Origin: Epithemia pelagica
Taxonomy: Eukaryota > Protista > Bacillariophyta
Length of the DNA stretch: 64,000 bases
Assembly: GCA_946965045.2 (NCBI GenBank)
Contig: OX337230.1
Coordinates: 1-64,000 of the forward strand
Reading direction: 5' to 3'
Both the position numbers and the translations under genes were made by a program. Every line of letters begins with the position of its first letter. The stretch's first letter is position 1. This document shows positions 1 to 64,000 of the stretch, one piece after another. A model generated the notes under the pieces. That model saw nothing but the letters and a program-made list of their open reading frames with translations, searched no databases and had not been told where the DNA came from.

Positions 1-552
1 CCCTAACCCTAACCCTAACCCTAACCCTAACCCTAACCCTAACCCTAACCCTAACCCTAACCCTAACCCTAACCCTAACCCTAACCCTAACCCTAACCCT
101 AACCCTAACCCTAACCCTAACCCTAACCCTAACCCTAACCCTAACCCTAACCCTAACCCTAACCCTAACCCTAACCCTAACCCTAACCCTAACCCTAACC
201 CTAACCCTAACCCTAACCCTAACCCTAACCCTAACCCTAACCCTAACCCTAACCCTAACCCTAACCCTAACCCTAACCCTAACCCTAACCCTAACCCTAA
301 CCCTAACCCTAACCCTAACCCTAACCCTAACCCTAACCCTAACCCTAACCCTAACCCTAACCCTAACCCTAACCCTAACCCTAACCCTAACCCTAACCCT
401 AACCCTAACCCTAACCCTAACCCTAACCCTAACCCTAACCCTAACCCTAACCCTAACCCTAACCCTAACCCTAACCCTAACCCTAACCCTAACCCTAACC
501 CTAACCCTAACCCTAACCCTAACCCTAACCCTAACCCTAACCCTAACCCTAA
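1..552 (+). repeat. Telomere, (CCCTAA)92
   Basis: Perfect CCCTAA hexamers from base 1 to 552; unique sequence starts tgttgttctg at 553. Confidence 0.99.
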
Positions 553-1359
553 TGTTGTTCTGAACACGTGTATGTGGCACTAGGCCCAAAGAGTTTGTGC
601 AATGTCCTCAATATCTCCCCATCCGTCAAGTCTCGTTTCATGGTCACTGATTCTTTCCCAACAGACTTTTCACCCAGTGCTTTATGATATGTCTCGAACA
701 AGTCTTCTTTTGCAGCTACATTGCTTGACCCATAATGGTCACGATGTGTTATGAGGCTGTGACCTGACTGTTCAGCCACAGTCTTGGTTGTGTACTGATT
801 CTGGATCGACATTTCATCAAACTCCGGGAAAAGAATATTAGAGATTGATGTCCACAAGTGCCTTACTTGTGTGCAATCCGGTCGGTTTTCGAAGCCAAAG
901 ATTGTTGCCACAGCATCGGTCATCTCGTGTACCCTGTTATTTCTCACTGGTACAAGTCTCCACAAGTCATGCTTCAGCTGTGACTGAAGGTGTTGACATA
1001 CAACTCTGAAGACCAAAAATATGCGTCCAAGTGACTTGGGTAGCTTGTGTTCAACAAGCTTTCCAGGTTTGTTGTTGAGTGCAGTGTATACTTTCTCGGT
1101 GTGACTGTAATAGTAGCATTGTTGGCCATGCCAACGAATGCTACTAAACAGACACCTTTCAATTTCTGCATATCGCATGGAGCCCAACCCTGTTCCGTGG
1201 AATGCAAGTTCCAAGAATGATACCAGAATATCAACAGATGTTGCATTGAAGGCATGGTGCACTTGAATCACTTCAGATGTTATGATAGAAGATTCTTTCT
1301 CGACCTGAAGAGACACCAATCCAGAAGATGGAGCCAAATTGACGTACAAGTGCAAATTT
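553..1359 (-). mobile_element. Family A YR-helicase element, copy A1 (internal fragment, telomere-capped)
   Basis: Near-identical to 2299-3104 (A2). Encodes the recombinase-like core (SMRYAEI, QVRHLW, SGHSLITHRDHY) and stops at a TAG formed by the first telomeric repeat (ORF 549..1448). Confidence 0.85.
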
Positions 1360-4243
1360 CCACAATGACAGAGTGACATCTCCCATTCTCGTTGCCAACC
1401 AGGGCCACAGTAGTCGATACCAAGATAGGAAACCGAGCTGCTGCCCACTCCTTTGCAATTCGATGTTGCTCAGCCGTAGGTGATTCGGAGGTCACAAACT
1501 CCACGGTACCAAAATTCAATTTCTGAATGGCCTCTGTTACTTCTTGTCCAATCCGCTTTGTTGAGACAATAATATGCATTGCATACCTCATGGGAGTATA
1601 TTTATTCATGGTCGAAGTCACAAAAAGAAGCAAGCTCTGTAAAATTTTGGGACGAATGACAATAGAGAACCTGAAACTCTTTGGGAAAGTTCCCAAAACA
1701 TTGTCTGCATATCCGATTGTCATATCTTTGAGATCTTGTCTTTGAGTCATTGACATGTATCTCATAAGACTTGGCAATAAAAACCGTGGGAGGGACCCAC
1801 TCAAGGTCATGACGGGCACTCCGTAGCGAACAAGACGTGGAAGGCAATCAAATTTGGACCGAAAGGAAAGCTCCGAGTAAATTGTGTGAACCTCATCAAT
1901 TATGATTTTGGCCAAAGCTGACTTCTCCACCCACTCTTCTATAGTAGAGGAATGATATTTCTCCAATATCCATATGGCCTCGAGACTGAAGAAAACAATG
2001 TCTGGCAACATTTTGAAGTCATGGAGACCATCAGGCAGTCGGTCTGCCGTAACTTGATTGCCTGAAACTGTCATGGAAGACACTTCCACACCTGATGGCA
2101 AGTTGCGTGATACTTGTTCTTCATGGTAACCAGATAAAAATTTGTAGGGCACGACTACCATATAGGTCTTGGGAGCCAAGTGATGTAGCTTGGCTCCTAC
2201 CACCGGGACTAACCATGATAGTGACTTGCCACCTCCACATGGTAAACCAAAGTGTCCATGACATGTGCTTTCTCTCGATGCAAAAGCCAACATGGCGTGT
2301 TGTTCTGAACACGTGTATGTGGCACTAGGCCCAAAGAGTTTGTGCAATGTCCTCAATATCTCCCCATCCGTCAAGTCTCGTTTCATGGTCACTGATTCTT
2401 TCCCAACAGACTTTTCACCCAGTGCTTTGTGATATGTCTCGAACAAGTCTTCTTTTGCAGCTACATTGCTTGACCCATAATGGTCACGATGTGTTATGAG
2501 GCTGTGACCTGACTGTTCAGCCACAGTCTTGGTTGTGTACTGATTCTGGATCGACATTTCATCAAACTCCGGGAAAAGAATATTAGAGATTGATGTCCAC
2601 AAGTGCCTTACTTGTGTGCAATCCGGTCGGTTTTCGAAGCCAAAGATTGTTGCCACAGCATCGGTCATCTCGTGTACCCTGTTATTTCTCACTGGTACAA
2701 GTCTCCACAAGTCATGCTTCAGCTGTGACTGAAGGTGTTGACATACAACTCTGAAGACCAAAAATATGCGTCCAAGTGACTTGGGTAGCTTGTGTTCAAC
2801 AAGCTTTCCAGGTTTGTTGTTGAGTGCAGTGTATACTTTCTCGGTGTGACTGTAATAGTAGCATTGTTGGCCATGCCAACGAATGCTACTAAACAGACAC
2901 CTTTCAATTTCTGCATATCGCATGGAGCCCAACCCTGTTCCGTGGAATGCAAGTTCCAAGAATGATACCAGAATATCAACAGATGTTGCATTGAAGGCAT
3001 GGTGCACTTGAATCACTTCAGATGTTATGATAGAAGATTCTTTCTCGACCTGAAGAGACACCAATCCAGAAGATGGAGCCAAATTGACGTACAAGTGCAA
3101 ATTTAGGTTGAGGAAATCAGTCCATTGGTCACCAACCAGAAGAGTTCTGAAAGATGAAATACACTTTTCTTCAATACATGGTACAACATTCGTCCAAATA
3201 TCAAATTTAAAAAGGAAGTTGTCAACCAATATATCTTTTGTGGTTCGAATGGACACTTTCCGGGAAGATGGCATAAGTGCTTCTTTTTCGCGCATGCGTC
3301 GAATGGAACTTGCCAAGAAATTGATTGTTATGGATTCCTGTGCCCGTTTTACTAGAGTCAAGGCCTGTTGAGAATAATCTTTGTCCATTTTGTAGATCAA
3401 GGAACATATACTCGCCCTTAGAATGGTGAGCAGAGCGGAATACATTGTTGCGATACGTGATGGGCCCAGTACGGACAATGACCCTGCGGTGTCCTTATGC
3501 TGCAAAGTCCGGCCAACCGCATAAGTCATGAGCATAGTATGGTGCCTGACAGAGTCAGGTGTCTCGAGACACAGATCAACAAGTAATGACTGTAAGTCAC
3601 ATTCTCTCTTCATAATGGATGGCTGCTGCTTGTGGATGAAGCACAACAATTTCTTGAGCTCTGGAACAAGTCGGTTTGGAAACTTGGTGAATGTGTTGGT
3701 CGTATTTGCTCCAGCATGTGACCCACTTTCCCTTGTACCATCAAATACCAAAAGCTTCGACCGAAAATTTGCTGGGACCATTTTCACATGAATTGGAGCG
3801 CCATGCAACAACCACTTCTCTCCAAAATCATAGAAAAACTTGAGTATGGGTTCGTTGACTTCATCTTTGCCGCTAGTGGTTGTCAGAGAAAGCAAATTTT
3901 CCATCCGTTCTTGAAAGGTTGCTCCATCTGGCTTGGAAGAGTAGTGTTCCTCCTGAGCCAATGGATGAAACAAAGGAACAAAACAATCAACCATCTCCTC
4001 AGATACCATATGGAAAGTTTGGGTGACCGCTCTCTTTGTTTTCAAGATTGGATCCTCTTGGGAATATTTCATACTGACAGCAGTCATAGATACCAGCAAC
4101 CCTAACCCTAACCCTGCAAATCCATCGATTGTCATCACTATGACTTCGGGCAAGTCATCCCGTGCAAACCAGTTGGGCCAATTCTCATGACATAGATCGT
4201 TCTTTGCCAACATCTCGACGCATAAACCATCATGCAAACCCAA
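1280..4243 (-). CDS. Tyrosine-recombinase-like domain + SF2 (RecQ-like) helicase, family A; chimeric at both ends, lacks helicase motif VI
   Basis: YR-like FHGTGLGSMRYAEI, TEKVY, QVRHLW, GH-x8-Y (GHSLITHRDHY). Helicase motifs I GLPCGGGKS, Ia VVVPYKFL, II IIDEVH, III TLSGSLP, V ILVSTTVALVG. The first ~49 aa come from B1 plus a telomere linker and the last ~27 aa from A1. Confidence 0.8.
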   Translation of the reverse strand: MGLHDGLCVEMLAKNDLCHENWPNWFARDDLPEVIVMTIDGFAGLGLGLLVSMTAVSMKYSQEDPILKTKRAVTQTFHMVSEEMVDCFVPLFHPLAQEEHYSSKPDGATFQERMENLLSLTTTSGKDEVNEPILKFFYDFGEKWLLHGAPIHVKMVPANFRSKLLVFDGTRESGSHAGANTTNTFTKFPNRLVPELKKLLCFIHKQQPSIMKRECDLQSLLVDLCLETPDSVRHHTMLMTYAVGRTLQHKDTAGSLSVLGPSRIATMYSALLTILRASICSLIYKMDKDYSQQALTLVKRAQESITINFLASSIRRMREKEALMPSSRKVSIRTTKDILVDNFLFKFDIWTNVVPCIEEKCISSFRTLLVGDQWTDFLNLNLHLYVNLAPSSGLVSLQVEKESSIITSEVIQVHHAFNATSVDILVSFLELAFHGTGLGSMRYAEIERCLFSSIRWHGQQCYYYSHTEKVYTALNNKPGKLVEHKLPKSLGRIFLVFRVVCQHLQSQLKHDLWRLVPVRNNRVHEMTDAVATIFGFENRPDCTQVRHLWTSISNILFPEFDEMSIQNQYTTKTVAEQSGHSLITHRDHYGSSNVAAKEDLFETYHKALGEKSVGKESVTMKRDLTDGEILRTLHKLFGPSATYTCSEQHAMLAFASRESTCHGHFGLPCGGGKSLSWLVPVVGAKLHHLAPKTYMVVVPYKFLSGYHEEQVSRNLPSGVEVSSMTVSGNQVTADRLPDGLHDFKMLPDIVFFSLEAIWILEKYHSSTIEEWVEKSALAKIIIDEVHTIYSELSFRSKFDCLPRLVRYGVPVMTLSGSLPRFLLPSLMRYMSMTQRQDLKDMTIGYADNVLGTFPKSFRFSIVIRPKILQSLLLFVTSTMNKYTPMRYAMHIIVSTKRIGQEVTEAIQKLNFGTVEFVTSESPTAEQHRIAKEWAAARFPILVSTTVALVGNENGRCHSVIVEICTCTSIWLHLLDWCLFRSRKNLLS
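1360..4097 (-). mobile_element. Family A YR-helicase element, copy A2 (truncated at both ends)
   Basis: Shares sequence with A1 and A3. Proximal end abuts (AACCCT)3. Distal end breaks after helicase motif V and joins A1. Confidence 0.85.
4098..4115 (+). repeat. Interstitial telomeric remnant (AACCCT)3
   Basis: aaccctaaccctaaccct lies between A2 and B1 and is absent from the uninterrupted A (near 13170) and B (near 7383) copies. Confidence 0.92.
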
Positions 4244-6780
4244 AGTTTGTGATGCCTTTCCAAGAGGGCTTTGACTTTGACCATTTGATAGCTAGCCAAG
4301 AAGTTGTAGGGCACAAGAAACATGTTGGTCGAAGTCTTCAGTCCTCGAATGGATTCCACCACACAACGCACCAAGATGTTCATGGTTTTGCCCGATCCAC
4401 AAGGTTGAAGCATAAGTTTATGTCTTCCCGGTGAATTGGTGCACATATCAATTGCTGTTTCTTGATTGCCTCGGAATGTTGCCTCTTCATTACCCAACAA
4501 CAATCGTAATGCTTCTAACCGATGCTGACGTCTTGTTATTGTCAGCTGATGGCATACCGAGTCCACGATCATACATTTGGTACCGATGTAACGATGAAAT
4601 CGGGCATAGTAGATCTCATGACTGTTGCTCACGCGTGTCTGGTAGTTGGACATTGCAGTCTGTTGGGAGTGCTTACTCAACTCACTCAATGCCGTTGAAG
4701 AGACCAATGCCTGACTGTTGCTGTCTGGAAAGAGCAAGTTCACAAGAGAAGTCCAGAACTGTCGAACAACCACCGAACCAGGACGACTATCCAAGCTGAA
4801 AATCTCTTGGGCAACATCCTCAAAGAAAAACCTCCGGTCATTACCATATTGTGGAAAAAATCTCCTTGCATTGGGCCCATTCCAAACTTTCAGCACCACA
4901 ACTCTGTAGAGAAATAGACACCTTGCTATGATCCGAGGCATCTTGTGTTCAACGGGGGGTCGATCATGAGCTTGCAGTTTGGGTTGTTTACGACTCGGTG
5001 CAGAAACATATAAATCTTGGTAGTTTGTATTTTTCCACCGAAGCTGAGTCACATCGAGACAATGGACCTCTGAGAACCGATCTGCACCATAGCCAAAACC
5101 ATGGATGGCAAATTCCATCAAGGCAGTTAGTCGTTCGAACTGACTTTTCACCAGTTCCTTGCATTCCAAATCTTGTGTGTTGGTACCATCTGGCAGCGAT
5201 CCCAAACCCTTGGACCACTCCACAATAGTCAAGTCACCATCTAAGCAGAGGAATTTCTCGTATGCCTTTCCGACAAAGCATGCATCAAAAATACCATGGG
5301 CCTTTTCCACAACCGTAGGAACAACCTTAGACCAATGCGCTTTTTGGAACGCATGTCCATCAACAATAATATTGAAGAACTCATCGACCACAACCTCCCT
5401 TTTAGGAGGCTTCTCTTGATATTGTTTCCTCAAAGAATAAATCTTAGGACAGAGAAAGTGTATTGTAGGACAATGTCTGTACCGTTCCATGACCTGCTCG
5501 ACCAACTTGCCCTGCCCATCGTAGTATTTTAAGCCAGCCGCAACCCCACAGCGAAGCAGATGTAAAAGGTCAGCTAGAAAGAGATGAAAGAAGACATGAG
5601 ATTTGAACAACCAAGTATATTCATTGACAGGGGGAAAGGGGGACTCACCAAGTTCTTGAGCGGCAACTCCACATGATTTCAACCTCAAGCCATTCTTCGT
5701 CTTAGTGAACAACCTCTGCCGAGAGAACAGTAACACTACCCCTGAGTCGGACCAACAATAAATCTCACTGTCGAGTACCAACTCTGTCAGGAGTGACCCA
5801 AGAACACAATTTTGGAATGCAGTGTCCACAGAGAATCCATCACCTTCAACCTGGCGGCAAAAATAGTCCCATCTCTTCCACTGCCTCTGATGCAGGAAAC
5901 ACAAGAGAGAGAGGAGTAGAGGTTTCACTCGTTTGTCATAATCATGTCGATGGCTGAAATTCCATGAGTGATCCACATCACCATCATGGAAAGCAAACTT
6001 AGCAATCCGACTCCGAATGTCTGCTGGAATCCCCATTACGATCGAAGCCATCCTGTCCAGAAGGTAACAACCAACCTGATAGAGTCGGTTGATTGCAGTG
6101 TTATTTCCTCTCTTATGATACTCGGCTTCAAACATAATTCCTTGTGCAATGTCTCCAAGGGCATTCTCCAACGTGCCAGGAATCATATTACTCAGTACAT
6201 CGGGCCACCTTCCCAAAGTGTCGCTTGGATGCAATAATGGTTCAATCGAACTTGCAAACTCGTTGGGTAACCTGCTGCAGGGCAGCGGCATGCTAAATGT
6301 TGAATTCTCAACTTGAATTATTGTGGTCCAGTTGGTTTCTTGCTGCATGGTTTCTCTTGGGGGCCTTGGCATGAAGCATCCACACTTCAGCTTGAGGAAA
6401 GTCTTGGCAATGACTTTGGCACTAGCGCAACAACCAGCGACGTGCTTCTTGCACAAAAGCTTCACATGAAACATCTTGTCACAGTCACTACAGAAATACT
6501 TGATTCTTGTATCATTTGACTCATGAATGAAACAATCAAACGGTTGGTTGTTGGCATTCTCCACAAGAGTGTGTATTTTGTTACCAAGATGTCTCCCAGG
6601 AAAGCGAAAGGACACCCCATGAATTTTGGAGCAGGTCTTGGCGTGGCGGGCAAGACATTTCATGTTTGCTCGGAAACCACCACCACAGAGCTTACAGACC
6701 AAGCCACAGGGTGTGGCAAAGTCCACAAGCCCCAAGTAATCGTCAAACTCCATGGTGGCTGTTGTCGTTCCTATGGTCAA
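4138..6780 (-). CDS. Zn-finger + tyrosine-recombinase-like + helicase N-part, family B; predicted 75-nt intron 5574-5648
   Basis: C2H2-like CKLC..RHAKTC and CSDC..KHVAGC; IHGFGYGADRFSEV, VEHKMP, VRQFW, KH-x8-Y (KHSQQTAMSNY); Walker A QPCGSGKT; GTGAGT...TTTCTAG intron. Confidence 0.8.
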   Translation of the reverse strand: MTIGTTTATMEFDDYLGLVDFATPCGLVCKLCGGGFRANMKCLARHAKTCSKIHGVSFRFPGRHLGNKIHTLVENANNQPFDCFIHESNDTRIKYFCSDCDKMFHVKLLCKKHVAGCCASAKVIAKTFLKLKCGCFMPRPPRETMQQETNWTTIIQVENSTFSMPLPCSRLPNEFASSIEPLLHPSDTLGRWPDVLSNMIPGTLENALGDIAQGIMFEAEYHKRGNNTAINRLYQVGCYLLDRMASIVMGIPADIRSRIAKFAFHDGDVDHSWNFSHRHDYDKRVKPLLLSLLCFLHQRQWKRWDYFCRQVEGDGFSVDTAFQNCVLGSLLTELVLDSEIYCWSDSGVVLLFSRQRLFTKTKNGLRLKSCGVAAQELGESPFPPVNEYTWLFKSHVFFHLFLADLLHLLRCGVAAGLKYYDGQGKLVEQVMERYRHCPTIHFLCPKIYSLRKQYQEKPPKREVVVDEFFNIIVDGHAFQKAHWSKVVPTVVEKAHGIFDACFVGKAYEKFLCLDGDLTIVEWSKGLGSLPDGTNTQDLECKELVKSQFERLTALMEFAIHGFGYGADRFSEVHCLDVTQLRWKNTNYQDLYVSAPSRKQPKLQAHDRPPVEHKMPRIIARCLFLYRVVVLKVWNGPNARRFFPQYGNDRRFFFEDVAQEIFSLDSRPGSVVVRQFWTSLVNLLFPDSNSQALVSSTALSELSKHSQQTAMSNYQTRVSNSHEIYYARFHRYIGTKCMIVDSVCHQLTITRRQHRLEALRLLLGNEEATFRGNQETAIDMCTNSPGRHKLMLQPCGSGKTMNILVRCVVESIRGLKTSTNMFLVPYNFLASYQMVKVKALLERHHKLWVCMMVYASRCWQRTIYVMRIGPTGLHGMTCPKS

Positions 6781-6944
6781 AATAGGTTTGGGACGTATGA
6801 CCCTTTGCAGCCAAAAAAGAGGCCCTAAAGAGGGTCATTCACCTGAAAAACTGAAAAGGCCCTAACACCAGAGATCATTCACCTCAAAATCTTTGAGCGA
6901 CAAGAAGGAATATGGTTTACTATGGAGAGTTAATGTAGGTTTGC

Positions 6945-7094
6945 AAATCGACCTTCTTGTGGTCGAAATCGACCTTTTTGTGGTCGCACTAAAATTTCGC
7001 ACGCAACAATACAGTGATTCAAAATTGACCTTTTTGTGGTCGCGCATGTGAATCTACAGAATGAACTTAGTGCGCACGACAAAAAGGTCGATTT
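6945..7094 (+). repeat. Subterminal repeats of family B: three direct ~21-bp copies plus one inverted copy
   Basis: aaatcgacctt(c/t)ttgtggtcg at 6945, 6966 and 7022 (the third begins aaatt); inverted cgacaaaaaggtcgattt at 7077-7094. The same layout occurs at the other three B termini. Confidence 0.9.
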
Positions 7095-7107
7095 CTAGCA
7101 AAACCCT

Positions 7108-10100
7108 TAGGGTTCTCTCCCGAGAGATAATCCGACAGTCCGTGATATGCAGAACCACTCAAATCGAGGAAGTCCATCAATTTCTGACCAAAACTCATCG
7201 AAATACTTCCAGACATCAGTGTTACGGCGACTCCAAGTGCAGATATTTCCCGTAGACAAGAATAGCATGGACGGAAGTCGACCTCTGTAACGATGGTTTG
7301 TGCCTCATCGACAAAAATCCCATTCAACTTTCCATTGGAGCACCATCCAGAAAGTTTTGTTAGATGGTCTTTGAAGAAGGTCGCAAATCCATCGATTGTC
7401 ATCACTATGACTTCGGGCAAGTCATCCCGTGCAAACCAGTTGGGCCAATTCTCATGACATAGATCGTTCTTTGCCAACATCTCGACGCATAAACCATCAT
7501 GCAAACCCAAAGTTTGTGATGCCTTTCCAAGAGGGCTTTGACTTTGACCATTTGATAGCTAGCCAAGAAGTTGTAGGGCACAAGAAACATGTTGGTCGAA
7601 GTCTTCAGTCCTCGAATGGATTCCACCACACAACGCACCAAGATGTTCATGGTTTTGCCCGATCCACAAGGTTGAAGCATAAGTTTATGTCTTCCCGGTG
7701 AATTGGTGCACATATCAATTGCTGTTTCTTGATTGCCTCGGAATGTTGCCTCTTCATTACCCAACAACAATCGTAATGCTTCTAACCGATGCTGACGGCT
7801 TGTTATTGTCAGCTGATGGCATACCGAGTCCACGATCATACATTTGGTACCGATGTAATGATGAAATCGGGCATAGTAGATCTCATGACTGTTGCTCACG
7901 CGTGTCTGGTAGTTGGACATTGCAGTCTGTTGGGAGTGCTTACTCAACTCACTCAATGCCGTTGAAGAGACCAATGCCTGACTGTTGCTGTCTGGAAAGA
8001 GCAAGTTCACAAGAGAAGTCCAGAACTGTCGAACAACCACCGAACCAGGACGACTATCCAAGCTGAAAATCTCTTGGGCAACATCCTCAAAGAAAAATCT
8101 CCGGTCATTACCATATTGTGGAAAAAATCTCCTTGCATTGGGCCCATTCCAAACTTTCAGCACCACAACTCTGTAGAGAAATAGACACCTTGCTATGATC
8201 CGAGGCATCTTGTGTTCAACGGGGGGTCGATCATAAGCTTGCAGTTTGGGTTGTTTACGACTCGGTGCAGAAACATATAAATCTTGGTAGTTTGTATTTT
8301 TCCACCGAAGCTGAGTCACATCGAGACAATGGACCTCTGAGAACCGATCTGCACCACAGCCAAAACCATGGATGGCAAATTCCATCAAGGCAGTTAGTCG
8401 TTCGAACTGACTTTTCACCAGTTCCTTGCATTCCAAATCTTGTGTGTTGGTACCATCTGGCAGCGATCCCAAACCCTTGGACCACTCCACAATAGTCAAG
8501 TCACCATCTAAGCAGAGGAATTTCTCGTATGCCTTTCCGACAAAGCATGCATCAAAAATACCATGGGCCTTTTCCACAACCGTAGGAACGACCTTAGACC
8601 AATGCGCTTTTTGGAACGCATGTCCATCAACAATGATATTGAAGAACTCATCGACCACAACCTCCCTTTTAGGAGGCTTCTCTTGATATTGTTTCCTCAA
8701 AGAATAAATCTTAGGACAGAGAAAGTGTATTGTAGGACAATGTCTGTACCGTTCCATGACCTGCTCGACCAACTTGCCCTGCCCATCGTAGTATTTTAAG
8801 CCAGCCGCAACCCCACAGCGAAGCAGATGTAAAAGGTCAGCTAGAAAGAGATGAAAGAAGACATGAGATTTGAACAACCAAGTTTATTCATTGACAGGGG
8901 GAAAGGGGGACTCACCGAGTTCTTGAGCGGCAACTCCACATGATTTCAACCTCAAGCCATTCTTCGTCTTAGTGAACAACCTCTGCCGAGAGAACAGTAA
9001 CACTACCCCTGAGTCGGACCAACAATAAATCTCACTGTCGAGTACCAACTCTGTCAGGAGTGACCCAAGAACACAATTTTGGAATGCAGTGTCCACAGAG
9101 AATCCATCACCTTCAACCTGGCAGCAAAAATAGTCCCATCTCTTCCACTGCCTCTGATGCAGGAAACACAAGAGAGAGAGGAGTAGAGGTTTCACTCGTT
9201 TGTCATAATCATGTCGATGGCTGAAATTCCATGAGTGATCCACATCACCATCATGGAAAGCAAACTTAGCAATCCGACTCCGAATGTCTGCTGGAATCCC
9301 CATTACGATCGAAGCCATCCTGTCCAGAAGGTAACAACCAACCTGATAGAGTCGGTTGATTGCAGTGTTATTTCCTCTCTTATGATACTCGGCTTCAAAC
9401 ATAATTCCTTGTTCAATGTCTCCAAGGGCATTCTCCAACGTGCAAGGAATCATATTACTCAGTACATCGGGCCACCTTCCCAAAGTGTCGCTTGGATGCA
9501 ATAATGGTTCAATCGAACTTGCAAACTCGTTGGGTAACCTGCTGCAGGGCAGCGGCATGGTGAATATTGAATTCTCAACTTGAATTATTGGGGTCCAGTT
9601 GGTTTCTTGCTGCATGGTTTCTCTTTGGGGCCTTGGCATGAAGCATCCACACTTCAGCTTGAGGAAAGTCTTGGCAATGACTTTGGCACTAGCGCAACAA
9701 CCAGCAACGTGCTTCTCGCACAAAAGCTTCACATGAAACATCTTGTCACAGTCACTACAGAAATACTTGATTCTTGTATCATTTGACTCATGAATGAAAC
9801 AATCAAACGGTTGGTTGTTGGCATTCTCCACAAGAGTGTGTATTTTGTTACCAAGATGTCTCCCAGGAAAGCGAAAGGACACCCCATGAATTTTGGAGCA
9901 GGTCTTGGCGTGGCGGGCAAGACACTTCATGTTTGCTCGGAAACCACCACCACAGAGCTTACAGACCAAGCCACAGGGTGTGGCAAAGTCCACAAGCCCC
10001 AAGTAATTGTCAAACTCCATGGTGGCTGTTGTCGTTCCTATGGTCAAAATAGGTTTGGGACGTATGACCCTTTGCAGCCAAAAAAGAGGCCCTAAAGAGG

Positions 10101-10379
10101 GTCATTCACCTGAAAAACTGAAAAGGCCCTAACACCAGAGATCATTCACCTCAAAATCTTTGAGCGACAAGAAGGAATATGGTTTACTATGGAGAGTTAA
10201 TGTAGGTTTGCAAATCGACCTTCTTGTGGTCGAAATCGACCTTTTTGTGGTCGCACTAAAATTTCGCACGCAACAATACAGTGATTCAAAATTGACCTTT
10301 TTGTGGTCGCGCATGTGATTCTACAGAATGAACTTAGTGCGCACGACAAAAAGGTCGATTTCTAGCAAAACCCTTAGGG
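7108..10379 (-). mobile_element. Family B element, copy B2 (longest; reaches helicase motifs II-III)
   Basis: ORFs 8884..10047 and 7405..8877 are joined across intron 8841-8915. A second frame (ORF 7067..7510) carries IFVDEAQ and TLMSGSI. Terminus CCCTTAGGG at 10371-10379. Confidence 0.87.
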
Positions 10380-10831
10380 TATTATGATTAGGGTTAATGT
10401 TATGAATAGAAGCACGGTCTTTCCCTGACTGGAATTGTGCGACCAAACCTTCTCTACAACCCCGCTGTTGAAAATGAATATACTAAAAAGTTAATTGTAC
10501 TGTGTGAATGGAATCTTAAGAAAAATTATCCTAAATTGCGTAGTCCTGTCCCCCTCCTCTTAATTTTTGTACATTCCGGGGGGACAGGAATCCGCAAATC
10601 ACGGTAGTCGAGCTAGGACTAACTAATAAGCATGGGCATAGGTATGACTAGAATAGGGCTGTTCTAGTGGGCTGTTCTGCAGTGGGACAGCAGGCTGCTC
10701 TGCAGTGGGACAGGGCACTTCTGCAGTGGGACAGAGGGCGGTTCTGCAGTGGGACAAGTGGGATGGGGGCTGTTCTGCAGTGGGACGCTAGAGTCTACGT
10801 AGGCCTACGGACAGGCACTTTCTCCTTAGGG
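10380..10831. mobile_element. Non-coding segment Y: degenerate TTAGGG-like units, a CTGCAGTGGGAC array and a CCTTAGGG end
   Basis: Following the B2 terminus: ttaggg/ta/ttatga/ttaggg/ttaatg. Five CTGCAGTGGGAC cores in ~10657-10787. The end is re-copied at 11248-11321. Confidence 0.6.
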
Positions 10832-11109
10832 TCATTCACCTCAAAAACTGAAAAGGCCCTAACACCAGAGATCATTCACCTCAAAATCTTTGAGCGACAA
10901 GAAGGAATATGGTTTACTATGGAGAGTTAATGTAGGTTTGCAAATCGAGCTTCTTGTGGTCGAAATCGACCTTTTTGTGGTCGCACTAAAATTTCGCACG
11001 CAACAATACAGTGATTCAAAATTGACCTTTTTGTGGTCGCGCATGTGATTCTACAGAATGAACTTAGTGCGCACGACAAAAAGGTCGATTTCTAGCAAAA
11101 CCCTTAGGG
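10828..11109 (-). mobile_element. Family B terminus-only fragment (~280 bp)
   Basis: Matches the B1 upstream region from agggtcattcacc (~6831) to CCCTTAGGG. Confidence 0.9.
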
Positions 11110-11250
11110 GCAGTGCTCTTTTGCAACAAAAGGCATATATATCATTGCTCATATGCACAGATACTATAGCCCCTTGTGCTCATATGCACACGTTCAAATC
11201 CTACGGTGTCTAGTACTAAAGACACCCAAAAAAGGCAAATATCCTTAGGG
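11106..11250 (-). mobile_element. Family A terminus-only fragment
   Basis: Matches 13971-14082, with ~30 bp extra; ends caaatatCCTTAGGG (11243-11250). Confidence 0.85.
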
Positions 11251-11321
11251 ACAAGTGGGATGGGGGCTGCTCTGCAGTGGGAGGCTAGAGTCTACCTAGG
11301 CCTACGGACAGGCACTTTCTC
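11248..11321. mobile_element. Segment Y terminal fragment
   Basis: gggacaagtgggatgggggc...ggacaggcactttctc matches ~10751-10824. Confidence 0.85.
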
Positions 11322-14082
11322 GGCACGACTACCATATAGGTCTTGGGAGCCAAGTGATGTAGCTTGGCTCCTCCCACCGGGACTAACCATGATAGTGACT
11401 TGCCACTTTCACATGGTAAACCAAAGTGTCCATGATATGTGCTTTCTCTCGATGCAAAAGCCAACATGGCGTGTTGTTCAGAACACGTGTATGTGGCACT
11501 AGGCCCAAAGAGTTTGTGCAATGTCCTCAATATCTCCCCATCCGTCAAGTCTCGTTTCATGGTCACTGATTCTTTCCCAACAGACTTTTCACCCAGTGCT
11601 TTGTGATATGTCTCGAACAAGTCTTCTTTTGCAGCTACATTGCTTGACCCATATTGGTCACGATGTGTTATGAGGCTGTGACCTGACTGTTCAGCCACAG
11701 TCTTGGTTGTGTACTGATTCTGGATCGACATTTCATCAAACTCCGGGAAAAGAATATTAGAGATTGATGTCCACAAGTGCCTTACTTGGGTGCAATCCGG
11801 CTGGTTTTCGAAGCCAAAGATTGTTGCCACAGCATCGGTCATCTCGTGTACCCTGTTATTTCTCACTGGTACAAGTCTCCGCAAGTCATGCTTCAGCTGT
11901 GACTGAAGGTGTTGACATACAACTCTGAAGACCAAAAATATGCGTCCAAGTGACTAGGGTAGCTTGTGTTCAACAAGCTTTCCAGGTTTGTTGTTGAGTG
12001 CAGTGTATACTTTCTCGGTGTGACTGTAATAGTAGCATTGTTGGCCATGCCAACGAATGCTACTAAACAGACACCTTTCAATTTCTGCATATCGCATGGA
12101 GCCCAACCCTGTTCCGTGGAATGCAAGTTCCAAGAATGATACCAGAATATCAACAGATGTTGCATTGAAGGCATGGTGCACTTGAATCACTTCAGATGTT
12201 ATGATAGAAGATTCTTTCTCGACCTGAAGAGACACCAATCCAGAAGATGGAGCCAAATTGACGTACAAGTGCAAATTTAGGTTGAGGAAATCAGTCCATT
12301 GGTCACCAACCAGAAGAGTTCTGAAAGATGAAATACACTTTTCTTCAATACATGGTACAACATTCGTCCAAATATCAAATTTAAAAAGGAAGTTGTCAAC
12401 CAATATATCTTTTGTGGTTCGAATGGACACTTTCCGGGAAGATGGCATAAGTGCTTCTTTTTCGCGCATGCATCGAATGGAACTTGCCAAGAAATTGATT
12501 GTTATTGATTCCTGTGCCCGTTTTACTAGAGTCAAGGCCTGTTGAGAATAATCTTTGTCCATTTTGTAGATCAAGGAACATATACTCGCCTCCGGCCAAC
12601 CGCATAAGTCATGAGCATAGTATGGTGCCTGACAGAGTCAGGTGTCTCGAGACACAGATCAACAAGTAATGACTGTAAGTCACATTCTCTCTTCATAATG
12701 GATGGCTGCTGCTTGTGGATGAAGCACAACAATTTCTTGAGCTCTGGAACAAGTCGGTTTGGAAACTTGGTGAATGTGTAGGTCGTATTTGCTCCAGCAT
12801 GTGACCCACTTTCCCTTGTACCATCAAATACCAAAAGCTTCGACCGAAAATTTGCTGGGACCATTTTCACATGAATTGGAGCGCCATGCAACAACCACTT
12901 CTCTCCAAAATCATAGAAAAACTTGAGTATGGGTTCGTTGACTTCATCTTTGCCGGTAGTGGTTGTCAGAGAAAGCAAATTTTCCATCCGTTCTTGAAAG
13001 GTTGCTCCATCTGGCTTGGAAGAGTAGTGTTCCTCCTGAGCCAATGGATGAAACAAAGGAACAAAACAATCAACCATCTCCTCAGATACCATATGGAAAG
13101 TTTGGGTGACCGCTCTCTTTGTTTTCAAGATTGGATCCTCTTGGGAATATTTCATACTGACAGCAGTCATAGATACCAGCCTCCCACAAGAAGTGACCTG
13201 TAATTGTTCCCTCTCAGGCCCAATGGCTCCACAGGAGTTAGGCGAGGAGAGATGACGCATAACATTGCTGAGTCTTGTCCAACCAACAAGACACCTGCAG
13301 GAATATCCAAGAACAGACCTCCCCGTGAAGAAGTTTTTTGCGGTATGAGGGTCTTCTTGCAAAATTTGCTCAAGGGACTGTTTTCTTGCAACAAGGAGTC
13401 GGTTGTCAGTTGCTGAGACACAGACTCCATGTTGATTTAGATGCCGCTGCATGGACCAAAGACTTTCTCCGAATGATTTCTTGCATATGCCGCATCCCAT
13501 ACCAAAGGGTGTCACAATTGTAGCATCTAAACATGACAAGCCAATGCCCTGATCGGAACGGATCTTCTTCACAGGCGGTCTCCGGGATGGAGATGGCGTT
13601 CCAGGCCCATTGTTGGTAGCCATTGCTGGTTTCCTCGTGTGCATGGAACAGAGGAAGAGACATAACCAGCCGACTCTCAAGCAAAAGCAAGGATGGGCCT
13701 CTTTGCAAGAGTCATATTTCATGAAACAACAATGACCTTTTGTTGGGCCAATTGAGGTTTTCAGGTGAAGATGTTGGGCCTATTGAGGTTTTCAGGTGAA
13801 GATGTTGGGCGCGAAGGGGCACGCAGGCGAGCTTTTCGCGCCAAAGAATGGGGGAACAACTAAGAGTGTGGTAATGGTTGGTAATGAATGAAATTAAGGA
13901 CTCATATTGAATATGAGTGCTTAGAAATTAGACTTGAGCGGGGCATAGACATTCTGTGCTCATCTGCACAAGGGGCAGTGCTCTTTTGCAACAAAAGGCA
14001 TATATATCAGTGCTCATATGCACAGATACTATAGCCCCTTGTGCTCATATGCACAACACCCAAAAAACACAAATATCCTTAG
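11322..14082 (-). mobile_element. Family A element, copy A3 (has N-terminus and promoter-side terminus; inactivated)
   Basis: ORF 12571..13722 gives the Zn-finger N-terminus (CGICKK..RHLNQH). There is a 91-bp deletion at 12590/12591 (equal to 3417-3507 of A2) and an AAG>TAG nonsense at 11954. It is truncated in helicase motif Ia and ends CCTTAG at 14077-14082. Confidence 0.87.
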
Positions 14083-15275
14083 AGGTTTCACTCGTTTGTC
14101 ATAATCATGTCGATGGCTGAAATTCCATGAGTGATCCACATCACCATCATGGAAAGAAAACTTAGCAATCCGACTCCGAATGTCTGCTGGAATCCCCATT
14201 ACGATCGAAGCCATCCTGTCCAGAAGGTAACAACCAACCTGATAGAGTCGGTTGATTGCAGTGTTATTTCCTCTCTTATGATACTTGGCTTCAAACATAA
14301 TTCCTTGTTCAATGTCTCCAAGGGCATTCTCCAACGTGTCAGGAATCATATTACTCAGTACATCGGGCCACCTTCCCAAAGTGTTGCTTGGATGCAATAA
14401 TGGTTCAATCGAACTTGCAAACTCGTTGGGTAACCTGCTGCAGGGCAGCGGCATGGTGAATATTGAATTCTCAACTTGAATTATTGGGGTCCAGTTGGTT
14501 TCTTGCTGCATGGTTTCTCTTTGGGGCCTTGGCATGAAGCATCCACACTTCAGCTTGAGGAAAGTCTTGGCAATGACTTTGGCACTAGCGCAACAACCAG
14601 CAACGTGCTTCTCGCACAAAAGCTTCACATGAAACATCTTGTCACAGTCACTACAGAAATACTTGATTCTTGTATCATTTGACTCATGAATGAAACAATC
14701 AAACGGTTGGTTGTTGGCATTCTCCACAAGAGTGTGTATTTTGTTACCAAGATGTCTCCCAGGAAAGCGAAAGGACACCCCATGAATTTTGGAGCAGGTC
14801 TTGGCGTGGCGGGCAAGACATTTCATGTTTGCTCGGAAACCACCACCACAGAGCTTACAGACCAAGCCACAGGGTGTGGCAAAGTCCACAAGCCCCAAGT
14901 TATCGTCAAACTCCATGGTGGCTGTTGTCGTTCCTATGGTCAAAATAGGTTTGGGACGTATGACCCTTTGCAGCCAAAAAAGAGGCCCTAAAGAGGGTCA
15001 TTCACCTGAAAAACTGAAAAGGCCCTAACACCAGAGATCATTCACCTCAAAATCTTTGAGCGACAAGAAGGAATATGGTTTACTATGGAGAGTTAGTGTA
15101 GGTTTGCAAATCGACCTTCTTGTGGTCGAAATCGACCTTTTTGTGGTCGCACTAAAATTTCGCACGCAACAATACAGTGATTCAAAATTGACCTTTTTGT
15201 GGTCGCGCATGTGATTCTACAGAATGAACTTAGTGCGCACGACAAAAAGGTCGATTTCTAGCAAAACCCTTAGGG
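14080..15275 (-). mobile_element. Family B element, copy B3 (5-prime third only; innermost unit)
   Basis: ORF 14029..14943 equals the B N-terminus up to DYDKRVKPL; terminus CCCTTAGGG at 15267-15275 abuts SF1 sequence. Confidence 0.88.
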
Positions 15276-16982
15276 ACGAGGAGGTTGCGTAGTTCCACTG
15301 GTAGTCGATGCTGCAGAGGGAGGTAAGGGTGGTGGCCCTTCCGGTGCAGGCGGCAAGGGTGGAAGGCTTCCATTGGGTGGTGGAGGTGGAAGTTTGTCCC
15401 CACCGTCATTTGATGTCGGTTCGTTGGCTGGCTGGTTGGCCTTTTAGCCATCCAGTTCAGCCATGAAAGAGAGATATTCAGAATCAATCTTTTGTTCACT
15501 TCCTTGTTGGTTGGCATCACCGCCCGCAGGATTGGTAGGGTCCAGATTGCGTCGCGTACAATCGCGTGTGGGATGACTAGTGTCACCACAAATGGCACAC
15601 TTGATGCCTCCCCCCCCCCCCCCCATGGCACCCTTGTTAAGGAATCGTTTGGGACATTCAAAGGATCGATGTCCTTTCTCACCACAAATTTCGCAAAAGG
15701 CATCATTTTCCTTCAATGTACCATTCAAGAGGGCCAATTCTCGAAGCTGCTGTTGTTTGTGCACATTCTTTTCATCGTCAATGACGACGAGCATTTGTTC
15801 AATCATCTCCGATGCCGCATCCACAGCACGTTGATCATCTCCCGAAATGGCCACATGCAAGGGTTCATTGTCTCCGTCCATGACTTTACCATCCCGGCGA
15901 CCACAAGCTCCCTCCTTGACCGATCCCCGACCGCGAATGGCAATTTTGCAGCCCGTCTTGGCTTCCAATTCTTTTTGCGTCTTGCCTCGTGGTCCAATGA
16001 TTAATCCAATAAAATTGTAGTTCGGATGTTCTTCTACGGGTACTCGAATCTTTTTGACTCGCCGTCGTACCAATAAGGAAGCCGCCCCCGTTGGTAACAC
16101 GGGTCAAACGTTGCCCTTGTTGGATAACCGCATGATACTTTCCAACAAGTCTTGACGCTCCGCCGTGTATCGTTCCCTCCAACGGACCGCTTGTGTATTT
16201 TTTCGTTTCCCATCAGCACCGTAAACTAGAGACGTATAGAAACAAGAAAAAGATGGTAAGGTACAAGAAACATGGAATGGACTCTTGTTCGAACCCCAAA
16301 AGGCAACACAAAAGTCGATTGTGAGCAAACGATTATACTTACTTGGAGGCGGCGAAGGCGATCGATCTCGATGTTCTCGTGGGAGCGCTTACACTTCTAG
16401 ATTTTCCAGACGATCGTTCACGGCACGAAGCTTGGCTTGCTTGGTTCGGAGATCCTGTTGTTGCTGCTGCGTCAAGTTGGTGTTGACCAAGGACATGCTA
16501 GGCAATACGACACAAGGTGGTTGTCGTGAGGATTGGACTGGTGGCAGGGGAGCGAATCGTTTGTTCACAGGAGGATCCGACTGGCCATTCGAAGGTTCGG
16601 ATGCCGCTTTGCCCCATCGCGATTTTCGTTTGCGGGGAGCCTCTCCAGCAGTGCCATTGTTATTGGTGTCGCTCTCAATTTTGACGGCAACTCCTCCGGG
16701 ACGATTTTCTTGTTGTTGCATTGCCTTGAGATATTCCTTCCGAGTTTCCTTCCATCCTGGCCAATTCAGGACTTCTTTCCACATGGAGGGATACGGACCG
16801 TACTTGTCCTGTAGCATTCGTGTCACCGGGCTGTGGTTGTGGCTGCTGTTGTACCACTCTTTCATTTTCACATGCTCATTTCGCACCGTCACCACAAACT
16901 CTGCTGCTTCCTCACTGTCTTGACCCATTGTGCGTTGTGTCACATCCTGCAAGGTGAAATTATTCAGTTCCAATTGATGCAA
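15270..16982 (-). pseudogene. SF1: Splicing factor 1 / branchpoint-binding protein with three in-frame stops; intron 16226-16342
   Basis: RKRKSRW (ULM), RSPSPPP, YGADGKRKNT, KH-QUA2 PNYNFIGLIIGPRGKTQKELEAKTGCKIAIRGRGSVKEG, two CCHC knuckles, YLSFMAEL and a Pro-rich tail, all in one frame. Stops are TAA 16389-91, TGA 16104-06 and TAA 15444-46. Confidence 0.9.
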
Positions 16983-17295
16983 GATTGGACCGCTGCTGCT
17001 CTGTGGTGCTGCTTTTGTAATAGGATCTGGTACTATGGTCGGAGGAGGATGAGATGCCTTGTTGTTCTCCTACGGCTTCACTTGAATGTTTGAGTTTCAT
17101 ACTGATACAAAACCATTCCACTTGACAATGAACCGACTCCAACAGTATGGAACGCCAACTTCAAAGGAAAACAGCCGCGAGAATTCCAACAGGAACGGCA
17201 AATGGTCCTACAACTTTCTGGACCATGGTAACAAGTCGCACGACTGTCATGAGAGTCGCTTGTGTGGTTTGAGCCAGCTGCGTTTGTCGATCATT

Positions 17296-17324
17296 CCATC
17301 CATCCATCCATCCATCCATCCATC
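17296..17324 (+). repeat. (CCAT)n microsatellite
   Basis: About seven tandem CCAT units. Confidence 0.9.
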
Positions 17325-18549
17325 ATAGGACTGAACGCTCCAGGTTTCATCGTACTCTTTGTGTTGATTCTTATCCGACAGAATACTGTAGGCAATGCAC
17401 GGTCCGCTCGACCATTGTGATTTTGATCTGGATGTACACGGGTGACCATGCTGCGATATAGGCCTTGCGAATATCCGCAGCACTCCGATCAAAGAATCGC
17501 AGCTTTTCACTGGCCACAAGTCGTCTGAGCCATTGGGCGCATCGACTGACTCAAGGCTTGTTGGCGACTGAGTACTGTGGAGGAGTCACGATTTTCCGAA
17601 ACTCTCAATAAACAAGACACCAACCGAGCGTCTTGCCTTTTCTTTTGGTGGGTCTTCTTTTGCTCTTGACGACGACTCTTGTTTTGAACCTTGTCTTCAA
17701 ACTCTGCATCGCGTTCTGGAGCACGCCCTCAAAGACTCACTGTGGTCTCGTCGTGTGCAGGCTTGTCATCCTCCTGATATCGTACGAATTGTCCGGATCA
17801 TGAAACTCGGCCTCTGTGGACCAACGAAGGCCATCACCAACACGGTCTGGATCTTCCTTCTTCTCCAAGCAGCCATCATCATCATTCTCCTCCTCCTCCT
17901 CTTTGTGCTGGTCTATCAAGCTCGCCAATCGACTTGAAATCTTATGGCACAAATCCACCGCCTGTGCAGAACGGTCCTTTCTCGAACTCGTCGAGTCGTC
18001 ATTGCTGTCGGTATCAAAGTCAGAGAACTAGTTAGGATAGATTGAGTCTTGAGTGTGAATCAACCACACGGAGGTGTACTCCTTATCGAGCGGATTCCAA
18101 AGGGCAACTACACTATGCCTTCTAATTGGAGGGTTTCCTGCTGCTACCAAGTTTTGGTCGCACATTTCGCGCTCGCGAGGGAACCGGGCCGCCTCGCGTG
18201 GGCGCGCAAGTTCGAACGACAGAAGTGGGTCGCTCGTGAGTCGGTCGACGATACGACAACATAGTATAGGTAGTTTCTGTGGTTTTCCTCTAGAATAGCC
18301 CATACTGTAGACAAGACACGTATCTTTTCAACACACGTATCCTTCAGATCTTTTTCTCGCTCAAAAGATCCACAGTCATCAGTTTGGTCGACTACTCCAT
18401 GTTCGTTGGACTTGAGTGTGTGTGTTTGTTTTATAAAATCTCGAATATCATGGTGCAGGGAATTGTCCTTCTCAAGACGGATTCATTCTCCACAGGAATT
18501 CGCCACGGGAGAATTGGTGTCCCATAAGGTTGATGCTGTGACAACCAAT

Positions 18550-19890
18550 ATGGAGGAACTATAGGAATTGATGGTTCAGAATGCCAAGACGGCCTTGCCG
18601 TCGAGGACGACCAAGAAAGTGCCAGTGCATCGGAAAATTCACAACAGGAACGTGAATCGGAAAGCGCAACTCCAATGACAATGGAAACGCCAATTCGGCA
18701 GCCGTGTCGTCCAACGGAGAACCTTTGGCACTTTTTGGATTGGAGAAACGTTTGGCCATGATTGCGCACCTCGTCGATATCTCAAGTCCATCGAAGACCC
18801 GAAACCAGCAAACTCAAAGCATCGTGGACCCCAGCGTTCGACTTTGACCGTGTCGACGAGGCTTGTTTACTCCAGAACGCATCCAATGGTGGTTGTGCCC
18901 AGTTTCTTGTAGAGGCCGTGTGGCAACTCCCCAACGAAACGAGTGACGCTGGGGCAATGGTGCGTCTGCCTCTGCCAGACGATTGTCGCGTTCCTCGTGT
19001 TCTTGTCCAGTTTGTCAGACTCTCACGCAACGTACGTGGTCATTCCAGCCTCCTCCAGAAGCAAAGAACAAGACGAAATGGGAAACGTTTGCGCGTGGGA
19101 GAGAGGAATTCCATTGCCAAAGAACAAGCGCTCGCGAACGGTATGGGACAAAGCCACTGGAACATGAATGTTCCGTCATGGAGGATATCAAACAGCAAAC
19201 GACGACAGCAACGAATGGCCAAATTATGTGGAGGTCAAAAACAAGGAGGATCCCTCTCATGCAGATCCATGGGAACGGCAGCGCGAAGCGAAAAGCGTGC
19301 CCGAATGGAGAAACACACAGAACAAGGTATGCGCAATCCGGAACGTGCAAGAGTCTTGGCAAGCGGCACCACTTGTCGCTCCATGAAATCAAATACCCAT
19401 GGATCGTGACAATGGTTCCACCGTCCACATACCTGGCGTCCCAGTAGACTTGCAGGCGACAAAAAAGAGTAGACCGATATATCATCCAGGAAGCGTGGCA
19501 AGGATTCCACGGTTTCTCCTCTCTGGGTCACTCAACGATCGACTGCATCTATGGAGCGATTTGACACAATGAGAGAGGATGAACCATAGCGCAAAAAGAT
19601 GTGTTGTCCAATCGGAAGAAACCAAAATACAAGAGTGCCACTGGAAACAAGAAGGTTTCGCAGAATGAACGAGAACCAAGTATGAAGGTGCTAAAGAGCG
19701 TAGTTGAGGGTGGTGGTGTTTTGAAAAAGAGAGGAAGATAAGAAAGGGACAATACGCCAAGGGAGATCGACTACGAATAGGATGATGGATTTGGACCATC
19801 AAGTTTCCGGAAAAAGAAGGGTCGCTCTGGTGTAGGAAAGGCAAGAAAGCTCACAAAGAAGCGCATGAAGTAGCTTCAGCCACTTAAACA
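18550..19890 (+). pseudogene. Decayed gene of unknown function
   Basis: Acidic reading frame broken by stops and frameshifts; its ~90-bp 3-prime end (frame FRKKKGRSGVGKARKLTKKRMK) is duplicated at ~20629-20714. Confidence 0.3.
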
Positions 19891-20139
19891 GCAATTATCA
19901 TTCAATTAAAAGGGGAAGACTTTGTGGTTTGGATCGTCTCCTCCAGTTCCACCGTCAGGACTCCATCAAACATCCTCCAAGTCCAACTTGTCTCAACAAC
20001 GTCTCAGAAGAAGAAGAAACCAAGATGAGTGACTACGACGACGTCTACCACGGCGATGACGACGACCAAGATCCTCCTCCATTCATGATTGGACATGAAC
20101 ATCCCTTGTTGCCACCGCTGTTGCCATCCACGACGATGG

Positions 20140-20629
20140 AGCTTTCCCTTGACGACGAACCACCTACCGAAAACAGAGACGAACTCAAATGCAACTCTTG
20201 GATTTGGCACTGGCGGCTCTTCGAGGGTTGCATCGCATCCATCACGATCGCAGGGCAGTCGTGGAAAACACTCTGGTGGCACAATCCCTGGAGCAACTTC
20301 ATGCGGAACAAGACAAGGATCAGGGCAAACCAAACAGTTTTTGGCAAACAACCGTCAAGGGCATTGTCAACTTTTTGACCGGTCGTGCACAAAAAGAAGA
20401 AGAAGAAGCAGACTCTGAATCGAAACCAGACGACAATCCCAAAAACTCCAAATCGGATACGGCGATTCACGAGTATACCAAAGTGGGACAATCCACCACT
20501 CTCAACGTGTTGCGACCCATGCTCTTTTCGTTTGCCCGTTTGCTCCAAGCTCAACAACCACATCGTCGTAATCTACTCCGACAGGAATTGGATTCACCTT
20601 GCCCAGAATATTGTCGAGAGGTTTCGGAA
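20140..20629 (+). repeat. ~490-bp duplication, copy 1 (copy 2 at 22965-23453)
   Basis: Near-identical from agctttcccttgacgacgaacc to ttgtcgagagg(t/c)ttcggaa; encodes the same LDLALAALRGLHRIHHD.. frame. Confidence 0.9.
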
Positions 20630-20838
20630 AAAGAAGGGTCGCGCTGGTGTAGGGAAGGCAAGAAAGCTCACAAAGAAGCACATGAAGTAACTCCAGCCAC
20701 TTAAACAGCAATTACCATTTATCCTCTCTGATTGTAGACTATACTCCTAGGAATCACTAGTCAGCAATGTTGTCGTGCATGTTCAAATGTTCCACTTGCT
20801 ATTGTTACCGCTACATGTTATATAGAAACATTTTAGGA

Positions 20839-21062
20839 TTCAGCGGGTAGGGAAGCGGAGGAATCAATGGATTCTCCAGGGGCAACTATGGCACTCTTCC
20901 CCAATGGCAACCGACACACCAACAAGGACATCTCCGACAAGGACTCTAGCTAGACTCAGCTGATGTAGGAGTAGGAAGTTATTCACAAATACAGCGGGTA
21001 GGGAAGCCCGGAGGAATCAATGGATTCTCCAGGGGCAACTATGGCACTCTTCCCCAATGGCA
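20839..21062 (+). repeat. Modular direct repeats (two ~70-bp copies plus modules shared with ~48385-48555)
   Basis: cagcgggtagggaagc(c)ggaggaatcaatggattctccaggggcaactatggcactcttccccaatggca occurs twice; the ccgacaaggactctagctagactcagctgatgtaggagtagg module also occurs at ~48510. Confidence 0.85.
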
Positions 21063-22430
21063 CAGAGACCGAAGTCTCCATGCCATACGCCATACCTGAT
21101 GACACAAGGACAAAGTCCTCGTGCCACCAGGGTTTTGTGATAACACCGACAACCGACACACCAACAAGACAAGGACTCTAGCTAGATAGACTCAGCTGAA
21201 GTAGAATTTAGGAGTAGGAATCTGTAGAAACAGAAGAAGGGGTAGAGTGAGTTAGGATGAGTAGGAAAGATTCATTACCGTGCGCACGTACCACTGGCAA
21301 CCGACAACCGACAAGTTATTTTTCTTTCTTTTTCTGTTTTTTTTTATTTTTTTTCTTTTTCTGGGTTTTTTGGATTTTTTTCAACAGCACCACTACAAGT
21401 AGCCGAACCCCGTACCCGCGGACAAAAGACGAGCGGATCGTCGAACGTGCACCATTCGGCGTCCCTTTTTGGAGTAGGCAACAACAAGGATCCTGCCCAA
21501 ACGCGGCGAGTCCTCGGGGCCGGAGGAACTCTCGATCACGCTTTGGGGGGCATTCTCATCGATTTGAGGCGAGGTATCTTTTCGGGTGGGGGTGGGGGGA
21601 GGAGGGGTGGCGACCATGGAAGAAGGGGTAGGATTTCGAGGGGGTGAGTCGTGCCCCAAAGTGATTTCGTCGTCGTCGTCGGGGATGAGCGCGGGTTCAG
21701 GCTCAGAACGGTCGACTGGAGGGGTCTCCTCGTCGTCCTCGAGATCCTCTGCGAGTGCGAGAGGAGGGAAGTCCAAGTCAGCGTCGAACTCGCAAGGCAG
21801 AACAGCAACAGTGTCGACGTCGACCTCCTCCTCGCGATCGCGAATCTCGATCTCTCCATCTTCCTGACGACCGGCAAGCTTTTCTTCTTCCTGACGACCA
21901 TTCTCGCAGTTCTTCGCAGCAAGCTTTGCTTCGGCAATGGCCAGCTGCTGTTGAAGCTGAGCTTTGTCGTGTCGAAGCTGTCGAAGCTCCGCATGTTCGT
22001 GTCGAGGCTCCGCAGTTTCGCTACTTGTAGTACGACTTTTCTTGCTGAAAATGACCCGAAGCAGGTGTTGGACTATTAGTTTCGCCTCATCGAGGACATC
22101 AGCGACACCGTAACACAGTATGAGAGTCACGAAGGGAGCAACTAACAGAGCCCATTCGGAGCTGATCATCTTTTCGTAACAGTAATCACAATCACACATC
22201 ATCATGGTCAATCGTATTTCGTTCGTCGTTTGTTTTTGTGCGTGTTGGATTGTTGCGTGTTGTTGGCGTTTCGTGTTGATTGGCGAAGCTGCGGGGCAGC
22301 GGGGTCGGTTTAACACAGCGCAACAATCAACCGTCGGGGCAGTCTTGCACGCACCTCTACGGCAACAACACGTTCCTCGAGGGCAACGGAGTTCGGCGCA
22401 ACAATCAACCGTCGGGTGCAGTTCCACAAC
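21059..22430 (-). repeat. Dispersed repeat R, copy 1 (carries ORF)
   Basis: Colinear with 48385-49960 in the same orientation, with small indels. Confidence 0.85.
21393..22205 (-). CDS. Hypothetical protein: Cys-rich start, one TM helix, coiled coil, acidic/Pro region, C-terminal VRRSARL motif
   Basis: Within ORF 21393..22490; likely start MMMCDCDYC; TM WALLVAPFVTLILCYGVA; paralog at 48609-49711. Confidence 0.55.
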   Translation of the reverse strand: MMMCDCDYCYEKMISSEWALLVAPFVTLILCYGVADVLDEAKLIVQHLLRVIFSKKSRTTSSETAEPRHEHAELRQLRHDKAQLQQQLAIAEAKLAAKNCENGRQEEEKLAGRQEDGEIEIRDREEEVDVDTVAVLPCEFDADLDFPPLALAEDLEDDEETPPVDRSEPEPALIPDDDDEITLGHDSPPRNPTPSSMVATPPPPTPTRKDTSPQIDENAPQSVIESSSGPEDSPRLGRILVVAYSKKGRRMVHVRRSARLLSAGTGFGYL

Positions 22431-22776
22431 AGAGGGGCATCGTGACACGGTCGCAAGAATGGAGATGAAGAATTCCATTGCGGCAATCAAGGAAGACGCT
22501 CGTCGATGCTACATGAAAGGTGCTTCATGAAAGGTGCTACATGAAAGGTGACTACGGGACTTCAATTCGCCATTATACCATGGTATTAGAATGCTATCCG
22601 AAAGCCCAGCTTGTATCCAATTGGGAGATTTGTTAGCAGTTCTCCATTCGAAACGAGCAGCCTCACTGTTAATGATTGGGTCTTTTCGAAGTGTCGGCCT
22701 GTGATTGCCGTGATGGCCTTAAGCACATGTCCAAAAACGGAGAGCATTTCTCTAGAGATGGGGGCCACCGCTCGAA

Positions 22777-24201
22777 GTGAAACTCTTAACACGACATGGT
22801 CGGGCGCTTCTGAAGCAAGGTGACTTTGATGGTGCCTCCAAATCATTCGACGAAGCGATTTGCAAGGCGCAAGTTGCCATTGAAAAGAGTGCCGTGGTGC
22901 ACAGTCGAGAGGACCATATGATTCGAGTCCTTTGTGCGAGATGGGGCTGTGTCGTCCAAACCAAAGCTTTCCCTTGACGACGAACCACCTACCGAAAACA
23001 GAGACGAACTCAAATGCAACTCTTGGATTTGGCACTGGCGGCTCTTCGAGGGTTGCACCGCATCCATCACGATCGTAGGGTAGTCATGGAAAACACTCTG
23101 GTGGCACAATCCCTGGAGCAACTTCATGCGGAACAAGACAAGGATCAGGGCAAACCAAACAGTTTTTGGCAAACAACCGTCAAGGGCATTGTCAACTTTT
23201 TGACCGGTCGTGCACAAAAAGAAGAAGAAGAAGCAGACTCTGAATCGAAACCAGACGACAATCCCAAAAACTCCAAATCGGATACGGCGATTCACGAGTA
23301 TACCAAAGTGGGACAATCCACCACTCTCAACGTGTTGCGACCCATGCTCTTTTCGTTTGCCCGTTTGCTCCAAGCTCAACAACCACATCGTCGTAATCCA
23401 CTCCGGCAGGAATTGGATTCACCTTGCCCGAATATTGTCGAGAGGCTTCGGAACGCTTTATCGAGCTCTTGGACATTGCACTCAAACAAGATCCCACCTT
23501 TACCATTTTGGATGCCTCGCAAACCGAAAAAGTCCTCCAGTTCCTCTGTCTGGGTGGTACCTTGAACAGTGCAAACATCTGCTCTGCCATTATTATGCGA
23601 CACACCCAAATCCGATCGAAACTCTGTCAGTGACGTGGAATTTGTCATGGCCTTGCTGGATTCGTCCATGTCCAAGTCGGAGTCATTAACCAGCACCTCG
23701 CAACATACGACGCTGCTCACCCTCATTTCTCCTCCGCAAGTGGGACAACACTTTACGACATGGCTGGCGCACTTGTAGCTGCGAACCCTGATTGGGTGTA
23801 CAAGTAAAAGGAGCCGACTACAAACGTGTCCTATGGGCTTATTGGCAAGAAGCTAAGCAAAAAGGAGAAACGCCCCCAGAGGAACTATATTGGTCCAAGA
23901 AAGCATGGGATCTCTTGGTAAAAATGGACAGTCTTACCACTTCCCTGTTAATGAATGCCACCGAGGTTCGAAGGTCGAAATGCTGTACGATATCGATGAT
24001 CCACCGTCACATCACGCCTATGAGATTGTTTTGAACATTATCTGCGAAGAAATTGGTTCCAATGGCGAACCGGCAACACTGCTGTTTTTGAAAGTGCTTG
24101 CCCTGGCCGAACGGAACAAGGTCGATCTGAGTCATTGGAAACTGAATCGCATGCCGGATTGGGTCATGTCGTCGGGGAAACAAGGGACCGAAACCAGTTG
24201 A
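22777..24201 (+). pseudogene. Frameshifted helical-repeat (TPR-like) gene remnant
   Basis: GRALLKQGDFDGASKSFDEAI is TPR-like; the coding signal continues across several frames to 24201. Confidence 0.35.
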
Positions 24202-24229
24202 TAGACTTAAGAGAACCGTGCGCTACAGT

Positions 24230-25715
24230 TTAGGAAATGGCAGCACGGCGAAGATAGCTCCACATTTTATCTCTGCCGAGCTTGCTTTCCGCCGATGTCA
24301 AAACAACAGGAACATCATGCTGTAACGTTTCTCCCATTACCTGGCGCAGCTTGTTCATGACATCGTTGGATACCTTTCCAGAATAGTTTCCCGGTGCTCC
24401 TTTGCTATTCTTATCCGCCTTTGTTACGACAATTACATATTTGGCTGTGGGAGGAATGTTTTCCTCGACTTGCTTCATAATAGCGGCATCCTCTTCAGTT
24501 GGACCATGCCTACTATCAATCAAGTGAAACAAGACTCGTAGGGTTGGGCGAGTTGCAATGTATTCTTGCATAAAGGAGGACCATTCTTGGCGTTGTTTCT
24601 CTGGTACCCTGGCGTAGCCAAATCCGGGAAGCTGGTAGAAGCAGCACGTGTGAGAACGAGCGCGCAATCAGACTCTTTCCAGATGTCCACGAAACAACAA
24701 TTTCACTTACGTCCACCATATAGAACGAATCTGCATCCTTGCTTCCATGCACCATGTCGCCGTATTTGATTTCTTGTTCTCTACCGACCTTGTTATTGAC
24801 GGCAAAAAAGTTGAACTGTTGTGTCATGCCGGGTCGTTTGCTAGTATAGGCCAGTGCTTTGCGGTTCGTCACGGCATTGACCAAGCTACTCTTGCCCACA
24901 TTGCTTCTTCCGATAAAGGCCGCTTCCCCTCGATCGGGTGGAGGACAACCATCCATGTTGACTGCCCCCGTGACAAACAGAACGCGGCGTACCAAGGCAT
25001 TCGAAAGTACCTCGTAGACGCGGTCGTCATTTTCCGAAGGTAAAGTCATCATGACATCCAAAACGGCATACACTACGTTACAGGGAACTTGGAGTTTGCT
25101 CACTTTTTCGCTGTTGGGGCCAAGGAAAGACTCTTTGACTATTTCTCCTGTACGAATCTTGGATTGACATTGACTGGCGCCTTGTAAGAGACGCAAAAAG
25201 GGCACTCCCAGTTCCGACCCCGAAATCTTTGCCTGACGCACAGCAGGTCCCATGGCACACATTATACGACACGCATACACTGCAGCTCGAGGTTCTCCCC
25301 CGAAAAAATGCCACGAGGCAATGGATGCCAGGGCTTGGGCTCGAGATTTTAACAAATTGCATTGTGCTTCAGCCTTTTCGTCCTCGTTGGTTGATATCAT
25401 GGGCAACGACAATTCCTCCTCGAGGATTTGGTACGCCTCAGTCCCATTTCCAGCGCGCAATAGATTTCGTACAATCGCACAACTTTCCAGAGGATTCATG
25501 TCATTGCGAAACTGATTTTGACGATGGAAAATGGCGTCCGTGGCGATTACATGATTGTTGAGACGCAAGGCCGCCACGGCCAGTCGCGATAACAAGGATC
25601 CTTGGGAGCCATTGGCCATAAACGAGTCATTTGTCGTCTCCAACAACAATTTTGCAATTCTCTTGAGTTGAGCCATGATCGGGTAACAGCGCATTCTTTT
25701 GCAGAGAAGGAGCAA
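24230..25715 (-). CDS. engB: EngB/YihA (YsxC)-family GTPase with N-terminal extension; intron 24632-24710
   Basis: G1 GRSNVGKSS, YTSKRPGMTQ, G3 D|LPGFGYA reconstituted by splicing, G4 TKAD, SAESKLG. True start uncertain (may extend to ~26140). Confidence 0.88.
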
Positions 25716-26640
25716 GAAACTGCCGACACGAAGACCACCAATACTTTTGCTTCAAGTCAATCATCATCCAACGAATCCAATGATCCGTCCTTTTCCGAGT
25801 TGGAACTTTGTCTCACCATTTTGTTCGAATGCGTTCGCGTTGCGCAATGGTGCCAACCGTTGATGCATGCAATGCCTGGCAATACAATCTGTCGGGGAGG
25901 GACACATGGGTGGTCGTTGGATCGGGGGATTGTTGGAGTTCCCACAAACTCGGCCTCTTTTTTTAAAACCTCACGTACATACTCATAGTTTGGATCCGCC
26001 AGAGCTGGTGCGAAAGAAACAATCGACAGATCAAAGTGATCCAAAACAGAAGAAGAGGACATGGCGAAACGAAGCAGAGTCTTGACCGTACAATGGCATG
26101 TCGAGTGTGGAGGATGTATACGTTTGGAATATTCGGTCAACTGAATCTATGAAATGATGGATTCCAGGCCAACCAGCACTTGTGTTTTACAGGGCAGAGG
26201 CGTCGATGCTTTAAGATACGACGAGGTGTGTATGGATCGACCATGAACATCACACATCTATCGATATCGTGAGGATGGGCCGCAACAACGAAGGAACAGC
26301 CGGCGTCTCTGGCGGTGCGCCGCGCGCCGTTGGGTCCGTTGACCACGACTGGGGCATAGGTGGAGGATTTCCTAAGTACTTGAAGGTTTGGCTACTCTTT
26401 GGACAGACAGAAGGTCGGTTCGAATGTCTCCCTCCACCATCGTACTCTTTCATCAAGTCTGGTACTCTTTGGAAAACACGAAAGCACCCCCGTGTCAGGT
26501 CGTGTTCTGTATCGAACGCAGTGTACAACCGAAAAACTAATAGCTGCTACTGCTACTCAAACAACAACAGCAACAACACCAACAAAGCACCACATTCTTC
26601 GGTTCCTCTGCTGGACCACTGTCTGTGACGACAACGACCA

Positions 26641-26695
26641 AGAAGAAGAAGAAGAAGAAGAAGAAGAAGAAGAAGAAGAAGAAGAAGAAGAAGAA
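26641..26695 (+). repeat. (GAA)18 microsatellite
   Basis: Perfect GAA run. Confidence 0.95.
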
Positions 26696-26808
26696 TAGAT
26701 TGCAGAGTTTGTTGGCGGGTCAAACAGTTGTTGCCGTCAGCAATCGATCGACCACAACACCTATCCTGTCCTAAGTCTCTTAGCTCATCTGTCCCTTGCT
26801 GATCTGTT

Positions 26809-28173
26809 CTAGGATCCTTTTGAGATTATGCGTACCTGAATCGTTTCTCCTTGTATCAAGCTTGCTTCTTGCAAGGTTTGGTTCCTCAAGGAATCCAAAT
26901 TTCGGGGTGGAAAGGAGGCTGCAGCTCGCAATTCCACGTCCATACCATCGTTGCGGCCATCCAGATAGTGCTCATGACAGAGCAGATACAAGACTTGGAC
27001 TAGTGCACTGTTGGGAAAACGACGGACCAGAACCGGTGACTTTTGGCTGCTGGTTTTGCCCATGAAGCGGAACTGAATTCGACAAGTGTCTGGAGCTCCG
27101 ATCAGTGGTTCCTCCGGAACTGTCAGATTGGCAAGTTCGGTTTGGCTGCTAGTACTCGTTGGGACCGGTTCTGGTGGTTGCGAAGACAATTGCATTGCTA
27201 ATTGCAGTTGCTCTTCTTCGGTCAATCCTTCAATGGCCATATTCATGGAGGAGGAGGAGGATGGCACTGTGGACTTGCCATCGAGACGACGCCCTGCGCC
27301 CGTGACTTTGGTCCAAGGATCGACTCGAGGTTTGTTCAATGTCGTGGCAGTATTCGGATTGCCGGAGGATTGTACGAGTTGCTGTTGCGACGAAAAGGCC
27401 TGTAGCGCATTGTTGTGGAACTGTGGAGTCGCCTTGAGCAAATCTGCCATGTTGTGCCACGTACCTCCTCCTATAGAAGAAGCCGACGGTGTGGGAGGAG
27501 GATAGTCTCCAATGTGTGGCGGAGGCAACCACTGCGAGGGGGCGGCCACACAAAACACGGTATATCCACCCGTCGTTCCAGGTTGTGCGGCTTGCGACAA
27601 TTGCGTCCCTAATTCAAAATGGGAAATGGGAACTGGTCGTTCCAAGGTGGAGTTGAAATTGAAAAAGCGTCCAGCCACTTGCCGAATGGCCAACCAATGA
27701 TCGGATGTGTGCAACAAAAAGGCCGTCACTTGAGTAATGTTTTGTAGACCCAAACGGTCTTTCAATACCGAGTCGGTTAAATGAGGCAACCAATCTCCTT
27801 GGTCGTGACTCAGTTGGTCGTGTTGTTGTTGTTGTTGTTGTAGGGCAAAGTATCGATTGAGACACGTCTTGAGTACTTGAATACTGAAATTACCGCGTTC
27901 GTCGACATTGCCGGACCCTTCTTGGAGGCGTTGTTGGTATTCTCGAGATTGTATTCCCCCTTCATTGCTGGCTGCCATGAACTGCAGCTACAGAGCATCC
28001 AATTCTTGAGCAATCTGCGCCAGTTCGTCCACGGCAAACTGCGATGATTGCACCAAATTGTTCAAGGCATGTTGTCCACACAAGAGGGACTCTTGACGCT
28101 CGTGGTAAATCCACACACGAGAAGGATCCACCGAGGTGTCGTTGTTGTTGTTGTTGCTCAAAAGGGAGGCCAT
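26809..28173 (-). pseudogene. ATXN3: Ataxin-3-like Josephin deubiquitinase (Josephin + UIM + UBX-like) with one in-frame TAG
   Basis: YHERQESLLCGQHALNNL, GNFSIQVL, DHWLAIR, FNFNS, UIM TEEEQLQLAMQLS, UBX-like CRIQFRF..VRRFP. TAG at 27988-27990 between LDAL and LQFMA in the same frame. Confidence 0.87.
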
Positions 28174-29297
28174 TTGGTTGCGCTCTATTCTTCGATGGCT
28201 TCTGTTATGAAGCAATGAGGAGAATGGTTCTCTCCGACGACCAGTTTGGTCGTAATGGGTTGCCTTCTTCGGCTCTGTTGGATGGTCCTTGTCGTCCGTT
28301 GTCATTTTTTTCAAGTTGGTTTCTCGCGACCGACCGACACATCAAAACCGCGACTGCATGTCGTTATCGACAACTAGTCGCAGTGAAGTCGCTTTCAGGC
28401 GAGGAAGAATCAGACGCTGACGAAATCTGTCAGTCCGACATCCGACGTGTTGTCAGTTGTCATTGCGAGCATGATTATGCTGCCTGTCTCTATTGTATTG
28501 CACGGGGCTGGAATCCCGGAAAATATTGGTCTCTAAGTAGGTTTGGCACGACCAAAGCGATGATCATTGCCCCCTCTAAACATCCAGTCCCCAAAAACCC
28601 GAGCCGGACCATGCTTCTGGACCTCAACATGCACGAATCAAGACTACAGACAACCGTGTGATCCGACAATTTCCTTTCTTTGTGGCGTGTCGTTGATCAT
28701 TGCCTTGTTGGTGTTGTGGACCGTCACAGCTTGCTTGTTGTGATTTCCATCCTTGTCAAAGAGGACTTTCTGCTTTTTTCTCTGTATCCAAACAAGAGAG
28801 ATTGAGCAACTTACGCTCTACGATTCGGAACTGCTTCCACGGTTCGTCCTTCCAAAGACCACGACAGCTCGTTCCACAAAAGCAAACCGGTTTGGGCTCT
28901 TGCTGCGGCAAGGCTTGTCCTACACGACGTAGGTAGGTACCGTTGTCCCTGGAGGCCTTTTGCATTCCAAACTTGTAGCTACTGCTGCTGCGGTTGGGAG
29001 TTGCATTCGTCGGTCGTCGTTGCCAACTGTGTACCATGGAATTTTGGAAACTTGAGAGGTTTGTCATGTCGGCACACTCTCACCTGCACCTCTGTTTCCT
29101 CGTTCTCTATCTGGATCCTCTCACTGGTTCTTTGTTTCAAACTCAGTTGGACCTTCCAGCCAGAAACAACCAGAGGCTTTTTGCTGCGACACGGATCGTT
29201 TGGTTTGGTTCTCGTCACTGTCAACCAAAAAGACTTTGGAACGACGCTCCTCCGCACGTTCCCTTGTAGTACTACTAGGGAATCCACCAAAAGAAGG

Positions 29298-32200
29298 ATG
29301 ATCCTTCCACAACCATGTCGGTCCAAGTGGGGGGTGTACCTCCATTGTCTATGCCTTGGCGCGTTTACCATGCTCGTGTTTCTTCGTGGAATATCAGCAT
29401 CGGAGGTTCGCAACCATCCTTCGCCCAACAACCATCAATGGACCGCTCGAGGCCGACGTCGTTTCAATGCCAAATCGCACGAATCGTCCTCTATGGAGCT
29501 GGCATCGATTCACATTCACGACCATCCCAGCGACCAGAACAAGAATCGCCATTTGGCCACTGTGGATGACTTGAATCATCGAGTATACTTGCCCGAATTT
29601 ACCATTCAACTCTACTTGTTGGTCCCCATCCCCTGTACCGAGACTGGCATGGCATCCACCGTACGTTCGGCTCTGCTCACTGTGTGGAACGACATTGCCA
29701 ATCAGTATGCTCCCTGTCAATCCCTCTGGACACTCCCCACATCCGCCGTGTCCGCACTGCCTGTGGAGGTGCAATTGGGAACGGCCCAGTGTGCCAGTCC
29801 CAATCCAGTCGAGGATAAGAACGCTCCACAGTTGATTCACGTCCCAGGAGCACTCATGGACTTTGCGGGGTCCGACGGCATGGCCTTGCAAGACCTTTGG
29901 TCCTCGGCCGCCCTCCAGTGTCTCCACTACGCCGTGACTTCGGTGGATTTGTTGACCACTTTGCAACAACAAGCCTATGCGTTTTTGGCCAGTGTCAATC
30001 ATACCGTAGCCACGCCACCACTCTCCAGCGCACCCACCACGTCTCCGACTACCGACGCTCCCACCACACACATGGCTCCTACAGTCGCTCCCACAGCATC
30101 ATCATCCTTAGTGTCGTCCCCACCACCAACGGTTGGAAAGGAAGGAACCAACAATAACTTGGACGGCATTACCAACGAGAACCAGGACGATTCCGATGAC
30201 AGCAGTAGTAGTGGCGGTGTGCCCTCCTTTATGGGTATTTTGGCGGGATTGGTCGTGCTCATTCTCCTCTTGGTGTTGCTTCTCGTGTGCCTGGTACGAC
30301 GCCGACGTCGTCGTCACAAGAGCTTGCATGGTCAAGCCATTCAACGCAATGCGGACGTTCACAAGAAGCATGCAGCCGACAACCACAAACGGACCGTCCT
30401 CAATCTGGCCGAAGATACACCAGTCACCATCAAGGTGTGTGACCGAGTTCCCAATCAGGCGATCCTTATGATGCACGATGATCCGGAACAGTATCAGAAA
30501 AATCGAAATGCCGATTGTGAGGAGGGTGGTGGCAAGGACGGCGAATATCCACTCTACATGGAAGAATCCATTTCCAAAGAAAGTAAACCTATCGACGACG
30601 ACAAGCAAAACTACACGGACCTTGATCGGCAAGAACGGGGTTTGGCGGTTCCATTCGGCTCCTCGTTGTTGTCCATTGACAACCATCGTTCCATCCAAAA
30701 GACTGCGTCCCAATCCAAGTTGTTGCACCCAGAGGACAGTATTGAGAACCAGCCGACCACGCAAAACTCTCATATGCTCCACAACCTACCTCCATCGCCC
30801 AGCAATGTGCAATCCAATCATCGACGGTCACGAAGTACCAATGACGCTGTTCCCTTTCATTTCATATCGTCACTCATGGCTCAAGATGAGCCGCAAAACA
30901 GCAGCAATGATGACAGTCGGAATCCCTCATTTCCTCGTCGCCGTCTCACTCATCGGCATTCCATGACACATGCCACTCCTCGAAGCACCAGTAGTAGTAG
31001 TAGCATTCCACCCGACGAAATGATTGCCACGAATGGTTCACGCCGGCTTGTCTTGGATCGTTTCCTGGCCGCTTCGCTGCGCGCCTTGAACTTGCAACAT
31101 GTGGCTCTTCAATCCTTTTTGCCAGGCGACCACCAAGACGATGCCGCATCGGGCACGCATGGCACAACTGTCACGGTATTGGAAGAAGACGATTCGACCG
31201 TGACACCCAGTTTGGTGAGCAGCAGCGGTAGTAGCAATCACAGCACTCCTGACCGACCCGAAACAACACAAACTCCACCGACGACGAACCACAAAACACC
31301 CATTCATACTCACGAATCGGTCCGCTATCAGAACTTGAAGGAGGATAGTGAAATCAATAATAAGGCACAATCACCAACGCCCGAACCACCACCACAACGA
31401 CGACGACGGTCCGCATCATGGACCATGCAACCGTTGGCGGATGCAAGCCAGTCGGGAAAACAAACCACCTTGGTCTCTCCAGAGAACGAGCCATCATTGT
31501 CCACAAACACGTTAGTACCCATTCGAAGAACATGGAGTATGACGGGTCTCAACTCTTCAGGTCGCACTCGAAGCAACAGTTTCGGCGTTGGCGATGACAC
31601 TCGTGGCTGGATGGATTCCGCTTTGGAGTTTGGTTCCTCGTCTTTGGATCGTCACCAGACTATAGATCAACTCCGACGACAAGCAGATATGCCATCGGAA
31701 CCTATCTTTTGCCATGATGATGATGATAATGATGAAGACGACGACGATAACGAGCCAGAAGATCCCAGTACCACTGCATTTGTTGATTCGGCTGCTTCCT
31801 TGTCGTCCAAACCGTTGGATGATACCGAAAGCAGTAGTCTTAGTGGCCAAGGCGCTGGCACAGACATGGCATCCCAATCTCAGACCTCGACAACCAAAAG
31901 TACTTCAACAAGTGGGAGTACCACACCCAAAATTCCCACCATTCCTCTTTTGTCACCAGGTGCTCCGGTGTCTCTTCAACACCAACATGAACACAAACGA
32001 CGTTCGTTTACAGTAAAGACTACTGGAACAACACCCATTCGAATGGGATGCGGTGGTGGAGTTTCAAGCACACAATCGCACATGGACCCTCTTGCCGTCT
32101 ATTCCATGGGTTCCTCGTCGAGGGCTGCAGTATCGTCCCCTGGGGACATGGAGGATGACGAAGATGGCAATGAATTCGCACCCGACCAAACATGGGATCC

Positions 32201-32603
32201 CGACGATGCCAGTATGGAATCGTCCACTACAGGAGGAGGCTCACAGCAACCGCATCGTGCCGCTGCCACTCAATTGCTTCAAAGTCTATACGATGCCAAA
32301 CTCCTCCGCACCCCACCATCTGGGAAAGCACGGTCCCACTTCTCCTCCACACGGCCCACCAGCACGACTCGCACTAACCTTGTGACATCAGTCAAAACTG
32401 CATCAACCGTAATGACAACATCCACGACAACTCCACCTCGAACAGTGACTCCTTGGTATCCCACTGCACAACCAAAGGACGCGACTACAGCGGCGGCCAT
32501 ATCGACTCCAGAGAGGGAGAAAAGCAGCGAGGAAAGTGCAGTAGTAGCAGATTCTCAGGACTTGCAATCACGAGAGGACGAAGACATGGAAGGTCTCATA
32601 TAG
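29298..32603 (+). CDS. Large single-pass membrane protein with disordered cytoplasmic tail
   Basis: Uninterrupted ORF; N-terminal hydrophobic segment, Thr/Pro stalk, TM ILAGLVVLILLLVLLLVCLV followed by RRRRRRH. Confidence 0.75.
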   Translation: MILPQPCRSKWGVYLHCLCLGAFTMLVFLRGISASEVRNHPSPNNHQWTARGRRRFNAKSHESSSMELASIHIHDHPSDQNKNRHLATVDDLNHRVYLPEFTIQLYLLVPIPCTETGMASTVRSALLTVWNDIANQYAPCQSLWTLPTSAVSALPVEVQLGTAQCASPNPVEDKNAPQLIHVPGALMDFAGSDGMALQDLWSSAALQCLHYAVTSVDLLTTLQQQAYAFLASVNHTVATPPLSSAPTTSPTTDAPTTHMAPTVAPTASSSLVSSPPPTVGKEGTNNNLDGITNENQDDSDDSSSSGGVPSFMGILAGLVVLILLLVLLLVCLVRRRRRRHKSLHGQAIQRNADVHKKHAADNHKRTVLNLAEDTPVTIKVCDRVPNQAILMMHDDPEQYQKNRNADCEEGGGKDGEYPLYMEESISKESKPIDDDKQNYTDLDRQERGLAVPFGSSLLSIDNHRSIQKTASQSKLLHPEDSIENQPTTQNSHMLHNLPPSPSNVQSNHRRSRSTNDAVPFHFISSLMAQDEPQNSSNDDSRNPSFPRRRLTHRHSMTHATPRSTSSSSSIPPDEMIATNGSRRLVLDRFLAASLRALNLQHVALQSFLPGDHQDDAASGTHGTTVTVLEEDDSTVTPSLVSSSGSSNHSTPDRPETTQTPPTTNHKTPIHTHESVRYQNLKEDSEINNKAQSPTPEPPPQRRRRSASWTMQPLADASQSGKQTTLVSPENEPSLSTNTLVPIRRTWSMTGLNSSGRTRSNSFGVGDDTRGWMDSALEFGSSSLDRHQTIDQLRRQADMPSEPIFCHDDDDNDEDDDDNEPEDPSTTAFVDSAASLSSKPLDDTESSSLSGQGAGTDMASQSQTSTTKSTSTSGSTTPKIPTIPLLSPGAPVSLQHQHEHKRRSFTVKTTGTTPIRMGCGGGVSSTQSHMDPLAVYSMGSSSRAAVSSPGDMEDDEDGNEFAPDQTWDPDDASMESSTTGGGSQQPHRAAATQLLQSLYDAKLLRTPPSGKARSHFSSTRPTSTTRTNLVTSVKTASTVMTTSTTTPPRTVTPWYPTAQPKDATTAAAISTPEREKSSEESAVVADSQDLQSREDEDMEGLI

Positions 32604-32809
32604 TAAACGTAGTTTCTACAAGATCTCGTTGGATTGAGGACCTAATCAACAAGCCATCATGTTGATACTTGTTTGACATCTGGGTTTCCTAACACACTAT
32701 GTACATTTTAACCTAAGGCAAAAGCTCTGTATGCAACGAATATTTCAGCCAACATTTCACCAGAGTCATATGTAGCCTCAAATTTTATTAACCGTTTTCC
32801 CTTTTACTG

Positions 32810-35800
32810 CTATATCATAGCTTGTCTTGATCTCAACACATCCAATTCATCTTCGGTCATGGACGGACTCAGGGCATTGGATTGAGTACTGCTGCTGCTG
32901 CAAGTATTTGTGTCCATGACGTTGGGTGTGCAGGTAAAGTCTAGACCATTTTTGATGAGTTGCAAGGCACTGTGGAGAGGACTACTTGGCTCGCTTTCTC
33001 CACTGTCATTGTCAGTTGCTTTTTGTTGTTGATCTTTCTCATTTACACTTGCGGCTGAACTTGCGATAAAATCACTCGAGGATTCCTCCGTGGCATCCCG
33101 TAGCTGAGCCCCTGCACAAATCAAGCCCAAACCTGCCGTAGTCGACTTCGCACGGCTTGTTTTGTTCATTTTGGATTCATCTGTACTATTCCTGCGCGTC
33201 GCTATTGTGGGACTTTCATCTTCTCGTTTTTCGCCATTTGCTGGTTCACGACTTAGACTCAAGAGGGCATTGTCGGATTGGCACAGCTGCAGGTCCGATT
33301 GATAGTTGGCCGATGCATTTCGTTCCATCGGCTTTGCCGCTTCGATGTCTTGCTGTTTCTTGCTGATCCATTCCAGACTCTCCACAGTGCGCCTTGAAAG
33401 AGGGTGGTCATCACCCAATACCGATTGCTGAATGAGCAAGGCTTCTTCTAGATCTACATTGGCTTCATTGAAATGACCCCAGTACAGTCGGATGGACCCA
33501 ATGTTGCACAAGGTCGACGCAATACTCAACAGTACTTGATTCGGAGTATCATCTTGTGGTTCACTGAGCGGCCCCTTGGTCGGCGTACTGCCCTTGTTGT
33601 CATTTTCCACCACATTGGATTCATCTGTCATCATCATTCGCAAGGTTTCACGTTGAATATCCAGGGCTTCTTCAAAGGCGACCTTGGCGACTTGCAATTC
33701 ATTGAGTTCGTACAAGCCACATCCAATGTTGTTGAGAATCTTGGCCACCTTTGGATGCTTGGGTCCAAACGCCCGTCGTCGTATACGCAAGGCCTGCCGA
33801 AAGTTGACAATGGCCTTTTTGTGCTTGCCCAGTTCCAGGTAGGCCACTCCCAATTGTGCCAAACTCACCGCCAAGTCCGCATGTTCCTTCCCCAATGCCA
33901 CTTGCCGGACCCGCACGGCTTCTCGACACACACGTGCGGCTTCACTGTAGGAGCCTCTCTTCATGTGCACCAAACCAATATTGTGCAGAGCCGTGCCCAC
34001 ACGCGGATGATCCTTGCCATAACGGGTGAGCTGGCCTCGTAAAATTTCTTCAAAGACTTCTAGTGCTTCCGCATATTCCATGTGTCGCAAGTGCTCAATG
34101 CCAATTTCGTGAATGGCTTGAAGGTTCTTTTCGGCATCCAAAAAGGTTCCATCGTCTAGGTCAATCGGCACCGAGAGAGGAGAAGCAGGTGGTGTTGCCT
34201 TGCTGTCGGATGGTGTGTCTTCTTTCTTGTTGGATCTCTTGCTGCCCCGAAACAGGTTCTTTTTGCTATTTTTGGGTTTCCGCGAGGCAGCATCTGTAAG
34301 AGAAGATGAGTCATCGTTGGCACGGTCTTGAGGATTGGCCCAGGCAACTGGACCCAGTTGTGATCCAAACGAAGGCAATGGAGAAGTAGACGTAGCACGA
34401 GTGTGATCCATACTGAATCGTTGTTCTCGGGATGGAGGGCCATTGTCAAGAGCCTCCGTTCCTCCTCCTCTTCCTTGTTCCGGTGTACTAGTATTGTCCA
34501 AGGATGCTGGGGTGGAATTTTGTCGTTTGGTGGCAATGGGAGATTTGGGTGTTTTGACTCGTCGACTGTTGCCTTCATCTTCAGATTCTTCGGTATCGGT
34601 ATCTTCTTCTTCATTGTCGGTATGAATGGACATGTCGTCAATGTCCGTCACGGATACCCCCACCGAGCCATTCGATACAGGATTGTTGCTGTCGTTCGTA
34701 TTCGCCAGTCCTCGTGACGACGACGACGAAGAATAGGGTGGTGGAGTGGCCGGATCGATATTGTTGGTTCCCATTGCCGCAATCGAACTAGCACTTCGTG
34801 TACTGGTAAAGTGTCCGGATGGACTGTTTTGGGTCACAATGGTCGAAGAAGAGGAAGGAGAGGGAATCCGCAAATCGACTCGTCGTTCCGACAACAAATC
34901 ATGCGTCGCCAGAGAAGGAAGACGAGAGGACGACAAAGTGGTGGTGGTCGACATGGCCTTGGCCAAGGCATTGGGAGAAGGCACGTTGCTGGGAGATGGG
35001 GTTTCACGTTTGCGTGACACCACCGGTGGGGGTGACAAGGATCGCGGAGGACGTTGTGTTGCGGCTTCCAGAGTGTCGGCCGCTTGGAGTGATGATTCTG
35101 CAGTTGTAGTAGGAGGAGACGATTTGGTGGCCAATTTCTTGTTTCGTTTCTTACTAGTGGCACTATTCACGGTCGGTGGCTTTCCCTGATGCGTGGCCAA
35201 ATCCTCCGACAACATGGTCGAGTCTCGTGTTTCACTGGTGGTACTGGTCGGATCTCGAGCCTCTGCTGGGTCACCACTCCCGGGAGTGCTACTGCTGCTG
35301 GATCGGGAGGACGAACCAAAGCCTCCCAATCGCCACCCCGCCGATTTCTGTGGCGTGGAGCTCGTCGTCTCGGTCGTATTCGTGGTTTGATTGGTGGTCC
35401 GTGTGATGGGTGGTTCCACCGCCAACGTTTCATGACCGGCAATGGTCGACAAGGAATGTTCGGCCGCCGTCGAGTAATTGGGACGGGGCAAGGGAAAGCG
35501 TCCACCACCTCCACCTCCGCGGGTGCCTCGAGTATTGCCTTGTTTTTCCGTGCGGGTACTGGCCAAGGAATGGACCGATTTTTGACTGGCGCGACTGGAT
35601 TCTCCCACCGATGCCGCATCACTGCCCGCCGATCGAGCAGTCTTCTTGTGTTTTCCAGTGTTGCGCATCAAGGTTCGCAAACTGGGGGCCTTGCTGTTGT
35701 TGTTGTGGTTGTCATTGGTGTTCTTCTTCAAGTCACTACTACTACTAGGACTCTCACTACTACTCCCCAAGCTATCGGAACGCAATCGCGATCGTCCTCG

Positions 35801-36592
35801 AGCGGCAGGAGTCGAGGGGTTGGTCGTGACGGTTGCTTGTTTGTGGGAGGAATAGACAGTGAGTCCCTGTGCTTTATTATTGTTCGTGTCACTGGGCATG
35901 TCGAGACTGCCCTGCGGCGTCGAGGGGTCCAAAAGCGTTTGCGGAGATGCCGCTCGGTTTCCTCCCTGCAGAGGCTCGGACTTGCTCCGATGGGGTGGCA
36001 TCTTTTGGTTGGTGGGAACCTTTTTGGGTCGCCATCGCATGCGTCGTCGAACCTTGCCATTGCGCAAGACGGTGGATTGACCGGAATTGAGCTTTTGGGT
36101 ATCAAATTGGGTTTCCAAGGCGCGACGATCGACTCCATAGGATTCCGTTTCGTCAAAGGAGGACCGATCAACCAACATGCCCCATCGAGGAATGGTATTG
36201 CTGCTGGACGACGATGCCTGGGACACTGACGAGGTGGTCTTGGAAGAAGCCAACGTGTGGTTGTTGTTCGTAGTATTGTTGGGTTTGGTGGGAGTCACGG
36301 ACGAGGTTCGAGTGGTTGTCGTGATAGAAAGAATGGTGGCCGATGGTGCGGTTGTTGTACTGGTTGTGGAGGAATGAGTGGTTTCATTCGCACGGAGGGC
36401 ATTCTTGAAGTTTCCCTCCGTAGTAGTTGTTTCGAGGGATTTGGAACCCATGGTGGTAACTTCTACCATGCTGCTGCTGTTGGTAATGTGTGGTTCTTCC
36501 AAACCACCAAGTCGAGGGCCCGTTGGAGTTCTCGTCGTACGATTGAGATTGTTGTTGTTGTCGGCACCAAAGTGACGCTCGTTCGGAGGCAT
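32810..36592 (-). CDS. TPR-repeat protein (kinesin-light-chain-like TPRs) with long Ser/Thr-rich N-terminus, 1260 aa
   Basis: Tandem TPRs, e.g. HPRVGTALHNIGLVHMKRGSYSEAARVCREAVRVR and HPKVAKILNNIGCGLYELNELQVAKVAFEEALDIQR. Confidence 0.88.
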   Translation of the reverse strand: MPPNERHFGADNNNNLNRTTRTPTGPRLGGLEEPHITNSSSMVEVTTMGSKSLETTTTEGNFKNALRANETTHSSTTSTTTAPSATILSITTTTRTSSVTPTKPNNTTNNNHTLASSKTTSSVSQASSSSSNTIPRWGMLVDRSSFDETESYGVDRRALETQFDTQKLNSGQSTVLRNGKVRRRMRWRPKKVPTNQKMPPHRSKSEPLQGGNRAASPQTLLDPSTPQGSLDMPSDTNNNKAQGLTVYSSHKQATVTTNPSTPAARGRSRLRSDSLGSSSESPSSSSDLKKNTNDNHNNNSKAPSLRTLMRNTGKHKKTARSAGSDAASVGESSRASQKSVHSLASTRTEKQGNTRGTRGGGGGGRFPLPRPNYSTAAEHSLSTIAGHETLAVEPPITRTTNQTTNTTETTSSTPQKSAGWRLGGFGSSSRSSSSSTPGSGDPAEARDPTSTTSETRDSTMLSEDLATHQGKPPTVNSATSKKRNKKLATKSSPPTTTAESSLQAADTLEAATQRPPRSLSPPPVVSRKRETPSPSNVPSPNALAKAMSTTTTLSSSRLPSLATHDLLSERRVDLRIPSPSSSSTIVTQNSPSGHFTSTRSASSIAAMGTNNIDPATPPPYSSSSSSRGLANTNDSNNPVSNGSVGVSVTDIDDMSIHTDNEEEDTDTEESEDEGNSRRVKTPKSPIATKRQNSTPASLDNTSTPEQGRGGGTEALDNGPPSREQRFSMDHTRATSTSPLPSFGSQLGPVAWANPQDRANDDSSSLTDAASRKPKNSKKNLFRGSKRSNKKEDTPSDSKATPPASPLSVPIDLDDGTFLDAEKNLQAIHEIGIEHLRHMEYAEALEVFEEILRGQLTRYGKDHPRVGTALHNIGLVHMKRGSYSEAARVCREAVRVRQVALGKEHADLAVSLAQLGVAYLELGKHKKAIVNFRQALRIRRRAFGPKHPKVAKILNNIGCGLYELNELQVAKVAFEEALDIQRETLRMMMTDESNVVENDNKGSTPTKGPLSEPQDDTPNQVLLSIASTLCNIGSIRLYWGHFNEANVDLEEALLIQQSVLGDDHPLSRRTVESLEWISKKQQDIEAAKPMERNASANYQSDLQLCQSDNALLSLSREPANGEKREDESPTIATRRNSTDESKMNKTSRAKSTTAGLGLICAGAQLRDATEESSSDFIASSAASVNEKDQQQKATDNDSGESEPSSPLHSALQLIKNGLDFTCTPNVMDTNTCSSSSTQSNALSPSMTEDELDVLRSRQAMI

Positions 36593-38056
36593 GCCACCAC
36601 TCGTCTCCTCCTCTTCTTGGAAGCAATCAAAAAGAGCAGAACCGTGCGATTCGGTTCAATCGGAGAACCTACAACAACACAAAGCCACCCAACACACAGG
36701 TAGCTGCTTGTACTTCTTGTTTCGTTTGGCACCTCCAAAAAAGTCTAGCGAGGCAGGCTCGTTTCAATTCAAGCAATCTCTCTGGTAGCTCGTGCCTGGT
36801 TGGTTCTTCCTATAACAAGGTAGGCAGCTTGAGTTGCAGAGCTCTATCGACTGGAACGAGTGCACTCGATTGATTTGCTTGTCTAGATATAGGAACGTCG
36901 CATCCAGAGTTGCCTCCCGCAATGTCGATCGCCCTTTTCGTTTTCTCTCCCACTACAATCTCGACAACGATTGACTTCTCGTCGTCGGTTGTTGATGGAA
37001 CGCGTCGATAGAGAGAAGAGAAGCCAATCTCCCTCTCTCGTTTGGTTTGTTGTCTTATCTTGTTGCCGTGAAGATGGTGTTGGAGCTACTTAGCATGCCC
37101 TTGAATTGTGCCCATGCGATGTAGTGTACACTCCATCACGCAGTCTCTCGAAAGTACGGCAGGCCCACCCGCCAAATCGGGAGGACCCGACTCGTGTACT
37201 TAGGAGTCTTGGCGAACTGGCAATACTCCACGTCGATTACAGCCTCGTCCGAAAAATCCACGTTCCTGGTCCGCGGTTGTCTATGTAACAGCGGCCCGCC
37301 TCACGCATAGATATAGATAACTAGTACACTTGAATCGATGCAGTCTGACAAAGGCTCAACGACACACTTCGCGAGCGTGCTTGTTCGCCCTAGTCTTTTA
37401 GCCACCAATCTACCAAACACTGACCACACTAACGTCGGGCCATTCCGACCGAGAGCTGGCCGGTCGTACAAACCAACCGCATCCATAAGCCATAGCCAAA
37501 TCTGCAACGGCTCGTACTTTTGTATCAGGAGGGCCGCATCGCCTGGCGGACCGGAAGAGAAAGGATACAAACTACAAGAGTGACGACGACCGGCCAACTC
37601 CTACTACCAGCCGAGGCAACAACAGCAAGAAACAAGAACAACGACAAGACCGTTCTATCATCTTCTATTACAGGAAGCAAAACAACTCTTTGACGCGAGA
37701 AACAACAACAAACTTGGAAACCCAACCACACAATACAAGAACCTTGTGCTAAAGGTCGTGTCTTTGTGGTTGTAGTTGTTGTTGGTGTTTTGTGTCACGT
37801 CTGATTGATTGGACCGATTGATTCCTTCCTAAACCGGTGGAATTCCTACCCAAGAGGTGCAAGAAAAGAGTCCGTTCCTTCCTCTCTCCCACAGAAAAAC
37901 AACATCCTTCATTCTCGACGACCGATTGTATCCTTTCGCACCTCTCTTGTGGAAACCAACCGCCCAACTTGCTACTCGAACAACAAGAAGAAACACCCCT
38001 CCTTCTCCTCCAATCTCCCTTTTGTCCAGTTCCATCCAAACACTATCATTATCATC

Positions 38057-40238
38057 ATGGACAGCAAAAGTCAACGCAATGGAGTCCAAGACGAACTCAA
38101 ACGTTTGCGGGAACAACAAGTGGCCAGGAATCAGCGAGAAAAACTCAAAGAACGTACGTATCTTTACCATAAATGGTGGATTGCTTCCAGACTGTGTGTG
38201 TCGAATGGAGGCATGTCCTTCCACTCGATACAACACCTGGTGTGCCTCCAGTTTCGTATTAGGTTGTCATGGTTTCTTGTGCTTCGACATGTGTGTCTCA
38301 CATTCTATTGCATTGTTTTGCTTGGAACGGTGTGCTTTGGGTCCATGCTTCACCCTTGTACTTGTATTGCTTGTTTCTTTCCAACTCTACTTATACACTT
38401 GAATGTGGCTCTCCAATATCTCTCTTTCTCGGTCCATGATTATTCTTATTATTATCATTCTTCCAGTTTCCATGGCGCCCTTGACGACACCCGAAGAGGC
38501 AAAAGCCTTTCTGGCCACCATGCGGGAAGCGCAACACAAGCGCGAACGCTCCCATCAACCCCCCAGTAACTTGTCGGCCGATGGTATGGATGCCTGGTTT
38601 TTGCGACAACGCAAGGAAGAACAGGAATTGCGCAATCGACGACGCGAGGCGGAAACCATTTTGCGCAATTATCGCAGTGGCAATCAAAATGGCAATAATA
38701 ACAACAACGGCAATGGCAACAGCCGAGCCAGTTGGGACAACAAATCGTCCTCCACACCTCGTCATTCCTATGTCGGATCCGAACATGGCAATGATACACC
38801 CACCGATCCCAACGATGATACGGAAAGCCACATTGCAGCCGACTATGCCGGTACGACGGCGGCTCTGTTTGCGACGCAACCCAAAACCACCAAGGGTCCC
38901 AGTAGTTTGCCGGATCAAGAAGAAAAGAAGGAAAGCATGGAACCCTCCTCCCCATCACAGCGCCGATTTGGGGGAACCACACACCCGTCCTTGTCGGCCA
39001 TTCCCCTGTCGGTCGAATCCACGCCTCCCTTGACCACTCCAGCAGCGGCTGTGGAAGAAACCATTTGGCGCGACTTTGTCAGTTCCGCACCAGGGGCCAA
39101 GTTTCCACCTCAGGCGGGTCGATATCACTTGTATTGTTCCTATGCCTGTCCCGGATCGCATCGGGCCTTGATTGTGCGAGCCCTCAAGGGATTGCAATCC
39201 GTCATTTCCGTCACCTATGTCCATCCGGTCTGGCGTTTGACCAAACCGCACGATCCCAATGACAAACATCGAGGCTGGGTCTTTGGACGACCCGGCGGAG
39301 ATCCCTTTGCCAATACCATTCACAAAGGCGGGCCCTTCCCGGCGGCCTATTCGGACAATGAACCCGATCCCCATCATCCGACCGCCTTTTCCATTCGGGA
39401 TTTGTATCAAGAAGCGCACGATACCAGCGGCAAATACACCATTCCTCTCTTGTGGGATACCAAATTGCAAACGATTGTCAACAACGAATCCTCCGACATT
39501 GCCTACATGTTCAACTCATGCTTCAACAACTTGGCCGAAAATCCGCACGTGGACTTGTATACCGAAGACGATGCCATTGAGCGTGCCAAACTTTCTCAAG
39601 TTTCCGACTGGCTTTCTCCCCTCATGATTCATGGTGTCTACCGATGCGGCTTTGCCAAATCGCAATGGGCCTACGATCGAGCGATCAATGAATTGTGTGC
39701 CGCCTTTGATCGCGCCGATGATATTTTGGAACGTCAACGGTACTTGACCGGCAACGATTGCTTGACCGATGTCGACATTCGTCTCTTTGTCACCTTGTTG
39801 CGGTTCGACGAAGTCTACACGGTCTACTTCAAGGCCAATGCCCGATTGGTCCTCTTGACGCCCAGTCTCCTCAATTTTTGTCGAGACATGTATCAAATGC
39901 CCGGTGTAGCCGCCACCTGCAATATGGAACAAATCAAGGCCCATTTCTTTGCCAGTCATGCCGAATGGAACAAGTACAGCGTCATTCCGCGCGGACTTGG
40001 CTTTACGGAACTGTTGGACATGCCGCACGATCGTGACAGTTTTGTCAGTACCAACAACCACTCTGCACCCAATGCCCTGACGGTCCTGGCCGCCCTGCCA
40101 CCCTCCACGACGACCACAACGGGGGACCGTCCTCCCGAGGAATATCCGGCATCACCGCCACAAAACAACGACACGCCACTCTCCAGCACGCATCGCAAAG
40201 TATCGTCGTTTGGAGATTCCAAGCCCCTGTTTTCGTAG
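38057..40238 (+). CDS. Glutathionyl-hydroquinone reductase (GST Xi/omega-like, YqjG/ECM4 family); predicted intron 38154-38466
   Basis: GRYHLYCSYACPGSHRALIVRALKGL, TIPLLWD, IVNNESSDI, GVYRCGFA, DIRLFVTLLRFDEVY; phase-compatible upstream exon MDSKSQ..LKE. Confidence 0.88.
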
Positions 40239-40381
40239 TCCATGAACCAAACATGAAAGGACGTGCATCGAGTCTAGGTAGACTATTCTTGATCCATTAT
40301 ATCCATGTAGCTGTTGCTCTTTTTGTGAGCTTGTGCCTTGAATCAATAATAGTACGTTGGATATTGCAGATAGGGCTTGTT

Positions 40382-40490
40382 GTACAGCTCTTGGTGGAAA
40401 GCCCGCTCGCGACGTCAACGCGGCTGTACAATGAACGGGTGAGGCGACAGGACGTCAATGGACGCCTGACAGGCACTATGGCACACCCCA
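40382..40490 (+). repeat. 109-bp dispersed repeat (second copy 47836-47944)
   Basis: gtacagctcttggtggaaagcc...ggcacacccca; one mismatch seen. Confidence 0.9.
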
Positions 40491-40758
40491 TCCCCTGCTT
40501 TGCAGCAGAGGAAACTTCCCCTGCCTTGCGACAGGGCCTGCCTTGCTACTCAAAACTTTCCCACGCCGTACGGCTCGTCGTGGCGCTCATGGTAAGCCTA
40601 CATGATACGTTCTGGTGCCTACAGCTTCGTTGACACTTAATGGTGTGTTTCGAATAACCATTTGGAGCAGAGTCTAGAGATTCTTCTAGAGAAACTAGCA
40701 TAAGTTCTTGTTGTTGGAGGAAACTTTTCTACAGCTGCTCGGTCCTTGATTTTCAGTG

Positions 40759-40938
40759 GAGACATCGTGTTCTTGCCACTCTCATACACGAGGTGGAGGT
40801 GGATCGTGGATATCATATCGATGCGCACCATTGCGCGCACGCCGCACGGACTGCATCCAATAAGACAGTAAGTGGATTTGATCTTGGTTCCACTCAGGTT
40901 GACGGTCTAACGGAAGATCTGACGAGCTGTTATACAGG
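40759..40938 (+). repeat. 180-bp dispersed repeat, copy 1
   Basis: Identical by eye to 56080-56259. Confidence 0.92.
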
Positions 40939-43602
40939 GGGCTTAGATAGATGGGCGCCGTCTACCCAATTTCGAACTAAGTCTTGGTCCCAAAACGGAC
41001 AGGATCCGCCGGTCGAGCCTTCCAGGAAAAGTTACCTCCAACGTTCGAAGATAAGGTCCATTGTTGTTGTTTTGTGTGCACCTTTCCATTTCTGATCGAA
41101 CATAGATCCATCGACACCTTCAGATCGATGACGGTGATCATACAAAAACAGCATTGATGAGATAGAACTCCAAAACCCTTCCGACGAGTTGGATGGGGCC
41201 TCTGCCACTATTTCGGAGCAAGATGACAAGCAAACAGATCCCTTTGTAGAACCAAGCATGTCATCGGATAAAAAGGCACCTGAGCCACCCTCGTCACCCA
41301 TTGAAATTGACAATGAGGTTGATTCTGTTCCAGTAGAAGGTACACTCTCGAAGCAAACGCTTCAAAAAGTATCGACGAAGAAGATACGGCAGATGTTGGC
41401 GTAAAGAAGGAAGAAGGACTCGTGACTCATGATAACGAAAATGCCGCCGTCTCAACAGACAATGACCAAGAAGATTATCATAGGGGAGATAACAAGAGTG
41501 AACCTAGTGAGGACGATCATGTTCAGGAAATCTAACATCCAGATCACGAAGAAGGGGCTTCGTTGAGCTCTTCGATGGTTGTCAGGACGGGAAAACGACA
41601 CAACTTGAAAACAGTGGCCGCATGCTTGAGATGACCGTCGTCCTTCAAGCAAGTGCATCATGGTGAATTCAGCAGTTTGTTTCGACAAGGGGGGAAAGTC
41701 TTCATCTGTTACGGCATCACAACGTCGCCGTGATCACTACGTACAGGCATGGGATATGGAACAAGAGGATGACTTCTCTTGTACCAGCATAGTAAGCCCT
41801 GCACCCACAGTCTATCACGCGATCAAGCTTTTGATTCGTCTAGTATACTGAAGAAAGTTCGACCACGAAGAATGTCCCTTTACCGGAAACCACGGGATCA
41901 GGCGAAGGTACTCTTGTAGAGACTTTCCCTCATGATGAGACTAGGGACAGCAATTGCTCCCATGTTGGTCACGTGACGATGATGCAGAACAAAACCTTCG
42001 TGATCAACCTCTACACACAGATGATGAGGAGAGAACACCAATGGAAGATGGAACAGAAGAAGACGAAAGATGCGCCTTATGAAAAGACAAGGAGTGAAGA
42101 ACAGGTCTCTACTAGCCATGAGAAACTTGGGGATGACCGTGATGACAATGTTACTGTATTAGAAAAGAAGACCGACGACGAGAAAGAAAGGGAGCCACTC
42201 CTTGCACGGTACCGAAACAAAGCATTCGCGGCATCTCATGTGGGAGCCGGAACGAGGAAACCGGGGTCGCATGGCACGGGGGGTTCCTTGTCGAGGCTCT
42301 CGCGTACATTTAGCTTTTTCCGGTCACGTTCCTCTATGTGGAGATCAAGGAATGAGGCTGTACGACGTCAAGAGAAGCAAGAACGCAACGAGCAAATTCA
42401 CGGATCTGATCCGCAGATTCTTTCGACAAATTCCGCTCCAGAAACCAGCACAACAGATGCTAACGTTGAGGGCAAGACTACTCCAAATGATGAACCACAG
42501 GAGGACATTGATAACGTTCGCAGTGACGAAGAGTCTCTTGCGACGTGGTCGGTGGCCACACTCACGAAGAAATGATCAGGACTGGAGACCGAAGTCCACT
42601 ACTGGACGAGAATGAAACGACGGACAAACAACAGAGCGGAACAACATCTTCTGAAGTCTCACAAAGACACAAAGAAAAGAAAGATTTGTTGTCAGCCTTT
42701 GGATTGACGAGTGGCACTACCAAGTATTCTCATTTGGATGCCGTTCAAAAGTCACTCTAGCTACGTGGACGATGACGAAACACTGGACAGTAGTCGGTTT
42801 TCGGATTTCACGTCCGAGACAGATCGTTCCATATCTAGTGGCTACGCCAAGGATGTTGGACCGCTTTGCACCCATGCCGCGGATTGCGTCAATGGAGAGT
42901 GTTCAACATCTTCTTCTGTTAGTGCATAGGCCGATCTTCCTCATCGGGATCCGTTTTTGCTCTTGTATCACAGGTGAAAACAATCGTCTCCGTCATCTTC
43001 TCAAGAACGGCAAGTACGCAATCCACGACGACGAGACGTGTCCAAACAACGGGCAGGAGGCCGCAAAACACAAGTCTTGTCGTCGTCCACGTCGCGAGGA
43101 ACTCGCAAGTCCACGGCCCCCATAGAAGAGTAGGAAAGTACCTCCTTTTTCTCAAGCTCCTCCCGTCAAACGAATTCTTCGTCCTGGTTTGGCTTTCCAT
43201 AGACTGGAATGCATGGATGATACACACACGAGTCTGTCCAGGGGAAGGAAGAGTCCATACTATACTGCTACTAATACTTGAAGCTAACCATAATAATAAC
43301 TCTTGAAGCTACACCTGGAAAAGGCAACAGTTATTTTGCACTTCATGGACAATTCAAGACCATGAGTTTTGAATTCTTACCGACATGGTAGTATGATGGA
43401 GTGTTGGCGGTGGTCCAACACTAGAGGAGGATTGACTGCGACATAGGTAGAGTAGCTTACTGAGGTTTGAGGTAGTGCTGGGGAATGAGACACGAGTCAC
43501 GAGTAGTGCGCCGCTCCATCCTGCGCGCGGTCGACCATACGTCATACTCTCATACGGCACTGTGAACTCCCGTTTTGGTCGTGCTTTGGTCTTGTCCAAG
43601 TC

Positions 43603-45050
43603 TTGCGTGACTCGGTCCATCGTTCCAGAAAAGATCGAAAAGATCCAAACCATCACACCAAGACGGAGGACACGACAAAAGCGATCTTCCAAATAATCTT
43701 CTTGGTGAGACGAAACGGACCAGGACAATGGCGAGGACGAAGAAGGCCCGAAGTGTTGGTGGTTTGTGGCAATCTTCACCAGGACAACGACGCACGACGC
43801 AAACAACCAGAATGTCTTGGGTCCACTCCTCGTGCAACGCTTCTTGCGAGGATTGCAGGGCGAATTTTGTGTGCGCGTCTTAGTACTGTTACTCGACAAA
43901 TACCGGACTTGTACACTCGTACCCTGTCGTAATATGGGACGGGTGTCACGTATAGACCAGCTGGAGGGTTGCATACGGACCTGGAAAGTTTGGAATTGGC
44001 CGTGACGGATGTGGACAAGATTGTCTATTGTACGACCACAACAACGACTCAGAATGGGACAACAACGATAACAACATTGACGAGTAGTGCCAAGGATTCC
44101 TGGCAAGGTTTGCAAAATTTGATTCAAGCCTATCAAACAGTACGACATGCCGATTATGAGGATTATGCGAACGATTCGCATGACGAAACGGACTCGTCCT
44201 GGTCCGAATTCAATGACACTGATGTCTCAACATCAATCTCATCATCATCTTCTTCTTCTTTGTCGTCGTCGTCGCAATTGGGACAATTGCAGTGGATGCG
44301 CTACAAGCTTGATCATGGTGTCTTTGTCGGCCGGTTGCCCGTACTTCTAACGTCATCATTATCCTCATCCTCCAATCATGCACGCTTTTCCCAAGCGGCC
44401 ATTTTCGGGAGTTGGTTGCGTTCCCTCGGAGCACCCGATCAAGGCATTGATTTGGCCAAGGCTCAATTTGGTGGTTTCATCCTACGTTTCTGCTTCGATG
44501 GTGGCACCTACCAAGCCATAGGTCGAACCGGTTTGTACGATACCAGGGGAATCGAATATGTCTGCAACTTTACCACCGTCACGAAACAACCACAAAAACA
44601 AACAACAACGCCAACCACAGGAAGCAATCAAACTGTCTTGTTTTCTCGAAATAAATTCACCACGGTCCGACTACCCTTGGAACGGTTCCAACCGGTCCAT
44701 TGTCGGAGGCCGACTCACACGGCCAATGACGAAACGACGACAGAAGAGCCCATCACCCTGGACGATGTACCGGCTTTTGTGGGACAGGATGTTCGACATA
44801 ATGGATTCCGGTTTCAAACGGCTAACAATCTACCACTGGGCCTTGTTCCACCAGCGAGCAGTAGCAACACAGGAGATACATCTGCGACCGACACATCACC
44901 ATTGTTGCAACGATTGAGTTCCAATTCGTATTACGGGTACAGCAACTATGATTACAACAAAGTGTTTGGCAATGAGCAACAAGTGCCGGAGCAATCCTTT
45001 TATTTGGCCTTTACCTATATTAAATTGTACCGATTGCAACCGGAAGTGGC
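43603..45050 (+). pseudogene. HCF173-like NAD(P)-binding + CIA30-domain gene, disrupted and 3-prime truncated
   Basis: RPEVLVV.., TLS*YGTGVTY..DLESLELAVTDVDKIVYC (Rossmann-like); FGGFILRFCFDGGTYQAI, FTTVRLPLERFQP, FYLAFTYIKLYR (CIA30-like); contains a stop and frameshifts. Confidence 0.6.
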
Positions 45051-45079
45051 AGCATGCAAACCTGTCGAGCACAAGCCTT

Positions 45080-45314
45080 TTTGTTTCAGACATTTGCCTC
45101 GGCCGTTCCAATGTACAATTTAAGTGCGGCCGTCTATTCTTACTCGGCCATAAATCGCAGTTGGCGCGAAGAACTGGCGCATGATCAGTTCAATCCGACT
45201 AAACTGTGGTGTTGGTTCTCGGGAACGGAGCAATCGGATATGCTGAAATTCATTGTCTACTACGGACCACTGTGGGTCGTTTTGCCATTATGTCTGTCTG
45301 TTTTCTCTCATTGA
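45080..45314 (+). pseudogene. Fragment of a 7TM GPCR-like (cAMP-receptor/GCR1-type) gene
   Basis: ASAVPMYNLSAAVYSY..., LWCWF, KFIVYYGPLWVVL resemble TM3 to TM5 of this receptor type. Confidence 0.45.
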
Positions 45315-47153
45315 TCGCTTCGTGCGCGGACGAGAAGAGGCCAACAAACGGGGTTCGCACGGAGAGGCACCGGAGGGTGACTATGAGTTTTGTCTGGCTT
45401 TGTCGCATCATGTGCACCATCGGCTGTCGGTCTATCATGCCTTTATGGAATTTGTGTTGGGGATTGCCTTTTCCGAGCGACAACAACATGTTCACGATGA
45501 GGAGAACCGCGGTGAGGAACTGTTCACTGTTGCTCTGAGCACCAAGGCTGACGACACCAGGGGAAACGTTGGCCAACCACAACAATCGTGCTGTGTTTTG
45601 GGCATGTTGCGGGTGGGGAAAGAGACCACACAAGCCTTGCAACACTTGATTGCGCTCTATGTAGGGATTCCCATGGGAGACGATTTGCAAACACTGTGTC
45701 GGGCATCGGATCATTTGGCCGCCTACAGAACCAAAGATCTTGCCACCGCCATCGATGTCCTGTGGCGAAGAAGATCAAAACTCGTCAGGAGGAGAATGAA
45801 CGCTCTGCTGCCGCAGTTGTGATCCAGCGCGCATTTCATCAGAGTCGTGCTATCTTCGAAGATCCCGCAATTTGTGACAGAGTGTCTGGCTCGTTGTTTA
45901 CGCGCTGGACAGTACTTCTTCTCATGATTTCGTGGTCGATCGCAGCAACGATACTTTTGGTTAAGCCACAGGGCAAAATTGCGGACATGGGCTGGAATGC
46001 ATCATCACGAACATACTGTGTTTGGTCACGGCAAGCATCGTCATGCTGCACTTGGTCATTTTGAACGTCGATACCTTGAAGATTGAAGACCACGAACATT
46101 GGAAACCATCCTCAAGTCCTTCCACTGAGCCAACCGTGCCAATGTCAGCCCACCCCAGTGGACAGCGAAATGGCAAGCGTTCATCCCCGAGCAAACGTAC
46201 GTCCATTGAAGGAACATCAAGCAAGATGAATCGCAGCACACGACCGCATACGTCGCCAGCTGCATCAACAAAGACCTCCAAGGCACTAATCTCATCATAT
46301 CCCAGCAGCTCCTCCGTCAGAGACTCTACCTCATCACTGTACGTGTCTCCGTCCTCTACGCTCCTTGGCTGTAGAAGAGTTATGAAGTGTGTTCACATAC
46401 ACAAGTCCTAGATTGACTGCAAAGCACTCTTCTCATGGCCATGACCGTCCCGAACGAACGAAGATCTCTTGTGCGTATCAAACGTGGCGGTTTCTTCTTT
46501 CTCTCCATAGCTGTGTTTGCCCACCCTTTGGAATCGAACGGAAGGCAATGCGAATAACGGCTCTTCATGGCATTGTTGAAATGGGAGGATTGCGGTTGGG
46601 ACATGGATACGAATGTCAAAGCAACAATAGTGTCGAATAGGACAAGAACAACACCAACCACCACCACAACCACACGAAAGGATCAAGACACACGGGAGCA
46701 GGTCACCACACGGTCGTCCACCAATAAACAAGGCAACACCGTATATATAGACCGGTACACCACTCGTTCCGTGACTCTCCTGGTTTTCTTCTTCTTTGGT
46801 GTCAATCCCTCCTTGGATCGACTTGTGTGTGAGGCTCATGGGCAGCAAATCTCTCTCGAATTTGCCTTTGTTTGTTTTGCGTTTGGATGGGAACTCAGGA
46901 GCGATGATTCCGAGAGACATTTTCTCTCTTCATCACACCTTCCCAAAGAATCCTCCTACTGGAATGGATGAGAATGCGCGAAAGTTCCTGGAACAAACGA
47001 GAGGAGGACCCCAAAAATAGAATCGAGACAGGGAACGCCATTTCTCTACCTAGAAATCGACAAGGGCCGCGTGCAATCGATTCGGTTTCTCGTTTGTGGC
47101 ACACGTGTGTGAATCGCTAGAATGCTCTCCAGTCGGTTGGTGGTACTGGCGCA

Positions 47154-47783
47154 TTGGTTTCTTTGTCTTTTCTGCCTTGGAGGTTTCTGCCAAGTCTTGC
47201 TAAAAACTTCCGATATCATCATGACACCCTTCTTGCTCGATTACACTCGGCATGTTGTTGTTCGGTTGCTTCTCATCGTCGTCTCAAGGCTAGCTATGAT
47301 ACCTGTGTGGCCAAACTAACCGAAATGGTCATTCCCCACATTCCGGCCATGGCAGGCATGTTGGTCTATGCCGATTTTTCGTCCTTGTTACCGCAAAAGA
47401 CGTTTGAATGGGAAGAAATCTTGTCCACCATTTTGTTTCATCATGCCCGCGTTGTCTTGACGCCCGGTGCCAGTCAACGCAACGTCGAACCCGGCATTTT
47501 TCGCATTTACTATGCCAGGGTCTCACCCAATGTGTTGGACATTGCCATGGAACGATTGAGTCGTATTGTGGCACGGTTGCGAAGTAATTATGCAGACGAT
47601 TGGAAACTGGCCGCGCAAACACCCAATGTCCTATCCGAGAAGCCGACGGACGACCAGGACCTATCACCAGTAACACCACCTCATACGGGAGGCATGAGTC
47701 ATTCTCATTCTCATTCTCATTCTCTGTCGTCGTCGCCTCAGGCGGCTATTCATGGCGCCTTTGCTGGAGTGTTGGATTGCTAA
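47154..47783 (+). pseudogene. C-terminal fragment of a class I/II PLP aminotransferase (ACC-synthase-like)
   Basis: AGMLVYADFSSLL..TFEWE, VVLTPG..EPGIFRIYYA..LDIAMERL; no upstream PLP-lysine region found. Confidence 0.65.
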
Positions 47784-47940
47784 TACTTTGTGTCGACAAG
47801 GACCGATCGACCCAACCACTCATAGTCTCTGTTGCGTACAGCTCTTGGTGGAAAGCCCGCTCGCGACGTCAACGCGGCTGTACAATGAACGGGTGAGGCG
47901 ACAGGACGTCAATGGACGCCTGTCAGGCACTATGGCACAC

Positions 47941-48382
47941 CCCAGAGGCTTATCAGAGGAAACCCCAAACTCGTAACTCGTCCCCACCATCTGGACACGA
48001 GTGCCCAGGGTGAGTAGGCTAATCAAGAGGTAGCCCTAATCTCTTGGAGTACATACAATTTGAACGGAGGACGAGGCGACCGTATTGTATGTACTCCTGA
48101 GGCTAAATCAGAGGAGCCCCCAAACTCCCCACCATCTGGACACGAGTGCCCAGGGTGAGTAGGCTAATCAAGAGGTAGCCTTAATCTCTAGGAGAACATA
48201 CAATTTGAACGGTGGAGGCGACAGGACGTCAATGGACGCCTGTCATGCAACTATATGGCACACCTCACGCCGTATTGTATGTAACTCCTGAGGCAATCAG
48301 AGGAGCCTCTAAACTCCCCACCATCTGAACACGAGTGCCCAGAGGGTGAGTAGGCTAATCAAGAGGTAGCCCTAATCTCTAT
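47941..48382 (+). repeat. Complex tandem array of ~120-150-bp modules
   Basis: ccccaccatctg(g/a)acacgagtgccca..gggtgagtaggctaatcaagaggtagcc(c/t)taatctct three times, with interleaved ggcgacaggacgtcaatggacgcctgtca. Confidence 0.85.
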
Positions 48383-48384
48383 CT

Positions 48385-49960
48385 GGCACAGAGACCAAAG
48401 TCTCCATGCCAGATACCTGGTGACACAAGGACAAGTCCTCATGCCACCAGGGTTTTGTGATAACACCGACCGAACGGACACACCAACAAGGACCACCAAC
48501 AAGGACGTCTCCGACAAGGACTCTAGCTAGACTCAGCTGATGTAGGAGTAGGAGTAAAATTTAGCAATCGGTAAGGGGTATTGAGTGAGTAGGTTGAGTA
48601 GGAAAGATTCATAACCGACACGACTGTTCGCACGTACCACTAGCAACCGACAACCGGCATGTTTTTTTCTGGGTTTTTTGGATTTTTTTGCTTTTTCTGG
48701 GTTTTTTGGATTTTTTTGCTTTTTCTGGGTTATTTGGATTTTTTGGATTGTTTTCAACAGCACCACTACCCGTACCCGCGGACAAAAGACGAGCGGATCG
48801 TCGAACGTGCACCATTCGGCGTGCCTTTTTGGAGTAGGCAACAACAAGGATCCTGCCCAAACGCGGGGAGTCCTCGGGGCCGGAGGAACTCTCGATCACG
48901 CTTTGGGGGGCATTCTCATCATGTGAGGCGAGGTATCGTTTTGGGTGGGGGTGGGGGAAGGAGGGGTGGTGACCATGGAAGAAGGGGTGGAATTTCGAGG
49001 GGGTGAGTCGTGCCCCAAAGTGATCTCGTCGTCGTCGTCGTCGTCGTCGTCGGGGATGAGCGCGGGTTCAGGCTCAGGACGGTCGACTGGAACCAGAGGG
49101 GTCTCCTCGTCGTCCTCGAGATCGTCTGCGAGTGCGAGAGGAGGGAAGTCCAAGTCAGCGTCGAACTCGCAAGGCAGAACAGCAACAGTGTCGACGTCGA
49201 CCTCCTCCTCGCGATCGCGAATCTCGATCTCTCCATCCTCGTGGCGACCATTCTCGCGTTGCTTCGCAGCAAGCTTTGCTTCGGCAACAGCAAGCTGTTG
49301 TTGAAGCTGAGCATTTTCGCGTCGAAGCTTTCGGCCAGACCGCACTTTCCTCACTCGAAGCGCCGCATTCTCGCGACGAAGCTTCTTGTAGGCTCCATCC
49401 TTCGCTGCAATTTCTTTTTGTTGCTTAGCTTCGGCAATGGCCAGCTGTTGTTGAAGCTGAGCTTTGTCGTGTCGAAGCTGTCGAAGCTCCGCATGTTCGT
49501 GTCGAAGCTCCGCGTGCTCGCTACTTGTAGTACGACTTTTCTTGTTGAAAATGACCCGAAACAGGTGTTGGACGATAAGTTTCGCCTCATCGAGGACATC
49601 AGCGACACCGTAACACAGTATGAGAGTCACAAAAGGAGCAACTAACAGAGCCCATTCGGAGCTGATCATCTTTTCGTAACAGTAATCACAATCACACATC
49701 ATCATGGTCAATCGTATTTTTGGTCAATCGTATTTTGTTTTTGTGCGTGTTGGATTGTTGCGTGTTGTTGTTGTTGGCGTTTCGTGTTGTTTGGCGATCG
49801 GACCCTCGAGGTGCGAGGCAGCGGGGTCGGTTTAGACGAGCACAACAATCAACCGTTCGAGGGCAGCAACACCCACCGTCGGGGCAATGTCGCACGTACC
49901 TCGAGGGGTCGAGGGCAGCAACACAGCGCAACTACTCAACAATCAACCGTCGGGCGGTCC
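48385..49960 (-). repeat. Dispersed repeat R, copy 2 (ORF 48609-49711 frameshifted, coiled coil expanded)
   Basis: ORFs 48896..49711 and 48609..48899 together match the 21393-22205 protein; net 1-nt loss near 48920. Confidence 0.85.
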
Positions 49961-50181
49961 AATCACAACCAAGACGACGACGACGACAAGAACAAAGAGC
50001 AAGTCGATGACGACGACACAACAACAAGATTCTAAATCATAATGAATAGCACACCTTCGTGCATGGGTTGGTTCTTCTTCTATGCGACTACTACGACGGT
50101 TTGGTTGATACAACAATACAATACAAAACTACACCCCAATCTGTTTCGTTTTGTTGTTTGCTGGTTTCTACCTTAGTTTGG

Positions 50182-50976
50182 TTAATGGGCCACCAAGGGA
50201 GCCGTTGCAGCTGTGGTGGGCACTTCGGACCGCATCTCCTCGACACATTCTTGAAAGTCTCCCATATCAAACAACATAGCGCCCTTGAAATGACTGGCAT
50301 CGCCAAATTGGACATGATCCTTGTCAATCATTTGATTGGTCCGGGCGACGCGGCCAAAATTGTTCGATGGACTTGTAGAGGGCGGCCAGTGTGGCATTGC
50401 CGCGCTTGAGGGTTTCTTGGAGCATGGAAAGGGCTTCTTCGGGTTTGCGCAGCAACATTCGGGCCATGTTGTTGACCGAACACAAATCCACAGGGTCAAA
50501 ATTGAGAGGCAAAAACTTGTGCGACACGGACGCGGCCAAGTGAAAGAATTGCAGGGCTGTATTGGGTCGACACCAATCTGATAATGAATCAGGCCCATAT
50601 TAAGGAGGGTCGCCTTGGAACATTCGACGGGTCCGGCACAACAGGCGGCTTCTTCTTGCGTGCCCGTCATGTCCGGCATGCAACAAAAAGTAGGATTGCA
50701 AAGTCCGCAATCGGGCCAATTCGCCTTCAACCGTTTGGTCCTGGGCTTCAGGATCGGGGACGGGCAAAATCCAATCGTTGGTGGCAATGCCGTGCGGCGT
50801 AACCGTTCGCAAGGCCTCGCGTAATTCGGAATCGTCCACAAATCCACCACGGAACGACCGGCCGTAGACACGGGCGTACGAGCCTTTTTGCGAGCCGGAT
50901 ACGAATAGCAAGACATGGTAGTAGTGTGTTGTGTTTGTTGCGTTTGGTTAACAAAGGTCGTTGTTGCAAGTTGCAA
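50182..50976 (-). pseudogene. Frameshifted helical-repeat (TPR-like) remnant
   Basis: NNMARMLLRKPEEALSMLQETL-type segments are spread over frames. Confidence 0.3.
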
Positions 50977-51098
50977 TTCGCAAGACTTGTGAGCTCAACT
51001 ACACAACGTCTCTACTTCTACGAGTAGGGTTGTGTTCGTCTCCCTCCACACCTGATCTGTGGGACAAGCACACGGCCCCAACAACAACGCAACTCTCT

Positions 51099-51400
51099 CT
51101 AAGTCGTCGTCGTCATCGTCGTGTTGGAGGAGGATGGTGGTGTATGGTCGCCGGGCAATTGTCCACAGTCGGATATCACGACATTGACAACAGGTTTGTC
51201 CGAATAGCCCGTTTTGGTCGTTTCAATCACCTGAACAATTTCCATGCCTTCGACGACATGCCCCAAAACGACATGATGTTTGTCATCCAAATGCGGCGTG
51301 GCGGTGGTGGTGACAAAATTCGTGCCTGGACCGGAATTGGCCATCGGCTATGAGTAGACCAAATAATGCTTTCAATCTTAGTACAAGAGTGAAAGAAGAC
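51099..51400 (-). pseudogene. Degenerate cyclophilin-type PPIase, C-terminal part
   Basis: [40 protein letters not shown]; the GSQFF motif is missing and the upstream frame is broken. Confidence 0.75.
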
Positions 51401-52568
51401 GTTCCCAGTGGTGGTTGTGGTAGTTGCAAGGGTTCCTGGGGGCGTGGTTTGGTGCAGCCACAGAAGGATGATGATCTTCGTCTTGTTGCAGTGGGACGAA
51501 GAGAGAGCTCCGCAAGAGGCAATGGTAGAATCAACCTCCACCAGGTACTCCGTGGGAATGACGGAGTCTGCGCAAGAGAGAGAACATGAGAATACGAGAC
51601 CAGTGGCATTGGTTAATTGTTACAAACAGGAACTTACCTTGTTGCTTCAGGTAGGCGAGAAGAGAAGCTAGCTTGTCGCCTTTAGCTTAGCACTGGTTGC
51701 CACATATAACGATCTTATATTTCCATGTACTCTTTAGAGTGTGATTGTTCGTCGTTATCTTGCGACGGACTGTCTGCAAATGGTCGGCTTGGAATACAAA
51801 ACATGTCATCCAACGCTGCATTATCCAACTGGTAGTACTTGTGGCAGTGGTGCACTCACTGTATTCGATACGGTTGTGGAGGCTCGAGGTGAATCGTTGT
51901 CAGGCGACGACGAAACCAAATGTTCATCGTCACTGGTTTGATGAGGATTGGTGTCTGAAGAGAGGCCCTGGAAGTTTCGCATTTCATTTCCTCTCTGGAA
52001 AGAAATCGGTAGTCTTGTTGGTCGAGAATTTATAGTTACAGTGGCACAAGACTCCTTCCATTGTGTGTTTTTTTCTGGCCATGACTTGTCTTGGCGAGTA
52101 CAGTGTCGGGCTCATCCAGCAGGCGAATGCACTGGGTAGATCTAGAAATTACTGGATATCTCTTTCATGATTCTGTGCGTTTTCCTGGGATAGCGAGGTC
52201 TCTATCGTTCTCTTCTCTGGCGAGGTCCATGGTCCATGGTTGCGTCGGCGATGGTCATGACCATGGAAAGGAGGGAAATCTGAGGATGATGAGGATCGAG
52301 AAAACCATCTTTGAAGCCCATTCAGGTGGATCTCGATCCACCTGTGATCATCGGGAGCATTCTTGAGTTCATACCGACGATAGGTCGACAAATGCTTCAA
52401 GACGCAGACATGTGCGTAGCTATTGTGTTCTGCAACCCCACTCGTTCCGCAAGCGGTGCGCCATTCGGAAGCACATGAAACCAACGGATGTTTTATGTTT
52501 TCGTACTCGTACACGACAAAGACCAAATAGTAAAGGAGTGACAGATGTACTTAGACATAAGACGTACG

Positions 52569-52715
52569 CCGAGCTTCCGAATTGTTACCTATCAAATAGC
52601 AAGTAAACGGATTCTCAACGCAGAGCTTCCGAATTGTTGTCTATCAAATAGACATCAACGGATCCTGAACGCTAATTATCAATCAATACAATTGGCCAAC
52701 GGATCTCGAACGCCA
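52569..52715 (+). repeat. Imperfect ~54-bp tandem repeat
   Basis: gagcttccgaattgtt..ctatcaaatag..aacggat twice plus a partial third unit. Confidence 0.7.
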
Positions 52716-53593
52716 GGCGACACTTCTCGGGGGAAAAGGGGGCATACATACAGACACAACAGTTCGTTCAAGAGGATACAGGATACGCTCTTTCCCGTCG
52801 CCATCCCCTTGGACGCATGCGTGAAAGGCGATTCCCTCTTTGTGTGGTCTCCCTTTAAGAGAGACAAACAATTAGTAATCATCCACATAGCAACTCGTTG
52901 AGCGTTAAACCGTCGTCGGTTCGTAGTTCTATTACTCCTATAGCATCTAATGTATTATATAGAGACTTGTTGCATTCGTCTCACAAACTAGACAGCACAA
53001 CCACAAACACTCATCATGCTTCGGTTCGTCGTTCTACGAAAAGCATAGCATACTATAATGCAAAGTGACTTGTTCCTTTTGTCTCGCATCAAGTCAGTAT
53101 AGACAGACAAACCACCGACACAGAGAGGACTGAAGAAATTTGTGTAGGAGTAAGAAAAACCTATTCGACTGGCTACTAATTATTTTGGCATGCCGGTGTA
53201 ATTGGCAGGGTAAGGCCATGGATTCTGTTGTTGTTGTTGTTGTTGTTGTTACTGCGAGAACGTGGTGTCATTGCAGCAGAGAGAAAGGCAGTCCTCTCTC
53301 ATGCTTGCCTTGTGCCATCTTTATGGTCTGTTGATGAAGATGGCAACCCCATTGAGGATGGTGGAGCCGTTCCCAACACAAGGACAGCCGCCTCGGATCC
53401 ACCCCTTCCCGTCAAGCTGTGTTTGGCCAGTTCGCTCCATACCGTGGCTCGGACCCGAAATTGCCGTGGCGGATATCTTGCCCGTGTTTACGGATTATTT
53501 TTGTTGGCATCGTCGATCATGAAAAACTACAGTCATGCATTTAAAGCAGTTGCCTCCATGACAGCGAGGTGAATATTCGTCTTATCAGCGGCA

Positions 53594-54064
53594 GTGTGTT
53601 CGATCATCGTGGCGCTGCGATTTTCATCGTCGGGAGTGGATGCATGGACGTTCCCCGTTGTCTGTCGTACAATTGCTAACCGAACGAACGCTCCTTATCC
53701 AAGGTTCGACGTCGACCAGAACCCAAATCCCAGTCTCCTAGAACGTCGGTTCGACCGTTTTCATCATGACTCTACATCAGCCCTCGCTAGCACCACTACT
53801 GAATCGGCCACAATTGTGGGGGTTCCACAGTTTCCTCCTCAACCACGAACACTTACGACAACGAGAGCGACCAATCCAAGGAAGTACGACCTCATTTGAT
53901 ATTTCCGGGTGGTGGTTTGTTCTTTTACTGGCAAGCTGGTGTCATTACCTATTTACGAGAACAAGGCTACTTGTTGAATGGGCCCCACGGTGCCACCGTA
54001 GCCGGGGCATCGGCCGGCGCCTTGACTGCAACCTTGACGGCTACCAATGTGGATTTTTATGAGG
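53594..54064 (+). pseudogene. Patatin-like phospholipase, 5-prime fragment with frameshift
   Basis: KYDL / IFPGGGLFFYWQAG and nucleophile motif GASAG; frameshift near 53898; truncated after DFYEA. Confidence 0.75.
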
Positions 54065-54291
54065 CCATTAATCATTGAACCGCAAAGCGAAGTTTTCATA
54101 ACATCTTGGTGGACTTCGACTGTGACGGGGTCTTTATCCCAAGCATCAATGGTAATGAGATTGTGGAAAGGAAAATTGAACTGTATTGGGCATGTGTCAC
54201 TCTTCTTCGGAGGCGAAGAAGAAAAGGACTACTGCTCGGAGGCACAGAGGGACTGCCGCTGGGCGACTAACTCGGAATTCACTGGGTGAAT

Positions 54292-55576
54292 CTAATGAAG
54301 ACCCGGACGTATGGATACTCTAGTCCACAGTAGATACCAATGATGGATTGGAAGTCGGAGAGCTACTTGGACTCGAGCTCGGACTTGAACTTGGCGACTC
54401 ACTGGAAGATTCGGAGGGAGCCTCACTGTCAGACACCGAGGGCGGACTAGATGGCGAATTGCTGGGAGAACTTGACAGTGATGCGCTGGGACTCGAACTG
54501 GGACTTGCGCTAGGTGATTATGAAGGAGCTGAGCTTGGAGCAATGCTACTCCAAGGAGATTCTGAAGGCGAAACTTTATGGACTTTCGCTTGGACTGCTG
54601 CTAGGACTGTTGCTTGGTTCAGAACTTGAAGTAATCAATGAAGTTGAAGAGGGCTCAGAACTCGGACTGGAACGGGGGGAAGAACTAGGGCTGGAGCTGG
54701 GTTCCAAACTTGGTGATGCACTGGGACTTCCTTGCACTTGGGACGAACTTGGTGATGCACTGGGACTTCCTTGCACTTGGGATGAACTCGGTAATGAACT
54801 GTGGGAGATGCACTTGGTGACATACTCGGAGATAACTCGCAAGCGCACTGGGAGATGAACTCGGATTGGCACATTGCAAGTCCATGCTGTAGGTGAGCGA
54901 AAAACTTGGTGTCAAATGTACTTCGAAAAGTAAGGATATGATATCCCTCAGGGGCGTTCTCTTCCTTGGTAAGACTTTTGCATGTAAACCAATTGAGTAT
55001 GTCTTCGGATCGGGAAGATTCGTAATATCCCAAATTTCATGGTTTTTACGGATAAGAGTACCTGAAACCAATCGCTTCGTGTTCGTCAACATGCTTTATC
55101 ATCCGACGATAACGCGCGGTCACAAGCTCCATATGAGCTGGAATATGCTGACTCTTGGCCACCATAGTAGGATTTTTCTTCAAACGGCAACATGATAATT
55201 CTTCCACATGCCATGGTATGTGTTGACCCATTTATCTACCTCAGCGTCAGTATACATCATCTCCGAAACAACCGTTGTACCGTCCGCATTGCTTGACAAT
55301 AAATCGCATCAACCAGGAGGAATTCGGTGAAGAACTCGGACTCGAACAAGGGGACCAGCTGGGAACGGCATTCGAAGTAGAATGGACTAGAGCTAGGACT
55401 CGAAATCGGTGCTGAAGACGGTTCAGGACTCGAAGACTCAGATGGACAGGAACTCGGAGATGCCGAAGGAGACCTTGTCCATCCAAGAACACGTGTGTAC
55501 CAAGGCACGACTGTTTCGGGGTGCATCCAATCATTGGATACTCCCCATCCCGGTTCGGTTGGGCGCGCCAGTTCAA
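54292..55576 (-). pseudogene. Decayed Ser/Pro-rich (PSSSPS) mucin-like protein gene
   Basis: EPSSSPSSSP repeats in several frames with stops; 39-bp tandem duplication at 54708-54785. Confidence 0.55.
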
Positions 55577-56079
55577 ACTCTCATGTTATGTCGCTCGTGA
55601 ATCGTCTCTACCTCTCGACGATAGACACACAAGTCTATTTCTTTTTTGGTCATCGCCTTCTCTGTGCAACCGCAACCAACAGTCCACCCAAAACGCTTGA
55701 GATACACCATGAGAAACGATGGCTTGAAAGGCTTGAGCATCAGCCGCAAAGTCGGCTTCATTGGTTGGAGATGAAGATGAGCCGTAATGGAAGACTGAGA
55801 GGGATAAGCCACCCTTTGTTCCATTCGGTGCAGACGACACCATGGATTCGTTGTCGTCGTTCGTCCCTTGTATTCGTTGTTGAAGCTCTGAAGTATCTTG
55901 ACAGTGCTTGTTCCGATCCAGCTTGCAGATGATCGAGCAGGAGCCGACCCAGAAGGTGTAAGTTCTTGTTCTTGATGCTTTCAAGATGCGATTTGTAGCA
56001 GGTCAAGAATGTGAACGGCGAAACATGGCCTATTGAACTGGCCTGGCCAGAACAACGACAAGCGCAACGACCTTGCCAT

Positions 56080-56259
56080 GAGACATCGTGTTCTTGCCAC
56101 TCTCATACACGAGGTGGAGGTGGATCGTGGATATCATATCGATGCGCACCATTGCGCGCACGCCGCACGGACTGCATCCAATAAGACAGTAAGTGGATTT
56201 GATCTTGGTTCCACTCAGGTTGACGGTCTAACGGAAGATCTGACGAGCTGTTATACAGG
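56080..56259 (+). repeat. 180-bp dispersed repeat, copy 2
   Basis: Identical by eye to 40759-40938. Confidence 0.92.
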
Positions 56260-56650
56260 CTGGAGACACACCAAACTCGTTTTCCGTGAGAAAAATTGAT
56301 TGCCTTCTACCCATAACAATTTGCCGAAGCATATAGATTTTTATGTTACGCGTACTGTCCACTATCGGTACAAAAAGTACTCATACAATCCCTCTCGCTT
56401 GAAGTTGTTGGGAAAGCCAACCAAACTCAGTCGCATTGAGCTACTTTACTTTTCGGGGAGTACGCGGAGTCTACGCCGCAGGTATGTGTTGACCTCTAGA
56501 GAGAGCTACGAGGAGTAGATACTCCTAGCTCTATGAGACCGCAATGACAGAAACCACACGAATGTAGATTAATTCCACACTGGGTGAACAAACCTCTACC
56601 CTCTCTCACAAATAATTGCAATCCGAAAACCAAAACCAACCAAACACAAC

Positions 56651-57568
56651 ATGTACTTCAGCAAATCACTTTCTTCTGTGCTCCTGACTACTTTGATGTA
56701 CCGCGGTACGAACGGTTTCCTCAAGGGATCGTCCTACTCATCCTTTTCCAAAGGTACAGACATGAAAGAACGTGGCTTGTTGGAATCGTGCACGGCCGAT
56801 GCATCCGTCAAGGTCCTAGACAGCAGTGATTGTGGAATTGAGTTGGGCAGTAGCTATGAGGACAAATTCGTGGTCTTGGGAGAAAACATGAACTGTGGCA
56901 GCCTAGAGGACAAAGGCATTGCCATTACTATTTCCGCACCAGGAATCACATTGGATTGCAAGGACTTTAATATTCAAAAGCCAGACAATGGAGTTACCAA
57001 TACAGTGGGGATCCGAGTGGTTGCTGATAATATCTTTCTCAAAAACTGCGATATTTCCGGTTTCGAGGACGGAATCCACTTGGGTCAACATGGAACGATC
57101 TCCTACAAAAGTATCCACCTTTCCAACATCAACTCGCACGACAACACCCAGGATGGCCTGGATGTGCGCAGCAGTTTCACGGACGTGACAGTCGTCAACT
57201 CGCAATTCAATGACAATGACGCGAATGGATTTGATGGTGCTGGAAACGATGTTGTCTCTCTGACCAATCTGTTTTTGTCCGCTGTCGAGGCCAATGGAAA
57301 CGGGAACGATGGATTTGAACTTAAGAATATTCAGAAAGGACTTTTGATTGGCGTGACCGCCACTGGAAACACGGAGGATGGATTAGACTTGTCGCCAGAC
57401 AATGGCCCATTGTCAATTCAAGCCTCGACGTTTTGTGACAATGGAAAACAAAGCACTCTTGGAAACGATATTGATGGTTCCCAATTTTCCGCCTTTTCGC
57501 ATCATTCCATTACATGCGATACACAAGCCATTGGCATTGACGACATTTGCGATTGCCCTTGTCCCTAA
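56651..57568 (+). CDS. Right-handed parallel beta-helix (pectin-lyase-like fold) protein, probably secreted, 305 aa
   Basis: Intronless ORF; ITLDCKDFNI, GIRVVADNIFLKNCDISGFEDGIHL and repeated N-x-x-x-G-F/I-x-L rungs; Cys-rich end. Confidence 0.75.
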   Translation: MYFSKSLSSVLLTTLMYRGTNGFLKGSSYSSFSKGTDMKERGLLESCTADASVKVLDSSDCGIELGSSYEDKFVVLGENMNCGSLEDKGIAITISAPGITLDCKDFNIQKPDNGVTNTVGIRVVADNIFLKNCDISGFEDGIHLGQHGTISYKSIHLSNINSHDNTQDGLDVRSSFTDVTVVNSQFNDNDANGFDGAGNDVVSLTNLFLSAVEANGNGNDGFELKNIQKGLLIGVTATGNTEDGLDLSPDNGPLSIQASTFCDNGKQSTLGNDIDGSQFSAFSHHSITCDTQAIGIDDICDCPCP

Positions 57569-58019
57569 TCGATCCCTCTAGTAACCATAATTCCATCCCT
57601 TTCTTTGTGCACTGGCCACGTTGTATAGCACCCACACCACTAGGATGTACGGCGCACATCCAAACGGATACTCAGGCACATACAATCCACAACGAGAGAC
57701 CATCCGGGTATCGTGAAGAATGTTAAAGGCATGAGCAATCCTCGTTGTGGTGATGGTGTGGTTTGGCCGTTGTTGTGGACGGTATGTCTCTGTGGTTGGT
57801 TTTTGCAGGAACTCGTGTGGCACGACATGCCGGTTTCAACGTAGAGTTTGGCTCTTGGACGACGACTTCTTCTTGTTGTGGTCACACAGTGAGACCTCGC
57901 CAAAAGTCAATGGCAAATGATGACTGTATTGGGTGTTGGTTGTGAGCTGTCGTCATGTTTAGAAATGTCATTGTCAAAAAGCCTTTCATGAGCAACCTGT
58001 TGATTTCGAGAAATGTCCA

Positions 58020-58939
58020 TCATCGTGAAGCGTGATTCTTTGCTATTGTGGGGCCTCCATAATGTTCATTTGGTGTCACAATGGCCGACAAGACGGTTTT
58101 GGCATTGTTGCCCTTCTTGGCGGCCGCCGTCTTTTTGTTTTTAATTTTGCGGGCTTTCGCCAAGGTTCGCAAGTGTTCCGTCCGTTCTTCGAGCTTGACC
58201 AATTCTTCTTTGTCCAATTCTTGCATGACCTCACCGATTTCGCTCAAGGCGGCCACGTGCACGGCAAACTGCGTCCGGAGTTGTGCCATGCTCGCCTGGA
58301 TGCGTTCCATCTCTTGTTGATGCTTGGCAATGTCCGACTTGAGATCGCGTCGACGTTGACCAATCTTGACGGCAGTCTTTTCAAATTTGAGAGCAATCGC
58401 GGGGGTGCCGTTAATTCTTCCTCCATTATCACTCAGAGGGTCGGACGAGTCACGACCTTGTGGATCTTGATATGTTCCGACGGGTTCCTGTTGCTTGAGT
58501 GATCGGGATGGTATAGAACAAGAACAAGCTGCTGTTGCTGTTGCTAAAACTGGATGGAACAATTCTCGATCCAACTCTCGAGCGGCCCTAGTAGAAGATG
58601 CTTCGTCGTTGCCTCCGTCGTGGCAAGATGTTCGTCTAGATTCTGTTGCATCATTCGACTCATGATCTCTTCCAAGGACTTGGACTTGTCGGCAACAGCT
58701 TCTTGATCACTCCTCGTTTTGGCGGCATTGAGTGCATCCGAATCCGTAATCGCAACCAGTTGCGTTGTGATTTTCGAGCCACGAGGTGTATCGCCAAAAG
58801 CCTCCATCTGAAGAACCACCACATGTGGGACCACTTGTCGCCGTGCTTGCTTTTCGCCATTGGGAATCGAATGCATATCAAACGTGTCCAAAAGCGAAAG
58901 TTCCACTTTGGTGAACAGATAGTGCTGTAAGGCCATCAT
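58020..58939 (-). pseudogene. Hypothetical coiled-coil protein split by a frameshift
   Basis: Overlapping ORFs 58544..58939 and 58020..58574, both with protein-like composition. Confidence 0.35.
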
Positions 58940-60170
58940 AAAGCCCTACAAGGCTTTTGGGTTCGCCTTGTTCACCAATGACCGAGCAGCAAACACGCTT
59001 TTTCCGGTCGGCAGCTCCAGGATCAGGTTCCATTTCATCAGCCTCTTAACCTTGATCGAGGCGTTTTATCAATCAGCAAATCTTTTGAGGACAACAAGTC
59101 TCTAATCGATTCCTTGATACAAAAGGTTGTCCGTTCTTTCAACAAGAGAATGTCTTGCGTCGTACGACTCCGAGTACTCATACGAGTACTCCGACGATTG
59201 ATTCTATTCATAGGCATATCGACAAACGAAGTCCAAGGCGTACTTCAACCAAGATGCTGCAAGAGAAATTTGGGAGGGTCTTGAAAGGCTTGCGAAATCA
59301 CACACAGGGGAGAGTATATCTTGTGCTGTCAAGTCGCGCTTTGCCCGAATTTGAAATGCCACGAAACGAATGAATTTGAAATGTTTGATCCAGCAGATTC
59401 GAGTGCTGGAATCAATTGCCAAGACCGTCCCCAACATGGGGGCAGAAAGACTGCGAGAACCCGTACTCAAGGATGAGTTTGTGAGCTTTCTCTCATCAGG
59501 AAGGATGCTTGGTTGAAAGACTCAGAGCTTGAAAGTTTGCTCAAGAAGAATCTCGTCATGCAAGGGACCCCCGAGATGTTTCGAGGTATGGGAAGCTGGG
59601 CCTCCACGGACACCTCCTCAAGACTCGCTGAATTCGGCTCTGTATTCCAAAAGCTGATGACTTGTACCAGTATCAATGCAAGGAACAAGAAAGCCAAAGA
59701 CAAATGTATCGCTCAGGTACATAAATGTGCTCGCGAACAAAAAATTGATGAGCTTATACGTGAAGAGCAGCGTCTGATCCGGAGGATTTGTCCACAGCGA
59801 TCGACCGGGTTCTTTTGAAACTTGCGTTTGAACACTCCACCACGACAATCTTTGTACCTCGAACTATACGCAGCTGAAGCATTAGCAACAGAAAGCACAA
59901 GAGAGATGATCTCGTAGTTACGGCGTCATTGCAAGATATCTCACCGCCATCTCACTAGCGGGGTAGACCTCAGAAACGACCCATTTCACCCAGGAGTACC
60001 ACAAAGCCAAGCCGGAGAGGACACCCCATGAAAATGAAAGAGGAAAGACGAAAAAGATCCGAGGGGCATGTCATGTAGTTTATGTGCGATCACCGTACGG
60101 ACGACAGACACGCCACATATCCCACTCCCAACCACATATTCGTCGTTTGGTGTCTTCAACGAAAGTGTGA

Positions 60171-61343
60171 ATGAATCGTATGACCATGACGCTGCAAGAA
60201 CAAGCATCGCAGTCGGGCCTTGTCCTTTTGGAAGAGACAACACAATGGAATCAAAATGACTGGCCGCCTCTTGTGGGTGCGTGGCGTAACGCACATGCTA
60301 CGGTCGTGCTAAATCATCTCGATGCGGACAATAACGATATCCACAAAACGAGACAAACGGTCGTCTTGTTGGGCGGATATCAACAAGGCCAAGGTGTCAA
60401 CAATTCCGTTCTTGTTCTAAATCTGGCAGACTCAGACAAGCAGTGGCGAGAAGGGCCTCCCATGAATCAGAGTCGTCGAGGACATGCCGCTGTTGTGTGC
60501 AACGGAGGCGTCTACGTCATGGGAGGAAGCATTGGATTTTCAAGTCTGGATTGTATCGAACGAATTGATGTCAATGATTTGTTACCATCCTCCTTAACAA
60601 CGACCACCACCACGCAGGAAGGTCATTGGACGACGTTGAAATATCGATTGTCAATGAAACGAAGTGGATGTTGTGCTGTTGCGGTGCACAATCGATACAT
60701 TGTGGTAATGGGTGGCTACTACGGTGGCTATTTGTCGTTGGTGGATATTATAGATACCAACAACCACACAGTCACTTCGGGACCATCTATGAACGTTCCT
60801 CGATCATTTTGTTCCAGTGCGGTCATTGGCCACCGCATCTTTGTCGTTGGAGGCCGGAACGAGCATGGCTATTTTGACTCGGTAGAGTACATTGACTTTG
60901 CAAGGCCATGTGACAATGAGGGGACAAAAAAGGAGACTGGTTCCTTTGTCATTTTCTTCTCGTCCTTTTGGACCACTCATTCTGATTTGGTGCTTTCCAA
61001 TGCGCGAGATGCTTGTGCAGTAGTTGCGGTGGGATCTTGTCTGGTGGTGGCGGGCGGATGGGACACTTCAACCGTGGAAGTCTTGGATACGCACCGCAAC
61101 CGCGTGTGGAATCTCCCTCCATTTGGAAATGAACGCGATGGATGTACTCTGGCGACTGTTGCCAATCAAATTGCCGTGATTGGTGGATATCGCAATACTT
61201 CCTGTGCGACATTACCACTCATGGACAAGAATACGTGGTGTTTTCGTCGACTCTGTGAGCAGCAGCCCAACAGATGGAACCATTTTCAGGAAGGAATGAG
61301 TATCGGAGATGTCATTGCGACAACCCATACCTACCGTGTGTAA
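60171..61343 (+). CDS. Kelch-repeat protein, 390 aa
   Basis: Repeated GG..W/R kelch blades: VVLLGGY, VYVMGGS, IVVMGGY, IFVVGGR, LVVAGGW, IAVIGGY. Confidence 0.9.
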   Translation: MNRMTMTLQEQASQSGLVLLEETTQWNQNDWPPLVGAWRNAHATVVLNHLDADNNDIHKTRQTVVLLGGYQQGQGVNNSVLVLNLADSDKQWREGPPMNQSRRGHAAVVCNGGVYVMGGSIGFSSLDCIERIDVNDLLPSSLTTTTTTQEGHWTTLKYRLSMKRSGCCAVAVHNRYIVVMGGYYGGYLSLVDIIDTNNHTVTSGPSMNVPRSFCSSAVIGHRIFVVGGRNEHGYFDSVEYIDFARPCDNEGTKKETGSFVIFFSSFWTTHSDLVLSNARDACAVVAVGSCLVVAGGWDTSTVEVLDTHRNRVWNLPPFGNERDGCTLATVANQIAVIGGYRNTSCATLPLMDKNTWCFRRLCEQQPNRWNHFQEGMSIGDVIATTHTYRV

Positions 61344-63425
61344 ATCGAGGGATGACACTTGTTTCTGTTGTTCGTTGTTGTAATGGAATTGGCGCAAATT
61401 GCAGTGATCGATTGACCTGACAAAACGAGAAGCTATACTCGGATTGACATGATTTCCATAGGAAGCAACATGTTATTGAAAACAAGCCATCCATGCAAGG
61501 ACAACGCACCCATTAGTTCTGTTAGCTCAGCGTCGGAGTCAATGGCAAAGTTCATGCGACTGGTTTCTCATGCGAAAAAGCAAACCTATATACATTAAAA
61601 GAAGTTTCACAAGATACGAAAGTCTCCACGTACCCTTTTTATTCTAGTCTCTTGGTGTTTTGGTTCGTCCAAAACCACAACAGTGCGTCGACTCTTTAGA
61701 CGCAGGTCATTCGAAAAAGGTGCTTTGGACAGTCCCAATCAGGCTGCTGCCGTTCTGAATTATAATGAGCCTTCTGCTCGAGATGAAAGGTCGATTTGGG
61801 AAGAATCTCATTGTGCCAAGAAAAGCTGCGACAGTAACAAAGTGTTTATCGTATGGTGTTCTCGCTGCACGCGGTTGGGAATTGCCAGTGTGGCAAAAGT
61901 AACACGACGACGACAATGCCCCAGAAAAAATGAGGAATCGACCCATGCGTCATGACAACGACGACAACGCCCAATAACGGACACTATCGTATACGCTACC
62001 TCATTCATTTGTCGTGGTCGTCCCTTATCATGGCCTTCGTTCGCTTACCCTTGTGGAACAGGCCTGTTGTTTGTCCAATTTCGTTTCCACTGACATTTTG
62101 GAACCGCCATGGAGGGCAATGGCAATGGGATTGTCGTCGGTCGACGCAAGGAAAAGAATACTGGCACCAACACTTTGGTTGCGAAATTGGAATTTGACGC
62201 CACAGAACAATGCCTCGTACTGTTTCGTATCGTCCAGTGGTTGCAAAACTTCCAAAATTTAGACGGTGACTTCTTGCAAGTGTTGGCAATTCAACAGAGC
62301 GGGCATCTATGCCTCACGATATCAGGTCAAACGTCAAAGGATCAGTACCACCGTGGCCGTGAATATTGCGATCGTATTGCTGTTCAAACCACGACATGGC
62401 ACTGCATCTTTCACAGTGACTACTTTGGTTGTCCATAGACTTCTCTTGATATCCGCAGGCATTCATCCGTTGCAAACCGACTGGAATGACAAACAGCATT
62501 CCATTCGCCATTTTTGAAAGGATCCATGAATCCCAATGGTCCTGTGTCTTTCGAGACGAAAGTGGGAGCAGCAAAACGAAGGGGCCACAGTAACCGACGA
62601 AAAGGAGAGCACACCGAAACAGTCTTCGTTCCGTAAACGTGTGATTCATGGTGCTGTAGCGCACCTTTTGTCATTGCTCCCCTCATTCTCTACTCTACAT
62701 ACAAAGAAAACACTGGATATGTTTGTTTGTTGCTTGTTGGATGTTTTCCAAAGCCCAAAGATATCTCTTGTTGCTTCCATACTATATAACGCGAACTCGT
62801 CTCTGGAGCCGTTGGCACGCGGCATTTGTCCCGCTTATCGTGGACAAACAAGAGCTTGGAAATAGCAGAGCCACTATACGGTGCCATATTCCACGATTCC
62901 AAAGCATTATGCAAGTTCCACAGTATACAGTTCTCCAATTCTTCAGCGACTTCCACCGAGTACAAGTCATCTGGTGAGTTCGACGGCTCAAGGAATATAC
63001 CAAGCCAGACTCAAACAAAATTCTGCCATGTTGTCGCTGCTACCAGGGTTTGGATATATTGTCAATATGTCATTGTCTTGTCAGTGTTTTTGCGCTTGTG
63101 CCACCGTGTCTGTTTCAAAAAGTTCGGAAGTCCACGAGTTCAGGCGACATGGGAGGACCCACTTGTGGATGGGGTGAGAAGGCAACTCTTGAAACTGTCA
63201 GTCTCATCTGAAAAAATGATATGCAAGAAATATCCTCACCATTTCACAGGCAAACACAATCTCGTTGCACTCTGCGATCAAACGAAAAAGATACTTTGGA
63301 CGTGTCACATAGGCTATGTGCGATCCGTACGGACGACAGACGACCATATGCTCCACACTCCACACACAAAATTTTTTTTCCCGCGGTTTTGTTCTTGGTG
63401 TGTTCGCCAAAGTGACGAGTAAACC

Positions 63426-64000
63426 ATGAGCACGAGACTGAAAGAACAAGCATGGCAGTCGGGCCTTGTCCTTTTGGACGAGACACTTGAATGGAATGAA
63501 AACGACTGGCCTCCTCTGTTGGGCGGATGGCGTTGTCGTCATGCTACGGTCGTACTCGATCATTCCGATACGAACGATAACAACAACAACAACAGACAAA
63601 CGGTCGTTGTGTTGGGAGGAAGTCAACGAAACCAGAATTTCACCAATTCCGTTCTTGTTCTAAATCTGGCAGATGCAGACAAGCAGTGGCGAGAAGGGCC
63701 ACCGATGATCAAGAAACGTGTCGAACTTGCCGCTGTTGTGTGCAATGGCGGCGTCTACGTAATGGGAGGACACAATCAAGGTATCGAAAGAATTGACGTA
63801 AAGGATTTGCTGCGATCATCTTCGACATCCAGCACCACACAGGAGAGCCCTTGGACGACATTGACATGTCGATTGTCAACGGAGCGAAATGGATGCTGTG
63901 CTGTTACACTGAACAATCGATACATTGTTGTAATGGGCGGACGGAACTGGCGGCAATACTTAGCGTCGGTTGAGATTATCGACACCAGCAACCATACTGT
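63426..64000 (+). CDS. Kelch-repeat protein paralog, partial (runs off window)
   Basis: Manual translation MSTRLKEQAWQSGLVLLDETLEWNENDWPPLLGG..VVVLGGS..VYVMGGH..IVVMGGR is open to base 64000; absent from the ORF track because it has no stop. Confidence 0.88.
   Translation, partial: MSTRLKEQAWQSGLVLLDETLEWNENDWPPLLGGWRCRHATVVLDHSDTNDNNNNNRQTVVVLGGSQRNQNFTNSVLVLNLADADKQWREGPPMIKKRVELAAVVCNGGVYVMGGHNQGIERIDVKDLLRSSSTSSTTQESPWTTLTCRLSTERNGCCAVTLNNRYIVVMGGRNWRQYLASVEIIDTSNHT

Follow-up and report, generated by a model that had tools for sequence, protein, structure and literature searches.

To our knowledge, all of the known mobile elements that are specialised for telomeres move via reverse transcription, and homologous recombination is regarded as the only means of spread of the telomere-linked helicase repeats described so far. 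The TLH and Y' repeats are described as spreading in this way, and we know of no report of a recombinase domain or a fixed terminal site in them. Cryptons are tyrosine-recombinase DNA transposons of fungi, stramenopiles, and animals. As far as we know, they have two defined ends, are dispersed through the genome, and encode no helicase. The window analysed here comprises 64,000 nucleotides of Epithemia pelagica (contig OX337230.1, positions 1 to 64,000 of the forward strand), and the terminal ~15 kb before the telomere is a stack of broken element copies. We favor the view that these copies belong to a family of one-ended, telomere-terminal DNA elements in diatoms, for which we propose attachment mediated by a recombinase.

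The sequence-only reading had described six partial copies of two families, directed toward the telomere, between 553 and 15275, and self-BLAST and strand agree with it. There are three partial copies of family A (A1, A2, and A3) and three of family B (B1, B2, and B3), delimited by self-BLAST at the coordinates given below, and copies of one family in the window are 98.7–99.9% identical. All six are on the minus strand, and thus all are transcribed toward the telomere. The end coordinate given in that reading, 15275, coincides to the base with the start of the CCCTAAGG boundary that lies most proximally. The features are as follows.

1–552, plus-strand sequence: terminal array of telomere repeats, (CCCTAA)92, added straight onto a broken A copy at 553
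553–1359, minus: A1, an 807-nt internal family A fragment that spans the recombinase catalytic region
1360–4097, minus: A2, a family A copy truncated at its 5' end, the reading frame intact
2399–3007, minus: tyrosine-recombinase catalytic domain of A2 (predicted)
4098–4115: interstitial telomere relic of 18 nt, aaccctaaccctaaccct
4116–7112, minus: B1, a family B unit broken at 4116, with its CCCTAAGG start at 7105–7112
7113–10379, minus: B2, a family B unit of 3267 nt, CCCTAAGG start at 10372–10379
10380–10831, minus: module C, non-coding, with its CCCTAAGG start at 10824–10831
10828–11109, minus: solo family B leader of 282 nt, CCCTAAGG start at 11102–11109, cut at a native CCCT
11106–11250, minus: family A leader fragment of 145 nt, CCCTAAGG start at 11243–11250, cut at a native CCCT
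11251–11321, minus: module C fragment, joined to the broken end of A3
11322–14079, minus: A3, a family A copy that retains its leader and the region of the start codon
14080–15275, minus: B3, oldest of the modules and the most proximal, CCCTAAGG start at 15268–15275

A1 is truncated at both ends and is capped by the telomere. A2 extends from the middle region through the recombinase domain into the RecQ-like helicase, and ends just short of motif VI. The relic at 4098–4115 marks an earlier break of B1 that was healed by telomerase. B1 has a 282-nt leader followed by an ORF with zinc fingers, the recombinase, and helicase motifs I–Ia, and it is joined to B2 where B2 is cut, at a native CCC after helicase motif III. 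The site of the module C fragment at 11251–11321 has a 5-bp deletion relative to the same junction in locus L003. A3 has a C2H2-like finger at 13429–13494 and has lost 91 nt at 12590/12591; its cut lies within the helicase. The CCCTAAGG start of B3 adjoins unique host DNA; B3 is cut at CCTCTA, and A3 is joined there. The synonymous:non-synonymous ratios of the window copies are 7:14, 2:11, and 3:9, showing that they are decaying neutrally, and hence activity at this locus is not current.

What is the region that precedes the helicase? The motifs first proposed as catalytic, GSMRYAEI/GADRFSEV, TEKVY/SRKQP, VRHLW/VRQFW, and GHSLITHRDHY/KHSQQTAMSNY, are present in A and B, respectively, and line up with each other in the alignment of the two proteins (27% identity over 420 aa, E = 1e-38). 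The candidate residues are R30, K57, R134, H168, and Y177 in the numbering of the A2 domain, in the order and with the H-x8-Y spacing that are canonical. Pfam scans that included the Phage_integrase models, and profile searches against PDB sequences, gave no match to this region at E ≤ 10. Since sequence methods do not detect the domain, structure prediction was needed. The AlphaFold2 model of the catalytic domain has a pLDDT of 94.3 and a pTM of 0.87. In a Foldseek search with it against the PDB, the best 50 matches all belong to the tyrosine-recombinase/topoisomerase IB/protelomerase superfamily, and comprise Cre, Xer, Flp, integron integrase, topoisomerase IB, and protelomerase; the Cre match has a score of 3e-4, a probability of ~1.0, and a TM of ~0.5. 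In the viral library, the matches are integrases and VLF-1. With the 388-aa middle region as the query, the E-values were weak (0.05–1), with topoisomerase IB and Cre already at the top. The weakness arises because the domain arrangement differs, and modelling the catalytic domain alone resolved it. The fold anticipated for the region before Walker A is thus the one predicted, with high model confidence, and the region is a predicted tyrosine-recombinase catalytic domain.

Among 69 diverged relatives, at 21–61% identity, R, K, R, and H are present in 69/69 and Y in 68/69, and these five are the only invariant or near-invariant polar residues. This invariance across the family implies selection for catalysis, and the fusion protein would presumably act as a recombinase. 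In an hhalign comparison, which is statistically weak, R/E/K fall in register with Cre R173/E176/K201, and R/H/Y do so with lambda Int R311/H333/Y342. The His of HxxR had been noted as not conserved, and the position is indeed L, T, V, or I in the family. This His is typical of recombinases, is a Lys in topoisomerase IB, and is not universal in the superfamily; topoisomerase IB works with the R-K-R-H-Y set.

As first read, SF2 motifs I–III follow the recombinase region (Pfam DEAD, E = 1e-6). Motif VI is missing from all of the copies in the window, since A2 ends at ...GNENGRCHSVIV and the B copies end earlier. The full-length copy with motif VI that had been called for was found among the relatives outside the window, and full-length relatives have a RecQ core of motifs I–VI and Cys4. 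The best match of the helicase profile is RecQ5 (3e-22), followed by RecQ, RECQ1, and BLM, over positions 4–425, and DEAD-box proteins trail at 2e-15. The RecQ matches cover the Cys4 zinc subdomain, the four Cys of which are invariant, and this bears out the description of the helicase as RecQ-like. A single helicase sequence as the query gave only weak generic SF2 matches. Pfam scans of full-length members showed no winged-helix (RQC) or HRDC domain, and CCHC knuckles stand after the zinc subdomain, where RQC/HRDC would be. An intact unit has a single ORF of 1300–1600 aa, encoding in order C2H2-like fingers, a helical region, the tyrosine recombinase, the RecQ-like helicase with Cys4, and the CCHC knuckles. 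No reverse-transcriptase domain was found by Pfam in any member scanned.

The relatives are not single-copy, internal, or syntenic genes. They are multi-copy, on four more contigs of ENA assembly ERZ21939226, apparently from the same species, and they lie at contig or chromosome ends, directed toward the telomere, at four ends in ERZ21939226, in loci L009 and L010, and in further lineages of diatoms. Where a unit is intact, it begins at CCCTAAGG, continues across the ORF, and ends in the telomere, for example at 15074–22710 in L003. In L009 and L010, the same element reaches the telomere behind two different host flanks. The same layout is seen in Fistulifera solaris, where a copy is the last gene before the telomere at two ends, and in two metagenomic lineages. 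Units hold kilobases of satellite and have no poly(A). The family has 371 cluster representatives at E ≤ 1e-3, and most of the sampled members share the domain order; of 30 sampled relatives, 28 come solely from metagenome, ENA, or Logan assemblies and 2 from F. solaris. A word-indexed protein search with the 30-sequence full-length alignment gave one match, already known, and a 4-sequence profile scan of metagenome loci gave one short locus. Families A, A', B, and G, which are 27–51% identical, coexist in one genome with many dead fragments. One fragment of family G is inverted, L008 sits >15 kb from contig ends, and in L005 composite blocks have been re-duplicated in tandem.

The junctions have a fixed anatomy. 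The window has six CCCTAAGG sites, all of them minus-strand module starts, against 0.8 expected. In the window and seven fetched loci together, the 8-mer occurs 36 times on the gene strand vs twice on the opposite strand, and its junctions join 29 distinct left flanks to 9 right-hand starts. It heads non-coding modules as well, and also elements of taxa whose proteins share only ~30% identity. L006, L008, and L012 lack the exact 8-mer in such flanks as were available, and near-site variants are found in L011 (CCTAAGG) and L007 (CTAAGG). On the acceptor side, CCC opens the native breakpoint sequence at 11 of the 12 junctions (P ~ 6e-20). At every junction, A or T stands in fourth position. Almost all modules begin at position 1 of their own family. 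In two cases the same left flank is joined to different modules, showing that an existing site was re-used. The acceptor sequence distal to a junction was never found after the insert; thus, these events are replacements, not insertions. This anatomy shows repeated non-homologous addition at a fixed site. The stacking had been attributed to the element itself. The junctions with the fixed site fit this, but the telomerase healing at 553 and 4098–4115 and the blunt join at 1359/1360 are ordinary healing and end joining, not events specific to the element.

Three other origins of the junctions were considered and rejected. Telomerase addition does not account for the motif, which on the strand collinear with the G-strand is CCCTAA, not TTAGGG; it is also disfavored by the conservation of the two bases before TTAGGG on the other strand. 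Priming on a G-overhang, as for Athena, predicts the opposite gene orientation. Reciprocal end-swapping predicts 5'-truncated modules with a native CCC start. Only two 5'-truncated modules were found and neither starts at CCC, so reciprocal products were not seen. As a separate matter, polymerase priming, too, can generate a fixed donor end that shares 3 nt of microhomology with the acceptor.

Might the copies simply be host telomere-linked helicase genes of the Y'/TLH type, whose spread relies solely on end joining, break-induced replication, and the generic recombination of subtelomeres? The three generic junctions, the tandem re-duplication of composite blocks in L005, and the neutral evolution of the window copies are what this would produce. 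Yet copying driven by homology leaves no junctions, and in these loci a single 8-mer, in one orientation, connects 29 unrelated left flanks with 9 fixed starts, so we consider the explanation unlikely. It would further require the recombinase-like domain to be idle in spreading, at odds with its invariant catalytic residues, and CCCTAAGG to be a microhomology hotspot resembling the telomere, at odds with the same 8-mer on non-coding modules and in taxa of such low protein identity; these additions are improbable too. A Crypton-like transposon, in which a circle with one CCCTAAGG integrates conservatively, by two-strand exchange, into targets containing CCC, would explain the recombinase fold, the head-to-tail arrays with a site at each boundary, and the re-use of existing sites. 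We doubt it strongly, since the units have a defined boundary on the 5' side alone and terminate 3' either at arbitrary truncations or in the telomere. In addition, no unit that keeps its 3' end intact lies between two sites, and acceptor sequence distal to the joint is lost rather than displaced by an insertion.

The polarity, the fixed 5' boundary, and the 3-nt GGG/CCC microhomology could also be obtained through RNA, if CCCTAAGG were a transcription start and a read-through transcript ending in UUAGGG were reverse-transcribed by telomerase or another reverse transcriptase. This is very unlikely for elements that have no reverse transcriptase and whose units contain long satellite without poly(A). 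The joining step, in which the 3' GGG of the cDNA would anneal to CCC at a damaged chromosome end, is likewise highly improbable; the same 8-mer stands on short non-coding modules, and the conserved recombinase and helicase would be left without a role. Finally, the protein could be a domesticated factor for end maintenance, similar to topoisomerase IB or a resolvase, with a helicase, serving for example as a backup to telomerase, with the stacking a by-product. Its position as the last gene before the telomere, conserved in several diatoms, and the presence of topoisomerase IB and protelomerase among the fold matches fit such a role. We give this little credence, because A, A', B, and G coexist with dead fragments and non-coding hitch-hiker modules, and coexisting diverged families with many dead fragments are typical of selfish elements. 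A domesticated factor and a selfish element are not mutually exclusive.

We therefore return to a one-ended telomeric element, attached probably by recombinase strand transfer. An intact unit has only one defined end, the 8-bp CCCTAAGG, on the strand running 5'→3' toward the chromosome end. The leader, 0.5–1.4 kb long, and the ORF come next, then a short tail, to which a 178-bp satellite may be added, and last the telomere. A new unit would join another chromosome end at CCC(A/T), with everything distal replaced; later breakage would strip the distal 3' part, and the next unit would be added, so that a stack grows. In the proposed mechanism, the recombinase would cleave 5' of CCC on the sense strand in both the donor, at CCCTAAGG, and the acceptor, at CCC, so that the acceptor side would be held through a 3'-phosphotyrosyl link. 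The strand of the donor with the free 5'-OH would then swap in, its three C would pair with the acceptor GGG, and ligation would follow. Cre and lambda Int make a comparable test of 2–3 nt of homology at strand exchange. Since the sequence beyond CCC is heterologous, the second exchange could not occur. The fused RecQ helicase may then unwind the distal arm, and replication to the donor end would complete the joint, giving a non-reciprocal, copy-type transfer of a telomere-bearing cassette. The original proposal of a self-mobilising telomeric element, in which the recombinase would catalyse attachment and the helicase drive copying, is consistent with the results in every part that could be tested in silico.

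Full-text literature searches found no published description of such an element. New here are the CCCTAAGG module starts, the CCC acceptor rule, the distal replacement, the units running into the telomere, and the occurrence in other diatoms. The chances are about even that this is a previously unrecognised class, the first telomere-specific mobile element working at the DNA level. We put a similar, evenly balanced weight on the reading in which the recombinase–RecQ fusion cuts CCCTAAGG, makes a one-ended transfer to CCC, and copies a cassette of gene, satellite, and telomere. If so, this would be a new transposition strategy, in which site-specific recombinase chemistry and a fused helicase install the element together with a telomere. 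It would give a mechanistic rationale for telomere-linked helicase genes, and would point to a new way in which diatoms, a major group of algae, repair chromosome ends and in which their subtelomeres evolve; the elements could also serve diatoms for re-capping damaged chromosome ends independently of telomerase. Pfam misses the recombinase domain, and family members are therefore annotated as no more than 'helicase' or 'hypothetical'. With a defined site of 8 bp and an acceptor rule of 3 nt, the idea lends itself to direct tests in vitro, and, if confirmed, the protein would be a natural sequence-specific 'end-joining' enzyme and a possible tool.

How does the element compare with known systems? 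Like Cryptons, it is a DNA element whose tyrosine recombinase is the sole enzyme of DNA breakage and joining, without terminal inverted repeats and with a short sequence identity required at the joint. Unlike Cryptons, it has one defined (5') end, the other being the telomere, its recombinase is fused to a RecQ-like helicase, and the chromosome end is replaced; the two ends and insertion via a circle of a Crypton were not found. With fungal TLH, S. pombe tlh1/2, and yeast Y' Help1, it shares a large, multi-copy subtelomeric helicase ORF adjoining the telomere, and such terminal ORFs, oriented toward the telomere, were found in the window, ERZ21939226, L009/L010, and F. solaris. Drosophila HeT-A/TART/TAHRE and the Athena/Coprina Penelope-like elements are also chromosome-end specialists in head-to-tail stacks, with one end fixed and the other eroded. 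Reverse transcriptase copies them from RNA, and it is their 3' end that is fixed and lies proximally, whereas the diatom element has a recombinase and helicase, no reverse transcriptase, and a proximal fixed 5' end.

Poxvirus and bacterial topoisomerase IB and the protelomerases (TelK, TelA, ResT) have the same catalytic fold, with R-K-R-H-Y but no additional His. The vaccinia topoisomerase, which is specific for a short cleavage site, can ligate the covalently held end to any 5'-OH DNA, and this one-ended strand transfer resembles that proposed here. Protelomerases, too, act at DNA ends, but on palindromic sites to give hairpin ends. None of these enzymes is known to be fused to a helicase or to be mobile, and the diatom ends are ordinary TTAGGG telomeres. 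Helitrons likewise combine a nicking/strand-transfer enzyme and a helicase in one protein, and have one end more sharply defined. They use an HUH nuclease (5'-phosphotyrosine) and a Pif1-type SF1 helicase and insert genome-wide, whereas the diatom element has a tyrosine recombinase, for which a 3'-phosphotyrosine is expected, and an SF2 helicase of the RecQ type, and is telomeric.

The chromosome end consists of 92 perfect CCCTAA repeats (window 1-552), followed by a repeat stack on the minus strand (553-15275). Read 5' to 3', the minus strand of the stack heads for the chromosome end and is thus collinear with the telomeric G-strand. Self-comparison of the window bore out the six partial copies, in two families (A and B), claimed by the sequence-only reading.

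Features of the chromosome end
553-1359, minus, family A copy (A1)
1360-4097, minus, family A copy (A2)
4116-7112, minus, family B copy (B1)
7113-10379, minus, family B copy (B2)
11322-14079, minus, family A copy (A3)
14080-15275, minus, family B copy (B3)
7112, 10379, 10831, 11109, 11250 and 15275, minus, module starts with CCCTAAGG
15444-16100, minus, KH/zinc-knuckle SF1-like gene, the first unique host gene beside the stack
Beyond the SF1-like gene, Josephin, GTPase, TPR, GST-like and Kelch genes

Within each family the copies are 98.7-99.9% identical; between families, the A and B proteins are 27% identical over 420 aa. The window copies are in neutral decay. A3 lacks 91 nt (12590/12591, compared with 3417-3507) that are found in A2 and in the reference copy at L001, a contig end, and its reading frame is therefore shifted. 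The non-coding module C contains short gtcccactgcagaa-like repeats in tandem, each about 14 nt (10680-10790, minus). The element sequence is absent from the rest of the window (16-64 kb), and unique host genes start past 15275. The product of the first, with a KH domain and a zinc knuckle, resembles the branch-point-binding protein SF1; its gene's 3' end is 170 nt from the oldest CCCTAAGG. The host GST-like protein is 72% identical to an Epithemia clementina protein, with Nitzschia and Cylindrotheca next, which places the organism among the raphid pennate diatoms.

A word-indexed search found only five close relatives, among which were the full-length copies with helicase motif VI that the sequence-only reading had lacked (1264-1351 aa, with C-terminal CCHC knuckles). 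When 1.84 billion cluster representatives were scored with a profile of the pre-helicase region, 371 relatives emerged, 126 of them with E ≤ 1e-30. Most of the full-length ones measure 1300-1600 aa and carry the domain at about 400-780, and this recurrence shows that the architecture is conserved. Of 30 sampled relatives, 28 are confined to metagenomic, ENA or Logan assemblies, with no annotation more specific than 'helicase'; the other two are Fistulifera solaris hypothetical proteins. In an alignment of 69 sequences (mean column identity 29%), R172, K199, R276, H310 and G339 are invariant, Y319 is present in 68 and E175 in 61. The R, K, R, H and Y picked earlier as catalytic candidates are exactly the invariant or near-invariant set, and the HxxR His is, as had been said, not conserved, its position holding L, T or V. 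The spacing parallels that of Cre R173/E176/K201/R292/W315/Y324. Topoisomerase IB uses R-K-R-H-Y, the same set that remains here.

Sequence-only methods gave no Pfam or PDB match for the pre-helicase region. AlphaFold2 modelled it with a pLDDT of 91.4, and the catalytic sub-domain alone with a pLDDT of 94.3 and a pTM of 0.87. The best 50 Foldseek matches of the sub-domain in the PDB, with probabilities reaching 1.0, were all Cre, XerA, XerH, integron integrase, Flp, YopR, TelA or topoisomerase IB, as the recombinase proposed to precede Walker A predicts. Matches in a viral library were phage integrases and baculovirus VLF-1. Weak hhalign alignments to single sequences were in register, placing R, E and K on Cre R173, E176 and K201, and R, H and Y on lambda Int R311, H333 and Y342. 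For the helicase, a single-sequence search gave generic SF2 matches only; a 30-sequence profile matched RecQ5 (3e-22), RecQ, RECQ1 and BLM ahead of DEAD-box proteins, and the RecQ-type match takes in the Cys4 zinc subdomain as well. Two Cys/His finger motifs are conserved at the N-terminus, where Pfam gives a weak C2H2 match.

Each module, that is, each added piece of the stack, opens with CCCTAAGG on the gene strand, a fixed 8-bp start site that the first reading missed. The window has six such sites (0.8 expected), all on the minus strand and all at module starts. The same start occurs at L001, L003, L004 and L005, contig ends of an ENA assembly of apparently the same species, and in distant relatives from JGI metagenomes (L002, L009 and L010). 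When the window, L001-L005, L009 and L010 were pooled, 36 sites were on the gene strand vs 2 on the opposite one, with 29 different left flanks and only nine different right-hand starts. The latter include A, A' and B leaders, several non-coding modules and two foreign elements. Modules begin at family position 1 in nearly all cases, and each site is bordered on its left by the preceding module, severed at an arbitrary point in its 3' part. Two left flanks are each joined to different modules, so an existing site can be re-used.

CTAG, often CTAGA, lies within 45 nt after CCCTAAGG in seven of nine module families (e.g. 10334-10371, minus). Kinship among several of the families limits the independence of this count. 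The motif may be a sub-terminal site for protein binding. In a metagenomic relative (L007:1-200), tandem copies of a unit of about 90 nt starting CTAAGGAAAAGG precede the ORF, an arrangement that may reflect repeated short additions or simple duplication; the same leader start follows CCCTAAGG in L002.

For 12 junctions, longer copies reveal how the left-hand module reads where it has not been cut. In 11 of these the native sequence past the breakpoint begins with CCC, which has a frequency of 1.4% in these sequences (P ~ 6e-20), and the fourth acceptor base is A or T in every case. Two junctions deviate slightly in register: one reads CCTCTAAGG (14077-14085), and the other, at 11322, has a 5-bp deletion. 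No reciprocal products, 5'-truncated modules opening at the native CCC, were found among the modules mapped.

At the distal end, the intact A' unit of L003 passes into (TTAGGG)n; it starts with CCCTAAGG, and between the two lie a 650-nt leader, a 1307-aa ORF and a 178-bp satellite array, in that order. L009 and L010 have the same 1410-aa element after CCCTAAGG behind two different host flanks, ending in (TTAGGG)n 158 nt past the stop codon. Since intact units run from CCCTAAGG into the telomere, only one end of the element is defined, and each addition takes the place of the old chromosome end. Two Fistulifera solaris members each sit next to the telomere, with no gene in between, and both are telomere-directed. 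The relative at L008 is internal and is followed by a degenerate interstitial telomere tract, which looks like an old chromosome end turned internal; at L008:15343-15392, 750 nt past the ORF, degenerate (TTAGGG)n is followed by head-to-head AACCCTAAC.

The satellite array lies between full-length ORF and telomere at L003:19694-22386 and L004:17904-21316, and a 106-nt piece of the 3' tail recurs within it; the window end lacks it because the terminal copy is broken. A fourth family, 32% identical to A', is 5'-truncated and inverted (centromere-directed) at L003:6783-9638, minus, and is also found at L005:4510-5691 and about L004:12152-13283. The CCCTAAGG of a B module directly abuts the inverted copy. 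The orientation rule thus has exceptions, this one perhaps from a fold-back event. In F. solaris (L011:6354-6749, BDSP01000259), a RusA-like ORF (PF05866, Holliday-junction resolvase family) lies 3.2 kb upstream of the recombinase-helicase gene at the terminus, and its end directly adjoins the proximal side of a CCTAAGG motif. There are assembly gaps in the vicinity.

The order of addition at this end, proximal to distal, is B3, A3, a C fragment, an A-leader fragment, a B leader, module C, B2 and B1. B1 then broke, and telomerase capped the break, of which an 18-nt relic remains at 4098-4115; next, 5'-truncated A2 was captured, A1 was joined bluntly, and the present telomere is a healed break in A1. 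The three most recent junctions are ordinary end repair and not element-specific.

The data require a process that is non-homologous, site-specific, oriented and one-ended, with three bases of identity, and tyrosine-recombinase chemistry fits such joining. From this we infer the mechanism as a whole. The recombinase would cleave 5' of CCC, so that the acceptor would carry a 3'-phosphotyrosyl end and the donor a 5'-OH; 2-3 nt would be swapped as a pairing test, and the strand then ligated. Cleavage, a swap test of 2-3 nt and ligation are established for Cre, lambda Int and Flp. The second exchange should be prevented by the heterology past CCC. Unwinding of the distal arm would most naturally fall to the fused RecQ helicase, and replication would then complete the copy to the donor's end. 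A close precedent in function is vaccinia topoisomerase IB, which joins the end that it holds covalently to any DNA with a 5'-OH.

One rival to the recombinase-helicase mechanism is circular Crypton-like integration; the element, however, is not a Crypton, because it has a single defined end and replaces instead of inserting. Another is cDNA-mediated copying; lacking a reverse transcriptase gene, the element does not qualify as a retroelement. Two further rivals, both rated well below the main reading, are that the protein is a domesticated end-maintenance enzyme and that the stack results from generic subtelomeric recombination.

We found no description of a recombinase-RecQ telomeric element in the full-text literature, the coverage of which is incomplete. 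Compared with TLH and Y' repeats as they are described, the element goes further, having both a fixed site and a recombinase domain. We rate it as a new kind of element with known enzymatic modules as its parts.

Follow-up and report, generated by a model that had tools for sequence, protein, structure and literature searches.

Why should several kinds of DNA end be joined to their neighbors at a chromosome tip by the same few bases? This question is raised by the left end of contig OX337230.1 of the diatom Epithemia pelagica, of which the first 64,000 nucleotides (hereafter the window) were analyzed. A sequence-only reading of the window had pointed to a fixed CCTTAG(GG) terminus at seven junctions, borne by three ends (A, B and Y), and had proposed that a single-ended event joins this terminus to short targets. 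The feature is real and highly non-random: CCTTAG occurs ten times on the plus strand of positions 553–15275 (the seven joins and native interior copies at 3416, 5325 and 8592) versus twice in the other 48.7 kb. In our judgment A, B and Y are probably one-ended recombinase transposons, in which a fixed CTAAG(G) is joined to CC|C(T/A) and the distal arm is replaced, the elements' own predicted tyrosine recombinase (YR) being the likely agent of joining.

Architecture of the chromosome tip

The window represents a left chromosome end, in which positions 553–15275 are a stack of element fragments with the telomere on one side and host DNA on the other. The reading direction of every element fragment at the tip is toward the telomere, and the element copies within the window show 99% identity. 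Proximal to 15275 are ordinary eukaryotic genes (SF1/BBP-like, GTPase, Josephin, TPR, GST and Kelch). From the innermost unit outward the order is B (1196 bp), A (2761 bp), Y (74 bp), A (145 bp), B (282 bp), Y (455 bp), B (3268 bp), B (2996 bp), an 18-bp telomere relic, an internal piece of A, a duplicated internal piece of A, and the telomere.

The innermost unit consists of the first 1196 bp of B (14080–15275; minus strand, as are all element units below) and is joined to host DNA by a B end at 15267–15275 (plus strand), where only AGGG (15272–15275) is common with the empty allele of sequencing runs X1–X3. This join lies approximately 170 bp beyond the stop of the SF1/BBP-like frame (15444–16103, minus strand; KH and zinc knuckle), in an in-frame proline-rich stretch. 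That the join had cut the coding tail of the host SF1 was ruled out, as the frame in the window stops at 15444, a place at which the X1 contig, with 11 letter differences in all, does not differ. The following A copy (11322–14082) possesses a fixed end (14077–14082), a leader and an ATG at 13623, together with a 91-bp deletion and, near 11955, a point stop. Beyond it are 74 bp of the Y end (11248–11321), whose join to A at 11321/11322 lacks precisely CTAAG; the initial 145 bp of A (11106–11250), whose fixed end at 11243 is joined into Y; the first 282 bp of B (10828–11109), whose fixed end at 11101 is joined into the A leader; and the 5′ part of the multi-copy element Y (10377–10831), which has its own subterminal repeats and a fixed end (10824–10831) joined into the B leader. 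No ORF was seen in this portion of Y.

B copy 2 (7112–10379) enters Y through a B end at 10371–10379 (plus strand), where the native Y target is CC|CATCA in the element sense and GGG is in common. B copy 1 (4116–7111) comprises the fixed end, a leader with subterminal direct and inverted repeats, and an ORF with its ATG at 6753 that encodes the zinc fingers, the YR domain and the start of the helicase; its end, CCCTTAGGG (7104–7112, plus strand), is joined inside the helicase of copy 2. The subterminal repeats are family-specific, each family possessing its own set. Farther out follow the internal telomere relic (AACCCT)3 (4098–4115, plus strand), a non-rule join with truncated B and internal A on either side; an A fragment without its 5′ end (1360–4097), which contains the YR-fold domain (2387–3370, minus strand) and a RecQ-like helicase inside which it is cut; a duplicated internal piece of A (553–1359, equal to 2298–3104), to which the telomere is joined without a seed match; and the terminal telomere, (CCCTAA)92 (1–552, plus strand). 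The telomere-side ends, which had been described as all different, are the cut-in points of the next unit rather than true ends, and Y natively extends to the left of 10377.

The fixed end, its targets and a proposed cut register

All seven CCTTAG(GG) joins were recovered at the places originally claimed, with the B end at 7104, 10371, 11101 and 15267, the A end at 11243 and 14077, and the Y end at 10824. The eighth join (11321/11322) is indeed the expected Y-to-A product exactly minus CTTAG, on a native TAGGG, and the bases common with the native recipients are AGGG (10828, 11106), GGG (11248) and TAG (14080), again as claimed. The formula of three unrelated ends and one rule needs qualification: the end DNA is unrelated, but A and B themselves are paralogs, with 27% identity across 420 amino acid residues, and four joins in the window break the rule, namely those on either side of the telomere tract at 4098–4115 and those at 552/553 and 1359/1360.

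In the element sense, toward the telomere, the fixed part of the donor is CTAAG(G), and the donor is read as CC|CTAAG|G. Each unit had been said to start with a telomeric hexamer. The sequence is present, but it is composite: since the join at 14077 reads CT|CTAAG and keeps the CT of the target, the donor starts at CTAAG, and the CC before it is shared with or taken from the target. The donor core is found at seven of the eight termini and the five nucleotides of the target at none. None of the eight units revealed a second terminus at the one chromosome end examined.

Toward the telomere, CC|C(T/A) is found in eight of the nine native targets known at the DNA level. Those from the window are CC|CTCTT, CC|CTTGT, CC|CACTG, CT|CTACT and CC|CTACA; to these are added CC|CATCA (Y), CC|CTCCG (the host site), and CC|CTGTG and CC|CTTGG from read-derived joins. 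CCC is thus present at 8/9 targets versus 1.1% of element-DNA positions (binomial P about 3 × 10⁻¹⁵), and the targets resemble the donor at only three to four of seven bases. The targets are short, as first described; CC|C(T/A) fits them better than telomere-like does. P0003 and the 14077 join deviate from this rule. Several targets were used more than once. That of the 7104 B-end join, in the helicase, is shared with an A end from a different contig (P0028), that of the 11321/11322 join was used again on another contig (P0008, which ends VVVP-stop), and each of three targets (A at VLGP, C, a third family, at EPYP, and B at GENP) received two different ends.

Two joins are unambiguous as to register, each consisting of the target up to CC or GA and then the donor right after CTAAG (11321/11322 and 12590/12591). 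The second is the 91-bp deletion (12585–12596, minus strand), in which the target was cut before CT, with which the target side continues, and the donor side is a cryptic interior CTAAG cut after CTAAG. This cryptic site corresponds to 3416–3421 in the other A copy, the deletion being a second "minus CTAAG" product. Exact loss of CTAAG at an interior site has a chance of approximately 10⁻³ per break (uncorrected; seven interior CTAAG sites in 7.3 kb), for a case found post hoc as one of several breaks. A 5-nt staggered cut, with trimming of both overhangs, is suggested by the two joins that miss exactly CTAAG, and the length of the stagger rests on these two. The sequence (C/T)CCTT| resembles the vaccinia topoisomerase site; this likeness was set aside, since it is the CC|CTAAG|G register that the invariant bases fit.

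Further joins are found in other sequencing runs: X1–X3, which belong to one study with at most two samples and have fixed differences from the window, and X4, a biofilm metagenome from a different study. In X1–X3 the host allele is empty, has only AGGG in common with the B end and continues into other DNA; the B end is joined to another partner in these runs. Y-type ends are joined at AGGG in B in X1 (14871) and X4 (14321), and X4 possesses two further Y joins, at CCTTAG and CCTTAGGG. Among the loose ends listed (20 of 31 and 15 of 58), B or Y ends take part in at least five new joins across X1–X4, three of them in X4. A variant end, CCTCA, is present at 14792 in X2, and a non-rule join at 14667 in X3. 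No end runs into (TTAGGG)n among the same listed loose ends, telomere-like contigs having possibly been filtered, and none of the contigs from 4 + 4 sequencing runs bridges the window's own joins. The earlier proposal of a single-ended event that replaces everything distal is congruent with these data, in that displaced remainders were found farther out in the window for none of the eight joins and the empty host site continues in X1–X3.

Truncated relatives on other contigs number 28, that is, 40 family proteins minus seven encoded by the window and five of full length, with 15 of the 20 B-cluster members listed. They are known as proteins, without their DNA, from contigs that are probably part of the same assembly as the window. 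Ten of the 28 finish in the translation of an element end (A, B or Y) or of a close variant. Six more end in Pro-stop, as expected from CCC TAA (6 of 11 tail-less proteins; P about 10⁻⁶), and the join rule leaves the remaining 12 truncations unexplained. Relatives were found on many contigs; telomere adjacency was seen for the end represented by the window.

Divergent relatives (30–38% identity to A) are present at four metagenome loci, a first metagenome scan for relatives having revealed none. The motif CCCTAAGG is found at two of the four (L002 and L003), where the shuffled mean is 0.14 and 1% of shuffles reach two. In L002 it lies 299 bp upstream of the family ATG and is followed by inverted repeats, whereas in L003 it lies 46 bp past the last stop and is absent from the locus's own upstream 570 bp. 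L001 and L004 contain no CCCTAAGG, both loci being without upstream DNA. Two scans of viral contigs revealed no relatives, a result with no bearing on episomes, and none of 1818–5000 amino acid residues was found in a search restricted to these lengths.

Proteins encoded by the elements

The products of A and B combine zinc fingers with a tyrosine-recombinase-fold domain and a RecQ-like helicase; the full-length proteins of A, B and the third family, C, consist of 1306–1421 amino acid residues. A profile of the middle domain matched 307 clusters at E ≤ 0.001, and 82 of the 150 matches listed were aligned with A, B and C to give 85 rows. Their alignment reveals conservation of R541 (84/85), K568 (98%), R645 (85/85), H679 (85/85) and Y688 (84/85); in the A domain at 2387–3370 the invariant R, K, R, H and Y are residues 151, 178, 255, 289 and 298 of the stretch. 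Catalytic roles were assigned to R-K-R-H-Y from order and motif, without superposition. The His of H-x-x-R is not conserved in the 85 rows, being T in A and V in B.

The YR domain was modeled using AlphaFold (AF2) from 37 sequences (pLDDT 89.5, pTM 0.84); prediction from a single sequence gave a pLDDT of 35. In the VIA structure comparison the 28 best rows are all tyrosine recombinases, type IB topoisomerases or derivatives. The best is XerA (Z 9.1, rmsd 4.1, 156 aligned), with Cre at Z 8.1 (rmsd 3.8, 147 aligned); XerA, XerH, XerD and Cre together range over Z 9.1–8.0 with an rmsd of 3.4–4.3 over 136–161 residues, and the first unrelated row has Z 4.6. A Z of 8–9 is a modest score. Foldseek with the YR model gave nothing at E ≤ 0.001, TopIB and Cre ranking first at E 0.02–0.1 (best 0.023); a fold search of BFVD at the same cutoff left no match. 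Pfam YR families, including the Crypton DUF3504, had no match in 28 proteins at E ≤ 0.01. No match to PDB sequences was obtained with the YR profile, and a deeper profile matched helicases and zinc fingers only. We predict that the middle domain has the fold of the tyrosine recombinase/TopIB superfamily, with R, K, R, H/W and Y in order.

In the helicase, Pfam recognizes DEAD in 28/28 and Helicase_C in 27/28 proteins, and among solved structures it is closest to RECQL5, RecQ and BLM. Walker A and DExH/Q helicase motifs are present in 63 of the 70 relatives with enough downstream room. At the N-terminus of P0010 a C2H2 finger (Cx2Cx13Hx3H) was found by eye, and relatives gave weak Pfam C2H2 matches. 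No DDE/TnsB transposase domain was found in the element ORFs scanned; retrotransposition was ruled out, since these ORFs contain no RT domain.

Origin of the joins and relation to known systems

The proposed reaction would begin with binding of the recombinase to the family-specific subterminal repeats, which are candidate binding sites, and cutting on both sides of the 5-nt core. The target would be cut at CC|C, and the donor's 5′-OH CTAAG would be ligated to the 3′ end of the target on the telomere-ward strand, guided by one or two paired bases. Host repair, or copying assisted by the helicase, would fill in the other strand from the donor, and the helicase may help to copy or move the arm. 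Completion from the donor is surmised because AAG is present at seven of the eight termini and target bases at none, and it would explain why the products carry the donor's AAG. Such an element would have no second end, its far boundary being whatever lies distal, ultimately the telomere, and the stack could have been built by repeated insertion inside earlier copies. Failed reactions would be blunted with the loss of 5 nt, and the non-rule joins may result from the addition of telomeres and from ordinary repair. The enzyme that moves Y is likely encoded farther along the body of Y or else supplied in trans.

The sequence-only reading had offered either a YR crossover or capture of a telomere-capped linear episome. 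The recombinase option is favored by the fold, the catalytic residues and the two joins minus the 5-nt core, and capture is disfavored by the lack of a second TTAGGG. In its fuller form, capture would involve telomere-capped linear copies, or flipped tips with a (CCCTAA)n 5′ end, joined through host microhomology repair or break-induced replication and not by the YR. CCCTAA is the telomere repeat, a CCC target is what a capped end offers, both a telomere addition (552/553) and an internal relic (4098–4115) are present here, and the published M. oryzae boundary, CCTAACC (PMC1635262), is the repeat in reverse complement. We nevertheless regard capture as quite unlikely, given that a second TTAGGG is kept in 0/7 window joins and 0/5 read-derived joins, one join retains TTAG only, one variant end is CCTCAG, CTAAG was lost exactly twice (once at an interior cryptic site), and the catalytic set is near-invariant. 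A Crypton-like cycle is unlikely as well: here the YR would excise circles reaching from the end to an internal CCC and re-insert them, the distal host parts being lost later by terminal truncation. The YR fold and the 5-nt core are in keeping with it, as is the Crypton model set out in PMC3212892, and in L003 CCCTAAGG stands 46 bp past the last stop, as for a circle or head-to-tail junction. Insertion would, however, leave the remainder distal, and 0/8 remainders were found; the distal A piece begins at neither break, no second boundary was found, and the two ends of the L003 locus have no overlap.

A reciprocal YR crossover, which would swap whole tips with another chromosome through the same enzyme and two strand exchanges and make the helicase incidental, predicts an identical recipient junction, and reciprocal translocations mediated by Cryptons are on record (PMC9977147). 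Its 3-nt heteroduplex should sometimes give target bases, but 0/8 termini did so, and the helicase is retained in 63 of the 70 relatives that are long enough; we consider this very improbable. Least credible of all is misassembly of near-identical repeats, although the copies are 99% identical and no contig crosses the joins, for an assembler would not fuse sequences of unrelated origin through a single fixed core to CCC targets, and the rule is seen again in independent runs, where the partners differ, and in divergent relatives.

TLH genes, according to the description in bioRxiv 2024.02.27.582403, encode C2H2 fingers (Cx2-3Cx8-14Hx3-5H), a domain of approximately 250 amino acid residues with no role assigned there, and a RecQ helicase. 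They are recorded from several fungi as well as a choanoflagellate, and their function was called undetermined in 2024 (bioRxiv 2024.02.27.582403). The description of TLH region I of M. oryzae from 2006 places a sharp inner boundary at the first C of CCTAACC, or at the second, with repeats after it, and gives no mechanism (PMC1635262). As these genes are described for M. oryzae (PMC1635262) and F. oxysporum (bioRxiv 2024.02.27.582403), the present elements share with them the C2H2 fingers and a conserved domain directly before RecQ; a telomere-adjacent location, presumably many ends, multiple copies and variable truncation on the telomere side; and a sharp inner boundary in the same register (CTAAG at seven joins here versus CCTAACC). 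The YR domain occupies the position of the 250-residue TLH domain, as compared by layout rather than by sequence. Unlike TLH genes as described, the elements here comprise at least three protein families plus Y, with joins that are nested, a rule for targets, a known empty site and a predicted YR fold. In the TLH descriptions neither a function for the TLH domain nor a mechanism of mobility is given. The elements may be called TLH-like by anatomy, a likeness drawn from published descriptions rather than from sequence homology. No description of a YR-RecQ telomeric element or of a recombinase role for TLH was found in the openly accessible articles and preprint main texts searched, among which "Crypton-H" turned up in four entries, as a label only, and PMC9940879 and PMC8381367 brought nothing to this point.

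Yeast Y′ elements occur as circles, and their units are separated by telomeric tracts and not nested at CCC targets; they are not known to encode a recombinase domain. What they have in common with the present elements, from the published account, is helicase-coding subtelomeric units in tandem (PMC1635262). Active Cryptons (CryptonF-1) are described as recombining a 5-bp end motif with targets and as causing translocations (PMC9977147). In so far as they are described (PMC3212892, PMC9977147), Cryptons probably share with the diatom elements a eukaryotic YR, a 5-bp end motif with short targets, and end/target rearrangements; the diatom elements differ in having one end only (none of the eight units has a second terminus), a match of 3–4 nt, a fused helicase and loss of the distal DNA. 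The bacterial telomeric transposons reported in bioRxiv 2024.11.13.623437 likewise have one specific end, use the telomere as the other boundary and replace native ends. The transposases given for them are of the TnsB/Tn7 type, in combination with protelomerase or with terminal proteins; they move through two bridged ends and are non-eukaryotic (bioRxiv 2024.11.13.623437).

For a test of the one-ended recombinase transposons favored here, the window offers the core of the donor, a rule for its targets, a proposed register of cutting, an empty site and a tyrosine that is a candidate for catalysis. It is a serious possibility, to which we give slightly less than an even chance, that the TLH-type genes of fungi, choanoflagellates and the present lineage constitute one unrecognized class of eukaryotic one-ended transposons, in which a YR and a helicase would graft the element plus its telomere at new places on chromosomes, with a CTAAG/CTAAC core tuned to make the telomere repeats (CC|CTAAC) the best partner, possibly releasing telomere-capped linear copies. 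The importance of the locus lies in making the long-open question of the TLH elements directly testable. If true, these would be eukaryotic transposons that truncate and re-cap chromosomes, with a new YR of loose target needs, and through them subtelomeres could turn over and terminal genes be lost.

Non-rule joins and a possible footprint in element A

Near the telomere, not every junction places the fixed element end on a CC^C(T/A) target (^, point of joining). The duplication join at 1359/1360 breaks at TTT^AGG on the forward strand, in the same register as CCTT^AGG, and its partner carries no AGG. At 4098-4115 a truncated B element is capped by three telomere repeats, after which internal A sequence follows; this is an old healed end that was later extended through a non-rule join.

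At 11953-11960, one A copy departs from its counterpart by a single base, reading CC^CTAGT where the second copy has CC^CAAGT. The change is toward the donor core and also creates a stop, and the break in the family protein P0012 adjoins the site. This one-base difference could be an abortive footprint, or it could have arisen by chance.

Host flank and dispersed repeats

A Pro-rich and possibly coding stretch (15276-15446) continues in frame after the stop of the SF1/BBP-like host frame. Farther inward, a dispersed 1.3-kb repeat is present at 21058-22342 and 48384-49866 (81-89% identity), and a Pfam search with the ORFs of these two copies returned no match. The copy at 21058-22342 lies between the two members of a 490-bp direct repeat (20140-20629 and 22965-23453; 98%).

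Ends and a dioxygenase-like domain in relatives and in reads

Among the metagenome loci encoding divergent relatives, L003 has an element start at 5358-5378, 46 bp past the last stop, and its own leader lacks such a start. A circle or a head-to-tail array is a possible arrangement; comparison of the L003 contig ends revealed no overlap. L002 has a second possible end upstream of its main one, at 2512-2530, where CCTAAGT leads into sequence resembling the A end; two 63-nt inverted repeats (2671-3186) also precede the main end. Reads of sequencing run X2 carry a variant end, CCTCAG, at window position 14792, and the translated tail of family protein P0031, VRILT, is similar to the A end; these variants may point to additional families whose cores differ.

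Some relatives carry a TET/JBP-like 2OG-Fe dioxygenase domain, either C-terminal or separate (L001, 3443-4396; L003, to 5312; proteins P0052 and P0061). The domain shows an HxD...H motif, and P0061 matches PF20515 at E 2.6e-4, which is below the cut-off. This domain is possibly a DNA base-modifying cargo.
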